From assembly GCA_032718475.1 (NCBI GenBank), contig JAUCBJ010003673.1, positions 3,246-67,245 of the forward strand: DNA of 64,000 nucleotides, read 5' to 3'. Every line of letters starts with the position of its first letter. Within the stretch, counting starts at the first letter, position 1. Both the position numbers and the translations under genes were made by a program. Below, one piece after another: positions 1 through 64,000 of this stretch. The stretch is from Nemertoderma westbladi (taxonomy: Eukaryota > Animalia > Xenacoelomorpha). Under the pieces are notes generated by a model. The model was not told where the DNA came from and searched no databases. It saw only the letters and a program-made list of their open reading frames with translations.

Positions 1-3000
1 ACACTAATACTCACTTATATCACTATTTATCCACACTAATACTCACTTATATCACTATTTATCCACACTAATACTCACTTATATCACTATTTATCCACAC
101 TAATACTCACTTATATCACTATTTATCCACACTAATACTCACTTATATCACTATTTATCCACACCAATACTCACTTATATCACTATTTATCTACACCAAT
201 ACTCTCTTATATCACTATTTATCCACACTAATACTCACTTATTATCACTATTTATCCACACTAATACTCACTTATATCACTATTTATCCACACTAATACT
301 CACTTATATCACTATTTATCCACACTAATACTCACTTATATCACTATTTATCCACACTAATACTCACTTATATCACTATTTATCCACACTAATACTCACT
401 TATATCACTATTTATCCACACTAATACTCACTTATATCACTATTTATCCACACTAATACTCACTTATATCACTATTTATCCACACTAATACTCACTTATA
501 TCACTATTTATCCACACTAATACTCACTTATATCACTATTTATCCACACTAATACTCACTTATATCACTATTTATCCACACTAATACTCACTTATATCAC
601 TATTTATCCACACCAATACTCACTTATATCACTATTTATCCACACTAATACTCACTTATATCACTATTTATCCACACCACTCACTTATATCACTATTTAT
701 CCACACTAATACTCACTTATATCACTATTTATCCACACTAATACTCTCTTATATCACTATTTATCCACACTAATACTCACTTATATCACTATTTATCCAC
801 ACCACTCACTTATATCACTATTTATCCACACTAATACTCACTTAATCACTATTTATCCACACTAATACTCACTTATATCACTATTTATCCACACTAATAC
901 TCACTTATATCACTATTTATCCACACTAATACTCACTTATTATCACTATTTATCCACACTAATACTCACTTATTATCACTATTTATCCACACTAATACTC
1001 ACTTATATCACTATTTATCCACACTAATACTCACTTATATCACTATTTATCCACACCAATACTCACTTATATCACTATTTATCTACACCAATACTCTCTT
1101 ATATCACTATTTATCCACACTAATACTCACTTATTATCACTATTTATCCACACTAATACTCACTTATTATCACTATTTATCCACACTAATACTCACTTAT
1201 ATCACTATTTATCCACACTAATACTCACTTATTATCACTATTTATCCACACTAATACTCACTTATATCACTATTTATCCACACTAATACTCACTTATATC
1301 ACTATTTATCCACACTAATACTCACTTATATCACTATTTATCCACACCACTCACTTATATCACTATTTATCCACACTAATACTCACTTATATCACTATTT
1401 ATCCACACTAATACTCACTTATATCACTATTTATCCACACTAATACTCACTTATATCACTATTTATCCACACTAATACTCACTTATATCACTATTTATCC
1501 ACACTAATACTCACTTATATCACTATTTATCCACACTAATACTCACTTATATCACTATTTATCCACACTAATACTCACTTATATCACTATTTATCCACAC
1601 TAATACTCACTTATATCACTATTTATCTACACCAATACTCTCTTATATCACTATTTATCCACACTAATACTCACTTATTATCACTATTTATCCACACTAA
1701 TACTCACTTATATCACTATTTATCCACACCACTCACTTATATCACTATTTATCCACACCACTCACTTATATCACTATTTATCCACACTAATACTCACTTA
1801 TATCACTATTTATCCACACTAATACTCACTTATATCACTATTTATCCACACTAATACTCACTTATATCACTATTTATCCACACAAATACTCACTTATATC
1901 ACTATTTATCCACACTAATACTCACTTATATCACTATTTATCCACACAAATACTCACTTAATCACTATTTATCCACACTAATACTCACTTATATCACTAT
2001 TTATCCACACTAATACTCACTTATATCACCATTTATCCACACCACTCACTTATATCACTATTTATCCACACAAATACTCACTTAATCACTATTTATCCAC
2101 ACTAATACTCACTTATATCACTATTTATCCACACAAATACTCACTTATATCACTATTTATCCACACAAATACTCACTTATATCACTATTTATCCACACTA
2201 ATACTCACTTATATCACTATTTATCCACACAAATACTCACTTATATCACTATTTATCCACACTAATACTCACTTATATCACTATTTATCCACACTAATAC
2301 TCACTTATATCACTATTTATCCACACTAATACTCACTTATATCACTATTTATCCACACCACTCACTTATATCACTATTTATCCACACTAATACTCACTTA
2401 TATCACTATTTATCCACACTAATACTCACTTATATCACTATTTATCCACACTAATACTCACTTATATCACTATTTATCCACACCACTCACTTATATCACT
2501 ATTTATCCACACTAATACTCACTTATATCACTATTTATCCACACTAATACTCACTTATATCACTATTTATCCACACTAATACTCACTTATATCACTATTT
2601 ATCCACACAAATACTCACTTAATCACTATTTATCCACACAAATACTCACTTAATCACTATTTATCCACACTAATACTCACTTATATCACTATTTATCCAC
2701 ACCACTCACTTATATCACTATTTATCCACACTAATACTCACTTATATCACTATTTATCCACACTAATACTCACTTATATCACTATTTATCCACACTAATA
2801 CTCACTCATATCACTATTTATCCACACAAATACTCACTTAATCACTATTTATCCACACTAATACTCACTTATATCACTATTTATCTACACCAATACTCTC
2901 TTATATCACTATTTATCCACACGAATACTCACTTATTATCACTATTTATCCACACTAATACTCACTTATATCACTATTTATCCACACCACTCACTTATAT

Positions 3001-4776
3001 CACTATTTATCCACACCACTCACTTATATCACTATTTATCCACACTAATACTCACTTATATCACTATTTATCCACACCACTCACTTATATCACTATTTAT
3101 CCACACTAATACTCACTTATATCACTATTTATCCACACTAATACTCACTTATATCACTATTTATCCACACTAATACTCACTTATATCACTATTTATCCAC
3201 ACAAATACTCACTTAATCACTATTTATCCACACTAATACTCACTTATATCACCATTTATCCACACTAATACTCACTTATATCACCATTTATCCACACTAA
3301 TACTCACTTATATCACTATTAATCCACACTAATACTCACATATATCTCTATTTATCCACACTAATACTCACTTATATCACTATTTATCCACACCAATACT
3401 CACTTATATCACTATTTATCTACACCAATACTCTCTTATATCACTATTTATCCACACTAATACTCACTTATTATCACTATTTATCCACACTAATACTCAC
3501 TTATATCACTATTTATCCACACCACTCACTTATATCACTATTTATCCACACTAATACTCACTTATATCACTATTTATCCACACTAATACTCACTTATATC
3601 ACTATTTATCCACACTAATACTCACTTATATCACTATTTATCCACACAAATACTCACTTAAGCACTATTTATCCACACTAATACTCACTTATATCACTAT
3701 TTATCCACACTAATACTCACTTATATCACTATTTATCCACACTAATACTCACTTATATCACTATTTATCCACACTAATACTCACTTATATCACTATTTAT
3801 CCACACTAATACTCACTTATATCACTATTTATCCACACAAATACTCACTTAATCACTATTTATCCACACTAATACTCACTTATATCACTATTTATCCACA
3901 CTAATACTCACTTATATCACTATTTATCCACACAAATACTCACTTAATCACTATTTATCCACACTAATACTCACTTATATCACTATTTATCCACACTAAT
4001 ACTCACTTATATCACTATTTATCCACACAAATACTCACTTAAGCACTATTTATCCACACTAATACTCACTTATATCACTATTTATCCACACTAATACTCA
4101 CTTATATCACTATTTATCCACACTAATACTCACTTATATCACTATTTATCCACACTAATACTCTCTTATATCACTATTTATCCACACAAATACTCACTTA
4201 ATCACTATTTATCCACACTAATACTCACTTATATCACTATTGATCCACACTAATACTCACTTATATCACTATTTATCCACACTAATACTCACCTATATCA
4301 CTATTTATCCACACCAATACTCACTTATATCACTATTTATCCACACTAATACTCTCTTATATCACTATTTATCCACACTAATACTCACTTATATCACTAT
4401 TTATCCACACTAATACTCTCTTATATCACTATTTATCCACACTAATACTCACTTATTATCACTATTTATCCACACTAATACTCACTTATATCACTATTTA
4501 TCCACACCACTCACTTATATCACTATTTATCCACACTAATACTCACTTATATCACTATTTATCCACACTAATACTCACTTATATCACTATTTATCCACAC
4601 TAATACTCACTTATATCACTATTTATCCACACTAATACTCACTTATATCACCATTTATCCACACTAATACTCACGCATATCACTATTTATCCACACTAAT
4701 ACTCACTTATATCACTATTTATCCACACTAATACTCACTTACATCACTATTTATCCGCACTAATACTCACTTATAT
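1..4776. repeat. Tandem satellite, 32-bp unit (CCACACTAATACTCACTTATATCACTATTTAT), ~150 copies, runs off the window start
   Basis: Periodicity directly visible. Recurrent 29-, 31- and 33-bp variants. The unit is three degenerate ~11-bp subrepeats and the + strand is almost G-free. Confidence 0.98.
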
Positions 4777-4858
4777 ACTTATAACTGTATATTTACTTAC
4801 CGTATTAATATCTTCCCATACTCAAACTGTACCTACGCAAATTTAAGTCACTTACTCT

Positions 4859-5316
4859 TGTAACGGGATCCAGGAGTTGGCTGATGGATCCCGACCGGTG
4901 GTGTGTTGTTGGTTTGGGCTATACGCGTCGCCGCGTCCGTAGGCTGCTGAAAGGCTGTGGTGTCTGAACGTTAAGGCCGAAGGCCGTTGGAATAACTGAG
5001 TTTTAGTGTCAGTCGTTATAATGTCAGGACGTAATAATAGCACAATCAGAATATAATAGCACGGTAGTGACGACAGTTAAAAACCGTTCTGGTCTCACAA
5101 CTCTACAGATACCAACTGAATCACAATCAATAAGCACAACGGTTTTATTACCGACACATATTGGTTACTCCTACTGTTCTAAGCGGCCTGGCCAATGGAT
5201 GCATTCCAATCACCTGTTTTCCCCTCCCATCGTTGGCTAATTGGTAAACCATAATTGGTAAAAAGCCACTTTGCCCATTTTCCGCTGGGTAGTGCAGGGA
5301 ATTGAATCCGCTTACA
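4859..5316 (-). mobile_element. Solo LTR, 458 bp
   Basis: TGTAA...TTACA termini flanked by a 5-bp direct repeat ACTCT (4854-4858, 5317-5321). Strand is tentative, from an AATAAA on the minus strand near 5145. Confidence 0.75.
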
Positions 5317-6540
5317 ACTCTACTATATACAATTCCACACACAACAGACATTAACAAAATCCAATAAGTTATTTCTCAATGTGCAGTTGCGGAAAATCTG
5401 AAAAGGGCCATGGGATCATATTCTGTATCATTACCGTACCGGCTTAAAGGACCCCGTAAGGGACCAGAAATAATGCAAAAAAAACCTGTATTTGTAATTT
5501 CAGTTTTCAGCTTAATTTCAGTTTCAAAGTTATTTTCAGTGTTCAGCACAAAAGCAAAAATATGTGATAATAATAAGTTACTGTTGTATAGCAATTAGCA
5601 ATAGCAATAATAATAATAATAATTTTTTTATAAAGCGCACTATACATGATGATCTAGGCGCTAATACAATAGCAATGTGCATGATAACTAAATTAGTTCC
5701 TACTGTATATATGTAATAGCTACCGGTACAGTATATAAATAATTTACATTTGAAGTAAAGGGGACTAAAATATCGTTATTGGGAAATAATGTTACCGAAA
5801 CTAAATAAATTTAAGTTGTAATGAGCAAATACATGGAAAAGCCGACGTACAGTAGTAGATAGCACAAAACCAGTTATAATTGTAGTGACGCAATGCACGG
5901 TAAAGCTGCGCAGTTGTCACTGTGTAAGCACAATAGTGGTTAATTCATTTGCATTTTAATGTATATTTCAGATAAACTAAAATGGTTAGCTAAATATACT
6001 GTGCTAAAAATAACTATTTAGTGTAAAGGTTACAAAAAAAGCTAATTTGTGCCACCATTATGGTTTTACTAATTGAAAGTCACATAAAAACATAAATATC
6101 AACCATCGAAAAGATTCCTCCATTGTAAAATAATTAAATCGAAATAGTAAATCAAGTAATGCAGCTCCTATATATTATAATATGATAGAATATTAAATAA
6201 ACTATTTGGCACATTTTTTAGACAAAAAAATGACTTTCAACAAATAAAGTCCATACTAAAACTAGAGATTGTCTTCTTGTCAAGGGTCCAGATAAATCAA
6301 TATCACATTCGTTGTAGTTTATGCTTTCCATTATCGTTTATAACTAAAGTCCTGCCTCCCCTTAGGTCTAGTTGATTTACATAGTGGTTGATAAGAGAAA
6401 TTAAGCGCCATTGTATATGGCATTGATAGCAGGGGTTAGTGGTTACCCAAAATAATTGTCAATGCAGTGATTTCTATATTTTGGACACAGGACAGCGCAG
6501 CCCTTTATGAATCACCAGCAAGGTAAAGCAAGGTTGCCGT

Positions 6541-9510
6541 GGATACAATAACAAATGTATATAATAACAAATGGATCCAATAACAAATATATATAATAAC
6601 TAATCATCTAGAACTAAGGGATCCAAAGGCTAATGGATCCAATAGCCAATGGATCCAATAACCAATGGATCCATTAACTAATGGAACCAATAACCAATGG
6701 ATCCAATACCAATGGATCCAATAACCAATGATTCCAATAACCAATGGATCCAATAACTAATGGATCCAATAACCAATGAACCCAATAACAAATATGGATC
6801 CAATAACAAATCGACCAAATAATCAATGGATCCAAAAACCCCAATTACAAATATAACCAATGGATCCAATAACCAATGGATCCAATAAGCAATCGATCCA
6901 ATAACCAATGTATCCCATAACCAATGGCTCCAATAACCAATGGATCCAATAACCAACGGATACAATAACTAATAGATCCAATAACCAATGGATCCAACAA
7001 CCAATGGATCCCATAACCATTGGATCCAATAACCAATGGATCCAATAACCAATGGATCCAATAACCAATGGATTCAATAACCAATGGATCCAATAACCAA
7101 TGGATCCAATAACCAATGGATCCAATAACCATTGGATCCAATAACCAATGGATCTAATAACCTATGGATCCAATAACCAATGGATCCAATAACCAATGGA
7201 TCCAATAACCAATGGATCCAATAACCAATGGATCCAATAAACAATGGATCCAATAACCAATGGATCCAATAACCAATGTATCCAATAACCAATGGATCCA
7301 ATAACCAATGGATCTCATAACCAATGGCTCCAATAACCAATGGATCCAAAATCCCAATGGATCCAATAACAAATGGATCCAATAACCAATAGATCCAATA
7401 ACCAACAGATACAATAATTAATGGATCCAACAACCAATGGATCCAATAACAAATGGATCCAACAACCAATGGATCCAATGAACAATGGATCCAATAACAA
7501 ATGGATCCAATAACCAATGGATCCAATAACCAATTGATCCAATAACCAACGGATACAATAATTAATGGATCCCAATGGATCCAATAACAAATGGATCCAA
7601 TAACCAATAGATCCAATAACCAACAGATACAATAATTAATGGATCCAACAACCAATGGATCCAATAACAAATGGATCCAACAACCAATGGATCCAATGAA
7701 CAATGGATCCAATAACAAATGGATCCAATAACCAATGGATCCAATAACCAATTGATCCAATAACCAACGGATACAATAATTAATGGATCCAACAACCAAT
7801 GGATCCAATAACAAATGGATCCAACAACCAATGGATCCAATTAACAATGGATCCAATAACCAATGGATCCAATAACCAATGGATCCAATAACCCATGGAT
7901 CCAATAACCAATGGATACAATAACCAATGGATCCAATAACCAATGGATCCACTAACCAATGGACCCATAACCAATGGCTCCAATAACCAATGGATCCAAA
8001 AACCAATTGATCCAATAACCAATGGATCCAATAATCAACGGATACAATAATTAATGGATCCAACAACCAATGGATTCAATAACCAATGGATCCAACAACC
8101 AATGGATCCAACAACCAATGGATCCAATAACCAATGGATCCAATAACCAATGGATCCAATTACCAATGGATCCAATAACCAATGGATCCAATAACCAATG
8201 GATCCAATAACCAATGGATCCAATAACCAATGGATCCAATAACCAATGGATCCAATAACCAATGGATCCAATAACCAATGGCTCCAATAACCAATGGATC
8301 CAATAACCAATGGATCCAATAACCAATGGATCCAATAACCAATGGATCCCATAACCAATGGCTCCAATAACCAATGGATCCAAAAACCAATTGATCATAT
8401 AACCAATGGATACAATAACCAATGGATCCAATAACCAACGGATACAATAATTAATGGATCCAACAACCAATGGATCCAACAACAAATGGATCCAACAACC
8501 AATGGATCCAATAAACAATGGATCCAACAACCAATGGATCCAGCAACCAATGGATCCAATAACCAATGGACCCAATACCCAATATTAATCCAATAACTAA
8601 TCGACCAAATAATCAATGGATCCAATAACCCCAATTACAAATAAAACCACCAATAACCAATGGATCCAATAACCAATGGATCCCATAACCAATGGCTCCA
8701 ATAACCAATGGATCCAAAAACCAATTGATCATATAACCAATGGATACAATAACCAATGGATCCAATAACCAACGGATACAATAATTAATGGATCCAACAA
8801 CCAATGGATCCAACAACAAATGGATCCAACAACCAATGGATCCAATAAACAATGGATCCAACAACCAATGGATCCAATAACCAATGGATCCAATAACAAA
8901 TGGATCCCATAACCAATGGCTCCAATAACCAATGGATCCAAAAACCAATTGATCATATAACCAATGGATACAATAACCAATGGATCCAACAAGCAATGGA
9001 TCCAACAACAAATGGATCCAACAACCAATGGATCCAATAAACAATGGATCCAACAACCAATGGATCCAACAACCAATGGATCCAACAACCAATGGATCCA
9101 ATAACCAATGGACCCAATAACCAATATTAATCCAATAACTAATCGACCAAATAATCAATGGATCCAATAACCCCAATTACAAATAAAACCAATGGATTCA
9201 ATAACCAATGGATGCCATAACCAATGGATGCCATAACCAATGGCTCCAATAACCAATGGATTCAAAAACCAATTGATCCTATAACCAATGGATCCAATAA
9301 CCAATGGATCCAATAACCAACGGATACAATAATTAATGGATCCAACTACCAATGGATCCAATAACAAATGGATCCAACAACCAATGGATCCAATAACCAA
9401 TGGATCCAATAACCAATGGATCCAATAACCAATGGATCCAATAACCAATGGATCCAATAACCAATGGATCCACTAACCAATGGATCCAATAACTAATGGA
9501 TCCAATAAAT
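6541..9510. repeat. Tandem satellite, 16-bp unit (CCAATGGATCCAATAA), ~185 copies, with higher-order blocks
   Basis: Periodicity directly visible, with a GGATCC in most units. A diverged block recurs near 6810, 8600 and 9140. Confidence 0.98.
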
Positions 9511-10870
9511 ATAATTAGTAATACCAATAGATATAATTATGATCAATTGATCCTTGTGGAAGTTAAAATGGGGTAAAAAGCGGCTCATAAAGTAGCATAT
9601 TATAGCACACTATCACAATTAGCGTTGCCTAGGTTAATTTCCGGATATTACTCTTATACCTAGTAGAACAATAGGAATAGTAAATTAAATATTACATGTT
9701 ATAACACCCACAATATTCACTTCACAATATTGCTTCTATTTCATTTTCAGAATAGTTTCTATTTAACATTCTGCTGCTTTAATGGTTGTAAAGCAATTGA
9801 TAGGTTAAAGTCATTGAGCTAGGGTTATAGTTGTCGCACAGCTATCGTAGCATGGATTGGCCAACCGCTAAACAATCATACAATAAAAATATCCTGACAG
9901 TGTTATAAGGTGCTACTTTTTACTCGTGATATGTAGGATACTATATAATAATTACTACATTAGACATACAATGATTAATTGTTGAATGTAACACCGAAAT
10001 ACAAAATAATTGTCCTACTGTAAAAGCTAAAAATACTAAACAAACATATCGCCAAACATTCGAATGAATAAGATTAATATATTAAAAGAATTGACATTTA
10101 ATTATCCTGATCACTGATTAGTTTTTAGAAACTCAAGACAAAGTTCTTACGGTAATAATATTTGTTTGTTTGTCGTCATTCGGGTTTGAGCCCCCCCCCC
10201 CCCCCCCCCTGGTATTCTAATTAAGCCCAATTAATTAGATTTATAATATTATTTAATCTTACAATTTACAGAAACAACCTGTTTTGAAAAACGAATCGAT
10301 GGTATCTCGAATGCGATTGGTTCCAAAAGATTTTGGGTACAGACTGGCTAATATAATAAGATGGCGGGCGTAGTTAATAGTTAATGTAATAGATATAAAA
10401 TATATTAATATATACTAAAATATATTGTGCAATTATTAGAGTTAGTGATTACATTATATAGAGGAGTGGTTAGCGACATAAAACGGTGAAATTGTGACAA
10501 AAGTGACAAACAATTTTTTTTAAAGGACCTTTGAGTATAGATAGATGAAGAAAATAATGCCATTCCTAAAAAGCAATCGAATGCAAAATTTAGGGCAGAT
10601 TATCTGAATTTCGGTTAAATTAAATTAGTGACAAGCAGTACTTTCCTACAACGTTTATTTTATATCGAATACACTATTTTATCTGAAAAATGTAACGAGT
10701 TATCAGTAATAAATAATTTTACATTTAATTTACATTAGGTACCGGTATCGGGTATAGCACTACCAGCTGACGCTTAATTATAAATTTATCTATGCATTCA
10801 TTGTCGACTGTAGTACCATTGACGTAATTTCCAAGTTATAATTAATAATTGGCAAAGATCAGATGTTTTT

Positions 10871-10931
10871 AGGTCGGGTCTCGAACCCAGTAAAGAATAA
10901 CACAGCTGTAGCGATCTGACGACTGAGCTAA
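10871..10931 (-). other. Degenerate tRNA/SINE-head relic
   Basis: Minus strand TAGCTCAGTCG (A-box-like) and GGTTCGAGACC (B-box-like) at tRNA spacing, with no intact cloverleaf. Confidence 0.35.
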
Positions 10932-11650
10932 AATTTCCAATTTTCTATCACTACAATAGTGATAGAAACACTTTATGCCTAATGCCACTACTTTATTTTA
11001 GTGAAAAAAAGTTAAGAATAGTGAGCCGAAAGCAGTATTTTCTTCCACTGTTTTCTACCAATTTTAGTGAAAAAAAATGAAGTTTTCAGATAAAAAAACT
11101 TTAGTCAAATGGCTAACAATAAATTGTATTCCCTTCACATCGAATCGCAGTTTATTGCAAAATTAATTAAATTATTCTGGGTTGTATTTATGTCAATTTC
11201 TTTAGAATTTCCAGCAATAAATATAAAATATATGTTCCACAGATCCACACAAATACATTTCTTTGGAGCTCCAATAGTTACCAATAGTTACCTTTGGAGC
11301 CCCATCCATAGTTACTAAGTTACTCACAAAAAACTTTTGTCACACTCCACTAATGATTCACTGATCGCTATCTTAATTAATCAATAATCATAAAATGTTG
11401 TGCAACATATTTCTGGAATAAATCAACATAACTGACTTTACAAAAATCACATAACTGTACAAATCTGTACATTGATTGTGTTATTGGTTGATGTATGTTC
11501 GAATATTTAGTTTATATTTTATTTGTGTTTCCGGTACTATCTCCACAAACACACCAAGTCTCGTATACAAAACAATAAGTATTGTGCCTCAGTAAATAAT
11601 ATTGTTTGTCTTAAATATATAATAAATGATTGATTACAATATTCTGATAG

Positions 11651-14600
11651 TTAATTTGAATGAATGTTATTTTCGAACTGCAACCACCAAGTTTTTAACT
11701 GTGTTTTTCGAGATGATCTTATAGTAATATGGTCGGTTCCTCCCTGACTTCCAGTCACTACAAACACATTGTTTGGTACGGCGCGATTGATGCTTCCAAT
11801 GAGACTAAACGGTTGGTCTTCTATGGAAGAGTCGAGACAGTCCACAGGCTGAGGAGACAAGGTCTCCAACGTGTTTACTGTTGGTGATTTACCTTTCTTT
11901 ATTTTGGCCTTTTGTTTTAGAGCTTGAAAGCCCCCAGAAAGAGTCCATTTCCTTTTGTTTTGTGATTTTCCCGTGGGGGTCTCGCTATCTGTAGAAACGG
12001 TGAAGACGGGTGACTGAGGTTGGTTCCTATCATCTAGTGTTTCAATCGCTTTAGAGTTTGTTACTAAATCGTACGCAAATTCGGGACCTTCTTCACGCCC
12101 GTGGTCCTCCTCTTCTGGCCTCAGATCGGGGGCCTGGCATGCTGATGTAGAAATATTAACCGATTGTATAAAATTAATCGGTCCACTGTGATCGAACGTA
12201 GCCATGATCACTAATCTCTCAAATATTGGTATCCCCCCTTGGTTGGGCAGGTGCATTCTAACAAGAACCCCTTTATTGGTTCCCAACCAGACATCAGAAA
12301 GAATCCTCCTACACGCTGACACATATATGTCGCTGTTGGATCCAATCTTTCCAAGTTTCTTCCCTTTACTCGATTCAACTTTTAACGCCGCCTGGACTTG
12401 ATCAACAATACTCATCTCATGAATAAAAACTTTGGATTCTCTGTGATAGAAGCAGATCATTGGACTTTTGTGATACGTTATGAGGAACACAGAACCGCAA
12501 ATGGCAATGTTAGTAACTGAATGGTTCTTCTTCGTTGTCACTTCGCAGTGGGCCGTCAATGCCATGGTCTTTAGGTTGTAAACGAATAATTGGTGTCCGC
12601 ATGGTACCCATATCTCTCCTGAAGCTTCTTCAGCACACGTGACAGCGGTGTTCCCCAGCACTCGTGGTCTTGGGTCAGGGTCTGTAAATGCCCATGCACT
12701 GCCAGTATGTCGCTCATATGTAAGTAACGACCCGTCTGCAAACCCAACCAATAACCTATCACAAACATAACGCAAAAGCGTTATAGTCTTTCCAAAATTA
12801 AACTGATGCAGCATCTTTTCTGACGGTATATCAAACACCAATATTTTTCCACAAACTGTGCCTATCAATACTACTGTATCAAAATGCGATGAAGCATATT
12901 CAATGCAATGCGGCTGCATTCTATCTGAGATTTTAAATGTTTTCCGCTTGGTGTTGGGTGAAGAGTTAAATGATAATACACATATACAATAATTATGTTT
13001 TCCTTTATGGCAAACAGTCCATAGATCCGATAAAGGTCCGATTGCGTTCACAATATTAGGAAATGTGTCCACGGAGTCGCTTTTAACTGGAATTTTATTT
13101 GTTTGTACTTCTACACCACACATTGGCATGCCATCCTTTTCAGAATCCATTGAAAACTCGTTGATCAAAATAGCAGAACACAGGAGGGAGGTTGGTATGG
13201 AAGAATCAATATCTGTCACACAGATCCAATACGGATTCTGCAAATAAGTATGCTTCAATTGCGCTTTGCATAATTCCTGGCACCAGTGGAGTTTTTTACG
13301 GTTGTTTTCGAATTCGAACAAAGGGAAAAATTGATCAGAATCTGGTGTACCGATTCTGAGCCTCAATCGTTTCCTTGTCGTTTTAGAAATATCTGAAGTG
13401 TAGGATTTCAGTGTGTTTCTGATACTCCTTTGAATTGTATCTACAGGTAAATTCAAATCACCATAAGACCCTCTAAGTGTCTTGACCTTTGACGATATTT
13501 CAAATAAAACATTAAAATCATGAATTAAGTCAACACATTCACTCTCATTTGATGTAGACAGTGAAGATGTGTTAATCTTAACAAGAGAGATATGTGATAT
13601 TGGAGAATCCCATTTAACTCTGAAACGTGTTTCTTTTTTGTCTTTGATGGAATCATCATCAACTTCTTGCACACACATTACTCTATCATTGAATATAATT
13701 AATTCTCTAGGGTTTCCCTGCACCACTTCCCCTTTGTCTCCCATTATCAAGTCAGTTACACTTGATTTATAACAATATTTGCCTGGAAGATCTTTATATT
13801 TATCATTAATCAACGGAGTTGTGAAATGCTGGGCCAAACATTTCACTTCATGCATTTGTTTCATGCGGCAGCAACTGGCATTCAACTGTTCTGTAAATAT
13901 TTCTATAACAGTAAGAGAGCGTTGAATGTTTATGTAGTCAGGGTGACCGTTATCAGTTTGAGATAGCAGCTCCAACACAAATCTAATGTACTCCTGATAT
14001 CTATGCAATGGTTTAGCTAAGAATAAGGGCAGTTCTGCGTTTTCTGTTTGAGTGCGTTTTGTCATTAGGGATCCACACAAAGGTTTTTCAGACAATGATT
14101 CTAGACCATTTATTAATACAAAAGCCAACCCCATCTTGGCAATGTAATCTTTGTAGACATTTAATGGAGTGACATTGGCAAACAATAAATGCAAAGCATC
14201 ACCTATAGATTGACTAGTATCCCACTGAGAGATATGTGTCTGCAAAGTTGAACGAAGATATTGGTGCCAGGCAATGATAGGGGTCAATTTATCAACAACT
14301 GTTTTTATATCATTTAAATTCAACTTATCAGAAATGTGAATATCAAATTTTTTAATTTTTTCTAAGGCTTGGACGTAAACATTCTCATCATTTATAAACC
14401 GCCTGACTATTTCTCGACGTTTGGCTTCATTTTGTGATATTTTTACCGGCAATGGAGGTAATTCCAGAATTACATCCATAATAGACTCCACACTTTCATA
14501 AGGGGTTTCTAAAACCGATTCTTGGGTAACAAGACTTCCAAAACTAGACAGCTGGGGTTCTATTGGATAATTGTAAATGGGAGCTAACTCATCTCCTTGC

Positions 14601-15676
14601 CAGCGTGGTGATTCTTTATCTTTACAAACAGCAATTTTATATTTCGCAGAAACAATGTCTGATCTCTCTAAGTTCTTTATCAACGATGCCGATAATGTTT
14701 TACGAACATCATTAGAGACTCCAGCCTTGCATTGTGCAATAATTTCATTTACTTTCTTTGCATTTTCAAACGGATCATTAGATATATCACTGTGCTGCGC
14801 ATTAAGAAGATTGTTTAATCTTGGGGGTTTCATTGGTGGTGTTCCTTTCAAAGCCTTGCTGACTGGGACTTGACTTCCAACTTCTATTTCTTCATAAAAA
14901 TCCTCAGTGTTGTCCTGAATTTTATAATTATCTGGTTTTTGAAATTGTCGTGTTGGTAAAGATGGTAATGGCAGCGATCGCCTAAGTGGATCTTTAGATA
15001 TAAATGCATTAGCCTGCAGTCCACCTTGGAGTGGTGGTTGGATGCTTAGTTCATCATCAGTGTGCACTTCCAGAGTTTGGTAATTCTCGCTAACTGGTCG
15101 AGTAGCATCACGGTTTGATCGATCCTCATCACTTTCGATAGAATCGTAATCCTGTAACATAAAACGTTGGATTTGCTCGTTAGTATTGATTTCTTTTCCA
15201 GATTCACTCATTGTTAAACTATTTAATACTGGACAACTTGTTCGATTTAAGGTAGTAGAGAGTGAATTACTGTCTCCCTCTAGACTAGGAAAATATAAAA
15301 ATCCCGGCATGTTCTCGTCTTCAATGCTTCTCTGTATGTTTATCGCATCCATGAGCGCTGCTGTCGGTTGTGAACTTTTGTCTGTATTTGAGTTACAAAA
15401 ATACACATTGAATTCATTATTGTTTGATGTTAATAATAAGTCATCATTTTGTTTATTCGCCATTGAAATCACAACAAAATCATCCATCGTTGAACACAAC
15501 AAATCAGTTTCTGTCGAGTCAACCTGGTCACTGAAATAAGCATGTTGACTGCTGCGATTCGTATTACCCACTTCAGGGTCATTAAATACAACAACAAACC
15601 CATCCTCTTCTGCAGTTTGCAGCAATCCACGTAGACCATTATAACTTACACCGGCCTGGTGAAGATCAAAAGCCAT
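11651..15676 (-). CDS. ARHGEF10: Rho guanine nucleotide exchange factor, ARHGEF10/10L-like (DH + PH-like + C-terminal beta-propeller), single ORF of 1341 aa
   Basis: DH start RREIVRRFINDENVYVQALEKI, then SQWDTSQSIGD and KPLHRYQEYIRFVLELLSQTDNGHPDY. DLIHDFNVLFEISSKVKTLRGSYGDLN resembles the ARHGEF10 insert. Propeller blades LLVGFADGSL and VWLGTNKG. ARHGEF17 is the alternative paralogue. Confidence 0.85.
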   Translation of the reverse strand: MAFDLHQAGVSYNGLRGLLQTAEEDGFVVVFNDPEVGNTNRSSQHAYFSDQVDSTETDLLCSTMDDFVVISMANKQNDDLLLTSNNNEFNVYFCNSNTDKSSQPTAALMDAINIQRSIEDENMPGFLYFPSLEGDSNSLSTTLNRTSCPVLNSLTMSESGKEINTNEQIQRFMLQDYDSIESDEDRSNRDATRPVSENYQTLEVHTDDELSIQPPLQGGLQANAFISKDPLRRSLPLPSLPTRQFQKPDNYKIQDNTEDFYEEIEVGSQVPVSKALKGTPPMKPPRLNNLLNAQHSDISNDPFENAKKVNEIIAQCKAGVSNDVRKTLSASLIKNLERSDIVSAKYKIAVCKDKESPRWQGDELAPIYNYPIEPQLSSFGSLVTQESVLETPYESVESIMDVILELPPLPVKISQNEAKRREIVRRFINDENVYVQALEKIKKFDIHISDKLNLNDIKTVVDKLTPIIAWHQYLRSTLQTHISQWDTSQSIGDALHLLFANVTPLNVYKDYIAKMGLAFVLINGLESLSEKPLCGSLMTKRTQTENAELPLFLAKPLHRYQEYIRFVLELLSQTDNGHPDYINIQRSLTVIEIFTEQLNASCCRMKQMHEVKCLAQHFTTPLINDKYKDLPGKYCYKSSVTDLIMGDKGEVVQGNPRELIIFNDRVMCVQEVDDDSIKDKKETRFRVKWDSPISHISLVKINTSSLSTSNESECVDLIHDFNVLFEISSKVKTLRGSYGDLNLPVDTIQRSIRNTLKSYTSDISKTTRKRLRLRIGTPDSDQFFPLFEFENNRKKLHWCQELCKAQLKHTYLQNPYWICVTDIDSSIPTSLLCSAILINEFSMDSEKDGMPMCGVEVQTNKIPVKSDSVDTFPNIVNAIGPLSDLWTVCHKGKHNYCICVLSFNSSPNTKRKTFKISDRMQPHCIEYASSHFDTVVLIGTVCGKILVFDIPSEKMLHQFNFGKTITLLRYVCDRLLVGFADGSLLTYERHTGSAWAFTDPDPRPRVLGNTAVTCAEEASGEIWVPCGHQLFVYNLKTMALTAHCEVTTKKNHSVTNIAICGSVFLITYHKSPMICFYHRESKVFIHEMSIVDQVQAALKVESSKGKKLGKIGSNSDIYVSACRRILSDVWLGTNKGVLVRMHLPNQGGIPIFERLVIMATFDHSGPINFIQSVNISTSACQAPDLRPEEEDHGREEGPEFAYDLVTNSKAIETLDDRNQPQSPVFTVSTDSETPTGKSQNKRKWTLSGGFQALKQKAKIKKGKSPTVNTLETLSPQPVDCLDSSIEDQPFSLIGSINRAVPNNVFVVTGSQGGTDHITIRSSRKTQLKTWWLQFENNIHSN

Positions 15677-16108
15677 TTTTCAATTAGTAATAGTAGATCA
15701 TTTATGTAGACAAATACAGTATATAGATATAACAGTTACCGGTACATACTACTACTTCACAATTAAAAATTTATTTATTAATTAAATTAAATACATACCG
15801 GTGCATCCTAGAGTGCAATTAATTTTAATTAATTTTTAATTAATTTTAATTAATTTTAATTAATTAAAAGAGTTGCACTTTTTTCCCTAGGGAAAAAAGT
15901 AACCCATAGGATTGCATTGATTTTTACTTTTTTTTCCCCGAGAAAAAAGTAAAATAATAATAATAAATATTGGTGGAAAATATGAAAATAGGAAGTAAAA
16001 AGGAAAAATATGGAGGTGGAATTTCTTCAATATTATTATATAAATTATAAGTAATTAAACAGGACTAAGGATGATCCAACTCTATAGCAAATGGAGCGGA
16101 AAAAATGA

Positions 16109-16180
16109 CGCCACCAGCGGGGATCGAACCCGCGTCTCCCGATAAACGTTCGGGTATGCTAACAACTACACCACGGAGGC
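16109..16180 (-). pseudogene. tRNA-like sequence, copy 1 (D-loop GG mutated)
   Basis: Same cloverleaf as 16421-16492 but TAGTTGTTAG replaces TAGCGGTTAG. T6 tract just downstream. Confidence 0.6.
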
Positions 16181-16420
16181 TCCTGCATCTTTCCGATTGA
16201 TTTGCTATAGGTGGTAAGCTACCTTACGGTTGCTATTGAATACAGTCCTCCTTACAGATGGATTTAATCTGTATTCTAATACAGTAGCAGTTATGACCTG
16301 TACTGCAAACGAATGTTATTGTATATGTGTTTAACATCCATAGATTGTATAAATTATAATTAATTAAACAGGACTAAGGATGATCCAACTCTATAGCAAA
16401 TGGAGCGGAAAAAATGAATT

Positions 16421-16492
16421 CGCCACCAGCGGGGATCGAACCCGCGTCTCCCGATAAACGTTCGGGTATGCTAACCGCTACACCACGGAGGC
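16421..16492 (-). ncRNA. tRNA-like Pol III unit, copy 2 (Asp/Val-like body, non-canonical anticodon loop ACGTTTA)
   Basis: GCCTCCG-TG-GTGTAGCGGTTAGCAT-A-CCCGA ACGTTTA TCGGG-AGAC-GCGGG TTCGATC CCCGC-TGGTGGC-G folds as a cloverleaf. A and B boxes intact, TTTTTT about 6 nt downstream. Lacks U33 and purine-37. Confidence 0.6.
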
Positions 16493-18883
16493 TCCTGCAT
16501 CTTTCCGATTGATTTGCTATAGGTGGTAAGCTACCTTGCGGTTGCTATTGAATACAGTCCTCCTTACGGATGGATTTAATCTGAATTCTAATACAGTAGC
16601 AGTTATGACCTGTACTGCAAACGAATGTTATTGTATATGTGTTTAACATCCATAGATTGTATAAATTATAAGTAATTAAACAGGACTAAGGATGATCCAA
16701 CTCTATAGCAAATGGAGCGGAAAAAATGAATTCGCCACCAGCGGGGATCGAACCCGCGTCTCCCGATATATTCATTTATTATATAAATGTGTTGAAAGAA
16801 CATCGACGTAGAAAAGCTTTGCACGTAGTTTGAGAAAAATCCATTCACACACTCAAAAGTTATGGTAAATTTAGTGTCTGCTCGGCGTACTCCAAAACGG
16901 AACTCAATATTCAATATTAGTTTATATTGTTAAGCGGCTCTCTTGTTACGTAATAAATATTCGAGAACATATAAATGACTTAACATTGAGATTGAGTAAG
17001 GCAGCATCAGGAGTTGAAGGGTACAGTAATTTAAATTGTAGTAACTATGGAAGCAATAAAGTAAAATAATTATAGTTCAATTTATTTTATAACACTATAA
17101 CGCTGTACGTTTTATTAAAGAATTAAGCAACAAAAATGTACCAATTTAAGAAAAAAATTACGTATTATATGGGAAAAAACGTATAACAATTTTGTTTCAA
17201 TATTCTCTTGACCCTTAACCTCGCTGACGCTCGGTAAATAAAATGCCTCGTAAATAATGATTTAAATAATATGAAACTGATTGAATGCATATGCTAACAT
17301 TTCTAATTCAACCTTCTTCAACGTTGAACTATTTGGAAATAATCACTTCAGCACTTTACTAAATGACTAATGCAGTGTATTGTACATTAAATTATAAATT
17401 ATTCAGCCTATATGGAATAGTATTAATTCTAATTGCAAATCCAAACAATTTTATATTTGAACCAATGTATGTGGCCAACTGCAAACTGCAGTTGTTGCAC
17501 AGGCCAACATAATGTACCCCTCTCACTCCCTCAACCAGCTGATATAGTTGTAACAAGCTATTTATAGTAGCCAATGGAAGTGCAATTCGACGCAAGTAAT
17601 TCTCCTTCCTTCCTTTATTGGTTGCTAAACATTCAGTAATAATCCTTCTTGCCTTGCTGCTGGCCTGGCACCTGCCATAATTAAATCAGATAGGTACCTA
17701 GTAGGCCTACGGTAACTGAGTAACACTTTTTATTATTTTTGCTCTGTTTATCATTCAGGTTACAGGCTTAAGACTACAGGACTAACTGACAAGGTTTTCC
17801 ACACCAGTTTATTTTGACTTTTTGCTGTTTTGCATTTTGAGCAAGTTCTGAAGTTCAGAAGTTAGCCAGCAGCCAGGCCAGCTGCATAGCATGTATCAGT
17901 GTATTGCTGTATTTAGGTATTGCCTGATTGCAGTATTGTGTATTGTTTGACTGTTGTTTGTCAGCATGTACAGATGTCAGGATGTACAGATGTAGTACTG
18001 CAGTACTAGTACTGATCAAGCTCTGACTGTCTGAAGCTGATGTAGCTGTATGACTCGTACGCCCACTCTACACTCCCACCCGCACCCACTCCTGCACCCG
18101 GCTGCCCGGGCGCCACGCCTCACTGCCTCACGCCACGCCACACCCCACCCAGCCTCAATCAGTCAATTGCTGAATTGAATTTAATGACATATAGGCCTAA
18201 CAACCAGACAACAATCAGACAATTATCGGTAAAATGGTATGACTGCAAATTTAAAAAAGAGCCTGCCCAGCCATGTCAGCATGTTGTACAGTCAGACAGT
18301 TGTATCACCACTGGGATCCTGACTGTAATACTTACAGGTTTGAGTGCAGGTCTGCGGCGCGCTCTTGCACAGTCAGAAATGCGGCGCGGCGCGATTTTAC
18401 GCAAATAGCTGAATAGATCGTGGCGCGACAAATTACAACAAAAAGGGGGCGGTGCAGCATTGATGTCAGATGTAGCAGTCTGGCAGTAGCACCGCAGCGC
18501 TGTACCAGCTGACCACAACCACACAACATCACCACAGCACACAGGCACAGCGCTATCCAGCCATAATGGCCTGGCCGTCCATGTGAAGATTACCAGGTTT
18601 TCACTTTTTGATCTAGCGGTAATTTGTAATTGTTATGGAAATTATTGAAATTTTTTAAATTTCTTCTTATTACTGTATTAAGTAGGCCTATTTTATAGCA
18701 CATATTTCTATCTTATATTGTATCATGTAAATAAACAGATACCGGTACTAATTCATTCATTGTTTTGGTTAGATAAAGCCCTTCTGTCTGTCTGTATCGT
18801 TAACATTCAAACATTCATTCAGCCCTTCCCTTCCACATCCTTCCACATTGTAAGGAAAATATATTATTTACAGAAAATGTATA

Positions 18884-19187
18884 TTCCACCTTGGTGCTTG
18901 GTGTAGTGGTTGCATTTAATTCACATCTACTGTAGGTCGTGGGTTCGATCCTCACATGGGCCAGGGCAGTTTTCGTTTCGGCACGAATGATTTAAAACGG
19001 ACCAGCCCAGCAGACCAGCCAGGGGCATCTTTCTGCCTTGCATCCTTTAGTGGTAGCTAAATGAGTACTAGAGTTTCCTCTGGGGAGTAAAGTTCTGGGG
19101 GGACCGCACTGGAAATAAGTCGTCAGACTTTGTGCGTAATGTAATCCCTGGCCTAGCGCAGCGGCCGAAGAAAATTTACTTTACTTT
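18884..19187 (+). mobile_element. tRNA-derived SINE, family A
   Basis: A box TGGTGTAGTGG, B box GGTTCGATCC, core TCTGCCTTGCATCCTT..GGTAGCTAAATGAGTAC and (TTTAC)n tail. Second copy at ~56880-57092 on the minus strand. Confidence 0.85.
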
Positions 19188-19322
19188 GTTAGAAAAAGTT
19201 TCGATTTTCAAACAAAATTAAATAATACCTACTGTATTATTTGCAATTTGAATGTGTAACTCCTTTGACTCTAATATCACCACATTCTCCATTCTGCCAT
19301 TCAGAAGGGGGGGGGGGGGGGG

Positions 19323-20423
19323 GTTCACCCCCAGTCTTTTTTTCATCATATTTTTTTTTAATGTGTTTTCCGATGTGAAATTTTATGGTAATTCCGAATC
19401 AGAAATCAGTTTTTCGATAAGGTATTTTGTTCTCGAGTTATGGCAACTTTTGTAATTTTCACACAAAATTTCAAATTTTTAAATTTTGGTGCAGCACCAC
19501 ATTTGACACCAAAAAAGACCATCAAACACCCATAAATGTGCAAATATTTTGCCATTTTCGGGATCAGCGCCTAAATTTAGCCTATAGGTATCAAAACCAC
19601 AAAAGTAGATTATATTTGAAAAAATTTTCACTTTTGGTGCATGTTTGGTCAGTTGTTATCAGGATGAGATTTAAATGTCATTTTTCTCGCATTGGCTTTT
19701 TTGGGACACTTTCTCTATCTACTTTTTAACTACTCAACGGATTTTCGTTCTGTTTGCAGAATTATGTAGAGGAATGTTCCCCGCAAAAATTGTATAGACA
19801 GAATTTTGAAATTTTGCTTCAAAAAAAAAGTTATAGCATTTTTCGTTTAAAAAGTACCGAAAAGTCGAAAAAATCCAAAATTTAGCGATTTTTTACACAA
19901 AAAATGCTATAACTTTTTTTTTAAAAAAAATTTCAAAATTCTGTCTATTCAATTTTTGTGGCGAATATTCCTCTACATAATTCTGCAAACAGAACGAAAA
20001 TCCGCTGAGTAGTTAAAAAGTAGATAGAGAAAAGGTCCTAAAAAAAGCCAATGCGAGAAAAATGACATTTAAATTTCATCTTTATTACAACCTGTTGACC
20101 AAACATGCACCAAAAGTGAAAATTTTTTCAAATTTTTCAAATATAATCTACTTTTGTGGTTGTGATAATTTTCAGCGCTGATTCCGAAAATGGCAAAATA
20201 TTTTCACATTTATGGGTGTTTCATGGTCTTTTTTGGTGTCAAATGTGGTGCTGCACCATAATTAATAAATTTCAAATTTTGTGTGACAATTACAAAAGTT
20301 GCCATAACTCGAGAACAAAATACCTTATCGAAAAACTGATTTCAGATTCGGAATCACCATAAAATTTTACATCGGAAAACACATTAAAAAAAATAAGATG
20401 AAAAAAAAAGACTGGGGGTGAAC
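19323..20423. mobile_element. Foldback/MITE, ~1.1 kb, with ~530-bp inverted arms
   Basis: GTTCACCCCCAGTCTTTTTTTCATC at the left and GATGAAAAAAAAAGACTGGGGGTGAAC at the right. Arms stay complementary inward to ~19850/19890. No clear TSD. Confidence 0.9.
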
Positions 20424-20741
20424 TGCTCAGTAGCTGCCTAGTTCATCTACACAGCAGCACAGGCCAGGAATAGAGTACTACATCTAGGCCTACAATCTAA
20501 ATCCACTTATATTATAAATTCTGAAATTTATTCAAAAATAAATTCGTAATTCTAATTATTTTAAAATTTAGTTTATATAAATTGCGCCCCGTACCGTATA
20601 CAACTTAGAACTTACCATCCACCATCCAGAGCACTCTTGTAGTTACTGGTGGTCACTGATTGAAAGCTGAAGTTACATTTTCATTGTATCAAATTGTATT
20701 ACTCACCTAATCGGATCAATAATAATCGAAATAATTTAGAT

Positions 20742-21725
20742 ATGACTACCGGAGGGAGCCCATCGCCTTCTATCGCGACAAAAGATTTATCAACAAACTC
20801 CGTCGCCACGGAAACAGACTCGCAAACATCCAACGATTACATACAGGATTTGCAACAATGGCTAAGTAAATATTACCAATGGAGCACAATGTGGTACCTA
20901 CCACCCCCACAGCCGTACCCCATGCCGTACGCCGCCGTCATCCCCCCGGGTGCATGGGGTGCCCCTCCCTACGCCCAGGCCGCCGCTCCACCACCAGGCC
21001 AACCCTACGCCCAGGGTGCGTGGCCAGCGCCCCCTACAACCCCACAGACCCGAGCTACGCAGCACACGGCCAACCTACCGCTAACACTTACCGGAATAAG
21101 TCGAGATTCTTTAGAGTACAAAGTCCCCTCGATATGGAAACGAGTTGGCGCCGAAGTTATAGATTGTTTGATTTTATTTATACTCAAGTCTACGTTTACT
21201 ATAATAGTGATGGGATGGTGGTTGGGGTTCGAGGCTGCATCCAGTCAATCCTGGGCCGACATTTTGGAGAAAGCCTTCAACGTCATCAACGATGACGTCA
21301 AAGGGACGGAGGATTTGAGCGATGTTGATGTGAGCGAGTTAGAATTTATAACCTTTATGGTTCTTGCGTACAGACTGGTTGTCTGCTTCTACGAGGTTTG
21401 TTTCCTCGCGCAGGGCATCTGCTACATGGGGGGCGCCACACCGGGCAAGTGGTTGTTCGGTCTACGTGTCGTCCAGTGTGCCCGAGTTCAGCCCTTGGGC
21501 GGGGACAGAGTGGCTGTGTTCGACGGGGCGGATATAGGATTCGCTAACTCTATGATTCGTTCGCTCATTAAGAACGTTAGTTTCGCCTTTATGATTCCGA
21601 TAGCTTTCACCGCTGTTATTAACCCCAACCATCGCGCCACCTACGATATCGCCAGCCATTCTATAGTTGTTTGTGGCCGCGAATATCGGAAGGACGACGT
21701 CCGTAGACTCCGACTGGCAGCGTAA
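20742..21725 (+). CDS. FAM8A1: FAM8A1 homologue (RDD-domain ER membrane protein, HRD1 ERAD complex), single ORF
   Basis: N-terminal YIQDLQQWL..YYQW helix, Pro-rich linker and RDD motifs WKRVGAEVID, GATPGKWLFGLRVV, RSLIKN, RATYDIASHSIVV. First ATG is 20742; the track start at 20694 is TTG. Confidence 0.9.
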   Translation: MTTGGSPSPSIATKDLSTNSVATETDSQTSNDYIQDLQQWLSKYYQWSTMWYLPPPQPYPMPYAAVIPPGAWGAPPYAQAAAPPPGQPYAQGAWPAPPTTPQTRATQHTANLPLTLTGISRDSLEYKVPSIWKRVGAEVIDCLILFILKSTFTIIVMGWWLGFEAASSQSWADILEKAFNVINDDVKGTEDLSDVDVSELEFITFMVLAYRLVVCFYEVCFLAQGICYMGGATPGKWLFGLRVVQCARVQPLGGDRVAVFDGADIGFANSMIRSLIKNVSFAFMIPIAFTAVINPNHRATYDIASHSIVVCGREYRKDDVRRLRLAA

Positions 21726-24008
21726 CTGTTTGCAGTAAGTTGAGTCCTGCTGGACTCATTGGACATTCTTGAATTTATGTTTTACATATTTATTATGTTG
21801 CGAGGAATTTGTGCATATATCTAATTATATATAATCGCTTAAAAAGCAATTAATTATTTTTCAGATTTCAAATATGTCCTGTGATTTAGTGTTAAGGAAC
21901 CTCATAAAGCGAGTGAAGGCGAAACATCGGTTACACAACGAATTAGTCGCGTGTACTTATATTTGTTTCCCAATAATAAACTTAGCAGAAGTTGATAGCT
22001 AAATAAGTGAACTATTAATAACGTGGAGATTAAAGTGGCTTTATTTCCCGATGACCACGAGATACAATTTCGAGCGGTTTTGAATGTACTCCATAAGGGT
22101 ATCGTTACCGAAGAAGGTTACCGTAGTGTAACGGATCGTTACCGTAGTGTTTTATACAACAGAGTTTCCTACGCCGTTGCACCCAGTAAACCCACCCAGT
22201 ATCCAGTGCACCCAGTATCGGTAGGTGTATTCCCTATCCTTACAATACTAGGAACCCCTCTTGATTTAGCGGCTTTGATTGGTTATTGAGGTGCACGTTG
22301 TTTAGACTTTGAAATCATCATGATGAGAGACAAACTCTACTTCCAGGTAGTGCAGTACCGGTGGACCTTGGATATGTGAGGGTTCTCATGATACAAATAT
22401 GTCTAAATACCTGAAATACAACAAATTATGTTTACTGACAGTTGATGTGGCTAGAAGGCATTATTAGTACACAGAACAGGAAATTAAGTGAGCTGTTGTT
22501 GTTTTGTCTGTAATGGATGGATGAATCATGTTCTCGCATAACCTAATGTTGTCCCAAAACCTAATGTTGGAAAAGTTAGTCTAAAATTCCTAAAGAAGAG
22601 TTGTCGGTTTTATATTGAATTGTATAAACTCCAGCGATTTAAAAGCATAGGCCTGTATCCATAGATTTTTTAACCTGTAGACTCCTTTCCTTATTCAGAG
22701 TAAATACTACTACTATCGGAATGCTGCATTGCAGCTGCATTAATATATTACATATATGAATACTGCTGTGCCGGAATGTCAGAGTAAATGGTCACGTATA
22801 ATGTGATTATTATGACTATTACATGACATTAATTCCTTGATTAATACCATTTAATATTAACACCACATAATAACATACTATTTATCTGTCGCCAATTATT
22901 TACTTCTTAATATTTGTGTATAAATTCTAAATTGTTCTTTTTGGTGGAGTGAATTGTGAATTTTGTATATATTGGTGCCGAGAAGACCTAATAAATGTGT
23001 TTGTATCATAATGATATAATTATTTGCAATCAAATTTCGCCATTTTTATAATAACTAAACTATTTACATCATTGTGTGTAGGGATGTCCCGGAATCGATA
23101 TTTTGATTCCGGCCGGAACCGGAATTCAACATGCCGGAATATTCCGGCCGGAACCGGAATTTTCTATAATTAGTGAAATACACTAAATGACCCAAGAAAC
23201 TTTATAATTTTTTGTGAAACAAATGAATTTTTTTAATTTCTAAAGCTAAGTTTGATAATGAGAGGAATCAAAACCTTGGGGGGAATTAAAGTGGGTGGAG
23301 TGTAGAGTGGCCTGGGCCGTAATGGGACGGGATGGTACTTCGGCATTGAACGACAGGGAATTCAATAAAAAATTTTTCTAAAATCTATAACTTTGGCCAA
23401 AAGTTAGGTTATTAGCATTTAGACTCATACCTAAAAACCTACGTTAAACAAAAACCTATGGTTTCGCGTCATTAGGTCCTTTGGTGCAATATCCTGGTGT
23501 CTTTAAGGGAAAGGAGCATGTTACAGTGACATGTTATTCGAACCAAAACAATAAACGAGGCCAATAGTACAGTTTAATTATTGCTGGGAATAAATAGATT
23601 TATGGTAAGAAATAGCTTTGCTGTAAATAAATTATACTATATTATGCAGCACCTTCGACGCAGAACTGAACTAAAGACCACTCGCAGGACCTGTACGTAT
23701 TGTAATAACGTTTATATTAGATTTAGGTTAGAGTAGTAATTGTAATTGTGTAATATTGTATTTGTAACCAAGTAACATAAAGGACCCCCATGGAAATAAG
23801 CTGCAAATCTTTAGGGGTCATCCTATATGTTACGTTGGACAATACCAAACATAATATTATCATATTATTTAATAATAAATTCAAAGTAAAATAATATAAA
23901 ATCAATGTAAAATAATGTAAAAATCAATGTAAAATATTGTAAGATCAATCTAAAAAACGTCATTTTATAAGCAAATTGTAAAAAGCAAATTGGAAAAACC
24001 ACTATTTA

Positions 24009-24322
24009 AGGCCCGTGCTCCACTGGTAAGTCTTATGTAGGTAGTCTTAGTCAGAATAAATTATGGAACACATTGGTTTCAATGTTAGCGTCTCCAATGG
24101 TAAATCGTAAGTTACGACTGTGATTATGTCCCATGTTCCATCTTTTGACACATGACTCATGTGTTATATCCGGCAAGATGCCTGTGATTGGTTACTTTGC
24201 GTATAAATATGCAGTAAATGTGAGATGCATCTTATATTTTTTATCAAATGACTTATGACTTGTGTTACCAATGGAGCAATGAGGCATTCATTTTGACATT
24301 CTGACCAGTGGGGCACGGGCCT
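24009..24322. mobile_element. Nested ~310-bp MITE, possibly PIF/Harbinger-like
   Basis: TIR AGGCCCGTGCTCCACTGGT / ACCAGTGGGGCACGGGCCT (one mismatch). The TSD is imperfect. Confidence 0.6.
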
Positions 24323-24717
24323 ATTGATGCATTTCATTAGTTAATGTAAATTACGATGGCGATGGTTACTTTGCATATAAATATGCAGTAAATGTGAGAT
24401 GCATCTTATATTTTTTATCAAATGACTTATGACTTGTGTTACCAATGGAGCAATGAGGCATTCATTTTGACATTCTGACCAGTGGGGCACGGGCCTATTG
24501 ATGCATTTCATTAGTTAATGTAAATTACGATGGCGATGGTTACTTTGCATATAAATATGCAGTAAATGTGAGATGCATCTTATATTTTTTATCAAATGAC
24601 TTATGACTTGTGTTACCAATGGAGCAATGAGGCATTCATTTTGACATTCTGACCAGTGGGGCACGGGCCTATTGATGCATTTCATTAGTTAATGTAAATT
24701 ACGATGGCGATGGTTAT
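24187..24717. repeat. 174-bp tandem triplication spanning the right end of the nested MITE
   Basis: TGGTTACTTTGC(G/A)TATAAATATGCAG recurs at ~24189, 24363 and 24537. Confidence 0.92.
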
Positions 24718-25145
24718 TGTGAATTGTATATGAATACTACAGTAGGTGGTGTAACATATGGTGGGACCATTTTATTTTGATTACCAGGTGAAATGTTTTT
24801 GGAAATGTGTTAGATATCAAACGTGCAACTGCAAAGCACTGCGTGCCAACGTGCAAAATGTGCAACTATCAAACTAGTTAGGAACCTGGCAATTCCGGTA
24901 AAATTCCGGCCGGAATTGACCCCATTCCGGCAATTCCGGCCGGAATCGGGCAAAAACCGCCGGAATTCCGGCCGGAACGGAATTCCGGGACATCCCTAAT
25001 TGTGTGCAAAGTAGCACTTTGCGAGATTATTATGTACCGAGCGCAGCGAGGGAGGTTTACATACATAAACAAGGGTCTTTAACGTTGAAAAGTGACCTTT
25101 GCAAGCAATGATGTATGTAATTTTGTTACATTAAATTTTGTACTT

Positions 25146-27782
25146 CATTTTGTTCTTATAGTTCCGCCCGTGGCTACATTTTGTTCATATAGTTCCGCCC
25201 GTGGCTACATTTTGTTGTTATAGTTGCGCCCGTGGCTACATTTTGTTCTTATAGTTCCGCCCGTGGCTACATTTTGTTCATATAGTTCCGCCCGTGGCTA
25301 CATTTTGTTCTTATAGTTCCGCCCGTGGCTACATTTTCTTCTTATAGTTCCGCCCGTGGCTACATTTTGTTCTTATAGTTCCGCCCGTGGCTACATTTTG
25401 TTCATATAGTTCCGCCCGTGGCTACATTTTGTTCTTATAGTTCCGCCCGTGGCTACATTTTGTTCTTATAGTTCCGCCTGTGGCTACATTTTGTTCTTAT
25501 AGTTCCGCCCGTGGCTACATTTTGTTCTTATAGTTCCGCCCGTGGCTACATTTTGTTCATATAGTTCCGCCCGTGGCTACATTTTGTTCTTATATTTCCG
25601 CCCGTGGCTACATTTTGTTTTTATAGTTCCGCCCGTGGCTACATTTTGTTCTTATAGTTCCGCCCGTGGCTACATTTTGTTCATATAGTTCCGCCCGTGG
25701 CTACATTTTGTTCTTATAGTTCCGCCCGTGGCTACATTTTGTTCTTATAGTTCCGCCCGTGGCTACATTATATCCTTATAGTTCCGCCCGTGGCTACATT
25801 TTGTTCTTATAGTTCCGCCCGTGGCTACATTTTGTTCTTATAGTTGCTCCCGTGGCTACATTTTGTTCTTATAGTTCCGCCCGTCGCTACATTTTGTTCC
25901 TATAGTTCCGCCCGTGGCTACATTTTGTTCTTATAGTTCCGCCCGTCGCTACATTTTGTTCTTATAGTTCCGCCCGTGGCTACATTTTGTTCTTAAAGTT
26001 TCGCCCGTGGCTACATTATGTCCTTATATAGTTCCGCCCGTGGCTACATTTTGTTCTTATAGTTCCGCCCGTGGCTACATTTTGTTCTTATAGTTCCACT
26101 CGTGGCTACATATTGTTCTTATAGTTCCGCCCGTGGCTATATTTTGTTCTTATAGTTGCGCCCGTGGCTACATTAACTTCTTATAGTTCCACCCGTGGCT
26201 ACATTTTGTTCTTATTGTTCCGCCCGTGGCTACATTTTGTTTTTATAGTTGCGCCCGTGGCTACATTTTGTTCTTATAGTTCCGCCCGTGGCCCTATATT
26301 TTGTTCTTATAGTTCCGCCTGTGGCTCTACATTATGTCCTTATAGTTCCGCCCGTGGCTACATTTTGTTCTTATAGTTCCGCCCGTGGCCCTATATTTTG
26401 TTCTTATAGTTCCGCCTGTGGCTCTACATTATGTCCTTATAGTTCCGCCCGTGGCTACATTTTGTTCTTATAGTTCCGCCCGTCGCTACATTTTGTTCTT
26501 ATAGTTCCGCCCGTCGCTACATTTTGTTCTTATAGTTCCGCCCGTCGCTACATTTTGTTCTTATAGTTCCCCCCGTGCTGCCGTGGCTACATTTTGTTCT
26601 TATAGTTTCGCCCGTGGCTACATATTGTTCTTATAGTTCCGCCCGTGGCTACATTTTGTTCTTATAGTTGCGCCCGTGGCTACATTAACTTCTTATAGTT
26701 CCGCCCGTGGCTACATTTTATTCTTATAGTTCCACCCGTGGCTACATTTTGTTCTTATAGTTCCGCCCGTGGCTACATCTTCTTCTTATAGTTCCACCTG
26801 TGGCTACATTTTGTTCTTATAGTTCCGCCCGTAGCTATATCGTGGTCTTAGAGTTCCACCCGTGGCCCAACATTAACTTCTTATAGTTCCGCCCGGGGCT
26901 ACATGTTGTTCTTATAGTTCCGCCCGTGGCTACATTTTGTTCTTATAGTTCCGCCCGTAGCTATATCGTGGTCTTAGAGTTCCACCCGTGGCCCAACATT
27001 AACTTCTTATAGTTCCGCCCGTGGCTACATTTTATTCTTATAGTTCCACCCGTGGCTACATTTTGTTCTTATAGTTCCGCCCGTGGCTACATCTTCTTCT
27101 TATAGTTCCACCTGTGGCTACATTTTGTTCTTATAGTTCCGCCCGTAGCTATATCGTGGTCTTAGAGTTCCACCCGTGGCCCAACATTAACTTCTTATAG
27201 TTCCGCCCGTGGCTACATTTTGTTCTTATAGTTCCGCCCGTGGCTACATTTTGATCTTATAGTTCCGCCCGTGGCTACATTTTGTTCTCATAGTTCCACC
27301 TGTGGCTACATTTTGTTCTTATAGTTCCGCCCGTGGCTACATTTTGTTCTTATAGTTCCGCCCGTGGCTACATTTTGTTCTCATAGTTCCACCTGTGGCT
27401 ACATTTTGTTCTTATAGTTCCGCCCGTGGCTACATTTTGTTCGTATAGTTCCGCCCGTGGCTACATTTTGTTCTCATAGTTCCACCTGTGGCTACATTTT
27501 GTTCTTATAGTTCCGCCCGTGGCTACATTTTGTTCTTATAGTTCCGCCCGTGGCTACATTTTGTTCTCATAGTTCCACCTGTGGCTACATTTTGTTCTTA
27601 TAGTTCCGCCCGTGGCTACATTTTGTTCGTATAGTTCCGCCCGTGGCTACATTTTGTTCTTATAGTTCCACTCGTGGCTACATTTTGTTCTTATAGTTCC
27701 GCCCGTGGCTACATCTTGTTCTTATAGTTCCACCTGTGGCTACATTTTGTTCTTATAGTTCCGCCCTGGCTACATCTTGTTT
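25146..27782. repeat. Tandem satellite, 31-bp unit (TTTTGTTCTTATAGTTCCGCCCGTGGCTACA), ~85 copies
   Basis: Periodicity directly visible, with local higher-order variants at 26700-27200. Confidence 0.98.
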
Positions 27783-28655
27783 AATGATGCCGCTTCTGTG
27801 CTACCAGGGTCTGGTGGCAATAGCAACAGAAATATGAGCTATACTCTTCCAGGTTGGAATGAGTACGTACGACCATTCAAAGAAGATGCTATATTCTGGC
27901 ATAGTTTATGGTTATCCGCAGGAAAACCTAATGCGAGTTCGGGTAATTTATTCCACATGAGACGTACTTCTAGAGCACAGTATAAGTTTGCTGTGCGTAG
28001 ACTGACAAGAAAAGTAGACTTCATAAATAAGGATAAGTTACTAAATGCCTGTTTAACAAATTCTAGTATTAATATATTTTCAGAAATACGTAATTTAAGA
28101 GGCAATAGCTCCACTGGTTGTAGTTCTACTGCAGACGGTGCAACTGATGATATTTCTATTGCTAATGAGTTCGCTTCTATATATAGGGATTTATTTAATA
28201 GAGGGTACGACTCTGATTTATCATTTATTGAAAGTAGTATTAATGAACAAATTTCTAGTTTAAATTCATCGGTTTGTGATTTAATTACACCGGAATTAGT
28301 TACTTGTGCACTAAATAAGTTGAAATCTGCTAAGTCAGATGTCGATAATATTCTTAATTCAGACTGTTTAAAGAACGCTAACGTTGATTTAGCTGAACAT
28401 CTTTCTAACCTATTCAATGCATTTGTAGTACAGGGATATGTACCATTATTTTTATTGCGTTTTGCTCTTGTACCAATAATTAAAGATAAACTTGGGAGTA
28501 TGACATCTTCTACTAATTATAGGGCTATTGCGATTTCATCATTAATTATTAAAGTGTTTGAATGGGTTATACTAATTTCTCATGAAGATAACTTTAAATT
28601 AGATGAACTACAGTTTGGTTTCCAGCGCAACTCTAGTACCACTATGTGTAGCTGG
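27783..28655 (+). mobile_element. Non-LTR retrotransposon A, 5'-truncated ORF2, part 1 (clade unresolved)
   Basis: PGWNEYVRPFKEDAIFWHSLW, VPIIKDK, NYRAIAISS and QFGFQRNSST (early RT motifs). The reading continues at 46056 (..CSW|AAKETI). Confidence 0.9.
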
Positions 28656-28932
28656 TGTAAACACCCTAACACTCGGGTCCCCAATGCGACAAGGTGAGCT
28701 GACTGCCTTGGCAGATAAGCTTTCTCTTAGCGCAGTGGGTGTTCAAGAGTTCCGAATGCAGACTGGACAGACTGATGAGGTTCTGATTAAGGACATGGGG
28801 GGCGGTTGGCGACTCGCCCTCGCGTCAGCAGAAGATAGTGGCAATGGTGGAATTGGTCTATTGATGAATCCAACTGCACATGCAGCATTGGACAAAATAG
28901 ACCAAATCTCTAACCGCATCATCCGTTCATCA
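28656..28932 (+). mobile_element. RTE-like LINE B, 5' part (start of the APE endonuclease)
   Basis: VNTLTL...GELTAL...AVGVQEFR...GNGGIGLLM...ISNRII is an APE N-terminus pattern. It starts right after the TSD GTAGCTGG (28648-28655). Confidence 0.8.
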
Positions 28933-29944
28933 TGTTCAGTAAAACATATTCCTACTAAATGAAGAGACAGTAACAAATACACGAATCCTGCAATATCATA
29001 CTATAAAGTTTGTGAATCAAATCATAAATCCGACCTTCTCACCAAAACAGTAAACTCCAAGTAGGCGAATATATTGCAGTATCGGTCTCTTATAACCGGT
29101 GAGGCAGAAAACAGTCTACGAACGGACAAACTTCGATAAAACAAAATCCCGCGCAGCGAATCCTAAAATCAGGCTGACTCACTGACGGACTAAGGGGCTT
29201 GTATACTTTGCCGCGGTGTGATTTATATGGTTGGGCGAAAAGGACGCTAGCTAGGTGCAGAGATCTGGAGATGTCTAACTAGCGGGCAAAGTGCAGTACG
29301 GACAAAAGTTAATTTTATATATTTTGAGGTGTAAATAATTTCTAACGCGCGTGTGTTAATTCTGAACCGTCAAGATCAGTTTTGCTCCTTCATATATATA
29401 ATTACTGGGTACGGTGTGCATTTTACGAATATTCTAATTTTGTAACTTGTAGGTCCAATACTCACGAATGATAAGGCTCCTTCCCCTCTTGCGTATTTCC
29501 CCTACAAGTTCTAATGCAATGGACACCGTTGTACTACAAATAGTCACAGACGCACCTGTACTTAGCAAGAGTTAGGCGTACAGTTTGCTGCACCCTACCA
29601 ATGTGTATGCTTTGTACCGGTGTGCCTACGTCCTATCTGCGTACTAGTATCTCTGCCTGCTTCCCCCGTAGGAATATGAAGGTCTACTGCGGTTTTTTCC
29701 TGAATTAAAACAGTACAGTCCCTAGATGTAATTTTAGGCGTACAGCGTGTCACTACCTCTACCTTCGATCTGGGCGAATAACTAAGAGTGATATTGCGGG
29801 TTGTCTCCTGTCTACATTCCTTAGATGTTCCCGTTCATTGCTGTGGCCCGATGTTTAGCCAGCCATCCTGTCCCTCAGTTGAGTTCACCGTGGTGAAGCA
29901 TAGTAAAACAGATAGAAAAAGGGCAGATTAGCGATAATTCTGAC

Positions 29945-30215
29945 TTTATTACAGAAGATATACATAAACGTAACAAGAAACTAATAGATAACTAATAAAG
30001 ATAATCTAAAGCACGAATGATTGAGATATAGACTGAGGTTTAGATATAACTAATGAACGAAATCGCACCTTTTATACCAAATTTGTGCCGCAATCAATCG
30101 AGAAAATTCTCGATTGTTCTATGAGTTCTAACAGGTTTTTAAAGATAGCTATTGGTCCAACGAATATATAACTTGTACGACATTGGTTACAATCTAATAA
30201 CTACAATCTCATTGG
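29945..30215 (-). promoter_or_regulatory. LTR Pol II promoter and polyadenylation signals (also present in the 5' LTR)
   Basis: Minus strand: three CCAAT boxes ~30 bp apart (30151, 30182, 30211), TATAAAA at ~30069-30075, Inr-like TCAGT at ~30034 and AATAAA at 29945-29950. Confidence 0.65.
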
Positions 30216-30286
30216 TTAATCTTACTTCGAGCAAATGCAATTAATTTGTAGCGGTCAATTTAAATGAGTTGAAATTCTGCACGCAC

Positions 30287-30371
30287 AAAAAATAATTCGC
30301 ACCTACTAGGATTCGAACTCAATACACACTACATATAATTTCCAACGCTCTACCGACTGAGCTACTGAACC
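30287..30371 (-). promoter_or_regulatory. tRNA-derived Pol III cassette in U3 of the 3' LTR
   Basis: TAGCTCAGTCGGTAGAGCG (A box with perfect D-arm), GAGTTCGAATCC (B box) and TTTTTT terminator. Confidence 0.7.
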
Positions 30372-31142
30372 ACTTGAATAATCATCGTACAAATAGATAT
30401 AGCAAATACAAATGAGGACTTAATGTAATCTTTTAACAAAGTTAATTCGAATAAAATAAAAATTTTGAAAATCCACGGCATTTAGAGAATATAATTCTAT
30501 ACCGCTCCATGAAAACAGGATATTATCGTGCATAAAATATACGGTTTTCACCAATAATCAATCAAATTATAGAATACTTAGGGCGTACTTACATATTTAC
30601 AAATTAAATTTCAAACAATACTTCCTTTCTACATAATGATTCGATACAAAATAATTACAAATTCAAACTTTACATATTTAAAGCTTTACTAAGTAAGTAC
30701 AATATAAATCTAAATTAAATTCACCAAAATAAATCTATTTCATCTCGATATTGCGAAATTCAAATAATTACAAATACAAATAAATGAAAATCATAAGAAA
30801 GGCTCGCGAGTCTTCCATCTACTATTGCATCTCAAATATTGCACTTAGACTTAAATTCAAGTAATTACAAATACCTTGTGCCTAAATGTAGATTGCATAA
30901 GTTCGGAATAATTACAAATATGAGTCTTTCTAAGTACAAAACTTTCTAACTATAAAACCTTCTAAATACAAAATATAACACTTTACAAATGAAACTATAA
31001 GAAAGGCCCATGAGTCTTCCATTACAAACTCCGTTACAAACCGTACCGTTACAAACTTACTAAATATAAAATATATAACTCAAATAAATCACAAATTCAC
31101 AAGAAAGGCTCACGAGTCTTCCGTCCACCCTTGCCCTCCCTT

Positions 31143-34100
31143 TTATCGCTTAGTAGATCGAGCCCTGCCGCGTCCTCGAAAACTGCGCACAGGTGACTTT
31201 GCTCGCGATATGGGACTCGTGGGGCGAGTCACTGGTTTTGCTTGTACATTGGGAGACGGTGCGACCGTTTCCTCACAAATTCGTCTATTTGGTATCCCAA
31301 AACCTCGACCGATTCCTCGTGACCGATCAGTTGTCACTACAGTTGGTAAAACGTCTGGGAACGCGCGGGAAGCGGACGACGCAGACCCAAGAGTAGCTTG
31401 CGCCCCCTTTTGATCAGCTGGTGTATGTCCCGATCCTCCTGTTGGTTCTCTAGGAAGCGATACCGTATCCCGAGTAATTCGAATGGTCGGCTCAACTCCC
31501 TTGCGTTCTTCTATATTAATAGACTTCTTTAATTGTTGGCTCACTTTCTGGACCCTTATGATCCTACCCTGCCCGTCCTCCCGAGGGTGACGTGCAGACG
31601 GCGCAACCGGAGTGGCTGGTATATTTGTCGCCTCTAGGATCTCCTCTTCCTCGAATACGCTCGCTCGTATACGTTTGTGGTAAAACGCGGCTCGGTATGC
31701 CCACGCGACGGTTAACCAAGCTCCCTTATTCCGCCTTTCAGTTCGGAAACGATCAAATTCACCATACGTGATACGATTCACAACTTTCTGAAAATTCCAC
31801 GTATTTTTATTGTCCGGGTGAATCTGTAACAGATACTCGCGCACCACTCTAAATCCACTATCGTGAGGCAAAATATCGACTACCTCGATAAGTTCGTCAT
31901 ATTGGGGCATAGCGGAGATGTATCCTTCCGACATCATCGTTTGGGGATTTACCGCCCAAAATCCAAGATGCGCTCTCATCGGAAATCGTCTTCTATGTGC
32001 CGATACATGTTCGTCGGCTAAATCTTCCCACTCATCGAATAGTTTTCTCACGAGTTTTACAGATTCGTGTTCATAAGGTATGTCTCTTAGTTGGCATTCA
32101 GATGCTCGATGCCCTTTTATATTGCAATAAGTACATTGAGCCATAAATCTCCAGCAAGTATAAAAGGTATGAGACCCTTGATCTCCACACCATCCACAGA
32201 TTAGTTGAGTCGTAGTAATGTGCTTTCCACTGCACTTGGTCAAATGATGTCCAGCGACGCCACATTTACTACACATCGTATTGGCAGGGTACCACACTCG
32301 TTCGTATATAAGATCTCCAATTGGTCGAGCGCTTCCTCCCACACTATAATCATAATCATCTGGATCTATGGGTTGGTATGTTTCTGAAGGTTGTATACAA
32401 ACTACAGCATCTGTTGCTTCAAGTTGTCGAATCTCCGTCTGAGATTTCTTCGGGAGGTTCCTTTCTATCTCAAGAAGTTCCTCTAAAGGATCGTCAGTGA
32501 TCGTTGTCGTTACTTCGAAATCACCACCAAGGTGACCGATAGGCGCGCGCGTCTGCCGTGATTCATCCATAACCTCCACGATACGTTCTCCTTCATAGGG
32601 TAACAATGTAAACATAGATGGTCTTTCGATAAGAGATCCCGCACAGCGAAGATACACGTCTCGAAATATACTAAATCCTGCTCGAGTAAAGGCATTACAC
32701 TGAGCGTCGGAGTTGTAGAAGGGTTCAAGAAATCGTCTAAACACGTCGGTATGAATTCTCCCTTCCATGTAGAACATATGATCTTCTCCGAGACAAAGTG
32801 GATGTCTTTTAAGAGTCCGAGACACAATGTCGGCGATTAAGCAAACATTCACTGACGACTCTATTGCTAAATAATATTGTAAGACCGCTCTTGGAGGTGA
32901 CGTAATAGCCCAATACACGCATCCTCTCCATTTGAGCTGTGATTCAAACTCACTCATATCTGGAGTATCACCTTCTCCATAAGTCTCAATATACTTAGCT
33001 CTCTTACTTTCCTTATAATCCCAATTGAATAACAGGTAGGAAATGTAACCAGCTCCAGTCTTCTGAGTAATATTCTCACGAAAATATCCCTGTTCTATAG
33101 ACCACAAAATAAGAGGTCGAGTGTCGACGTACGGTGTCGGTAGTCGGTCATCGCTGTCCGTCATGCCGGCAAAGTCGCTAATTAAGTCCTCTCTTACTCC
33201 TGATCCAATCTTTACGACAGTTTTATCTAAAATCATATTTCTTACCATCTTCGGTAGCATTCTAGCATCGATATTACAAGCTTGGTCCATCTTCTTTACT
33301 ATGTCAGTGATGAGATGGTGTCGCTTTGTATTTGCTGGAGGTATCGGCATTCGTTTGTCGCTCCTCTGTCTACTGAAAACGTGCAAGACTCCGTCCGCCG
33401 CTCTAATTTGTATAGTCTTAGAAGTCAAACTCTGTTGATGACTGCCGCCCTCGTTATCGTAAAACATGTAACCATTTTCCTGAAACGATCTAAACGTTCT
33501 ATTCCATTCGTCCAACAATTCTTCCGAAGGTTGCCAAATCTTCTCTATGTCCTTATCATCTTCGAAACGAATAACCTTACCTCGCCAATCCATGGCAATA
33601 TCTGTATCCGACTCGAAGGTTCCAGTTCCAATCCATAAACGAATTGTTCTGGTTAAATATCCTTTCAAATTACTCGGAGCTATATCAGCACCAGCTCTAT
33701 CCAGTTCCCTAAAGTCTTGAATATGAGGTGGAACGTTATACACGACCTTTTGAGTAATATGTCTACGTAAATCATATATCTTACTCATATCGCTAAAAAC
33801 AACTGCAGGAAGGAACTCCAAGTTTGAAATGATTTCTGGATGATCCACGATGGGTATTTCGTACGTCGTATCCTGTCGGACTGGTATACTAATAGGAAAA
33901 TTGAGTGTCGTACTCAATGGTTTCGTAGTCGAAGTACTATATGGTTGCATTTCTCTTGTCCTCTCCGGGGATGCAATCTGTAGTCTCTGAATAACGTTTT
34001 GAGCAAAGTTTATGCTCTCGAAAACTTCCGGTGTCATCTCCTTAGCTGGAGTTTGATCGTGTGACGTCCAATGGTAAGGTAGGCTCGCGAGTCTTCCGCC

Positions 34101-34868
34101 CCATTCTACCATCTCACCTTTCTCGAAAGCCTTGTAGGCTCTGTATAGGCTAAGAGCTTCTTTCTTTTCGCGGGTTGACTGATTCGCCTCGTCCAGCATA
34201 AGTTCAAATGCATCGGGTTCAACAACCTTAGGTGGGTAAACGACAGTTTCTCCCGCCTTTGGTCCAGTCATAGCAAACGAATGATATGGATTTGATAAAG
34301 GATACCCTCCTTCCTGGTAGCGTAGTTGTTGATGGTTCGAACACCTCGCCAATATCGGTTCGGGATTTTCCTTATTCAAACGCATTGGAATCGCATTTCG
34401 TTGTTCGCGCATACAAGAACCGCATTGATAATAAAGTTTATAAACTGAAAATGCTTCCTTGGTTTCTCTATCATCCCCTCGAGTTCGTCTGTAAAGGTGC
34501 ATTCCATCGAATTCATCGCGTACCGCAGGCATAGGTTCGTGCGCCTTTAGGTATTGCATGGTATGATACAAACGACTAATTTCAGTATCGGGGTCTTCGC
34601 TAATGTCTCCCGTATCACACAAAGCGTCGTACGGGTAAAGTTCATTGAAGGTTTTGCACAAACTTTCGATTCTTTCATTTAATGCGTTTTGCCTTCTCTT
34701 TAATACATTCGAGTCATATTTAGTTCTCGCGAGTTTCGCAGTACTTTCTGATAATTCCTTTATACCAAATATAGTGTAGTCTTTGGCTCCAAATCTCTCG
34801 AATCGCGCTGCTGCTTCCTCTTGGATATCATATCCCCATCTCGGCTCTCCATGTATCTCCTTCTCCAT
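31143..34868 (-). CDS. Extra ORF of the LTR element: DEDDy (WRN/Mut-7/EXD-like) 3'-5' exonuclease-like domain, three CCHC-type zinc knuckles and a basic disordered tail
   Basis: Uninterrupted ORF (open from 34976, first ATG 34868). Exo I FYDNEG, TIQIRAADGVLHVF, Exo II LPKMVRNMILDKTVVKIGSGVREDL, YVDTRPL, Exo III-like QYYLAIES. Knuckles CSKCGVAGHHLTKC, CGWCGDQGSHTFYTC, CTYCNIKGHRASEC. Confidence 0.75.
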   Translation of the reverse strand: MEKEIHGEPRWGYDIQEEAAARFERFGAKDYTIFGIKELSESTAKLARTKYDSNVLKRRQNALNERIESLCKTFNELYPYDALCDTGDISEDPDTEISRLYHTMQYLKAHEPMPAVRDEFDGMHLYRRTRGDDRETKEAFSVYKLYYQCGSCMREQRNAIPMRLNKENPEPILARCSNHQQLRYQEGGYPLSNPYHSFAMTGPKAGETVVYPPKVVEPDAFELMLDEANQSTREKKEALSLYRAYKAFEKGEMVEWGGRLASLPYHWTSHDQTPAKEMTPEVFESINFAQNVIQRLQIASPERTREMQPYSTSTTKPLSTTLNFPISIPVRQDTTYEIPIVDHPEIISNLEFLPAVVFSDMSKIYDLRRHITQKVVYNVPPHIQDFRELDRAGADIAPSNLKGYLTRTIRLWIGTGTFESDTDIAMDWRGKVIRFEDDKDIEKIWQPSEELLDEWNRTFRSFQENGYMFYDNEGGSHQQSLTSKTIQIRAADGVLHVFSRQRSDKRMPIPPANTKRHHLITDIVKKMDQACNIDARMLPKMVRNMILDKTVVKIGSGVREDLISDFAGMTDSDDRLPTPYVDTRPLILWSIEQGYFRENITQKTGAGYISYLLFNWDYKESKRAKYIETYGEGDTPDMSEFESQLKWRGCVYWAITSPPRAVLQYYLAIESSVNVCLIADIVSRTLKRHPLCLGEDHMFYMEGRIHTDVFRRFLEPFYNSDAQCNAFTRAGFSIFRDVYLRCAGSLIERPSMFTLLPYEGERIVEVMDESRQTRAPIGHLGGDFEVTTTITDDPLEELLEIERNLPKKSQTEIRQLEATDAVVCIQPSETYQPIDPDDYDYSVGGSARPIGDLIYERVWYPANTMCSKCGVAGHHLTKCSGKHITTTQLICGWCGDQGSHTFYTCWRFMAQCTYCNIKGHRASECQLRDIPYEHESVKLVRKLFDEWEDLADEHVSAHRRRFPMRAHLGFWAVNPQTMMSEGYISAMPQYDELIEVVDILPHDSGFRVVREYLLQIHPDNKNTWNFQKVVNRITYGEFDRFRTERRNKGAWLTVAWAYRAAFYHKRIRASVFEEEEILEATNIPATPVAPSARHPREDGQGRIIRVQKVSQQLKKSINIEERKGVEPTIRITRDTVSLPREPTGGSGHTPADQKGAQATLGSASSASRAFPDVLPTVVTTDRSRGIGRGFGIPNRRICEETVAPSPNVQAKPVTRPTSPISRAKSPVRSFRGRGRARSTKR

Positions 34869-35529
34869 AATTAGAGGTGTAGTTACATAATCATTACTAC
34901 TAGAGGGAATACAACAGAGTTTGTAGTTAGTTGTGAGGAGACGTGAGAGTTTTCGTCTGCCCTTTTGGCTCGACAACGCTCTAACCTCCTACCCATAGCC
35001 TAAGATCTAGGGTTTCTTTAATGACACGCTGCTTCTTATCTAAAATTTTTTGCCGAAATAAAAACGAATTTAGGCTAAACTGGCTGTGAGTCTAAAATAC
35101 TCACCTTTTGATCCCAAACTATTATCAGAAAATAAGCAGTCAAGAATTAGTAATAAATATAGGGAAGTCTATTTTGACGTAACTTATTGAAACAAGACCG
35201 TGTAAAATTTAATTAAAATTTTTAAGAAAGGCTCGCAAGTCTTCCTCTCTTGTTTCTCTAATTTTAAGTTCCACCCCACTGTACCCTGAAATCTATTCAC
35301 TGGAGAAAATTTTAAAAATTTTTCAAATCCAAATGGATTGTCTAAAATTTCGAAAATGTCTCAATATTGTGAGTTCCAAGTAGAATTCCATTTCTTATAC
35401 CTACAAATCCCGCTCCTATGTGACACATAAGGGTACTACCCTCAATGTTCACATATAAAGACAATGGAATTCTACCGCTGTCCTTACTACAGTGTACAGG
35501 TACGTGGAAATCTATTTGTAAACTCCTAA

Positions 35530-38202
35530 TTATTTACTAACATTTGTTGGAGATTTGTAGTCTCCAGACTCGTTTCGAGTCTCTTCAAGAAGTACGAGAC
35601 GTTGAGTCGGTCTGTCTACTGTACGACCGTCAATTGTCCGTACCGTCACAGTTCTTGTTACTCCATCCATAGATGGATGTGTGTCTAAAATTACACCTGT
35701 TATCCAGAAGCGTCTTTTTAGATTCACTTCTGCTAACAGCACGTGATCTCCCGGCTTTAATGCGCGGGTGTTATTGTACCATGTTGTTCTGGCAGAAATA
35801 GAGGGCAAATAATGGTTTTGCCATATTTCCCAGAATTTGTTAGCTAGTAGTTGCGTGATTTTCCACGCTTTTCTACCGTAGCTATCGCCTTCCATTGGAA
35901 AAGAAATAGGCGTCAAAGTAGTCGGTGCCTGCATAAGCAGGTGTGCCGGTGTCAAAGCAAACTGGGATTGTTTGTCATCGGGTACTAATACTATTGGTCT
36001 AGTATTTAGTATTGCCTCGATTTCAACAAATAGTGTTGTCAGTTGGTCGTCTGTCAATATGTGGTTTACTGGAATGACCTTTGCCATGGCTGTTTTTATA
36101 GATCTAATCAATCTCTCCCAGACTCCGCCTCTCCATGGACTATCTGGAGGATTAAACTTCCAAACAATCTTGTAAGGACGTAGTTCGTTTGAGATTTGAT
36201 CATGATCTAATTTCTTAAAGGCTCTAGCAATTTCATTTCGGGCACCAACAAAGTTTGTCCCTTGGTCTGAGTACAAGCATTTCACTAGTCCGCGTCTAGC
36301 GATAAATCGCCGCAATGCTAGTATAAACGCGTTGGTGGAAAGATCCATCACACGTTCAATATGAACTGCCCTACTGGACATACATGTGAAAATCAGTCCC
36401 CAGCGTTTTACTAGTATACGTCCACGTTTCGTATGTATGGGACCAAAGCAATCAATTCCAGTCTCTGTAAAAGGTGGTCTGAATGCTTGAAGTCGTGCTT
36501 GTGGAAGTTCACTCATTTCTTGAGTACCTATTCTAGAGTGTACCTTTTTACAAATAATACACGTACGTGTCACTGAACTTAACGCTTTACTGGGTCTAAT
36601 TAATACAAATCTTGTACGTAAGTAGGAAAGACAGTGGTGTCTTCCAGCGTGTTTCAGATGTAAATGTGCGTCCAGTATCATTGCATGTTGTAATTCGTGA
36701 TGCTGCGGTATTATTATTGGGTATCTAAAGTTTGTGTTAAAGTCAATGTTTTGAAGCCGAGATTTATGACAAATTAAGCCATTATAAATTATCGGACTCC
36801 AACTCAATATTGGTGACGACTTGATTGGTTGACCTTGATTTATAGATGTGAATTCGCGTGCGAAATATCGCAGTTGGTAATGGCGAATTAATTTAATTTC
36901 ACACCTGTCAATCTCAGTCAATGTAAGTCGACGTGTAAAGTCGCGTTTGCCTTTAACGTATTGTACAAAACGTACAATCCACGCTAATTTTCGGCAAGCG
37001 TTTGTCCAAGAGTCTGTTAGGTTTACAATACGGTCGACGTAAGTATTTGTGACGTCATCAGGTAAGTCAATGGAGAATTTGGAAGGTTTTGATTTACTAG
37101 AAGGGCCCACGGGTCCGCCGGTAGGTATTCCCTTGTTGACTGTTAATCCGTCCGGGTCTACAAGTAATTTGTCCTTCTTTGTTTTCTTACCTTGATTGTC
37201 AGTACTTTGTAAGTCGATCGTTAATGGTGGTTTGAACTCTATGGGGTCACTGGGTTTCGGTAAACTTATTTTTCTGCCGATATTAATCCCAGGTCTCACC
37301 ATAGGTTGCAAGTTTGGTATGTCTCTTGAGCGCAAAGTAACACCTGTATTTACATTAGCGTAGGTACTACCCACATCTGTAATACATGAGGTTTCACTGT
37401 GCTTATGGTTACTCAAGTGTGTCAAATTTGGTAGTTTGTCAATACAAGGCCGCTCCAATAGAGAAACTGCGGCTTTACTATTTGTCAATATGTTACTAGT
37501 GTCTGGTAGAACATTTTGTGACATGTCTGGTAGAATGTTTCGCGGAACATCCGGCGAAATATCTAGTGACGTGTCTGGCAAAACGTCTGGTTGACCGTCT
37601 AGTAACGCGTCTGGCGATACGTCTGGTAACGTGTCTGGTTGTTTGTCAATAGAAGGCCGCTCCAATAGAGAAACTGCGGCTTTACTATTTGTCAATATGT
37701 TACTAGTGTCTGGTAGAACATTTTGTGACGTGTCTGGTAGAATGTTTCGCGGAACATCCGGCGAAATATCTAGTGACGTGTCTGGCAAAACGTCTGGTTG
37801 ACCGTCTAGTAACGCGTCTGGCGATACGTCTGGTAACGTGTCTGGTTGTTTGTCAATAGAAGGCCGCTCCAATAGAGAAACTGCGGCTTTACTATATGTC
37901 AATAGGTTACTAGTGTCTGGTAGAACATTTTGTGACGTGTCTGGTAGAATGTTTCGCGGAACATCCGGCGAAATATCTAGTGACGTGTCTTGCAAAACGT
38001 CTGGTTGACCGTCTAGTAACGCGTCTGGTTGACCATCTAGCGATATGTCTGGTGTAGAAAGGCTCGCAAGTCTTCCGGCGTTATCATCTGTCATCGATGG
38101 AATCTCTGGCTGACTCGCCTTCTCCCCAAGTTCTAAACTCACCTGGTGGATTAGCTGCTCCTTGTGACTTATCGTATTAGCTACACACGTCGTACTTGTC
38201 AT
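35530..38202 (-). CDS. Pol segment: repeat linker plus integrase (H2C2, DDE core, DUF5641-like); no RT or RNase H
   Basis: HLHLKHAG...CIIC, GIDCFGP, SDQGTNFVG, GGVWERLI, EAILNTRP and DGVTRTVTVRT. No YxDD or RNase H motif upstream. Confidence 0.9.
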   Translation of the reverse strand: MTSTTCVANTISHKEQLIHQVSLELGEKASQPEIPSMTDDNAGRLASLSTPDISLDGQPDALLDGQPDVLQDTSLDISPDVPRNILPDTSQNVLPDTSNLLTYSKAAVSLLERPSIDKQPDTLPDVSPDALLDGQPDVLPDTSLDISPDVPRNILPDTSQNVLPDTSNILTNSKAAVSLLERPSIDKQPDTLPDVSPDALLDGQPDVLPDTSLDISPDVPRNILPDMSQNVLPDTSNILTNSKAAVSLLERPCIDKLPNLTHLSNHKHSETSCITDVGSTYANVNTGVTLRSRDIPNLQPMVRPGINIGRKISLPKPSDPIEFKPPLTIDLQSTDNQGKKTKKDKLLVDPDGLTVNKGIPTGGPVGPSSKSKPSKFSIDLPDDVTNTYVDRIVNLTDSWTNACRKLAWIVRFVQYVKGKRDFTRRLTLTEIDRCEIKLIRHYQLRYFAREFTSINQGQPIKSSPILSWSPIIYNGLICHKSRLQNIDFNTNFRYPIIIPQHHELQHAMILDAHLHLKHAGRHHCLSYLRTRFVLIRPSKALSSVTRTCIICKKVHSRIGTQEMSELPQARLQAFRPPFTETGIDCFGPIHTKRGRILVKRWGLIFTCMSSRAVHIERVMDLSTNAFILALRRFIARRGLVKCLYSDQGTNFVGARNEIARAFKKLDHDQISNELRPYKIVWKFNPPDSPWRGGVWERLIRSIKTAMAKVIPVNHILTDDQLTTLFVEIEAILNTRPIVLVPDDKQSQFALTPAHLLMQAPTTLTPISFPMEGDSYGRKAWKITQLLANKFWEIWQNHYLPSISARTTWYNNTRALKPGDHVLLAEVNLKRRFWITGVILDTHPSMDGVTRTVTVRTIDGRTVDRPTQRLVLLEETRNESGDYKSPTNVSK
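37437..38050 (-). repeat. In-frame 207-bp (69-aa) tandem repeat, three copies, built from 12-bp LPDx subrepeats
   Basis: AAGGCCGCTCCAATAGAGAAAC at 37446, 37653 and 37860. Confidence 0.93.
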
Positions 38203-38262
38203 GTTGTCGTGTTTTATCGACGCTTGTGTAGTATAGTCTCGGTCGTGTGAAAGGGAATGAGT

Positions 38263-39603
38263 CTAAGTTGTAGTTAATAAACTACATGTACTTTGTATAT
38301 CGTCTTCCTCGTCACTTATATCCAGTGTGCGCACAGGCGCTCGAGTATACCACCCTATCGGCGTTCTACAGGCGTATGTGTTTCCCGCTACGACTGCCGA
38401 TGGTCTGGTTTCCCACACTTGATGTAGGTTGAATTGATCTGTCCCGATCAGCATTGCTACCGACCTATAGTTGACAGGACATTCAGGTACACCAAGGTGT
38501 CTGAAGTACTTACGGTCCTCCAAGGATTGTTCTGGGACAGGACCTAGTAGGTTACTAAAGTCCTTTGTGGCCGGAAAGGTTAAATCTTTAAAGGGTAACA
38601 AAGACCTCTCCTTTTCGCTATGTTGCGATTTCGGAAGAAGAGTGTCTAAGTTCAACTTAACTCGTGTCACTGGTATTGCACGTTGTCCATGCATACTACT
38701 TACGGTGTAACTGACGTTCTTACCTTGTCGGAGATCCGTCACAACATCAGCTACTTTCTCATCCACGTAGCTATGAGATGAGGCTGAATCCAGGATAGCG
38801 TAGATCCTTTTGCTCCCTTTGGTGCCAGTAATCTTGACAGGAATTATACTAAACCCCTTTAGTTGATCAGGCGTCAGAAGCGCAATCGATGGTTGTTCGT
38901 CTCCAGTATCAAAGTAAACGTCTTCGTCTTCCGACTCTTCATCCGACGATCCTGATTGTTCCGAGAAGCAATCTCTAATGTATGTCACGAAAGTCGGTGT
39001 TGTTTTTGACTCTCGACCCTTATATGCTGTGTTGCATCTTGCTGCCGCTTCCGGGTGTTCCCTGGTGAAGCGTTTGGTCGGCGTATGACTGTCTGTGTGG
39101 AGCAAACCGTCATGGTTGCGTCCACAGGAAGGACAGATGTCTGTATTTGGGCAGTCTTTACGGACATGTCCATGTAGCGTACACCGCCAACAAGAGTCCA
39201 ATGGCCGTATTTGCAGTCGTTGTTCCTCCGAGTTCAATTCGCGGAATAGTCGACAACCTCTCAGTTTATGGCTAGTATGTCGTTTACCTAGCCGTTCGCA
39301 ATATTGGCAACTGCTAAAGTCTGTGCTCAGTTGCTGTCGGATCTGTTTGGTTCCAATTGGTGCGGATACCTTATTACTGTCCGAAAATTGTCGGGTGTCG
39401 GTCGATGTTGCGTAGGTAACCGTCTTTGTGGATGTCATCGGTGGTTTTTGTCTGTTGGAGGATGGTAAGGTTATTCCTTCTGCCACAATATGTTGGTCCG
39501 TGTAGTTCGAACGCGTCTCGACTACTGCCTCTCTGGATATCATTAAGTAGACGTCTTCCAACTTCAAGAATCCGCCCCTCTCTTCTCGCTGATATTCTAT
39601 CTT
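38263..39603 (-). CDS. Gag nucleocapsid knuckles plus aspartic protease (in frame with the flanking ORFs)
   Basis: CQYC..H..C, CWRCTLHGHVRKDC and CPSCGRNHDGLLH (BEL pattern); AILDSASSHS active site, MLIGTD and RTPIGW. Separated from each neighbour by one in-frame stop. Confidence 0.88.
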   Translation of the reverse strand, partial: KIEYQREERGGFLKLEDVYLMISREAVVETRSNYTDQHIVAEGITLPSSNRQKPPMTSTKTVTYATSTDTRQFSDSNKVSAPIGTKQIRQQLSTDFSSCQYCERLGKRHTSHKLRGCRLFRELNSEEQRLQIRPLDSCWRCTLHGHVRKDCPNTDICPSCGRNHDGLLHTDSHTPTKRFTREHPEAAARCNTAYKGRESKTTPTFVTYIRDCFSEQSGSSDEESEDEDVYFDTGDEQPSIALLTPDQLKGFSIIPVKITGTKGSKRIYAILDSASSHSYVDEKVADVVTDLRQGKNVSYTVSSMHGQRAIPVTRVKLNLDTLLPKSQHSEKERSLLPFKDLTFPATKDFSNLLGPVPEQSLEDRKYFRHLGVPECPVNYRSVAMLIGTDQFNLHQVWETRPSAVVAGNTYACRTPIGWYTRAPVRTLDISDEEDDIQSTCSLLTTT

Positions 39604-42399
39604 TCACCACTCCCGACGAAGTCGATGGTGTAATCTTCCTATTATTTTCAATAGGACTGTCGGAGTGTTCGCGTAGTCAAGTTGTCCAATCGAGCGTAGT
39701 GTAGTAATGGCGTTTTTAATCTCGTCAGCTAATTTCAGTAAGTCAACGGGTTTTGTTATAGCCCCCCCCTTACAGAGTTCTTCTATCACTGACTTAGCCA
39801 TGCTTACAGTGCCTCCGTAAATCGAAGTTAAGCGATCGTACGCTAGTTCGAAGGCGTCTGGTACACCGACAAAGGTCTCCGCTAGACGTTTCGGTTCTCC
39901 CGTCAGCGTTTGTAGCAGGTAGTTGAATTTCTCCCTCGATGTAAAGGCGCACGTTGCTATTTGGGTTTCGATGTAGTCCACAAAGGTGTGCCAATGTTTC
40001 GAGTTACCGGAAAACTTAGGTGGTTGTTGCACCGGTAATCCTTGTCTGGCTGCGAATTTCGCTATCTCCTCGGCCACGTTCAAAGTTTCGCGTCCTTGGT
40101 TGGCAATCGAGTTGATGTTCTCTCGTCTTGGCGCTTTTCCTTGATACGAGGTGTTTCTCGAGGGTTGTTTTCTTTGCTGCTTCGGGTGTCTAGAGTGTTC
40201 GAACTCGTTACCTCGCGAACTATCAGTTTGAGTTTCTTCTAAACGTTCTTCTATCTGGGCCAACTTGTCTACAACTGGTCGCATTAGATCGGCGAATTGT
40301 TGCGTACTAATCGCGTCTGTTGGTTGTAACGCTTTCTGTGTTGGTGTATTGTGTGGAGGATTATCGATAAAGGAGTTATCTGAACGCTCACGTTTATATT
40401 CGTCGGCCGCTCCTGTTCTAAATACCTCGCGTTCCGGGTAATCCGACTCGCTTGAAGTACTACTGTCACCTGGATACGGTGGTCGACGTGCTCGCGTCCG
40501 TTGTGTCGTTCGAATTCTAACATTCCGTTTCGGAACATCATCCACTGTTCTCCGTTGTTTGGTAGGCTCACAAGTCTTCCTCGAAGTTGTAGATTGCGAT
40601 GTAAACTGATTAAACGGTGGTCGAATGACAGCGTTTGAATCTAAAGGCCTTGTAGGCCTAAACGTCATTGGGTACGTGTAATGCATAACGGGTTTTGGTG
40701 TCGAAGGTGGACTCACCTGTTTTGTCGTCAGTGGTGCAGGTCCGGTCAACAAACTACTACGATCTGTAATCGGTGGGTTACTTACCTTGACTTTCAGAAT
40801 GGGCGACGACGTTGCTCTTGGCGGTGTAAACTTGTCCGGAATAACAAACCTGTGTTCCGTCGCACCATGGATAGGAGAAATATTACTACTACCAGCAATC
40901 GAAACAGGTTCCTTAGTCGTAATCGGTGCAAACATAGGAGTTACTTGAGGGAATCTTTGACATAAGTCTTTTACCAATTGTCTTTCTCGCCCAGGTGCCC
41001 CTACACTTCCTTCCTTCATTCGTTCCTGAATTTGGCGGTGCCTTACCTCTATCTGGTCCAAATCATGTCCGTCACGAGATCTCATCGATCGATCGCAGGC
41101 TTGTAGATCCAGATCTTCCTTCGCGTTGGCTAATTCTCTCGCCTTCTTCTCGAGTTCGAAATGAAGTTTAACTTCTTTCTCGCGTTGTTCCGTCTGTTGT
41201 TGTTGCGCCTCGAACTCCGCTTGTCGTATAGCTGATTGAGCCTTTATTTGCCGTTTTTTCATCTCAGCTCTTACTTCCGAAATACGCTTGTGTTCTTCCA
41301 ACGCTGCTGCTCGTCGCTCTAAATCAGCCGCTGCCGCTTGTCGTTCCAACTCAGCTGCTGCCGCTTGTTGCACTAACTCAGCTGCCGCTGTTCGCTGTGC
41401 TATTTCTAGCTCCAACCTTTCCATCTCACCCGCTTCCAACTCGGCTTGTTCTTGCAGCTGAGAGATTCTCGCAACATTTGCAACGCGTAGTTTTTCTTCT
41501 TCTACCGCCGCTTGTGCCGTCAACAGTTGAGTTTGTTCCTCAATTTCCCGTTGTTGTCTATAGTGCTGTTGTTGCTGTCTGGAAATTTCTGACGTCACTA
41601 TACTTACCTCGCCAATTTCGCTGCGAATACTCACTAACGATTGGTCCAGTATTCCCGGTGCCGATTCGATTTGTACGGGTGAAGTTTCCCTCGTATATTC
41701 CGGCACGGTTTCCAAATCGCCGACGTCTTCGCCGCACATACGTAAGTGGTCCGTCAGATGTTTCAATTGTCCATCCAGTCGGTACAGTTCCTGTTCTTCC
41801 TCGGGCTGCAATAATTCGTCCGAAACTGACTCACCTAACAACTGGTCCGCTTGTTCCTGTTGTATCTGCCTAATCGTCGACTTAAACTGAATCAGTTTCT
41901 CTCTAGCGATCATTAGTTTCTCGAGGATTCTAAGTTGAGTATCCACGTCCTGTCTCTGTCTAGCTAGATCTTGTAGACCAATTAGATTATCTACGGACTT
42001 ATGTACTCTACTTTGTACTCTAACCTGGAGGGTGTAGAACTCAAACCGAGACATCGGAGCGGTTAACTCGTCTAATATGCGTTGGCCTTCCCCAATACTC
42101 CTGGTAATATGCGCCATGTAGCCTCCGACGCTTCTAACCACACTCTCCTGGCTTCCTACTGAACTTACCATGTCCGTTTCCCTGTATCTAGGTTGCGGAA
42201 CAGTTAGAAAGTCCTCGGTCCTGCCGTCGCCTCGTACTACGGCATCCGGTACTCCCGTTGGATGTACTGGTGACGCACACGGTGTAGGTTCGGTAGGCTC
42301 GCGAGTCTTCCCCTGTAGTTCTTCCGCTGCTGACTTATCTCCGTCGCATGAGTCATAGTCGGTAGGTGTATTCTTCGTATAGTCTTGTTTGTCACTCAT
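39604..42399 (-). CDS. Gag (long coiled-coil N-terminus plus DUF1759-like capsid region)
   Basis: 931-aa ORF containing PPKFSGNSKHWHTFVDYIE..EKFNYLLQTLTGEPKRL..AYDRLTSIYG. Confidence 0.88.
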   Translation of the reverse strand: MSDKQDYTKNTPTDYDSCDGDKSAAEELQGKTREPTEPTPCASPVHPTGVPDAVVRGDGRTEDFLTVPQPRYRETDMVSSVGSQESVVRSVGGYMAHITRSIGEGQRILDELTAPMSRFEFYTLQVRVQSRVHKSVDNLIGLQDLARQRQDVDTQLRILEKLMIAREKLIQFKSTIRQIQQEQADQLLGESVSDELLQPEEEQELYRLDGQLKHLTDHLRMCGEDVGDLETVPEYTRETSPVQIESAPGILDQSLVSIRSEIGEVSIVTSEISRQQQQHYRQQREIEEQTQLLTAQAAVEEEKLRVANVARISQLQEQAELEAGEMERLELEIAQRTAAAELVQQAAAAELERQAAAADLERRAAALEEHKRISEVRAEMKKRQIKAQSAIRQAEFEAQQQQTEQREKEVKLHFELEKKARELANAKEDLDLQACDRSMRSRDGHDLDQIEVRHRQIQERMKEGSVGAPGRERQLVKDLCQRFPQVTPMFAPITTKEPVSIAGSSNISPIHGATEHRFVIPDKFTPPRATSSPILKVKVSNPPITDRSSLLTGPAPLTTKQVSPPSTPKPVMHYTYPMTFRPTRPLDSNAVIRPPFNQFTSQSTTSRKTCEPTKQRRTVDDVPKRNVRIRTTQRTRARRPPYPGDSSTSSESDYPEREVFRTGAADEYKRERSDNSFIDNPPHNTPTQKALQPTDAISTQQFADLMRPVVDKLAQIEERLEETQTDSSRGNEFEHSRHPKQQRKQPSRNTSYQGKAPRRENINSIANQGRETLNVAEEIAKFAARQGLPVQQPPKFSGNSKHWHTFVDYIETQIATCAFTSREKFNYLLQTLTGEPKRLAETFVGVPDAFELAYDRLTSIYGGTVSMAKSVIEELCKGGAITKPVDLLKLADEIKNAITTLRSIGQLDYANTPTVLLKIIGRLHHRLRREW

Positions 42400-42485
42400 T
42401 TCGGTAGTTGTAAGTCAAGTAAAATGTGAGTGTCAAAGTATCAAATTTACCGTATTTATATTTAAACGGTACTAATTACAGTCAT

Positions 42486-42620
42486 ATAAAATTAGCCTAC
42501 CGGCCGATTTTATAGCAGATGGATAAAATTAGCCTAAGCGGCCAATTTTACAGCAAATAAATGTCACGGAATAAGTATATAATAAAATTAGCCTAGCAGC
42601 CAATTTTATAACAAATAAAT
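42486..42620 (-). repeat. Three ~30-bp direct repeats in the element leader
   Basis: TAAAATTAGCCTAxCxGCCxATTTTAxAxCAxAT at ~42487, 42524 and 42583. Confidence 0.7.
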
Positions 42621-43188
42621 CGGATAACGATATGCGTTATCAAAAGGTAAATTAAATACAATAATACGGACTAATTCAGCAATGAACAAAGAAATCGTAC
42701 AGAATGCATAAATACTTGAGACAGTGGAACCCACAATAATTTTAACTAATACGGTAATGCCTAACTTATTTATGCAACTTTTCAAACTCACCCACTCCAA
42801 TGATTCTCCAGAAAAACAGATTCCCAGATACAAACCGGACGTGAACCTTTCCGTTTCCAGCGTTGCGGACGAAGTGCGATTTTCCCAACCAAAGTTGTTG
42901 GGTTATCTATCTCCCAAACTTGCTAAACACGGTCTTGCTCTCGTTACAGTCTAGAAATGAGTTCTGAATCCTGAAAAAACAAAAGAGTTAGGTTTTACTT
43001 TTACGAAAATTTTGTACCGGTACAATATGGTATTTAAACCCTTTTAAACACCGGTATTCAATTCCAAAATATTTTACACGCGGTTCAAATCAAATTTTAT
43101 TTCAAAAAATTAGCACTTAGCTAATCAAATATAAATTTTACCTCAAAATACAAAAATTTTCAAATAACTTTAGTCCTACCGAACCGTA

Positions 43189-45129
43189 GTTCAGTAAAAC
43201 ATATTCCTACTAAATGAAGAGACAGTAACAAATACACGAATCCTGCAATATCATACTATAAAGTTTGTGAATCAAATCATAAATCCGACCTTCTCACCAA
43301 AACAGTAAACTCCAAGTAGGCGAATATATTGCAGTATCGGTCTCTTATAACCGGTGAGGCAGAAAACAGTCTACGAATGGACAAACTTCGATAAAACAAA
43401 ATCCCGCGCAGCGAATCCTAAAATCAGGCTGACTCACTGACGGACTAAGGGGCTCGTATACTTTGCCGCGGTGTGATTTATATGGTTGGGCGAAAAGGAC
43501 GCTAGCTAGGTGCAGAGATCTGGAGATGTCTAACTAGCGGGCAAAGTGCAGTACGGACAAAAGTTAATTTTATATATTTTGAGGTGTAAATAATTTCTAA
43601 CGTGCGTGTGTTAATTCTGAACCATCAAGATCAGTTTTGCTCCTTGATATATATAATTACTGGGTACGGTGTGCATTTTACGAATATTCTAATTTTGTAA
43701 CTTGTAGGTCCAATACTCACGAATGATAAGGCTCCTTCCCCTCTTGCGTATTTCCAGGACTCAAATTCAGGCATAAGATTAATGCTACGCCCAGAATTCG
43801 GCAATTTTAATTTACCAGGTCCCTAATACTAAGAAGAAATGTGTTAGTTTACTACAGTAGGCGTACGGTTACTAATAGCTAGCCTGGCGTCCTATCTAGA
43901 ATTTTGGTTACCTAGGTGGGCTTGGTAACTTCCTATCAGGATGTCGGCGGGGACACGGTAGATGTTAGTATCCCTAAACAGCCTCAATTTATTTGCGCCT
44001 AGTCGTAAACTGCCCTACCGCCTGAACGGTACAATCCTAATTCAGGTGAAACACAGTAACCCTCCTGGCCTACAAGTTATAATGCAATGGACACCGTTGT
44101 ACTACAAATAGTCACAGACGCACCTGCACTTAGCAAGAGTTAGGCGTACAGTTTGCTGCACCCTACCAATGTGTATGCTTTGTACCGGTGTGCCTATGTC
44201 CTATCTGCGTACTAGTATCTCTGCCTGCTCTCCCCCGTAGGAATATGAAGGTCTACTGCGGTTTTTTCCTGAATTAAAACAGTACAGTCCCTAGATGTAA
44301 TTTTAGGCGTACAGCGTGTCACTACCTCTACCTTCGATCTTTGGTCTTATACTTAGGTAGCAAGGCATCGAACGCTGTCTAACCTTTCAGGCGATGGGCG
44401 AATAACTAAGAGTGATATTGCGGGTTGTCTCCTGTCTACATTCCTTAGATGTTCCCGTTCATTGCTGTGGCCCGATGTTTAGCCAGCCATCCTGTCCCTC
44501 AGTTGAGTTCACCGTGGTGAAGCATAGTAAAACAGATAGAAAAAGGGCAGATTAGCGATAATTCTGACTTTATTAAAGAAGATATACATAAACGTAACAA
44601 GAAACTAATAGATAACTAATAAAGATAATCTAAAGCACGAATGATTGAGATATAGACTGAGGTTTAGATATGTATAACTAATGAACGAAATCGCACCTTT
44701 TATACCAAATTTGTGCCGCAATCAATCGAGAAAATTCTCGATTGTTCTATGAGTTCTAACAGGTTTTTAAAGATAGCTATTGGTCCAACGAATATATAAC
44801 TTGTACGACATTGGTTACAATCTAATAACTACAATCTCATTGGTTAATCTTACTTCGAGCAAATGCAATTAATTTGTAGCGGTCAATTTAAATGAGTTGA
44901 AATTCTGCACGCACAAAAAATAATTCGCACCTACTAGGATTCGAACTCAATACACACTACATATAATTTCCAACGCTCTACCGACTGAGCTACTGGACCA
45001 CTTGAATAATCATCGTACAAATAGATATAGCAAATACAAATGAGGACTTAATGTAATCTTTTAACAAAGTTAATTCGAATAAAATAAAAATTTTGAAAAT
45101 CCACGGCATTTAGAGAATATAATTCTATA
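43189..45129 (-). repeat. 5' LTR (~1940 bp)
   Basis: Direct repeat of 28933-30501, with additional segments at ~43757-44069 and ~44340-44393. Confidence 0.93.
44915..44999 (-). promoter_or_regulatory. tRNA-derived Pol III cassette in U3 of the 5' LTR
   Basis: Same A box, B box and T6 as 30287-30371. Confidence 0.7.
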
Positions 45130-46055
45130 TCCTTAGATCATCATAATGATGATGGGGTGATGATAACTCCACCTACTGGCTCCAGAAGTCGAGGAAATAA
45201 TGCCAAGTACCTATCTGATCTAGACTTTGCTGATGACTTAGGAGTACTCTCAGAATCATTAGAGGGAGCCCAACGGCTCCTCAGCTCATTAGAACATGCT
45301 GCTTCTAGTGTTGGTCTTTTTATTAACTCCAGAAAGACCAAAATTTTGACAGTTAACTTTGAAATTCCTCAGCAAGTCTCTGATCGGATGAGCATAAGCT
45401 CAAAGGATGGTATGCTTGAGCATGTGGACGACTTCTGTTACCTGGGATCATGGCTCCGGAAGTCAGGTGAGGACCTTCGAATACGTAAGGGAAAGGCATG
45501 GGCAGCCTTGAATAGGATTTCCAGGATTTGGAAGTCACCGAGAATTAATCGGAAACTTAAGGTCCGATTATTTAGAGCAGCAGTAGTTCCAGTACTCCTC
45601 TACGGGAGTCCATGCTGGGCTCTAACTGCTGAGGACACCAAATCTCTGGATGGCACATTCACAAGAATGCTACGCCGGGTTCATTGTGTCAAGTACAATG
45701 CACACATCTCCAACCAGACACTATATAACATTGGAGGTGTCTCATTGGTTCCCCCAAGCTTGACACTAGAACAAAATCGCCTCCGCTTTGCAGGACATTG
45801 CTTTCGCCGTGAGGACCAGCCAGTGCATAATCTTGTACTTTGGCAGCCTCATGGAGTGAATAAGCATGGTGGACAGCCCATGACTTTCTTGAGACGCATC
45901 TTAAAGGACACTGGCCTTGAAGATGCGGATGATCTAGCAAATGTCATGGGTGATAGGGAGTTGTGGCGGTGCAATTTTGTTGACAAGCCGGCACAGCATT
46001 CTTAAAAATGCAGCTGCAATGCAGCATGCCGATCCTAGTAGTAGTAGTAGTAGTA
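45130..46055 (+). mobile_element. RTE-like LINE B, 3' part (RT C-terminus, short 3' UTR, (TAG)n tail)
   Basis: DLDFADD, GLFINSRKTK, VDDFCYLGS, LLYGSPCW and RLRFAGHCFR; stop at 46005; (TAG)n tail, then TSD GTAGCTGG at 46056-46063. Confidence 0.9.
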
Positions 46056-47472
46056 GTAGCTGGGCGGCTAAGGAAACAATTTCTTTTTATAAGAGGTTTT
46101 CAACACCCGTGTTTGGGAGTTTTCTAGACTTAACTAAGGCCTTCGATATGATCGAATGGAAGTCTTTATTTAAGAAGGGGTTTTCACCGTTATTTCTTAG
46201 GGTTCTTATTTGGATGTATAAAGGTCAATCATGCTGTGTAAGATGGGGATCAGCTTTTTCAAATTCTTTTAGTATTTCTAATGGTGTTAAGCAGGGTGCG
46301 ATCTCATCACCTATTCTATTTTGTCTGGTAATTAACAAATTAATAACCCGTTTACGGGAAAGTAATTTGGGATGCCATATAGGTCTACGGTTTTTAGGTT
46401 GTTTTGTTTACGCCGATGATATTTTATTATTATGCCCATCCATTTTAGGATTACAGCGCATGCTTTCTATTTGTGTTCAAATTTAATATGAGTTTTACAG
46501 TAGTACTAACGTAGATCCAGGTAAAAGTAAATCTAAATGTGTTCCATTTGGTTTTAAGTTTAACCCCCCTTCCGTTATGATTTCATTAAACGAAGTTGTT
46601 TTGCCGTGGTGAAAGAGGCAATGCATCTCGGTTATTCATTTGATTTTTCGTGTTTATTTAATACTGATATTAATTGTAAACGTGCTAAATTTATAGGTAA
46701 ATTAATTTCACTATCTCAGGAATTTATTTCTCCCATCCCAATAGTATTTTACAAATTCAGCGAATTTACGCAACTACTTTCTACGGTAGTAATCTCTGGA
46801 ACCTTTTTGGTGATATTTTTACTAAATTAATTACAAGTTGGAATATTAACGTTCGTTTAGTATGTGCTTTACCGTACAACACACATAGATATTTCATCGA
46901 AGGTTTATTCGATTTTCCTTATCCACATTCAATGTTATGCTCACGTTTTATTAAATTTGCCAGTACAGTTTTGTATTCAGACAAACCCACTATAAGATTT
47001 CTAGCCAATATTACCTTGTTTGATTGTAGATCCACTAGCGGATATAATATTAAGAATATTTCGAATAAATGTAAAGTACCTATCTCTAAGCTTTTTCCTA
47101 AATTATGTAACGATATTCGATGGTTTGTAAAGGATTACCATTTTTCGTATATTAATATGTGTAGATAATTAATTGACTGTAAACATTCGATCCTTCAGGT
47201 ACCTGGTTTTAATGTAAATGAGCTAACTGAAATATTGAATTATATTTGTTCTAGTTAGTGTGTTGTGTAATAATATTTTTTTTTCTTTGCAATTATTTAT
47301 TCATATTGTTTATTAATACGTATTACATTACTTGTGTTTATTACATTCACGTACGTTTTTCATTATTAATCGCTGTATTGTGCTTTATTATTATCTCTAA
47401 ATTTGTTACTTATGCTGTGCTAATGTGTAATTTACATCTATTATGCACGAAATTATCGTTAAATAAATAAAA
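46056..47472 (+). mobile_element. Non-LTR retrotransposon A, part 2 (RT core and decayed C-terminus)
   Basis: FLDLTKAFD, GVKQGAISSPILF and YADD, then stops and frameshifts. Ends in an AATAAATAAAA tail. Confidence 0.9.
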
Positions 47473-47589
47473 CATAAATGGTTTAGTATGATACCCGTGA
47501 AGTTCGCCAAGATTTTAATGACCATTTTTTTAGTGAACAAGGAGTTGTCATTGTGATACAAAAAAGTGAAGTAGGCTTATTATTTATTA

Positions 47590-47790
47590 TATGGGAAAAA
47601 AGTAGAACTTTTTTTCACTATTCTCAAGGTATTTTATTTACCGGGCGTCAGCGAGGTTAATAAAGAGTCAAGAGAATATTAAATAAAAATGTTCTACATT
47701 TCTTTCCCATGTAATACGTAATATTATTCATAAATTGGTACAGTACTGTACTGTTTTGTTGCTCAATTCCTTAATAAAAGATAGAGCGAT
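47590..47790 (+). mobile_element. Fragment of the dispersed repeat at 61040-61690 / 15875-17260
   Basis: AAAAAAGTAGAACTTTTTTTCA.TATTCTC and TTGCTCAATTC.TTAATAAAA are shared. Confidence 0.7.
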
Positions 47791-47981
47791 CTACAGTAGT
47801 GTAACAAGCATTTAACAAGTCAAATCAAACAAGTATTTCATTCCAAAATTGTAACATTACTCAACGCCGTTAGTATTAAGAGCGAGTTGTTAATTAGCAC
47901 TTTACAACTTTAGAGGATATTACAGAGGCTCATTGTATTGGCCTGTACATGTAGTATTGTAGAGGGTGTTGTAATGCCCCT

Positions 47982-48046
47982 TGTTTATGTGGTAACCAAT
48001 GACGGCGAGCTGTAAAGTTGCGGCGTCATTGGTTACCACGTAAACA
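47982..48046. other. Near-perfect hairpin, ~22-bp stem
   Basis: TGTTTATGTGGTAACCAATGACG ... CGTCATTGGTTACCACGTAAACA. Confidence 0.7.
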
Positions 48047-48306
48047 TTAGGTGGAAATTTGCCTGACAGCCAGATAGGCCTACTGCAAAAAACCTACCGG
48101 TAGGCGGGGTATAGCTATTAATAACCAGTAGGGCCTAGCTATATTATTATAACATGGCTCCAAACGCCACCATAAATATAAGCTAACTTATTTATAGCAT
48201 AATTTAATTCATTTTTACAATTATTTATACAGCAACTAATTTAATTTGTGCAGTTTCTATCATTTATAATATATCTACAATCATTTCGTAATGTTACAAT
48301 TTTGGA

Positions 48307-48464
48307 ATAAAACTACATACATACTTGTTGCAAAGTACTTTACAGTGTTCTAATCCTCGTGGCTTTATTTTCACTCACTCACTAACGCTCGATCGTGTAA
48401 CAAAGCCACTCGGATCATCACACTGTAAAGTGCTACTTTACACACAAGTATGTAAATAGTTATT
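48307..48464. mobile_element. Small palindromic MITE-like element
   Basis: Nested inverted blocks ACATACTTG/CAAGTATGT, CTTTACAGTG/CACTGTAAAG and GTGGCTTT/AAAGCCAC. Confidence 0.6.
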
Positions 48465-49325
48465 ACGATTCAGATATTATAAAGTTGCTACGCAACCAGA
48501 GCATATCATTGGCTAATGTCCGAATGCTTTGATATTAAATTGCTTGTTTGCCCAAAGCGGTAATTGTGTGCGATAAGAAGGGTTCTAGAATTTGAGTAAT
48601 AACGTAGGGCCTATGTATTTGTCCGTTTTATTATCTAGTTTAACTGACACCTTTCTTAGAATTTGGTATACTTTAGCCTTGCTAACATTAACCTCCCGTG
48701 ACTAATTGAAATTGCCCGTAGCATAGAAACGTAGTGCAGTTAGGTCGCGGGGTCCAGATCGCTCTCTAACTTTGCACTGATCGACAAAATTGCTCAGCGG
48801 TTAAATGGAAACCTCTGGTACAGTACAAAACGTCGTCGTTTCATACTGTAGATTTTATTGATTAATAATATTCCGAAAAACGCGCGCTCTCTTTCCGAGT
48901 CGCCTTACTGACTCCATCCGACGCCACATTCTAAGATCCGTTACTGTACGCCCAGGAGGATTAATACGAATTCTAATGGACGCCTCTGTTTAATTACTTC
49001 AAAATTTACGATAACGTAAGCATTCTTAAACTCTACGACAACTTTATGAAACCGCGCCATTAAATTTAATATGTTATATTTTCAAGCACTACTGTAGTTT
49101 TAAATATATGGTCAGCTATTGTAATGGAAAAAATATTGGTTTGGGCAACCTTGCTTCTCATTGGTTGTGAAGAGGGGGCTTTGGTGCCTCCCATTGGTTG
49201 AAACTGGCATTTGGCAGCCCCATTGGTTATGACCGGTCTGTGTGCTTATGGCTTACTTTTTATATTTAATGGGTTAGAGGGTCGCTTTATGGCTTAGACC
49301 TACTTTTTTTATGTGAAAGGGTCAT

Positions 49326-50294
49326 TCATTGCAATCCCAAACATGTGCGTTTTTTATCACGTTCGTTAGAAATGTTCGTTTTGGATTGTTTTTTAATGGC
49401 GCGGCCCTGGTTCTTAGGGGAGGCGCTCCTACTGGAACTGCGAACGTCTTCGTTATCTCGATCGTCCACCAACCAGACATGGTCCCGAATATCCGCTATC
49501 GAGACTCGCAGGTCTACCGATGGCCTCAGTATCCGTCGGATTAATTGTTTCACCTCGGCCGACAAATCGACCTGTGGCGAGAAACGGATTGAATCGTTAA
49601 CCTGTTTGCGTAATATCGCCTTTGCGGTGGCTGTTGCATCGTACGGCATCGTGCCGTGGACGACCACATAGAGTACGACACCGCAGGACCACGCATCGGC
49701 AGCCACTGGGTCGTAAGGTTTCCCAGACAACACTTCCGGTGCAGCGTATGCGCAGGACCCACAGAAAGTAAAACATTTATCGCCATCCCGAAACGCCTTC
49801 GCGAAACCAAAATCTGTTAGTTTCACGGTGTTTTCTGGTCCATTTAGTAGGATATTTTCACATTTTACGTCTCTGTGGCAGATATTCTGTTTGTGAAGGT
49901 ATTGCACGGCCTCAATTAATTGACTGAATAACCTTTTTGCGAGTTTTTCATCCGCTCTTTTTACACGCTTTATATATTCCAATAAATCTCCGTTATTAGC
50001 TAATTCCATAATCACGTAAACTTTGAAATTTAATCGGAAATGCTCTAAAGTCTCTATTATGTTAACGTGTTTCACCGTTTTCACCAATTCAAGTTCCCTT
50101 GGAAGGAACTTTGTCTTGTACGATATGGATGCCTTCTTGGTGTCTATGATTTTTATCGCCACTTTCATATCTGTGTTCTTTTGTTTCCCCTCTCGAACTT
50201 TAGCGTACGTCCCGATTCCCAATGTGGCCGGTAGGAGCGTGTAGCCTTTCTCTTCCAACGCCTTACAGTCCGGCTTCCCTACATCCGCCATCAT
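49326..50294 (-). CDS. TSSK: Testis-specific serine/threonine kinase family (CAMK group), 322 aa
   Basis: LGIGTYAKV, VAIKIID, KFLPREL, HRDVKCENILL, DFGFAK and TFCGSCAYAAPEVL are TSSK signatures. Paralogue not resolved. Confidence 0.9.
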   Translation of the reverse strand: MMADVGKPDCKALEEKGYTLLPATLGIGTYAKVREGKQKNTDMKVAIKIIDTKKASISYKTKFLPRELELVKTVKHVNIIETLEHFRLNFKVYVIMELANNGDLLEYIKRVKRADEKLAKRLFSQLIEAVQYLHKQNICHRDVKCENILLNGPENTVKLTDFGFAKAFRDGDKCFTFCGSCAYAAPEVLSGKPYDPVAADAWSCGVVLYVVVHGTMPYDATATAKAILRKQVNDSIRFSPQVDLSAEVKQLIRRILRPSVDLRVSIADIRDHVWLVDDRDNEDVRSSSRSASPKNQGRAIKKQSKTNISNERDKKRTCLGLQ

Positions 50295-51390
50295 TAACTA
50301 CTTATAATCTGATATTTCGTCTCCCATTGGATATTTCGGCTCCTCACAAGCAAAAGCATAATTATTAAACTGAAATAAGTATTTGTGGCGGTTCAAGTGG
50401 ATAATAAACCCTTTGGACCACAAAATAATTACTTGTATCTTGCAAGAGTTGGATTTTACAATTTAAGAAATACGAAACGTGGTTTTTTACTAAAGACAAA
50501 CTAAATTCCTATTTGAGCCGCGATATTTATCTTAATTACTAAAAAAACCTAAAATACATACATATTGTACTTAGCTACTTAAAATGTACGTGGTGCATTA
50601 TTATAAATCCTTGGTTACGCTGAAACTATTCCAGAATTATTATCAAGGGATCAAAGAGAAAGAATTGCGTTTTGTTGGTACAATTACCTGATCCGATGTA
50701 TTAGGCTGGCCACGCAATGCAAATTTAGTCGCGACGGCTTATTTTATCGACATGTTGCAGGCCTCATCCTACTAAATTCGATAAGTAAATCGTAATATTC
50801 CTAAAATATGTTGGCCTTCACGCATAATTCTGGGTAAGTTTATAAAAACGCGATCAAGGGAAAAATTTCTGAATTTTGAAACAATTCTTTATTGCTCAAG
50901 GATAAACTGTTGTGGTTAATTTCGATGCACTGATTCCAAATATAATATTTAACGTTAACAAGTATTGGTCGCTGCTCCAACATTGACCGCTGGACGCAAT
51001 AATAGGGGAGATGAAGGAGCGTTGGATTTCCTGGTGTTTCGTTTTCACCTCCAACGATATCTTTATTTTATATCAATGTCTGTCTTCCACATTATTATAA
51101 TAATTTATAATGAATATAATAATTCACTTTATTACATAACACCATATTCCAGGACATGGTCTAGAATTATTTCCCACTAAATTGCATAAAGTTTTAAGTC
51201 ATAAGTAACCGACAATGAATTGCACTATAAACTGTAAGTTAATAGAGATAAGTTTTTATAAAACTGCTTAAGAAAACTAAATTAACTTTCTTTTTCCTAC
51301 ATCCCCGAACTAAACATGATGTTTGTTATCAATCAGAAGCATTTATTAATAATATAAGCCAATTCCTTTAACAGATAACGGATGTAACGG

Positions 51391-53079
51391 CTACATGATG
51401 TTACAAGGTTCCTCTCGGGGTTTCTTTGCCCCGAGAGCATCGTCGTGTTCGTTTTCTTCCTCGAAGACGACGCACAGACTCCGGGTAGCAACCTCGGTTC
51501 CGCTCCCGTCCTGCAACGCAACATCAACGGAATCGGCGACGCCCCAGTTGGCTGCGTGTTTCCAGACTATGTCGCCAGGAGGAGCGTGAACCGCCCCACT
51601 CACATCGCAACCCCAGACCCTCACGGAACATCCGCCGCCTAGAACGACCTTGGAAGGGAACTTGTAGACGATATCTGGTCTCCCGGGAATGCTTCGTTTA
51701 ATCTTATAGCCACCGAGGCTGCGATCGTCTGAAGAATCGTTGCTGATAGCGACGTAATGGCCCTGAGAGTGAACCTCGGATATACTGAGGGACCCAGAGG
51801 CCTCAGCTGTTTGCTCGAGGCGCGATCTGCGAGCGGCTCTCTTCCGCGATCGGCGTCCCGCCGAAGTAAAGGACCGCGGCTGGCGTGCCGGCGACGGCGT
51901 TATATTCAATCTGTGCTCTTCGCTCTCCAACAGCTTCCTGTAGGCGACCAACTCGGTGTCCAACCCCATCTTAATATCCAACAACTCCTGATACTCCATA
52001 AACTGACTGTGAAGTTCTTCCTTTAAGCTGCGGACCTCCGCCTCCCAGACAGGCAAGGCTTTCTGGTAACGGTTCCGTTCCTCCTCAACCTCCTTCATTA
52101 AGGTTCGAACTCGGCCCTCGTAATCGACATTCTGACTCTTCAACGTGCTGATCTGACATGACAAACTATCCATCCTTTTCTTCGTATCTATCAGCTCATC
52201 GCGAACCACAGCCATTTCCTTAAACTTCTTGTTGTGACTATCTTCCATGTCTTTGATTCTCTGTAAGAAACTCTCTTCGGTATCCCTTCTGTAATTCATG
52301 ATAGCTTCTTCCTGTTGTTCTCTCATCTCCTGCAATGCCTCAGATAACTGAGACTCGAATTCGGCTTTGACTTCCCCCTCTACCTCTTCGATTTCTATGG
52401 ATCTCTGACGTCGCGATTCCTGCAGACGTTTCTCGTACATCCCAACTCTAAAAGTGTAATCTTCTTTGAGACTCTTCAATTGATTCTCGAAGTCAACTCG
52501 TAAGAATGTTTCCTCCTCCAGCTGAGCCTTGGCAGAGGCCACTTGATTCTGAATCATCGCCAATTCTTCCTTAAGTCTGTCGCGCTCTCTGACAGCAGCC
52601 TCCAAAGATTTCTCGCGATCGGGCAACAACTTCTCCAGTACATTAAGACGTTTCTCGGCGGATAAGAACTCGCGCTCTTTCTTATTAAAACGAACCCTGT
52701 AGTCGTCTGCTTCGGCTTTCCATTTACTTGCGTCAATCTGAAGTTTCGACTTCTCTCGGGCCACGTTATCTATCATTTGACGAGCTGCTTTAAGCTCTGA
52801 CTCGTACGAGGTTCGCAATTCAGTTGATTCGGTGAGAGAAACTTCCTCGAACGACGAAATTCGTGCCGTCAGTTGACGATTTTCATTCTCTAAATGCCGC
52901 ATACGGTCAATGTAAACAGCTAATCGATCGTTGAGTTGTCCCAATTCCTCTTTCTCGTTGTACCGAGATATTCTGGTCGGACTCAGTGGAGAGGAACGAG
53001 TTGTTTGTACTTCGCTTCGCTTTTCCGAACGAGATGATCGCGATCGCGATACGTGTTGTAGTGGAGTTGCCTGAGACAT
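51391..53079 (-). CDS. LMNB: Nuclear lamin (B-type), 562 aa, single ORF
   Basis: SPLSPTRISR CDK1 site, LNDRLAVYID rod start, YRKLLESEE rod end, basic NLS, Ig-fold tail (YKFP..VRVW) and CaaX box CNIM. Confidence 0.96.
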   Translation of the reverse strand: MSQATPLQHVSRSRSSRSEKRSEVQTTRSSPLSPTRISRYNEKEELGQLNDRLAVYIDRMRHLENENRQLTARISSFEEVSLTESTELRTSYESELKAARQMIDNVAREKSKLQIDASKWKAEADDYRVRFNKKEREFLSAEKRLNVLEKLLPDREKSLEAAVRERDRLKEELAMIQNQVASAKAQLEEETFLRVDFENQLKSLKEDYTFRVGMYEKRLQESRRQRSIEIEEVEGEVKAEFESQLSEALQEMREQQEEAIMNYRRDTEESFLQRIKDMEDSHNKKFKEMAVVRDELIDTKKRMDSLSCQISTLKSQNVDYEGRVRTLMKEVEEERNRYQKALPVWEAEVRSLKEELHSQFMEYQELLDIKMGLDTELVAYRKLLESEEHRLNITPSPARQPRSFTSAGRRSRKRAARRSRLEQTAEASGSLSISEVHSQGHYVAISNDSSDDRSLGGYKIKRSIPGRPDIVYKFPSKVVLGGGCSVRVWGCDVSGAVHAPPGDIVWKHAANWGVADSVDVALQDGSGTEVATRSLCVVFEEENEHDDALGAKKPREEPCNIM

Positions 53080-54484
53080 ACTGGTGGGTGGAGTTGTTCT
53101 GTACTTTATATAATTCAGACTTGGACCAATTCACTATTTGACTTATATCTGTATATTACAGTATTATATGCTCTACAACTCTGCAATTGTAAGTACGTGT
53201 TAGGCTGTTAGGTGTTAAGTGCTACACCATACAGCCATAGGAGGTAGAATAAAACGTCTGTCCTTATCTGATCTGATCTGATCTGACAGCATCTGATTCT
53301 ATAACCAATCAGGAGAAAGAGATATAATATTTACCTAACTGTCTGTTAGGTAAATAGCCAATAGTTGAATAGGGGATCACGTTTCAGGTTGCCTGTTACG
53401 TATCAGTATCATCATATGAAGTAGCAGTACAGGCATATCGGTATGCATCTAAATTCACAAAGGCATGTTATTATATATTAAAAATGCGATATACAGTAGG
53501 ATGAAGGATGGTGGGTATGAAAGTTGTGTGATTGTCCCAGCAAGATGGATAGTTTCAGATGTAAACAACTTTTGTAGATTTAGTCTGTTAGTTGGTGTTG
53601 AAACATTAAACTTTTATTAAAAACAATACAGCATTTGCTGCAATATTTTTTTCGTAAATCTTTCTTATTAAAAACAATACAGCATTTGCTGCAATATTTT
53701 TTTCGTAAATCTTTCTTGTTAATAGTTATCATTATTAATAGTTAAAGTTAATTATAATTATAATAATTTATAATTAATATTATTAATTAAGTACGGTAAT
53801 GATACTTATTAATATATTACATTTAAAATATTTATGAAATTTAAGAATTTTATTAATTTTACTATTTATTAAAGAATATGGGAAGGTGGATGGGAATGTG
53901 GGAATTTATAAACACTTATTACCTTCCAATTGAAGGAAAAGAGCAGGTTACAGCGGCTGTAATTTCTAACCAAAAATAATAAACGATTTTGTTACCTACC
54001 AATTGAGGGAAAGGAGAATATGTTACCGTGGCGGCTTGTTTACACCCACCTTCTTACTAACCGTCCGACTGACTGATCAATAGATCATCCCCCTCAAAAA
54101 ATATAGGACATCGCGCACGTGCATAAAACACTTAATAAAGATAAATTTAATAAAAATTATCGACCAATAAAAAATCGACCGAAAAATGAAATCCTGGTAT
54201 TCTTCACATTGGTGAAGAATACCAGACTTTATGCCGTTATATTTCACTTTGCAGTTACCCCCATGTAAAGAATACCAGGTTTTCACACCAAAAACACAGG
54301 TTACAGAAGGGCTGAATATAACCAAAACAATAAACGAATTAGTATATTTACAGGTTTTAAGACATAAATAAGCTCTATAATACACTCAATAAAGATAAAT
54401 TAAAAAATAATTAAAATCTTCAAATATAAAATTCCAATAAAAGTCGACCGAAAAGTGAAATCCTGGTATTCTTCACATGGGCGG

Positions 54485-56705
54485 TGTTACGGTATATGGC
54501 GCTGTACACATTATTAGCCATTGTACAGTATAATATATTGGTTCATTATACAGTATAATATATTAGTCCGTTATACTGTACGCAATATTAGTCCGTTATG
54601 CAGTATAATATTTTAGATAAGACATAATAGCGAGGTGATATTTAGATAAGGAAACTGAAACGCCCATATATTTTGAACTCATCCATTTTGTATAGTACGT
54701 AGCCCTACCTACGTAATTTTGTATTAGGATATAAGTAGATAGTTCCAGGGTAGCAAGTTCAGTTGGACCCTGGATATGTGCTTGCTGTTATTAGCTTCGA
54801 TAGGGCCAGCATCTAGGGACGCAATCCTAACCATTCAGCAGCCAGAGACATGATCCATTACCATATATGGTAATAATTCGTGGTTTGGAAGCCCTGAGGT
54901 TCACAATCCGGCTTTCTTATTGGACTAACTGTTTCCAGGTTGGTCTAATGCTAGCGCGGACTGGAGAGCCAATAGGAGAGCGATTGCATCACCCTTATTG
55001 CATCACCCTTCTCGGATCACCTATAAATTGGCGGTTTGCCGGTAGAGCTGTATCAACCCCCTACTCCTCTACAACACCAACCCCATCTCATTATTCTGTG
55101 ATAAGTTTAGGAGTACAATTTGTGCGTATTTTCTGCATTTCTACCTTTTGATCAATTTTCTTGGAATGATTCGTTAGTGCTATTATTCTTAACTGTGTTT
55201 CTCAATCAATCCTATTGATTACTGCTAATTACAACCGGAACTATGATTTCTACCTCTTTCGTTAATGGTTCTATGTAATTCATTTCGACGCAATAATCCT
55301 ATGGGATTTCTGAGACTGTCAGACTTGTGATTTGCATGCGCCGCTACGGTAGCCATTCAATAAATGGAGGGCTAAGGTGCCAGTAGGCGGTGGGCGCATC
55401 GGGGGGTTAGCGACGAAGGGAGTGCGGAGGATTCAAAGGCGGGCAACGCTGGTGGGGGTCAACGTTGTGGTCGGGCAATTTGAACTGTAGGTAGAGACCG
55501 CTCGCTGGTACGGTAACTAGGGGGCTGATGATCCAGGTTTTGTCTCTATTTAGTATTAGGGGGACAGGAATTGGGTTAGTTAGGAAGCCTAGATGTACCC
55601 GGGAGGGGCCTGCATACCCTACAGTAAATTGCGAATTAGTCAATTGCGAATTATTACGTTGCGAATTATATAATTGCGGATTGTATAATTGCAAGTTATG
55701 CTATTGTGATCTGTGATTGCTGACGCTGATTGGTGTGTTACTGAAGTGTGCCTATGATTACGAATGCTTAGGTAGGCGCCCCTTTCTCTTTGATTGATTT
55801 ATATTTCTTAGTTACAACAAATAATTACTGATTAGGTCAAAGTAATACGGCATTTTAGGCTATTACTAGCGAAACCTGTTGTGTAATAAATTAGAATTAC
55901 GCATTCTGGAACTCTTAGTAATTAGTGCGCTGTTACATATTTGTGACTGTAATTGATTAGTAAAATTAAGAATTAGTACGCAGCATAGCGGAGAGTAGCT
56001 AAGGTAATAATTTAGAGTACCGTAAACTATTCACGCTGAGCGGTTATTTGCATTAGCGGGCAATAAGCTAGATCGCAGTAGTCAGTACGCAAGACACTAG
56101 TAGTTTGCTGGCCTAAAGCCAGCTGCAGGCAAGTTTAGACCCAGAGCGGTATTACCCACGAAAGACAGTGTACTGTACCAATTTTTTGATTATTTTAAAT
56201 ATTCTCGCATTCACACATTCCGTTAGGGAACCCCCAGTATTCGCGATTAGTAAGGACGTAGGCAATAGCGTGCTTCAATAGTGATAAAATTAGGCGTAAG
56301 AATACTCTGAGTGTAAAGCCTCTCGCACTCGTCTTAAGTAAGCTTAGGGAGCCGACTCGGGTTTATTGTTTTGGTTATTCCCGCGTGGCTCATAGATTCG
56401 AACAGTTAGCTCTCTATCGAGCGATCGGTAGAGAAAGGAACAAGCGATTTTGCAGGAGCCGTGTAAATTTAGTAAAATATATTAGCGGACGGCAGATTAG
56501 CGCCATCCAACGGTAAGTAGCGGTTTTGTATTTAGCAGCCTTTACAATTTAGTAATAGCACGCTCCTGATCCCCTTTACTTAACAGTAGAGCAGTCTTTG
56601 TGTCTTATTGGTTAGGCGAGAACTCATTAGGTTGGCAGAGAAGTATACGGGTATTTGTCTGTTCAACAGTTCTGCTGTCAGTATAGGGGTCGCGCCAGTT
56701 TAACA
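54485..56705 (+). mobile_element. Solo LTR (or LTR-like non-coding element), 2.2 kb
   Basis: TGTTA...TAACA termini, 5-bp TSD GGCGG (54480-54484, 56706-56710), TATAAA at ~55022 and AATAAA at ~55359. Confidence 0.8.
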
Positions 56706-56879
56706 GGCGGTATTCTTCACACGGACCGACACCAAAATTTGGCACCAGCCGCTAAAAACAAATTTAAAATTTCTAGCTTATTTTATTTGAATTCCTTTTA
56801 GTTCGTTTCAGTTAGTCTTTTAGTTAGTATCGTTAGTTTCAGAGCGGGAAGTATTATATTGACCCCCCCCCCCCGGGTT

Positions 56880-57092
56880 TAAGGGGAATACCGGGGAAAC
56901 TTCACATGGTCCAGTACTCATTTAGCTACCATTTAAGGATGCAAGGCAGAGATGCCTCGCTAAACCCTTCAAAACATTCGTGCCGAAAAGAAAACTACCT
57001 TGGCCCCATGCCGGGGTTGAACCCACAACCTCCGAGAGATGTGAATTGAATATAACCACTACACCAAGGTGCGCTCTGAACCAAGGTGGAAC
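56880..57092 (-). mobile_element. tRNA-derived SINE, family A, copy 2
   Basis: Reverse complement of the head and core of 18884-19090. Confidence 0.8.
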
Positions 57093-57769
57093 AAGTGTCA
57101 GATACCGTCAGATCAGATCAGATCAGATAAGGACAGACGTTTTAGCCATCCTACAGCCATAGGCGATAGGCATGCTAAGCTCTGATGCTGCTACCGGACG
57201 CCAGTACTGCAGTATGCAGTACGCTGTGTACACTGTACAGTGTACACACTACATACTGACATATAGTACTGTAATAGACAAGTAGCGCAGTTTGGAATAA
57301 TGGTTAATAAAGTTAATTACAATTTATTTATTATCAGATGAGTGCAGGTGCAGCGAGCTGTTAATCCCCCCCCCCCCCCCCCCTGGGTTTGGGTTATTGA
57401 TTAGCCAATACTGCAATAGGAAGCAGGAAGAAGGTATTGGGAGGTGATTATATCAGCTTGCTGTCTTGCACTGATAGATTTCCAGTGATTGATTAAATAA
57501 TGTCTGTTGAGCAATATTAAGAGGAAAGTAAATGGTTGTTGAGCATATATCATCTATACAGTAGATTACGTAGTTTACACAAATTATTTTTCTATTTGTG
57601 TTGACTTAATTTCGCACTAATATCGCGCAGTGCCACATATTTACAAACTTTCTTACTTAATATTTAGTATGTCACTACGCCATGCATTTGCGATTATATC
57701 CAGTATGTCTATGTCACCACGACAAATCTAAATAAAATTAATATAACAACTTTTTGGAGCCCCCTCCCC

Positions 57770-58400
57770 CTATTGTTTTCAATTTTCAATTTTATTTCAA
57801 TCATATGCTACGAAATTTGGTGGTGTGATGATAGTTCGATACCTTTTCGTATTGCTTGGCTGGTCCGATTTTTCAGTTTACAAGGTATTTAGCTACAAGC
57901 CTTTATGTATTTAGCAATATTTAACCACCTCTGTCGGCTTGATTCTTCGAATTTGGAATTTAGAACCACTTTCGTCTGGAGATTCCGATTCTGAAAACAG
58001 TTTTCAATTTCACAAATAACTTTCGGAGATATTGTCATGGCCATCTATAGTACTATAGTATGCAACAATAAAAGCTGCGGAGCAATTTTATAAAATTTTT
58101 GCTACCGAAGATAGTTCTTTACATTTTAGTCCTGTCAAAAAGGGGGAATAACCCGAAATTAATCGGAATTGGCATGGATTTCACATAGCAACAAGGTGGT
58201 TCTTTTGTTTGGTTAGTGTAGCAAATTTAGGTAGAATTTCTATGAATAAATATATGATCCGCAAAATAAATTTTTATAGACTTTTTGGGCATTTAAAAGG
58301 TAATATATAATGTAAAAAATGTGTTTCGGATTGATTGGTAATTACTTTTGGGTTTTATGCTAGATTGACTCGACTAGTTTACAAATTTCGCAAACCATAT
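57770..58400. mobile_element. Degenerate DNA-transposon/foldback family fragment
   Basis: 58230-58380 matches 62930-63075 (direct) and 61780-61905 (inverted); 57775-57990 matches 63090-63330 (inverted). Confidence 0.6.
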
Positions 58401-58933
58401 ATTTTAATTTTCATGAAAAGTTGTAAGATCCCTAGAAGAGATAGAACATTTAAATTTTCTTCAAGTCATTTTGTTAAATAGCATATTTTTGTATTCAGGG
58501 CAAGTTTATCGAAACATGTAGAGCGTATTTATGTGGAACGATAATCCATTTGATTTAGATCCCGTAAAGCCAAAATTTATTTAAATCGTTAAGGTGCTGA
58601 TAATAATAACAGTTTTATACAGGTTTTCAGGGTCGCTGAAACGAAACGAATCACTTTGAAAATATCTACATTCTACAGGGGTGTGACGTAATACTGGAGC
58701 TATTATTTTTATGGTGACACATTGTGGAAATGGTTGAGAGGCGTTTTGGCGCTGAAGAATTGAATATGAACTTTGAAATTTACATTAGTAATAAAACATT
58801 GTATATAATGTTGACATAAAAGTCCTTTTAGGTTTTGAGGCAATATTCTGAATCAGTTCATAAAATCACAACGATGTCAAAATGTTTAAACGATCATCGT
58901 TAATAAAGTTTAATTAATTAAATAACCGTTTTT

Positions 58934-59980
58934 CTATTTAGTTTTATTCCGTTTAGATCCGGGTACAGGGGGACGGGCGAGAGTAAAGGGGCCGGAGCTT
59001 TGGGGGGGAGAAAAAGCAACGTTGGGAGCACCGAGGGAGGGGAGCGCAGAGAGGGGAGCTGCTCGAGGGGCAGTGGGGGGAATCATGGAGGGGGCGGCGC
59101 CGTGGAGGGTGTAGGGGGCCGGGAGGAAGGTGCGGTCGACGGGTTGGGGGGCGGTGTCCAGGGTGGTTGGGAACGGTGTCGGACCCACCTGGGGGTTGGG
59201 GAGTCGCGGTCGACTCACCCGGGACTCGCCGGTGAAACAATCCCGCCCGTCCCGGTAAACGCGTCGACGGAAGTCCCGGTAGGCGTCCCGCACGCCGTCC
59301 GCTGATTGGTGGGTCTCTTGGAGTCTACTCGCCGTCGCCAGGAAGCTCGCGTGGAGTTTCCGCATGGCGACGGCCAGATCGTCCGGCCGCATCTCGTGGT
59401 TCGAATCCCCGGTGCCCAGATGCTTCTCGAGCACGGCGACTTGCCGGGAATATTCTTCGACTTTCTGCTCGAACTGCTGCAGCAAGGCGGCGAAGTATTC
59501 CGCTGATTCCGGCACGTCCCGGGAGTGGGAACACAACTCGGCGTAGCGGAGCTCCGAAAGGAGACGATTCCGCGCCGAAGTAACCGCGAGTTTATTCCGT
59601 TGTATAAGCGTGCCGAGTCCGACCAGCTGTTGCCGCAATGCGTCGCATTCGCCGCTGACGCTGTTTAACTCTTTACGCGAGGAGCGTCGCAAGTCGTCGC
59701 AGTTCGATTTCTGCTGTTTAATAAAGCCGTTAGTTTCGTTCACAACTGCGAGAAGTTCTGCCGGTACGGCTGTGTCCTTCACCGCTGGCGCAGCTGTGCC
59801 GGACTGACTGCTACCGGTGCCGGAAGTTGTCGCAGCAACGTCGGTTCCGCCCAGACCCCGGAACGCTGTTGGTTGTTGCTGAGCAACCGATGTGGATAAG
59901 TTGATGGAAGTCGACGATGGTTGCTGGGATACAGAAGTTCCGAAGATTCCACTCGATGGATTCACAAATGTTAGCGACAT
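58934..59980 (-). CDS. NUP58: Nucleoporin NUP58/NUP45-like, 348 aa, single ORF
   Basis: S/T-rich head with GIFG and GLGG, AVKDTAVPAEL..FIKQQK coiled coil, LHASFLATASRLQETH, YRDFRRRVYRDGRDCF, GPTPF, and a C-terminal PFTLARPPVPGSKRNK like the NUP58 end. Confidence 0.8.
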   Translation of the reverse strand: MSLTFVNPSSGIFGTSVSQQPSSTSINLSTSVAQQQPTAFRGLGGTDVAATTSGTGSSQSGTAAPAVKDTAVPAELLAVVNETNGFIKQQKSNCDDLRRSSRKELNSVSGECDALRQQLVGLGTLIQRNKLAVTSARNRLLSELRYAELCSHSRDVPESAEYFAALLQQFEQKVEEYSRQVAVLEKHLGTGDSNHEMRPDDLAVAMRKLHASFLATASRLQETHQSADGVRDAYRDFRRRVYRDGRDCFTGESRVSRPRLPNPQVGPTPFPTTLDTAPQPVDRTFLPAPYTLHGAAPSMIPPTAPRAAPLSALPSLGAPNVAFSPPQSSGPFTLARPPVPGSKRNKTK

Positions 59981-60049
59981 ATTTCAGTATTTATACAGTT
60001 AAGTTCAGAAGTTAGGCTATATACAGATATATCTGATATCACGTACCGG

Positions 60050-60547
60050 CCAGGCTGCAAACCACCACTGAACGTGAACCGCGCACAACGCCTGCGCACA
60101 ATTTTTCAGCCGCGCAATATGTGAATATTGGACAATATACCGCACATGCACCGAAAAAAACGCGCACACCCCATTTAAAAAAAAAAAAGTAAAAACATAC
60201 ACGAGCGAAGCGAGCAAAATTTTTTCAGTAACAATGCTGCAATGCAAAATGAAAAAGAAACTCGAGTAAAACTCATGAAGTGAATGAAATTTAGACATTT
60301 GAGCAATCTGACAATGCAAAATGAAAAGAAACGCGAGCGAAGCGAGCGAAATTTTTTGTGGCAAATTATTTTTCTCACTTTGCATGCATGTGAACTTTTT
60401 TACACCTCATCCGCCTGTCCGCGCACTTTATATGTTATACTTTTGATATTTTGCACATATTACTGCGCACTTTTATTGTCTCTCACATACTGACAGTCAA
60501 ATACGCGCACAACGCGTTGCGATTTTTGCACTTCATTTGCAGCCTGG
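60050..60547. mobile_element. hAT-type MITE, 498 bp
   Basis: 12-bp TIR CCAGGCTGCAAA / TTTGCAGCCTGG and 8-bp TSD CGTACCGG (60042-60049, 60548-60555). Confidence 0.9.
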
Positions 60548-61039
60548 CGTACCGGTATCCTGTATCAGCAGGCAGGCAGGCCTATGCTAGGCTAGAGTCT
60601 ACACGAATGTACCGAGAAAAGTAAGACTAGAGAACCTGTGTTGGTCTGCAGTCTGTTGGTAACCACGCAATAACATAATAATTTGCACTCCAGCCTACCG
60701 CAGAGCTGTATGATAATATTTATGAATAGTACATTTTCATTGGACACTTAGGTAACGCTATCAAAATTAAAAAATCAATATGAAAGAATCTCAACTGATT
60801 TGTGATAAACAGGGCACCAAACTGTTGTTTGTATTCTCAATTTTAATGTCGGCACTTGCCTTTTGCCTATCAAACAAGACAATTTTGTTTGTCAGCTAGT
60901 GCGGATATTGATTGTGTCGTATTATAATACATTACATTAATTGTCTTTATTATAGGATATTTATTATTATTCAGTTTGAGACTTTAATAAAACTCTCCAT
61001 CTTATTTCTTCCTTACGCGTAATTAATATTCTAGAATTG

Positions 61040-61690
61040 AGTAAAAAAGTAGAACTTTTTTTCATTATTCTCGAGGCATGGCCCGAGCCCGAGCGCAGGC
61101 GAGGTTAATAAATGGTCGAGAGAATAATTGAAAAAAAAATGTTCTACGTTTTTTCCCATGTACAGTAATACGTAATTTTATTCTTAAATTGGTACTTTTT
61201 ATTGCTCAATTCTTTAATAAAACAGAGCGATAAAGGTATACAGTACAGTTAGTGCTACAAAATAAATTGAACTACATATATTATTTTACTATATTGCTTC
61301 TTACTGCGATTTAAATTTCTGTACTATTCAACTCCTGATGCTTCTTTACTCAATGTTAAAATTATTTCGTGTTCTCGAATATTTATTACGTAACTAGAGA
61401 GCCGCTTAACAACATAAACCAATATTGAATATTGAGTTCCGTTTTGGTGTACGCCGAGCAGACACTAAAGTTGCAATAACCTTTGAGTGTGTTAATGGAT
61501 TTTGCTGAAATTACTTCCAAACCTTTTCTACGTCGATGCTCTTTGAACACATGTAATAAAATTTAAGAAATTTAACCAAAAATATTTTATTTTACTTTTT
61601 TCGCCGGAAAAAGAAGTAAAATCAATGCAATCTTATGGGTTACTTTTCTCCCGATTTTGGGGTATATTCGAGCGAAAAAGTAACAATTTA
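61040..61690 (+). mobile_element. Uninterrupted copy of the dispersed repeat at 15875-17260
   Basis: Collinear reverse-complement match that lacks the tRNA-like tandem insert. Confidence 0.75.
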
Positions 61691-61759
61691 AGAATAAACA
61701 TTATAATTATAGCGATTTGCGTCTCAAAAGTTACATCTTAGTATTTTGAGAATATCTTT

Positions 61760-63335
61760 GGCAATTTTATAGGCGAGTCAATCTAGCCGAAAAAGGGGGT
61801 CAACCCATAACAAATTCGCAATTCATCCAAACCAATTTTTTGTTATTCTACATTACCTTGGTAATACCCCCAAAAAAGTCTATAAAAATATATTATGCGG
61901 ATCACCTTCAATTTCCTGTTTCTTTTCTTAGCAACATGGATTTTACATAGCAACAAGGGGTCTACTGGTGGGATTTTCTCAAAATTTGGTACAGACAAAC
62001 TTTACTCTAATGACTATCGATTGACTAAAGTATGCACTTCTACATAGTTACCAATTTAGTTTCCAGAGCAACGGGAATTTGTCTAATAATTTCACCATTT
62101 TTAATACCAATCTTGCTGGTACAATATAAGGACCTTATTTACACAACCTCTCTACTAAACAGGTGGATGTTGTAACCTCGCCCATCGGATTTATCGACCT
62201 CAAAAACCTGTATCTCCAAAAAATTTATTTGTTATATGATAAACTATTGTGGTTTCTAAACTAAAACAAATAAATAAATTACGCCTAAAATCAATAGAGT
62301 AATCACAATTTAATTATGTGAAAAATCTTCATTAACATTAATGGAAATTATGAAATTTCCTTGCAGTGGAATTGTATAATTTTTTTACAACGGTTACCTT
62401 AATATATCGTGAAGTTTTTGATATATTTAAAAATTTGATGCGACTTCTAGTTTCCGAGATATAGCAATTAATGAATGGGAGAATCTTTTAGGCTCGTTAA
62501 GCCAAGGAATGCCTGTTCACCACCATGGGTGATCTTCCACAGGAAACCCTTCCAATCTGTTTCCCAAGTTGCCTTGGTTCCCATTTATCGACCACTGAAG
62601 GATGAAAGCCGGGGTTGGGCTAGGCTGCAGCATTTAAAGCACTGTGCCCAAACAGTGCTGCCCCATCTAGGGATCGAACCCGGGCTCCCTAATCGGAAGC
62701 ACAGTAATGTCACCACTATACCAAGCTGCTGCTTGGTCTAGTGGTGATTATAAATAATAAATAATAATATATAGCAATTAATGTGTAACACGCCAGTGTA
62801 AATATTACTAATTTCCCATTGAATCACAGCTTATTGTGAAATTAATGAAATTATTCTGGAACATCACTAATTTGCTTCTTACTTTTCCCTACTGTTCCTT
62901 TTGTTTGGCTTGTCTTATGCAAATTTACGCAGAATTTCCATGAATAAACATATGATCCGCAAAATAAAATCTTATAGACTTTTTTTGGTCATTAATAAGG
63001 TAATATAGAATTCAAAATGTGTGGTTCGGATTGATTGCGAAATACTTATGGGTTTTTTGCTAGATTGACTCGACTATTTGGTGAAATTTAAAACGGTTCT
63101 CAGATTCTGAATCTGCAGTTAAATGCGGTTCTAATGTTATCTAGAATACATTCTAAAGACGAGAAATAAAGCCGACTGAGGTGGCTCAATATTGCCAAAT
63201 AGACGATTTTTAACGGCTAGTTGTATCGAAATAGCTCATAAATTTAAAAATCTGGTTCTGCCAGCAGTAACAAAAATTGTCGAACTATCATCATACCTAA
63301 TTTCGATAGCATTAGATTGAAATTTGAAAAACATT
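61760..63335. mobile_element. Degenerate foldback/TIR element fragments
   Basis: 61780-61905 is inverted relative to 62950-63075. Related to 57770-58400. Confidence 0.55.
62474..62768 (-). mobile_element. tRNA-derived SINE, family B
   Basis: Minus strand A box TGGTATAGTGG, B box GGTTCGATCCC and core GGCTTTCATCCTTCAGTGGTCGATAAATG. 15-bp TSD ATATAGCAATTAATG (62459-62473, 62769-62783). Confidence 0.85.
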
Positions 63336-64000
63336 AAGGGGGGGGGGGGGGGGGGGGGGGTCCGATTTGCGAAAAAATGGTTGTGTTAAGGGAGATGGTG
63401 TAGCTTAGTGATAAATATATTCTAGAAATTTTGTTATTTTTGCAGGCAGAAATAAGTGTTGCTAGTAACTGTATCATAAATGCGATCTAAACGCTGTTAG
63501 ATTTGGAATAATCACTATATTTTAGGAAAATTACGTAGATTTGTAAAGTATGTAGTAGTTTTCGATTTAGATTTAGAAGAACACTGTTAAGAAGTACAGT
63601 ATTTGGAATGCAGATACAGAATGTTTTTAGGGTGCCGTACTGGTGTGTTATAGATATACCCTTCTAAAATCTAAAATCCTACTAAAATCTTTATTATAGC
63701 TAGTTTTGGCTATATTTTTTGGAGATGTTTTTGAACATCTTAGTAATTATTTAGCACAAAAACATATGTTCTAGAACTATTACCGGTACATTTTGTATTA
63801 CAGAACGAAGTTTATAAAAGCTTAAAAAATATGTTTTTATTAATTACATCATTTTACACATGTTTTATCAATGACAGTTGCATGACACGGTAATAACATT
63901 TTCTAGAACGTTTGAAAAGCTAAATGTATTTCTATCATTTATCAATACGAAAATTATTATTGGTACATTCATTTTTAAATAATTAAATAAAGAAGCTGCC

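Follow-up and report, generated by a model that had tools for sequence, protein, structure and literature searches.

What is a single LTR element doing with eight near-identical copies of a 20-nt, near-self-complementary motif, placed in coding and untranslated sequence alike? We asked this of a 64,000-nt stretch of Nemertoderma westbladi DNA (the window). Judging from its sequence, the host of the motif is an abundant BEL/Pao-derived LTR element of 16.2 kb, a non-autonomous derivative with the following parts:

43189..45129, minus strand: 5' LTR, 1941 nt, with a TATA-like box at 44704 and AATAAA at 44574.
39604..42414, minus strand: gag ORF (ATG at 42399, DUF1759), ending at an in-frame stop at 39604-39606.
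38263..39603, minus strand: nucleocapsid knuckles and protease region in the gag frame, with an in-frame stop at 38263-38265.
35530..38262, minus strand: linker, then integrase ORF, in the gag frame and without RT/RNase H (integrase at 35575-37050, DUF5641).
31143..34868, minus strand: extra ORF of 1241 aa, counted from its first in-frame ATG, with a DEDDy-exonuclease-like domain and CCHC knuckles.
28934..30501, minus strand: 3' LTR, 1568 nt, with AATAAA at 29950 and a putative poly(A) site near 29930.

Gag, protease, and integrase follow the BEL/Pao order (DUF1759, Integrase_H2C2, and DUF5641 are all matched), the best integrase matches are BEL/Pao polyproteins at 33-40% identity, and positions 252-858 and 1483-1978 of the BEL/Pao profile are matched. 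Profile positions 859-1482, covering RT and RNase H, are unmatched in six frames of 28000-46000, and 0 of 10 full-length queries match in that region. The linker contains a 207-nt unit repeated 2.9 times (37429-38028), and the element carries further tandem repeats. Its two LTRs differ by 10 substitutions in 1568 aligned columns, with gaps of 4, 55, 1, and 313 nt. A purine-rich 7-nt run precedes the 3' LTR, the sequence shared by the LTRs starts TA and ends AC, and the element is flanked by two different repeats. We saw no partner encoding RT, and the element must presumably rely on the RT of such a partner. The LTRs, Gag DUF1759, protease, DUF5641 integrase, and a third gene at the place of env are as in other BEL/Pao elements (PMC8742986), from which this one differs in having no RT/RNase H, a third gene that is exonuclease-like rather than env, and the eight-copy motif. 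It is also large, at 16.2 kb with LTRs of 1.6-1.9 kb, against 4.2-10 kb and 0.2-1.2 kb in Belpaoviridae (PMC8742986).

The motif copies, numbered in element order, are:

42292..42311, minus strand: copy 1, centre CGCG, ACC end, 88 nt past the gag ATG.
40561..40580, minus strand: copy 2, centre TGTG, ACC end, in gag but clear of the conserved domains.
38057..38076, minus strand: copy 3, centre TGCG, TTC end, in the linker at the usual place of RT/RNase H.
35226..35245, minus strand: copy 4, centre TGCG, TTC end, in the spacer.
34078..34097, minus strand: copy 5, centre CGCG, ACC end, in the extra ORF, 5' of the nuclease-like domain.
31103..31122, minus strand: copy 6, centre CGTG, TTC end, 20 nt past the extra-ORF stop.
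31001..31020, minus strand: copy 7, centre CATG with G at position 13, TTC end, in the 3'UTR.
30797..30816, minus strand: copy 8, centre CGCG, TTC end, in the 3'UTR.
30920..30930, minus strand: possible decayed 5' half copy, seen by eye within the roughly 100-nt spacing of the 3'UTR.

A first-pass annotation of this DNA had reported eight copies on one strand and none in the LTRs or outside the element, and both statements were borne out in the window. The 17-nt core has exactly eight matches, all with 0 mismatches and all on the minus strand, which is the sense strand of the element; 0 of 100 shuffles held any core match at up to 2 mismatches (chance expectation 0). Scanning with the 20-nt pattern at up to 3 mismatches gave 19 rows. 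Besides the 8 copies, 7 are self-matches on the opposite strand, and of the remaining 4, 2 lie within the element and 2 beyond it. Given that chance yields a mean of 1.42 and at most 5 such extra rows, we recognize no ninth copy and regard the LTRs as lacking the motif; neither scan found it there or in the rest of the window, which is the scope within which we call it family-specific. The copies occupy three types of context, with 4/8 in ORFs, and are fairly evenly spaced (largest gap 3077 nt, P 0.056). They come after both stop codons and before U-rich tracts.

Translation confirmed that different frames are used: the motif reads KTREPT and KTCEPT in gag, and GRLASL where it falls in the linker or the extra ORF. 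The three Gag-Pol copies lie outside every profile-matched segment, and the motif peptide is absent from the 124 proteins compared, which contain 2 loose 5-residue matches to it. At the nucleotide level, 14/20 positions are invariant, including those of a constant A.C mismatch. The five dispersed copies agree at 16-20 of 20 nt, the likeness stopping sharply at the edges and hardly reaching into the flanks (only 2 pairings of their flanks with those of any copy reach z>2), so the invariance points to constraint on the sequence and not on pairing alone. The arms are fixed and the 4-nt centre is variable, taking 5 of the 8 minimum changes (P about 0.01). Decay of methylated CpG was considered as the origin of this variation and ruled out because CpG observed/expected is 1.0-1.4 in 7/8 element regions, with no CpG depletion. 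The changes are also strand-asymmetric (C9T twice, C11T twice, G12A never): 7/7 transitions preserve the i:21-i pair on the sense strand against 2/7 on the antisense strand. Since 12 of the 20 possible transitions are sense-compatible, the chance of this is 0.6^7 = 0.03, a post hoc figure calculated by hand, and the change at position 18 does disrupt a sense pair. The claim that the motif is conserved as nucleotide rather than peptide is thus supported by its fixed arms, variable centre, wobble-compatible changes, and freedom from CpG decay. Most likely, as far as sequence comparison can tell, it is a cis element specific to this family, working at the nucleotide level and on the sense RNA.

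Could the copies instead be neutral, arising when template switching duplicated a short piece and conversion then kept the duplicates similar? For the 3'UTR this has some appeal. Copies 6-8 have flanks in common and lie 102 and 204 nt apart, as expected from a local duplication of about 100 nt; they are therefore non-independent, leaving approximately six independent placements. Other tandem repeats occur in the element, and some sibling contigs are without copy 7 (joints 30919/30920-31097 and 30921-31080). Joints near copy 8 (30777/30782-30878 and 30843-30756) were examined as a further gain or loss and rejected as mapping artefacts because they track a 22-nt repeat (30756-30777/30853-30874). 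Sibling sequences also fail to support constraint: of 441 nt only 4 sites vary, none of them among the 60 motif nucleotides, an outcome with a chance probability of 0.56, and this variation is too sparse to reveal constraint on the motif. Pieces at about 82% identity also occur. In run X1, siblings carry 182 C>T and 170 G>A changes, favoring neither strand. Contigs of relatives end abruptly at the 5' edge of the motif, and one preserves the 20-nt distance from stop to motif. Against a neutral origin stand the near-identity and sharp edges of the five dispersed copies with almost nothing shared in their flanks, their presence in open frames in two phases, and changes that are non-random by place and kind. 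We consider this explanation decidedly unlikely.

We next considered how the motif folds. The stem-loop drawn in the first-pass annotation fits the sense strand of the five TTC copies only, and its account of copy 7, in which U-A becomes U.G and pairs on the sense strand only, was correct; the three ACC copies do not follow the drawing, as they add an A.A mismatch. The idea of a free-standing stable stem-loop is unsupported. Isolated sense hairpins have predicted energies of only -2.0 kcal/mol in 5 copies and -0.4 kcal/mol in the other 3, and with 100 nt of context on either side the hairpin exceeds a probability of 0.5 in 1/8 copies (copy 4 alone). Antisense hairpins are more stable in 8/8 copies (-2.8 to -4.9 kcal/mol) because the constant A.C becomes G.U on that strand, and exceed 0.5 in context in 3/8. 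The 3'UTR as a whole has no excess of structure over 40 shuffles (-81.4 versus -83.5 +/- 4.8).

Pairing between copies looks more favorable. The central 8 nt self-pair on the sense strand in 8/8 copies if G.U is allowed, and the sense self-duplex reaches -17.0 or lower in 7/8, a level attained by 2.7% of the 12,667 20-mers of the element; copy 2 reaches only -8.2. Two sense copies are predicted to form a symmetric 20-bp duplex with two A.C mismatches and an 8-bp core, and copies 6 and 7 cross-pair with a probability of 0.27 in the 3'UTR ensemble. In these models, copy-to-copy pairing is predicted to be the energetically better paired state, much more stable than two separate hairpins. The antisense self-duplex is more stable than the sense one in 5/8 copies; by the energy of the dimer minus two monomers, the sense strand is favored in 5/8 and equal in 3/8. 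Among the 16 most self-complementary element sites listed, 15 are not motif copies.

An inverted repeat that is imperfect and tolerates change at its centre, together with a weak RNA hairpin, is also what one might expect of a double-stranded DNA site for a dimeric protein, with two 8-bp half sites and a 4-bp spacer, the protein being a VANC-like anti-silencing or chromatin factor or a host transcription factor. The fairly even spacing of the copies would suit such a site. The motifs bound by VANC of Arabidopsis VANDAL elements are likewise family-specific, multi-copy, in the same orientation, and spread partly by tandem repeats, and go with an extra protein (PMC5735166). They differ in being 9-bp, non-palindromic DNA motifs, mainly non-coding, of a plant DNA transposon, whereas ours is 20 nt and near-palindromic. 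DNA recognition does not predict strand-asymmetric changes of which 7/7 are sense-compatible, the LTRs, the usual home of DNA signals, lack the motif, and the spare domains of the element are of RNA type (knuckles, RNase D-like). A DNA site is in our view quite unlikely.

Which RNAs carry the motif depends on splicing, for which the basis is a single contig of run X4. No listed run is recorded as RNA, a blank from which we draw no conclusion. The X4 contig defines two introns:

34900..42791, minus strand: GT-AG intron from leader to extra ORF, containing copies 1-4.
42971..44383, minus strand: GT-AG leader intron, removing the LTR end and PBS position.

In this one run, then, the extra ORF is spliced like env, and 4/8 copies, those downstream of the acceptor at 34900, remain in its mRNA. 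The leader contains other structures:

42488..42607, minus strand: three other repeated hairpins (42488-42511, 42525-42549, and 42584-42607), a candidate Psi between splice donor and gag ATG.
43173..43200, minus strand: 12-bp hairpin of LTR end and PBS, loop UACG closed by C-G, with copy 1 as alternative partner.

Retroviral-type Psi is confined to unspliced RNA, and the motif is not a classical Psi. The packaging role proposed in the first-pass annotation is weakened as regards selectivity, because 4/8 copies stay in the spliced mRNA and the leader triple hairpin is far stronger than the motif hairpin.

The protein encoded by the extra ORF suggests another function. The ORF has no direct Pfam match for the DEDDy domain; the assignment runs via a homolog, P0122 (library E 3.9e-5; Atlas fold and feature matches to PF01612), and the D-x-E, D, and Y..E residues of ExoI, II, and III align. 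Its AlphaFold model has a pLDDT of 31, and a PDB sequence search matched only the knuckles, which are nucleocapsid-like. HMMER returned 4 matches, P0122 and P0123 with the same architecture and 2 knuckle-only, and word-index searches returned none. Such a DEDDy-plus-knuckle protein, spliced like an accessory gene product, might coat the RNA at the motif for export, stabilization, or shielding from trimming 3'-5' by its own or host enzymes, as a Rev- or CERV-like factor that stabilizes a weak hairpin with no copy-to-copy role. The presence of copies in spliced and unspliced RNA alike, their position relative to stop codons and U-rich tracts, and the loop variation would all fit, and in C. elegans Cer1, CERV is a spliced product required for genomic RNA export (PMC10309623). 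CERV too is an accessory protein from a spliced LTR-element mRNA, and its RNA target, as far as described there, is no known 20-mer (PMC10309623). However, siblings deleted for the nuclease domain and copy 5 (joints 32584-34709 and 32696-34729) persist, and a near-perfect palindrome would be superfluous. We regard this explanation as a serious candidate, if an unlikely one.

Copy 1 raises a further alternative, that the motif pairs with a fixed RNA partner, be it some small RNA or the PBS region of the element itself. Copy 1 would then switch the PBS hairpin or yield, after trimming by the exonuclease, a primer end encoded by the element. There is no TGG after the LTR end and no tRNA-CCA-type PBS was seen at this position. 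For the 21 nt past the 5' LTR, the best partner is copy 1 with its extension (-23.0 kcal/mol; mean -8.7, sd 2.9), 42287-42297 (the end of copy 1 plus 5 nt) being the exact complement of 43175-43185. An 11-nt complement arises for 3/400 random 21-mers, and about 10 long-range 11-nt complements occur in the element by chance. The pairing has probabilities of 0.97, 0.97, and 0.70 in three leader windows, but two longer windows favor folding of the PBS on the LTR end (P 0.95), leaving copy 1 with 0.04 and 0.01. A fixed partner could tolerate the C>U and A>G changes, yet it accounts well for one copy, partly for the three ACC copies, and not for the five TTC copies; the tRNA-like RNA of the LTR pairs poorly with motif or PBS. 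No Rfam family covers the motif: Rfam 15 at E<=1 gave, for 28000-46000, 2 weak bacterial sRNA matches below the gathering score and none on the copies. The motif was also compared by eye with a tRNA T-arm, a histone stem-loop, SECIS, and ribozymes, and these readings were rejected for want of Rfam support. A fixed partner seems very improbable.

Weighing this evidence, we tentatively propose, with a probability of roughly 0.4, that the motif copies are repeated sequence-specific sites on the sense RNA, read by a knuckle protein of the element and able to pair copy to copy in particle assembly. The element supplies two knuckle-bearing products, and the knuckles of the Gag nucleocapsid or of the extra ORF would bind the fixed arms. 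The knuckle protein may then chaperone an exchange from hairpin to duplex within one RNA, and the same exchange could join one genomic RNA to another or to the RNA of a partner that encodes RT. Copy-to-copy pairing would help collect the RNA in particles. Discrimination in favor of unspliced RNA would rest with the leader triple hairpin, a separate structure, to which the motif would add avidity. Among the observations that sit awkwardly with docking and pairing, variation falls in the centre, which a dimer contact should conserve, and antisense hairpins are more stable in 8/8 copies and antisense self-duplexes in 5/8, with copy 2 weak. Extending the proposal to a two-partner BEL/Pao system is a long shot. 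Here the RT-less element, providing Gag, protease, integrase, and accessory nuclease, would dimerize or be co-packaged with a motif-bearing, RT-encoding partner RNA through eight wobble-tolerant palindromes, and copy 1 might also act as the switch for, or supply the primer to, a PBS without a tRNA-CCA signature.

Parts of this proposal have precedents. Retroviral dimer-initiation palindromes (HIV DIS) are short self-complementary sites in the 5' leader that pair intermolecularly; here only 1/8 copies is near the leader and the rest are dispersed. Single-stranded RNA viruses and the HBV pregenome (MS2 and STNV being other instances) carry dispersed packaging signals, many sequence-related sites along the packaged RNA, with a conserved loop on variable, covarying stems. 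Our motif shares the many related sites, whereas its arms are fixed and its centre varies. Ty1 RNA dimerizes via self-complementary PAL sequences (PMC6844567) and scattered sites are thought to contribute to Ty packaging (PMC4974528). PAL1 and PAL2 resemble the motif as self-complementary RNA able to pair intermolecularly with Gag as chaperone, and differ in being one or two short 5' leader sites rather than a 20-mer distributed over 11.5 kb (PMC6844567; PMC4974528). In the bdelloid LTR elements Juno and Vesta, ORF3, which encodes a DEDDy exonuclease of RNase D type, likewise takes the place of env; these elements are gypsy-like and keep RT, while our element is BEL/Pao with a spliced ORF of 1241 aa and several knuckles, and the accessible part of that report makes no mention of a repeated RNA motif (PMC5408684).

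Viral contigs contained 0 motif matches, and neither the extra ORF nor the integrase had a relative there. Metagenome matches (37 loci with 1 exact match each, no BEL/Pao proteins encoded) were dismissed as chance level. Five motif strings had 0 matches in the 2.0 million characters covered of the PMC3118150 supplements, whose element FASTA archive alone is 18.6 MB. We found no report of such a motif, or of a BEL/Pao family that lacks RT and carries an exonuclease ORF, in the literature searched, Repbase and subscription journals being outside its scope.

To our knowledge, how LTR retrotransposon RNA is chosen, dimerized, and packaged is known almost solely from yeast Ty elements. For BEL/Pao, the ICTV profile calls replication "poorly understood" (PMC8742986). 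A 20-nt motif at eight places makes a compact and well-delimited substrate for assays of binding, structure probing, and dimerization, and can serve as a sequence tag for finding the RT helper. If the copies do pair together, they would represent a distributed form of dimer linkage.

The 17-nt core of the motif has eight exact matches in the window, all on the minus strand, as in the first-pass annotation, which had placed eight copies on one strand, in non-coding sites and two reading phases. In gag, two copies encode KT.EPT; another two, in a different phase, encode GRLASL, and the remaining four are non-coding. Dinucleotide shuffles gave no match to the core at up to 2 mismatches (0/100). 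A relaxed 20-nt search added opposite-strand self-matches and four three-mismatch matches, at chance level, and neither search found a copy in the LTRs or in the ~48 kb of the window beyond the element, so that the reported absence of outside copies holds within the window. Fourteen of the 20 positions are invariant (variable: 9, 10, 11, 13, 18 and 19). The motif analysis rests on one element copy, laid out as follows:

43189-45129, minus strand, 5' LTR
28934-30501, minus strand, 3' LTR (10 substitutions in 1568 columns and four gaps between the LTRs)
39604-39606, in-frame stop interrupting the gag-protease-integrase frame
38263-38265, second such stop
42292-42311, 40561-40580, 38057-38076, 35226-35245, 34078-34097, 31103-31122, 31001-31020 and 30797-30816, minus strand, motif copies 1-8

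The few LTR differences indicate a young insertion. A single reading frame encodes gag (DUF1759), knuckles plus protease, and integrase (Integrase_H2C2, DUF5641); the integrase relatives are BEL/Pao polyproteins (33-40% identity in the best 120 of 680), whose layout is described in PMC8742986, PMC3118150 and PMC4580426. Positions 252-858 and 1483-1978 of the BEL/Pao polyprotein profile are matched in the element, positions 859-1482 (RT, RNase H) have no match there, and their place is taken by a linker of 1.2 kb that carries a 207-nt tandem repeat. A contig from sequencing run X4 (36841-37245) spans the integrase-linker boundary. Repeat-filled non-autonomous LTR elements are a precedent (PMC3286476). 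In run X1, summed contig depth, which is not a copy number, is 9,000-87,000 across internal bins including the linker and 21-45 for rare diverged pieces, which suggests that the family is abundant and its RT-less form frequent. The family was not found in metagenome or viral contigs.

The element ends (28928-28934, 45129-45130) show neither TG..CA nor a clear target-site duplication, and the two flanks fall in different repeats; fragments of LINE-like ORFs lie at 27759-28697 and 45097-46005. At 39143-40103 an X4 contig differs at 169/961 nt, its neighbours by 2-5%, and depth falls; this copy may be mosaic there. A tRNA-like stretch at 44915-45001 (minus strand), matched in the 3' LTR near 30290-30372, stands at the start of each LTR and has by eye an A-box/B-box look and a T6 run; ARAGORN and Rfam made no call on it, and it is a possible Pol III unit. 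Other features of the window are:

11651-15679, 20664-21725, 49326-50297, 51391-53130 and 58934-59983, host-type animal genes (RhoGEF plus WD40, lamin, kinase, others), each one long intronless ORF, which we read as an intron-poor genome or retrocopies
9-4500, 6500-9200, 24189-24724 and 25000-27700, satellite arrays with units of 32, 16, 174 and 31 nt
16035-16768, tandem 312-nt unit with tRNA-Asn genes (two by ARAGORN, plus a third partial copy)
19337-20408, nested long inverted repeat, arms 243 nt at 91%, MITE or foldback-like

The three 3'UTR copies are spaced at 102 and 204 nt and resemble one another downstream (two pairs at z 3.3-3.4). Among all 28 copy pairs, four downstream and one upstream pair reach z 2, so the motif was placed about six times independently, and the dispersed copies have little in common outside the 20-mer. 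Neutral duplication, which the 3'UTR flanks recall and the dispersed copies do not, we consider improbable. In contigs from sibling copies in four runs, 30740-31180 holds four variable sites (at least 3%) and its 60 motif nucleotides none (chance 0.56), too few to inform on constraint. Among the loose ends listed (24 of 92), contigs align to the 5' edge of the motif (30816, 31022) and then diverge. At one X3 joint, 30823-31143 (depth 38, with 13 letters between), the extra-ORF stop and the motif stay 20 nt apart, with a different sequence between them. These single contigs hint that motif position is conserved among relatives; some other contigs lack copy 7.

The stable sense-RNA hairpin originally proposed finds no backing in thermodynamics, since the isolated sense hairpin reaches -2.0 (five copies) or -0.4 kcal/mol (three copies), against -2.8 to -4.9 kcal/mol for the antisense, and in context forms in 1/8 copies, against 3/8 for the antisense. 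The pattern of motif changes favours sense-strand pairing. A minimum tree of the six variants has 8 changes, five of them in the 4-nt centre (P 0.010). All seven transitions preserve the pair of position i with 21-i on the sense strand, and two of seven do so on the antisense; 12 of 20 possible transitions preserve the sense pair, which puts 7/7 at about 0.03 (post hoc). The single transversion disrupts a sense pair. The element is without CpG depletion, and sibling sequence changes are symmetric between strands. Pair 10:11, possible only between two copies, passed from G-C through G.U to A-U, a single event. Sense copies are predicted to pair two by two into a 20-bp duplex that contains two A.C mismatches, and self-pairing is -17.0 or better in seven of eight, a level in the top 2.7% of 12,667 20-mers; copy 2 reaches just -8.2. 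Antisense self-duplexes are the more stable for 5/8 copies, and many other sites are equally self-complementary. In the folded 3'UTR, copy 6 pairs with copy 7 at P 0.27. From the fixed arms, including a mismatch closable by one transition, we infer that a protein reads the sequence specifically, besides pairing. We give a probability of roughly 0.4 to repeated sense-RNA sites that are read by a knuckle protein of the element and can pair copy-to-copy in particle assembly. A double-stranded DNA site of the VANC type is unlikely on the sense pattern of the transitions; the same orientation of copies is no proof of RNA action, according to PMC5735166.

Two X4 joints, 42791-34900 and 44383-42971, have GT-AG ends on the element sense strand, in one contig each; both are missing from X1, X3 and X5. 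The splice sites of both introns resemble the consensus, and an X4 depth peak adjoins the AATAAA of the 3' LTR. The tool guessed X4 to be DNA; we infer that it is RNA, with the extra ORF (31143-34868) expressed from an mRNA spliced in the manner of env. The second intron takes the LTR end and PBS position out of spliced RNA. The spliced extra-ORF mRNA retains copies 5-8 and loses copies 1-4; a classical Psi is confined to unspliced RNA, so the motif is ill suited to selective packaging. A better Psi candidate is a set of three other hairpins, near-identical and stable, at 42488-42607 (minus strand), between splice donor and gag ATG (folding z -3.57, equalled by 0/200 shuffles; 3 matches to the repeated hairpin, 0 expected). 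At 42598 almost all sibling depth shows a base converting a U.G pair to C-G. Less probably, the motif would serve the spliced accessory protein as a response element, by analogy with CERV (PMC10309623), with copies in both the intron and the spliced message.

The 21 nt following the 5' LTR contain no TGG. Within the internal region they pair best with the end of copy 1 extended by 5 nt (11 exact pairs, -23.0 kcal/mol). The predicted probability of this pairing is 0.70-0.97 across three leader windows and 0.01-0.04 across two longer windows, in which the PBS bases fold onto the LTR end (12-bp hairpin, UACG loop). The hairpin of PBS position and LTR end lies at 43173-43200 (minus strand), with a C(UACG)G loop. 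Three complements of the PBS segment, each at least 8 nt long, cluster no more than 110 nt from the gag start:

42287-42299, minus strand, PBS-complementary word
42359-42366, minus strand, PBS-complementary word
42400-42407, minus strand, PBS-complementary word

A U5:AUG switch occurs in retroviral leaders, and Tf1 and Cer7 self-prime; the PBS-copy 1 link resembles both, post hoc and in one copy only. Fixed-partner or primer pairing as the role of the motif, which this one link would suit, strikes us as very doubtful.

The extra-ORF knuckles match retroviral nucleocapsids. Two distant relatives of the extra ORF, P0122 and P0123, have the same layout. Atlas assigned the N-half of P0122 to a PF01612-type 3'-5' exonuclease from features and structure, and acidic motif residues align; the putative nuclease identity of the extra ORF comes indirectly, by way of P0122. 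Rotifer LTR elements are known to carry DEDDy ORF3s (PMC5408684, PMC6431247). Sibling contigs in X1, X3 and X4 have deletions of 2.0-2.1 kb in 32584-34729, by which motif copy 5 is lost along with the nuclease-like domain.

Literature searches found neither this motif nor this layout reported. Precedents exist in Ty1 dimerisation via PAL sequences (PMC6844567) and in the scattered packaging sites of Ty (PMC4974528). In the reading we favour, the repeated sense-RNA sites would be read by a knuckle protein of the element and could pair copy-to-copy during particle assembly.

Follow-up and report, generated by a model that had tools for sequence, protein, structure and literature searches.

ORF3 and the element that carries it

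The window (the whole stretch analysed, 64,000 nucleotides of Nemertoderma westbladi DNA) contains an LTR element with a gag in two parts, an integrase and a third gene, ORF3 (Table 1). A sequence-only reading had described an intact ORF of about 1240 aa in the env position, at 31143..34976. We found 1241 aa, intact, on the element's sense strand between the integrase ORF (end 35530) and the 3' LTR (30501-28933). The end at 31143 stood, but the start did not: 34976 falls in a stop-free leader of the stop-to-stop frame (34988..31143, minus strand, 1281 aa), and the first ATG is at 34868. The longest ORF in 1000 shuffles was 218 aa (mean 117). The claim that there is no obvious TM segment agrees with a best 19-residue Kyte-Doolittle mean of 1.38, and an env identity of ORF3 was ruled out on account of this lack.

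Table 1. Features of the element and of ORF3, in order of the element's sense strand (positions in the window)
Feature	Position	Strand	Remarks
5' LTR, 1942 bp	43188..45129	minus	313- and 55-bp extras relative to 3' LTR
Candidate intron B	42971..44383	minus	GT at 44383, polypyrimidine-CAG ending 42971; run X4 joint, side 25
Candidate leader exon, 179 nt, no ATG	42792..42970	minus	bounded by both X4 joints
Candidate intron A	34900..42791	minus	GG/GTGAGT donor 42791, polypyrimidine-TAG acceptor 34900; side 30
gag N-terminal part, DUF1759 (E 1.3e-10)	39604..42399	minus	ends at in-frame TGA
gag C-terminal part, three Cys/His knuckles and aspartic protease motif (ILDSAS, 38796)	38263..39603	minus	ends at in-frame TAG
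Low-complexity spacer where RT and RNase H belong	36994..38262	minus	in frame with integrase
BEL/Pao-type integrase	35530..36993	minus	H2C2, D-D-E core motifs, DUF5641
ORF3	31143..34868	minus	1241 aa, intact
CxxC...CxxH cluster, aa 149-179	34332..34424	minus	in N-terminal 425 aa
DEDDy/DnaQ-fold 3'-5' exonuclease domain (predicted), aa 426-721	32706..33593	minus	motifs, profiles, structural matches
Three CCHC-type zinc knuckles, aa 866-925	32094..32273	minus	zf-CCHC E 7.6e-4
3' LTR, 1569 bp	28933..30501	minus	AATAAA at 29950

The element has the BEL/Pao features of LTRs around gag-pol, a gag with DUF1759 and a triple knuckle, a protease motif, and an H2C2/DUF5641 integrase. The latter shares 32-37% identity over 445-483 aa with the BEL/Pao loci L001, L002, L004 and L006, and the domain order matches that of the complete relatives L001 and L006. 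The 5' LTR carries a TATA-like box (44704) and an AATAAA (near 44570). K2P between the LTRs is 0.007, but as a target-site duplication was not observed, their identity may not give the age of one insertion. As to a tRNA primer-binding site and a polypurine tract, the bases that follow the 5' LTR do not begin with TGG, and the purine-rich run before the 3' LTR is short. An Rfam scan of the element returned no ribozyme or other credible family (two sub-threshold rows), and no loci were found for the integrase in viral contigs.

The spacer at the RT and RNase H position holds three 207-bp tandem repeats (37429-38049). It has no stop in 374 codons of the integrase frame, versus 10-39 in the other frames, and 0/20000 shuffles were stop-free. 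No RT or RNase H motifs were found and the RT-RH profile was blank in all six frames of the element, which ruled out a hidden or frameshifted RT; residues 832-1516 of L001 (about 685 aa) had no significant counterpart. The element is BEL/Pao-derived and non-autonomous, and is not a complete BEL/Pao member. Of its earlier description as a BEL/Pao LTR element, the LTRs, gag and integrase were borne out, but not completeness, RT/RNase H being absent and gag being split by a stop.

A candidate spliced message for ORF3

Two of the 15 joints listed (221 were found) are of the GT..AG type on the element strand, with consensus sites and a common 179-nt exon; each is represented by one contig with a short side (30 and 25), in run X4 alone, the kind of which is a guess ('DNA?'). 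The chance of such a joint is about 0.004-0.012 per joint. The acceptor of candidate intron A lies 32 nt ahead of the ORF3 ATG (joint 34899->42792), and candidate intron B takes out the U5 end and the primer-binding region. Judging from these sites, ORF3 is likely translated from an env-style spliced subgenomic message. Splicing of the LTR leader to 34900 would give a message without the primer-binding region, and the ORF3 protein would therefore act in trans, not inside Gag-Pol.

Neither the absence of RT/RNase H nor the GT-AG joints had figured in the sequence-only reading.

A predicted exonuclease domain followed by zinc knuckles

The same reading had proposed a DEDDy, EXD-type domain with Exo I, Exo II and Exo III-like motifs, and these were found where it had placed them, at D471/E473 (33458/33452), D561 (33188) and Y666/E670 (32873/32861), the last with Glu instead of the usual Asp. 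A profile search with the domain matched EXD2 (E 0.021), aligned over Exo II, and Egalitarian (0.3), aligned over Exo I. The predicted model of this domain by itself (aa 426-721) was of low confidence (pLDDT 44, pTM 0.42), and 50/50 of the matches listed in a structural search with it were 3'-5' exonucleases or polymerase exonuclease domains, three of which we take to be such. The best was Aedes Nibbler EXO (Z 8.1, rmsd 3.9, 170 aligned), the only one among the 50 listed to reach Z 8; T. brucei RNase D (Z 6.3, 179 aligned, 13% identity), Egalitarian, EXD1 and Exuperantia were also listed. The top Foldseek match was EXD2 (E 5e-3, prob 0.85). No sequence or Foldseek match to a known nuclease reached E 1e-3, PDB searches with single sequences gave nothing or only trivial matches, a 626-aa model (pLDDT 35) gave no nuclease or other meaningful structural match, and a viral structure library yielded nothing significant. 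These findings support a DnaQ/DEDDy fold, as modelled, for aa 426-721. Of the domain checks that had been suggested, structure modelling and Foldseek led to exonucleases, whereas the Pfam scan of ORF3 named no exonuclease family; nor did Pfam detect the companion domains MUT7-C, HEAT, helicase or HRDC.

Both the three CCHC knuckles predicted to follow the exonuclease domain and the CxxC..CxxH cluster predicted upstream are present. The knuckles span C866-C879 (CX2CX4HX4C), C891-C905 (CX2CX5HX4C) and C912-C925 (CX2CX4HX4C). They account for the match of ORF3 to the profile of 7c42 (T. brucei RNase D, TbRND), to which they contribute 20.6 bits and the exonuclease domain 0.3 bits. Nothing notable in Pfam or the PDB matched the N-terminal 425 aa, and the tail (aa 1071-1241) is basic, with 30 K/R versus 17 D/E. 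A motif after the knuckles was dropped as a candidate domain (5.5 bits versus 3.7 for shuffles).

Homologues and copies of ORF3

A phmmer search with ORF3 in 1.84 billion proteins returned five matches. Three of these (P0002, P0003 and P0004, known here as proteins alone) contain the exonuclease domain and three knuckles; P0001 and P0005 were dropped, their similarity being through the knuckles only. Although ORF3 is only 20-24% identical to the three homologues, the catalytic positions D, E, D, Y, D/E are kept in all four proteins, with D471, E473 and D561 invariant. Exo III has Glu in three of the four, and P0002 has the canonical Y-x3-D. A profile of the three homologues alone gave ORF3 60.9 bits, compared with at most 1.7 for 500 shuffles, and the Atlas model of P0002 aligned to DNA_pol_A_exo1 clusters (TM 0.70-0.73 by target). 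No close cellular parent was found among the 1.84 billion representatives. A word-indexed search found nothing for whole ORF3 or alignment A1 and only P0004 for A2, which is weak evidence because known members were missed. ORF3 had no loci in metagenomes, and neither it nor its homologues had any in viral contigs.

Contig pieces across sequencing runs indicated that the element is multi-copy. Those covering ORF3 were 82-95% identical to it, with 5 gaps per 500 substitutions in six listed pieces versus 46 per 120 in five non-coding ones; one divergent ORF3 piece had a net +1 shift. This depletion of indels, together with the remote homologues of the same layout, supports the conclusion that ORF3 is a conserved, family-borne gene and not a one-off capture, the two possibilities that the earlier reading had set against each other. 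The ORF3 differences private to the studied copy (11 of 40 rows listed) comprised 8 non-synonymous and 3 synonymous changes, which is what neutral decay would be expected to give. Derivatives of the element that delete the exonuclease region occurred in three runs. None of the 12 integrase-related loci has an ORF3 homologue, though 9/12 have <1 kb downstream, and complete BEL/Pao relatives such as L001 are without ORF3.

Possible functions of ORF3

Our tentative preference, held at rather less than even confidence, is that ORF3 is an accessory RNA-binding 3'-5' exonuclease, likely made from a spliced message, which likely weakens silencing by trimming the host's small RNAs or the precursors of these. 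In the manner of trypanosome RNase D, the knuckles would hold on to single-stranded RNA and deliver the 3' end of that RNA to an active site with two metals. By analogy with Nibbler and Mut-7, the substrate may be unmethylated pre-piRNA or siRNA, or slicer fragments.

We considered the possibility that ORF3 is instead a dead or weak pseudo-nuclease, an RNA-binding adaptor that localises, exports or shields the element RNA. Egalitarian, EXD1 and Exuperantia have a DEDDy-type fold and either lack catalytic activity or are not known to depend on it. For EXD1, this is stated in PMC5408684. The appearance of these three among the listed structural matches, the rank of Egalitarian as second profile match (over Exo I), the Glu for Asp at Exo III in three of four members, and a basic tail and three knuckles suited to RNA binding make this a doubtful but serious alternative. 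Yet five catalytic positions have remained acidic or Tyr across 20-24% identity, P0002 being canonical, a degree of retention that would be puzzling if no metal were bound. If ORF3 is active, it might also act as a replication helper that, within the particle or close to it, trims RNA or cDNA of the element itself at the 3' end. The DEDDy fold is also used in DNA proofreading and WRN-type enzymes, the knuckles resemble those of nucleocapsids, and such a role has been proposed for bdelloid ORF3s (PMC5408684) and for Dada transposons (PMC3706591). We nevertheless think it unlikely, as ORF3 is not part of Gag-Pol and is likely served by a message of its own, complete relatives such as L001 do without it, and the studied copy retains it while lacking RT.

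The closest folds among the matches listed are those of host small-RNA factors, and a mut-7-like silencing role was raised in PMC5408684; ORF3 could on these grounds be a domesticated silencing aid that helps the host or restrains the element, for instance in piRNA maturation. This is very unlikely in a family that is young (LTR K2P 0.007), multi-copy and diversified, all the more as self-limiting elements should be out-competed (PMC5408684). The reading to which we give the least credence is that of a recently captured host gene, carried as a passenger without function. The neutral-looking private changes and the exonuclease-deleting derivatives would fit it, but not the strong depletion of indels in the ORF3 pieces, the matching splice acceptor supplied by the element or the lack of a close cellular parent.

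A more speculative proposal, which we consider improbable, builds on the favoured anti-silencing nuclease: the RT-less BEL/Pao lineage would be one half of a complementing pair, supplying an anti-piRNA enzyme in trans. RT/RNase H would have been exchanged for the in-frame spacer, with Gag, protease and integrase retained, and pre-piRNAs would be destroyed by an active exonuclease that bears zinc knuckles and is translated from a spliced message of the env type. If true, an animal retrotransposon would encode an anti-piRNA enzyme of a widespread, unnamed exonuclease-knuckle family.

ORF3 bears on whether animal retrotransposons encode enzymes against piRNA silencing, and the element has kept it while being without RT. 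With its homologues it defines an unnamed exonuclease-plus-knuckle family, and through it a BEL/Pao lineage joins those in which nuclease capture is found. No assay of the rotifer DEDDy ORF3s is reported in the literature found. As an intact and self-contained protein with a functional analogue, TbRND, of solved structure, ORF3 is directly expressible and testable.

Comparison with known systems

As the sequence-only reading had suspected, DEDDy domains were already known in other LTR lineages: DEDDy ORF3s were published in 2017 for the Juno/Vesta and Athena/Terminon elements of bdelloid rotifers (PMC5408684), which lowers the novelty of ORF3. Like ORF3, with its predicted exonuclease and likely spliced message, these are non-env genes after pol that encode a DEDDy 3'-5' exonuclease without TM segment, keep the acidic residues with one D-to-E change, and are typically expressed from spliced messages (PMC5408684). 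By description, their motif is DEED (PMC5408684), whereas that of ORF3 is D-E-D-E(y). Furthermore, the host element here has a BEL/Pao gag and integrase and lacks RT/RNase H, and the domain is joined to an unassigned N-terminus of 425 aa and to three CCHC knuckles; the text of PMC5408684, figures aside, mentions no knuckles. In the openly accessible literature, apart from Repbase and the publication on Terminon elements, we found no exonuclease ORF in BEL/Pao and no DEDDy ORF3 with knuckles; the word 'exonuclease' is absent from PMC3118150 and PMC13524379. Within this scope, the BEL/Pao host and the knuckle fusion set ORF3 apart from the published DEDDy ORF3s. BEL/Pao elements (Belpaoviridae, Semotivirus) typically measure 4.2-10 kb with LTRs of 0.2-1.2 kb (PMC8742986), as against 16.2 kb and 1.6-1.9 kb here, and the third gene is nuclease-like here, not env-like.

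The best structural and profile matches, Nibbler/Mut-7/EXD3, EXD2, WRN-exo and Egalitarian (PF01612), are 11-15% identical to ORF3; Nibbler trims pre-piRNA 3' ends (PMC11347159). Dada DNA transposons (Laccaria, Ectocarpus) also carry a DEDDy exonuclease, but there it lies within the DDE transposase (PMC3706591), not in a separate ORF as in this retroelement. In layout, ORF3 resembles TbRND (PDB 7c42), in which tandem CCHC knuckles come after a DEDDy exonuclease and which is the nearest Atlas cluster for P0002 (0.87, a lead only). TbRND is a cellular enzyme for the trimming of guide-RNA U-tails; its four fingers follow a linker of ~28 aa and are required for binding RNA and for cleaving it efficiently (PMC7797062). 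In contrast, ORF3 is mobile and its three knuckles lie ~145 aa past the exonuclease domain, and the likeness of the two layouts is probably convergent.

ORF3 is a conserved accessory gene

ORF3 lies in an open frame of 1281 codons between the integrase and the 3' LTR of the element; the longest ORF among 1000 shuffles of the sequence reached 218 aa. The catalytic residues, the three knuckles and the Cys/His cluster that the sequence-only reading had placed in this protein were all recovered, and no transmembrane stretch was found in ORF3, as that reading had also stated.

Contigs of four runs from four studies matched the element (30/30, 30/30, 30/30 and 27/30 bins), one of these runs, X1, being possibly the source of the window itself. 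ORF3 pieces among those listed were 82% to 97% identical. Gaps numbered 5 per 500 substitutions in ORF3 pieces versus 46 per 120 in non-coding pieces, a comparison that rests on the longest pieces (11 of the 32 among those listed). Several observations count against constraint. One divergent piece carries a net +1 shift, and the window copy's own differences comprise 8 non-synonymous versus 3 synonymous changes. Derivatives with a deletion of about 2 kb in ORF3 occur in runs X1, X3 and X4; they lose the N-terminus and most or all of the exonuclease domain, retain the knuckles, and have net lengths out of frame. We conclude that ORF3 is a real, conserved accessory gene of nuclease fold.

ORF3 has a predicted DEDDy exonuclease-type fold

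The exonuclease was not named by Pfam, where the sequence-only reading had proposed to look for it, nor by single-sequence searches. A full HMMER search gave five matches, of which three remote homologues (P0002-P0004; 20-24% identity) share the whole layout, with three knuckles after the exonuclease domain. The five catalytic positions are conserved in 4/4 members, ORF3 included; at Exo III, P0002 has Asp and the other three have Glu. Against a profile built from P0002-P0004 alone, ORF3 scored 60.9 bits (500 shuffles, ≤1.7). The PDB matches of the family profile were EXD2 (E 0.021) and Egalitarian (0.3).

The check by model and Foldseek proposed in the earlier reading led to EXD2 (E 5e-3); the model covers aa 426-721 and is of low confidence (pLDDT 44). 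With the same model, 50/50 of the VIA-align matches listed were 3'-5' exonuclease domains, among them 5zo5, 3cym and 1vk0, which we take to be such domains; the top match listed was Nibbler (Z 8.1, rmsd 3.9, 170 aligned). The Atlas points to an exonuclease as well, both for the domain in the window (0.92-0.93) and, in a structural comparison, for P0002 (TM 0.70-0.73). Because these results, individually not strong, all agree, we regard a DEDDy exonuclease-type fold of aa 426-721 as a nearly certain prediction.

Features of the window, the element and ORF3
Feature	Position	Strand	Remarks
5' LTR	45129-43188	-	
3' LTR	30501-28933	-	
Spacer	36994-38262	-	1.27 kb
ORF3 open frame	34988..31143	-	first ATG at 34868, 1241 aa
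Catalytic motif residues	D471, E473, D561, Y666, E670		ORF3 residues
Zinc knuckles (3)	aa 866-925		ORF3 residues
Cys/His cluster	aa 149-179		ORF3 residues
ORF3 deletions	32584/32696 to 34709/34729		
Candidate joint	44383-42971	-	run X4, one contig, short side
Candidate joint	42791-34900	-	run X4, one contig, short side
LINE flanks	28603-28927, 45130-46005	+	
tRNA-Asn genes (2)	16109-16180, 16421-16492	-	within ~312-bp tandem repeat
Satellite arrays	1-4500, 6500-9500, 25000-27800		units 32, 16, 31 bp
Foldback (long inverted-repeat) element	19337-20408		~1.07 kb, arms ~91% complementary
Homologues P0002-P0004			558-715 aa, ENA records without name

The host element lacks a recognizable RT

Between the LTRs follow, in order, gag with DUF1759, a triple gag knuckle and a protease motif, the spacer, the integrase (H2C2, DUF5641) and ORF3. 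Over 1569 columns the two LTRs show 11 substitutions (K2P 0.007), and there are indels as well. A single frame, interrupted by TGA at 39604 and TAG at 38263, holds gag, protease and integrase; neutral decay alone predicts about 0.6 nonsense changes. On the element strand both LTRs start with TA instead of TG, and they end differently (5' LTR ...AACT, 3' LTR ...AACA). The U3 of both (~44920-45000 and the matching 3' LTR stretch) holds by eye a tRNA-like (SINE-like) fragment, not called by ARAGORN or Rfam.

Twelve metagenome loci were retrieved (integrase-core identity 39-52%); Pfam scans of three, L001, L004 and L006, showed ordinary BEL/Pao elements with RT and RNase H. For L001 residues 832-1516 (~685), the window contains nothing that matches significantly, and searching the element with a profile of RT and RNase H gave no match. 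L001 is a complete element (595-8079) with LTRs 99% identical, a single 1972-aa frame and no third gene, and is a useful comparator.

The spacer occupies the RT/RNase H place and is stop-free in the integrase frame only (0 stops in 374 codons; stop-free shuffles, 0/20000). It is low-complexity, fused in frame to the integrase, and contains three 69-aa tandem repeats. Contigs of three runs cover it, and one X4 contig spans the spacer-integrase junction, so that the spacer is not private to the window's copy. Possibly it is the hallmark of an RT-less family whose integrase is expressed separately or by read-through.

The element interrupts a LINE, without a target-site duplication around it. An endonuclease-like start, identified by eye and without a Pfam match, and an RT tail of the LINE flank it, the LINE middle being missing; this suggests deletion, or recombination between two insertions. 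Elsewhere, the satellite array at 1-4500 has no G on its plus strand (GC skew -1.0).

A candidate spliced message and the possible role of ORF3

Among the 15 listed of 221 joints (contigs joining two separate window positions), two, both from run X4, have GT..AG on the element strand, coinciding with consensus donors and polypyrimidine acceptors. They share a 179-nt exon without ATG. The joint 44383-42971 takes out the primer-binding region and 42791-34900 ends 32 nt upstream of the ORF3 start; the predicted leader holds seven short upstream ORFs. Run X4 is DNA by guess only; its sequence may be RNA or a processed DNA copy, and splicing would be implied in either case. If carried by one molecule, the two joints would provide an env-style route to a candidate subgenomic ORF3 message.

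ORF3, predicted to be a soluble exonuclease-knuckle protein that would be separately expressed and is retained by an RT-less element, fits a trans-acting RNA trimmer. RNA binding and efficient trimming by Trypanosoma brucei RNase D require tandem CCHC fingers behind its DEDD domain (PMC7797062), and pre-piRNA ends are trimmed by Nibbler (PMC11347159). We tentatively favour, by analogy, the reading that ORF3 weakens small-RNA silencing. ORF3 could instead be an inactive RNA adaptor, which we hold to be possible though rather unlikely, or, with a slightly smaller chance, a replication helper. A role in self-restraint appears improbable, and that of a mere passenger a shade more so.

A DEDDy exonuclease gene in a mobile element has precedents. 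For Belpaoviridae the ICTV profile names no genes beyond gag, pol and env-like ones (PMC8742986), and no BEL/Pao exonuclease was found in the literature searched, Repbase lying outside it. DEDDy domains also occur in Dada transposons (PMC3706591). What ORF3 adds in interest is its knuckle fusion, the splice evidence and an RT-less host element. Rodriguez et al. 2017 report DEDDy ORF3s with a DEED motif in bdelloid Juno, Vesta and Athena elements (PMC5408684), as restated in reviews (PMC6431247, PMC5718144, PMC6338049); the ORF3 described here would be a variant of that kind of gene.
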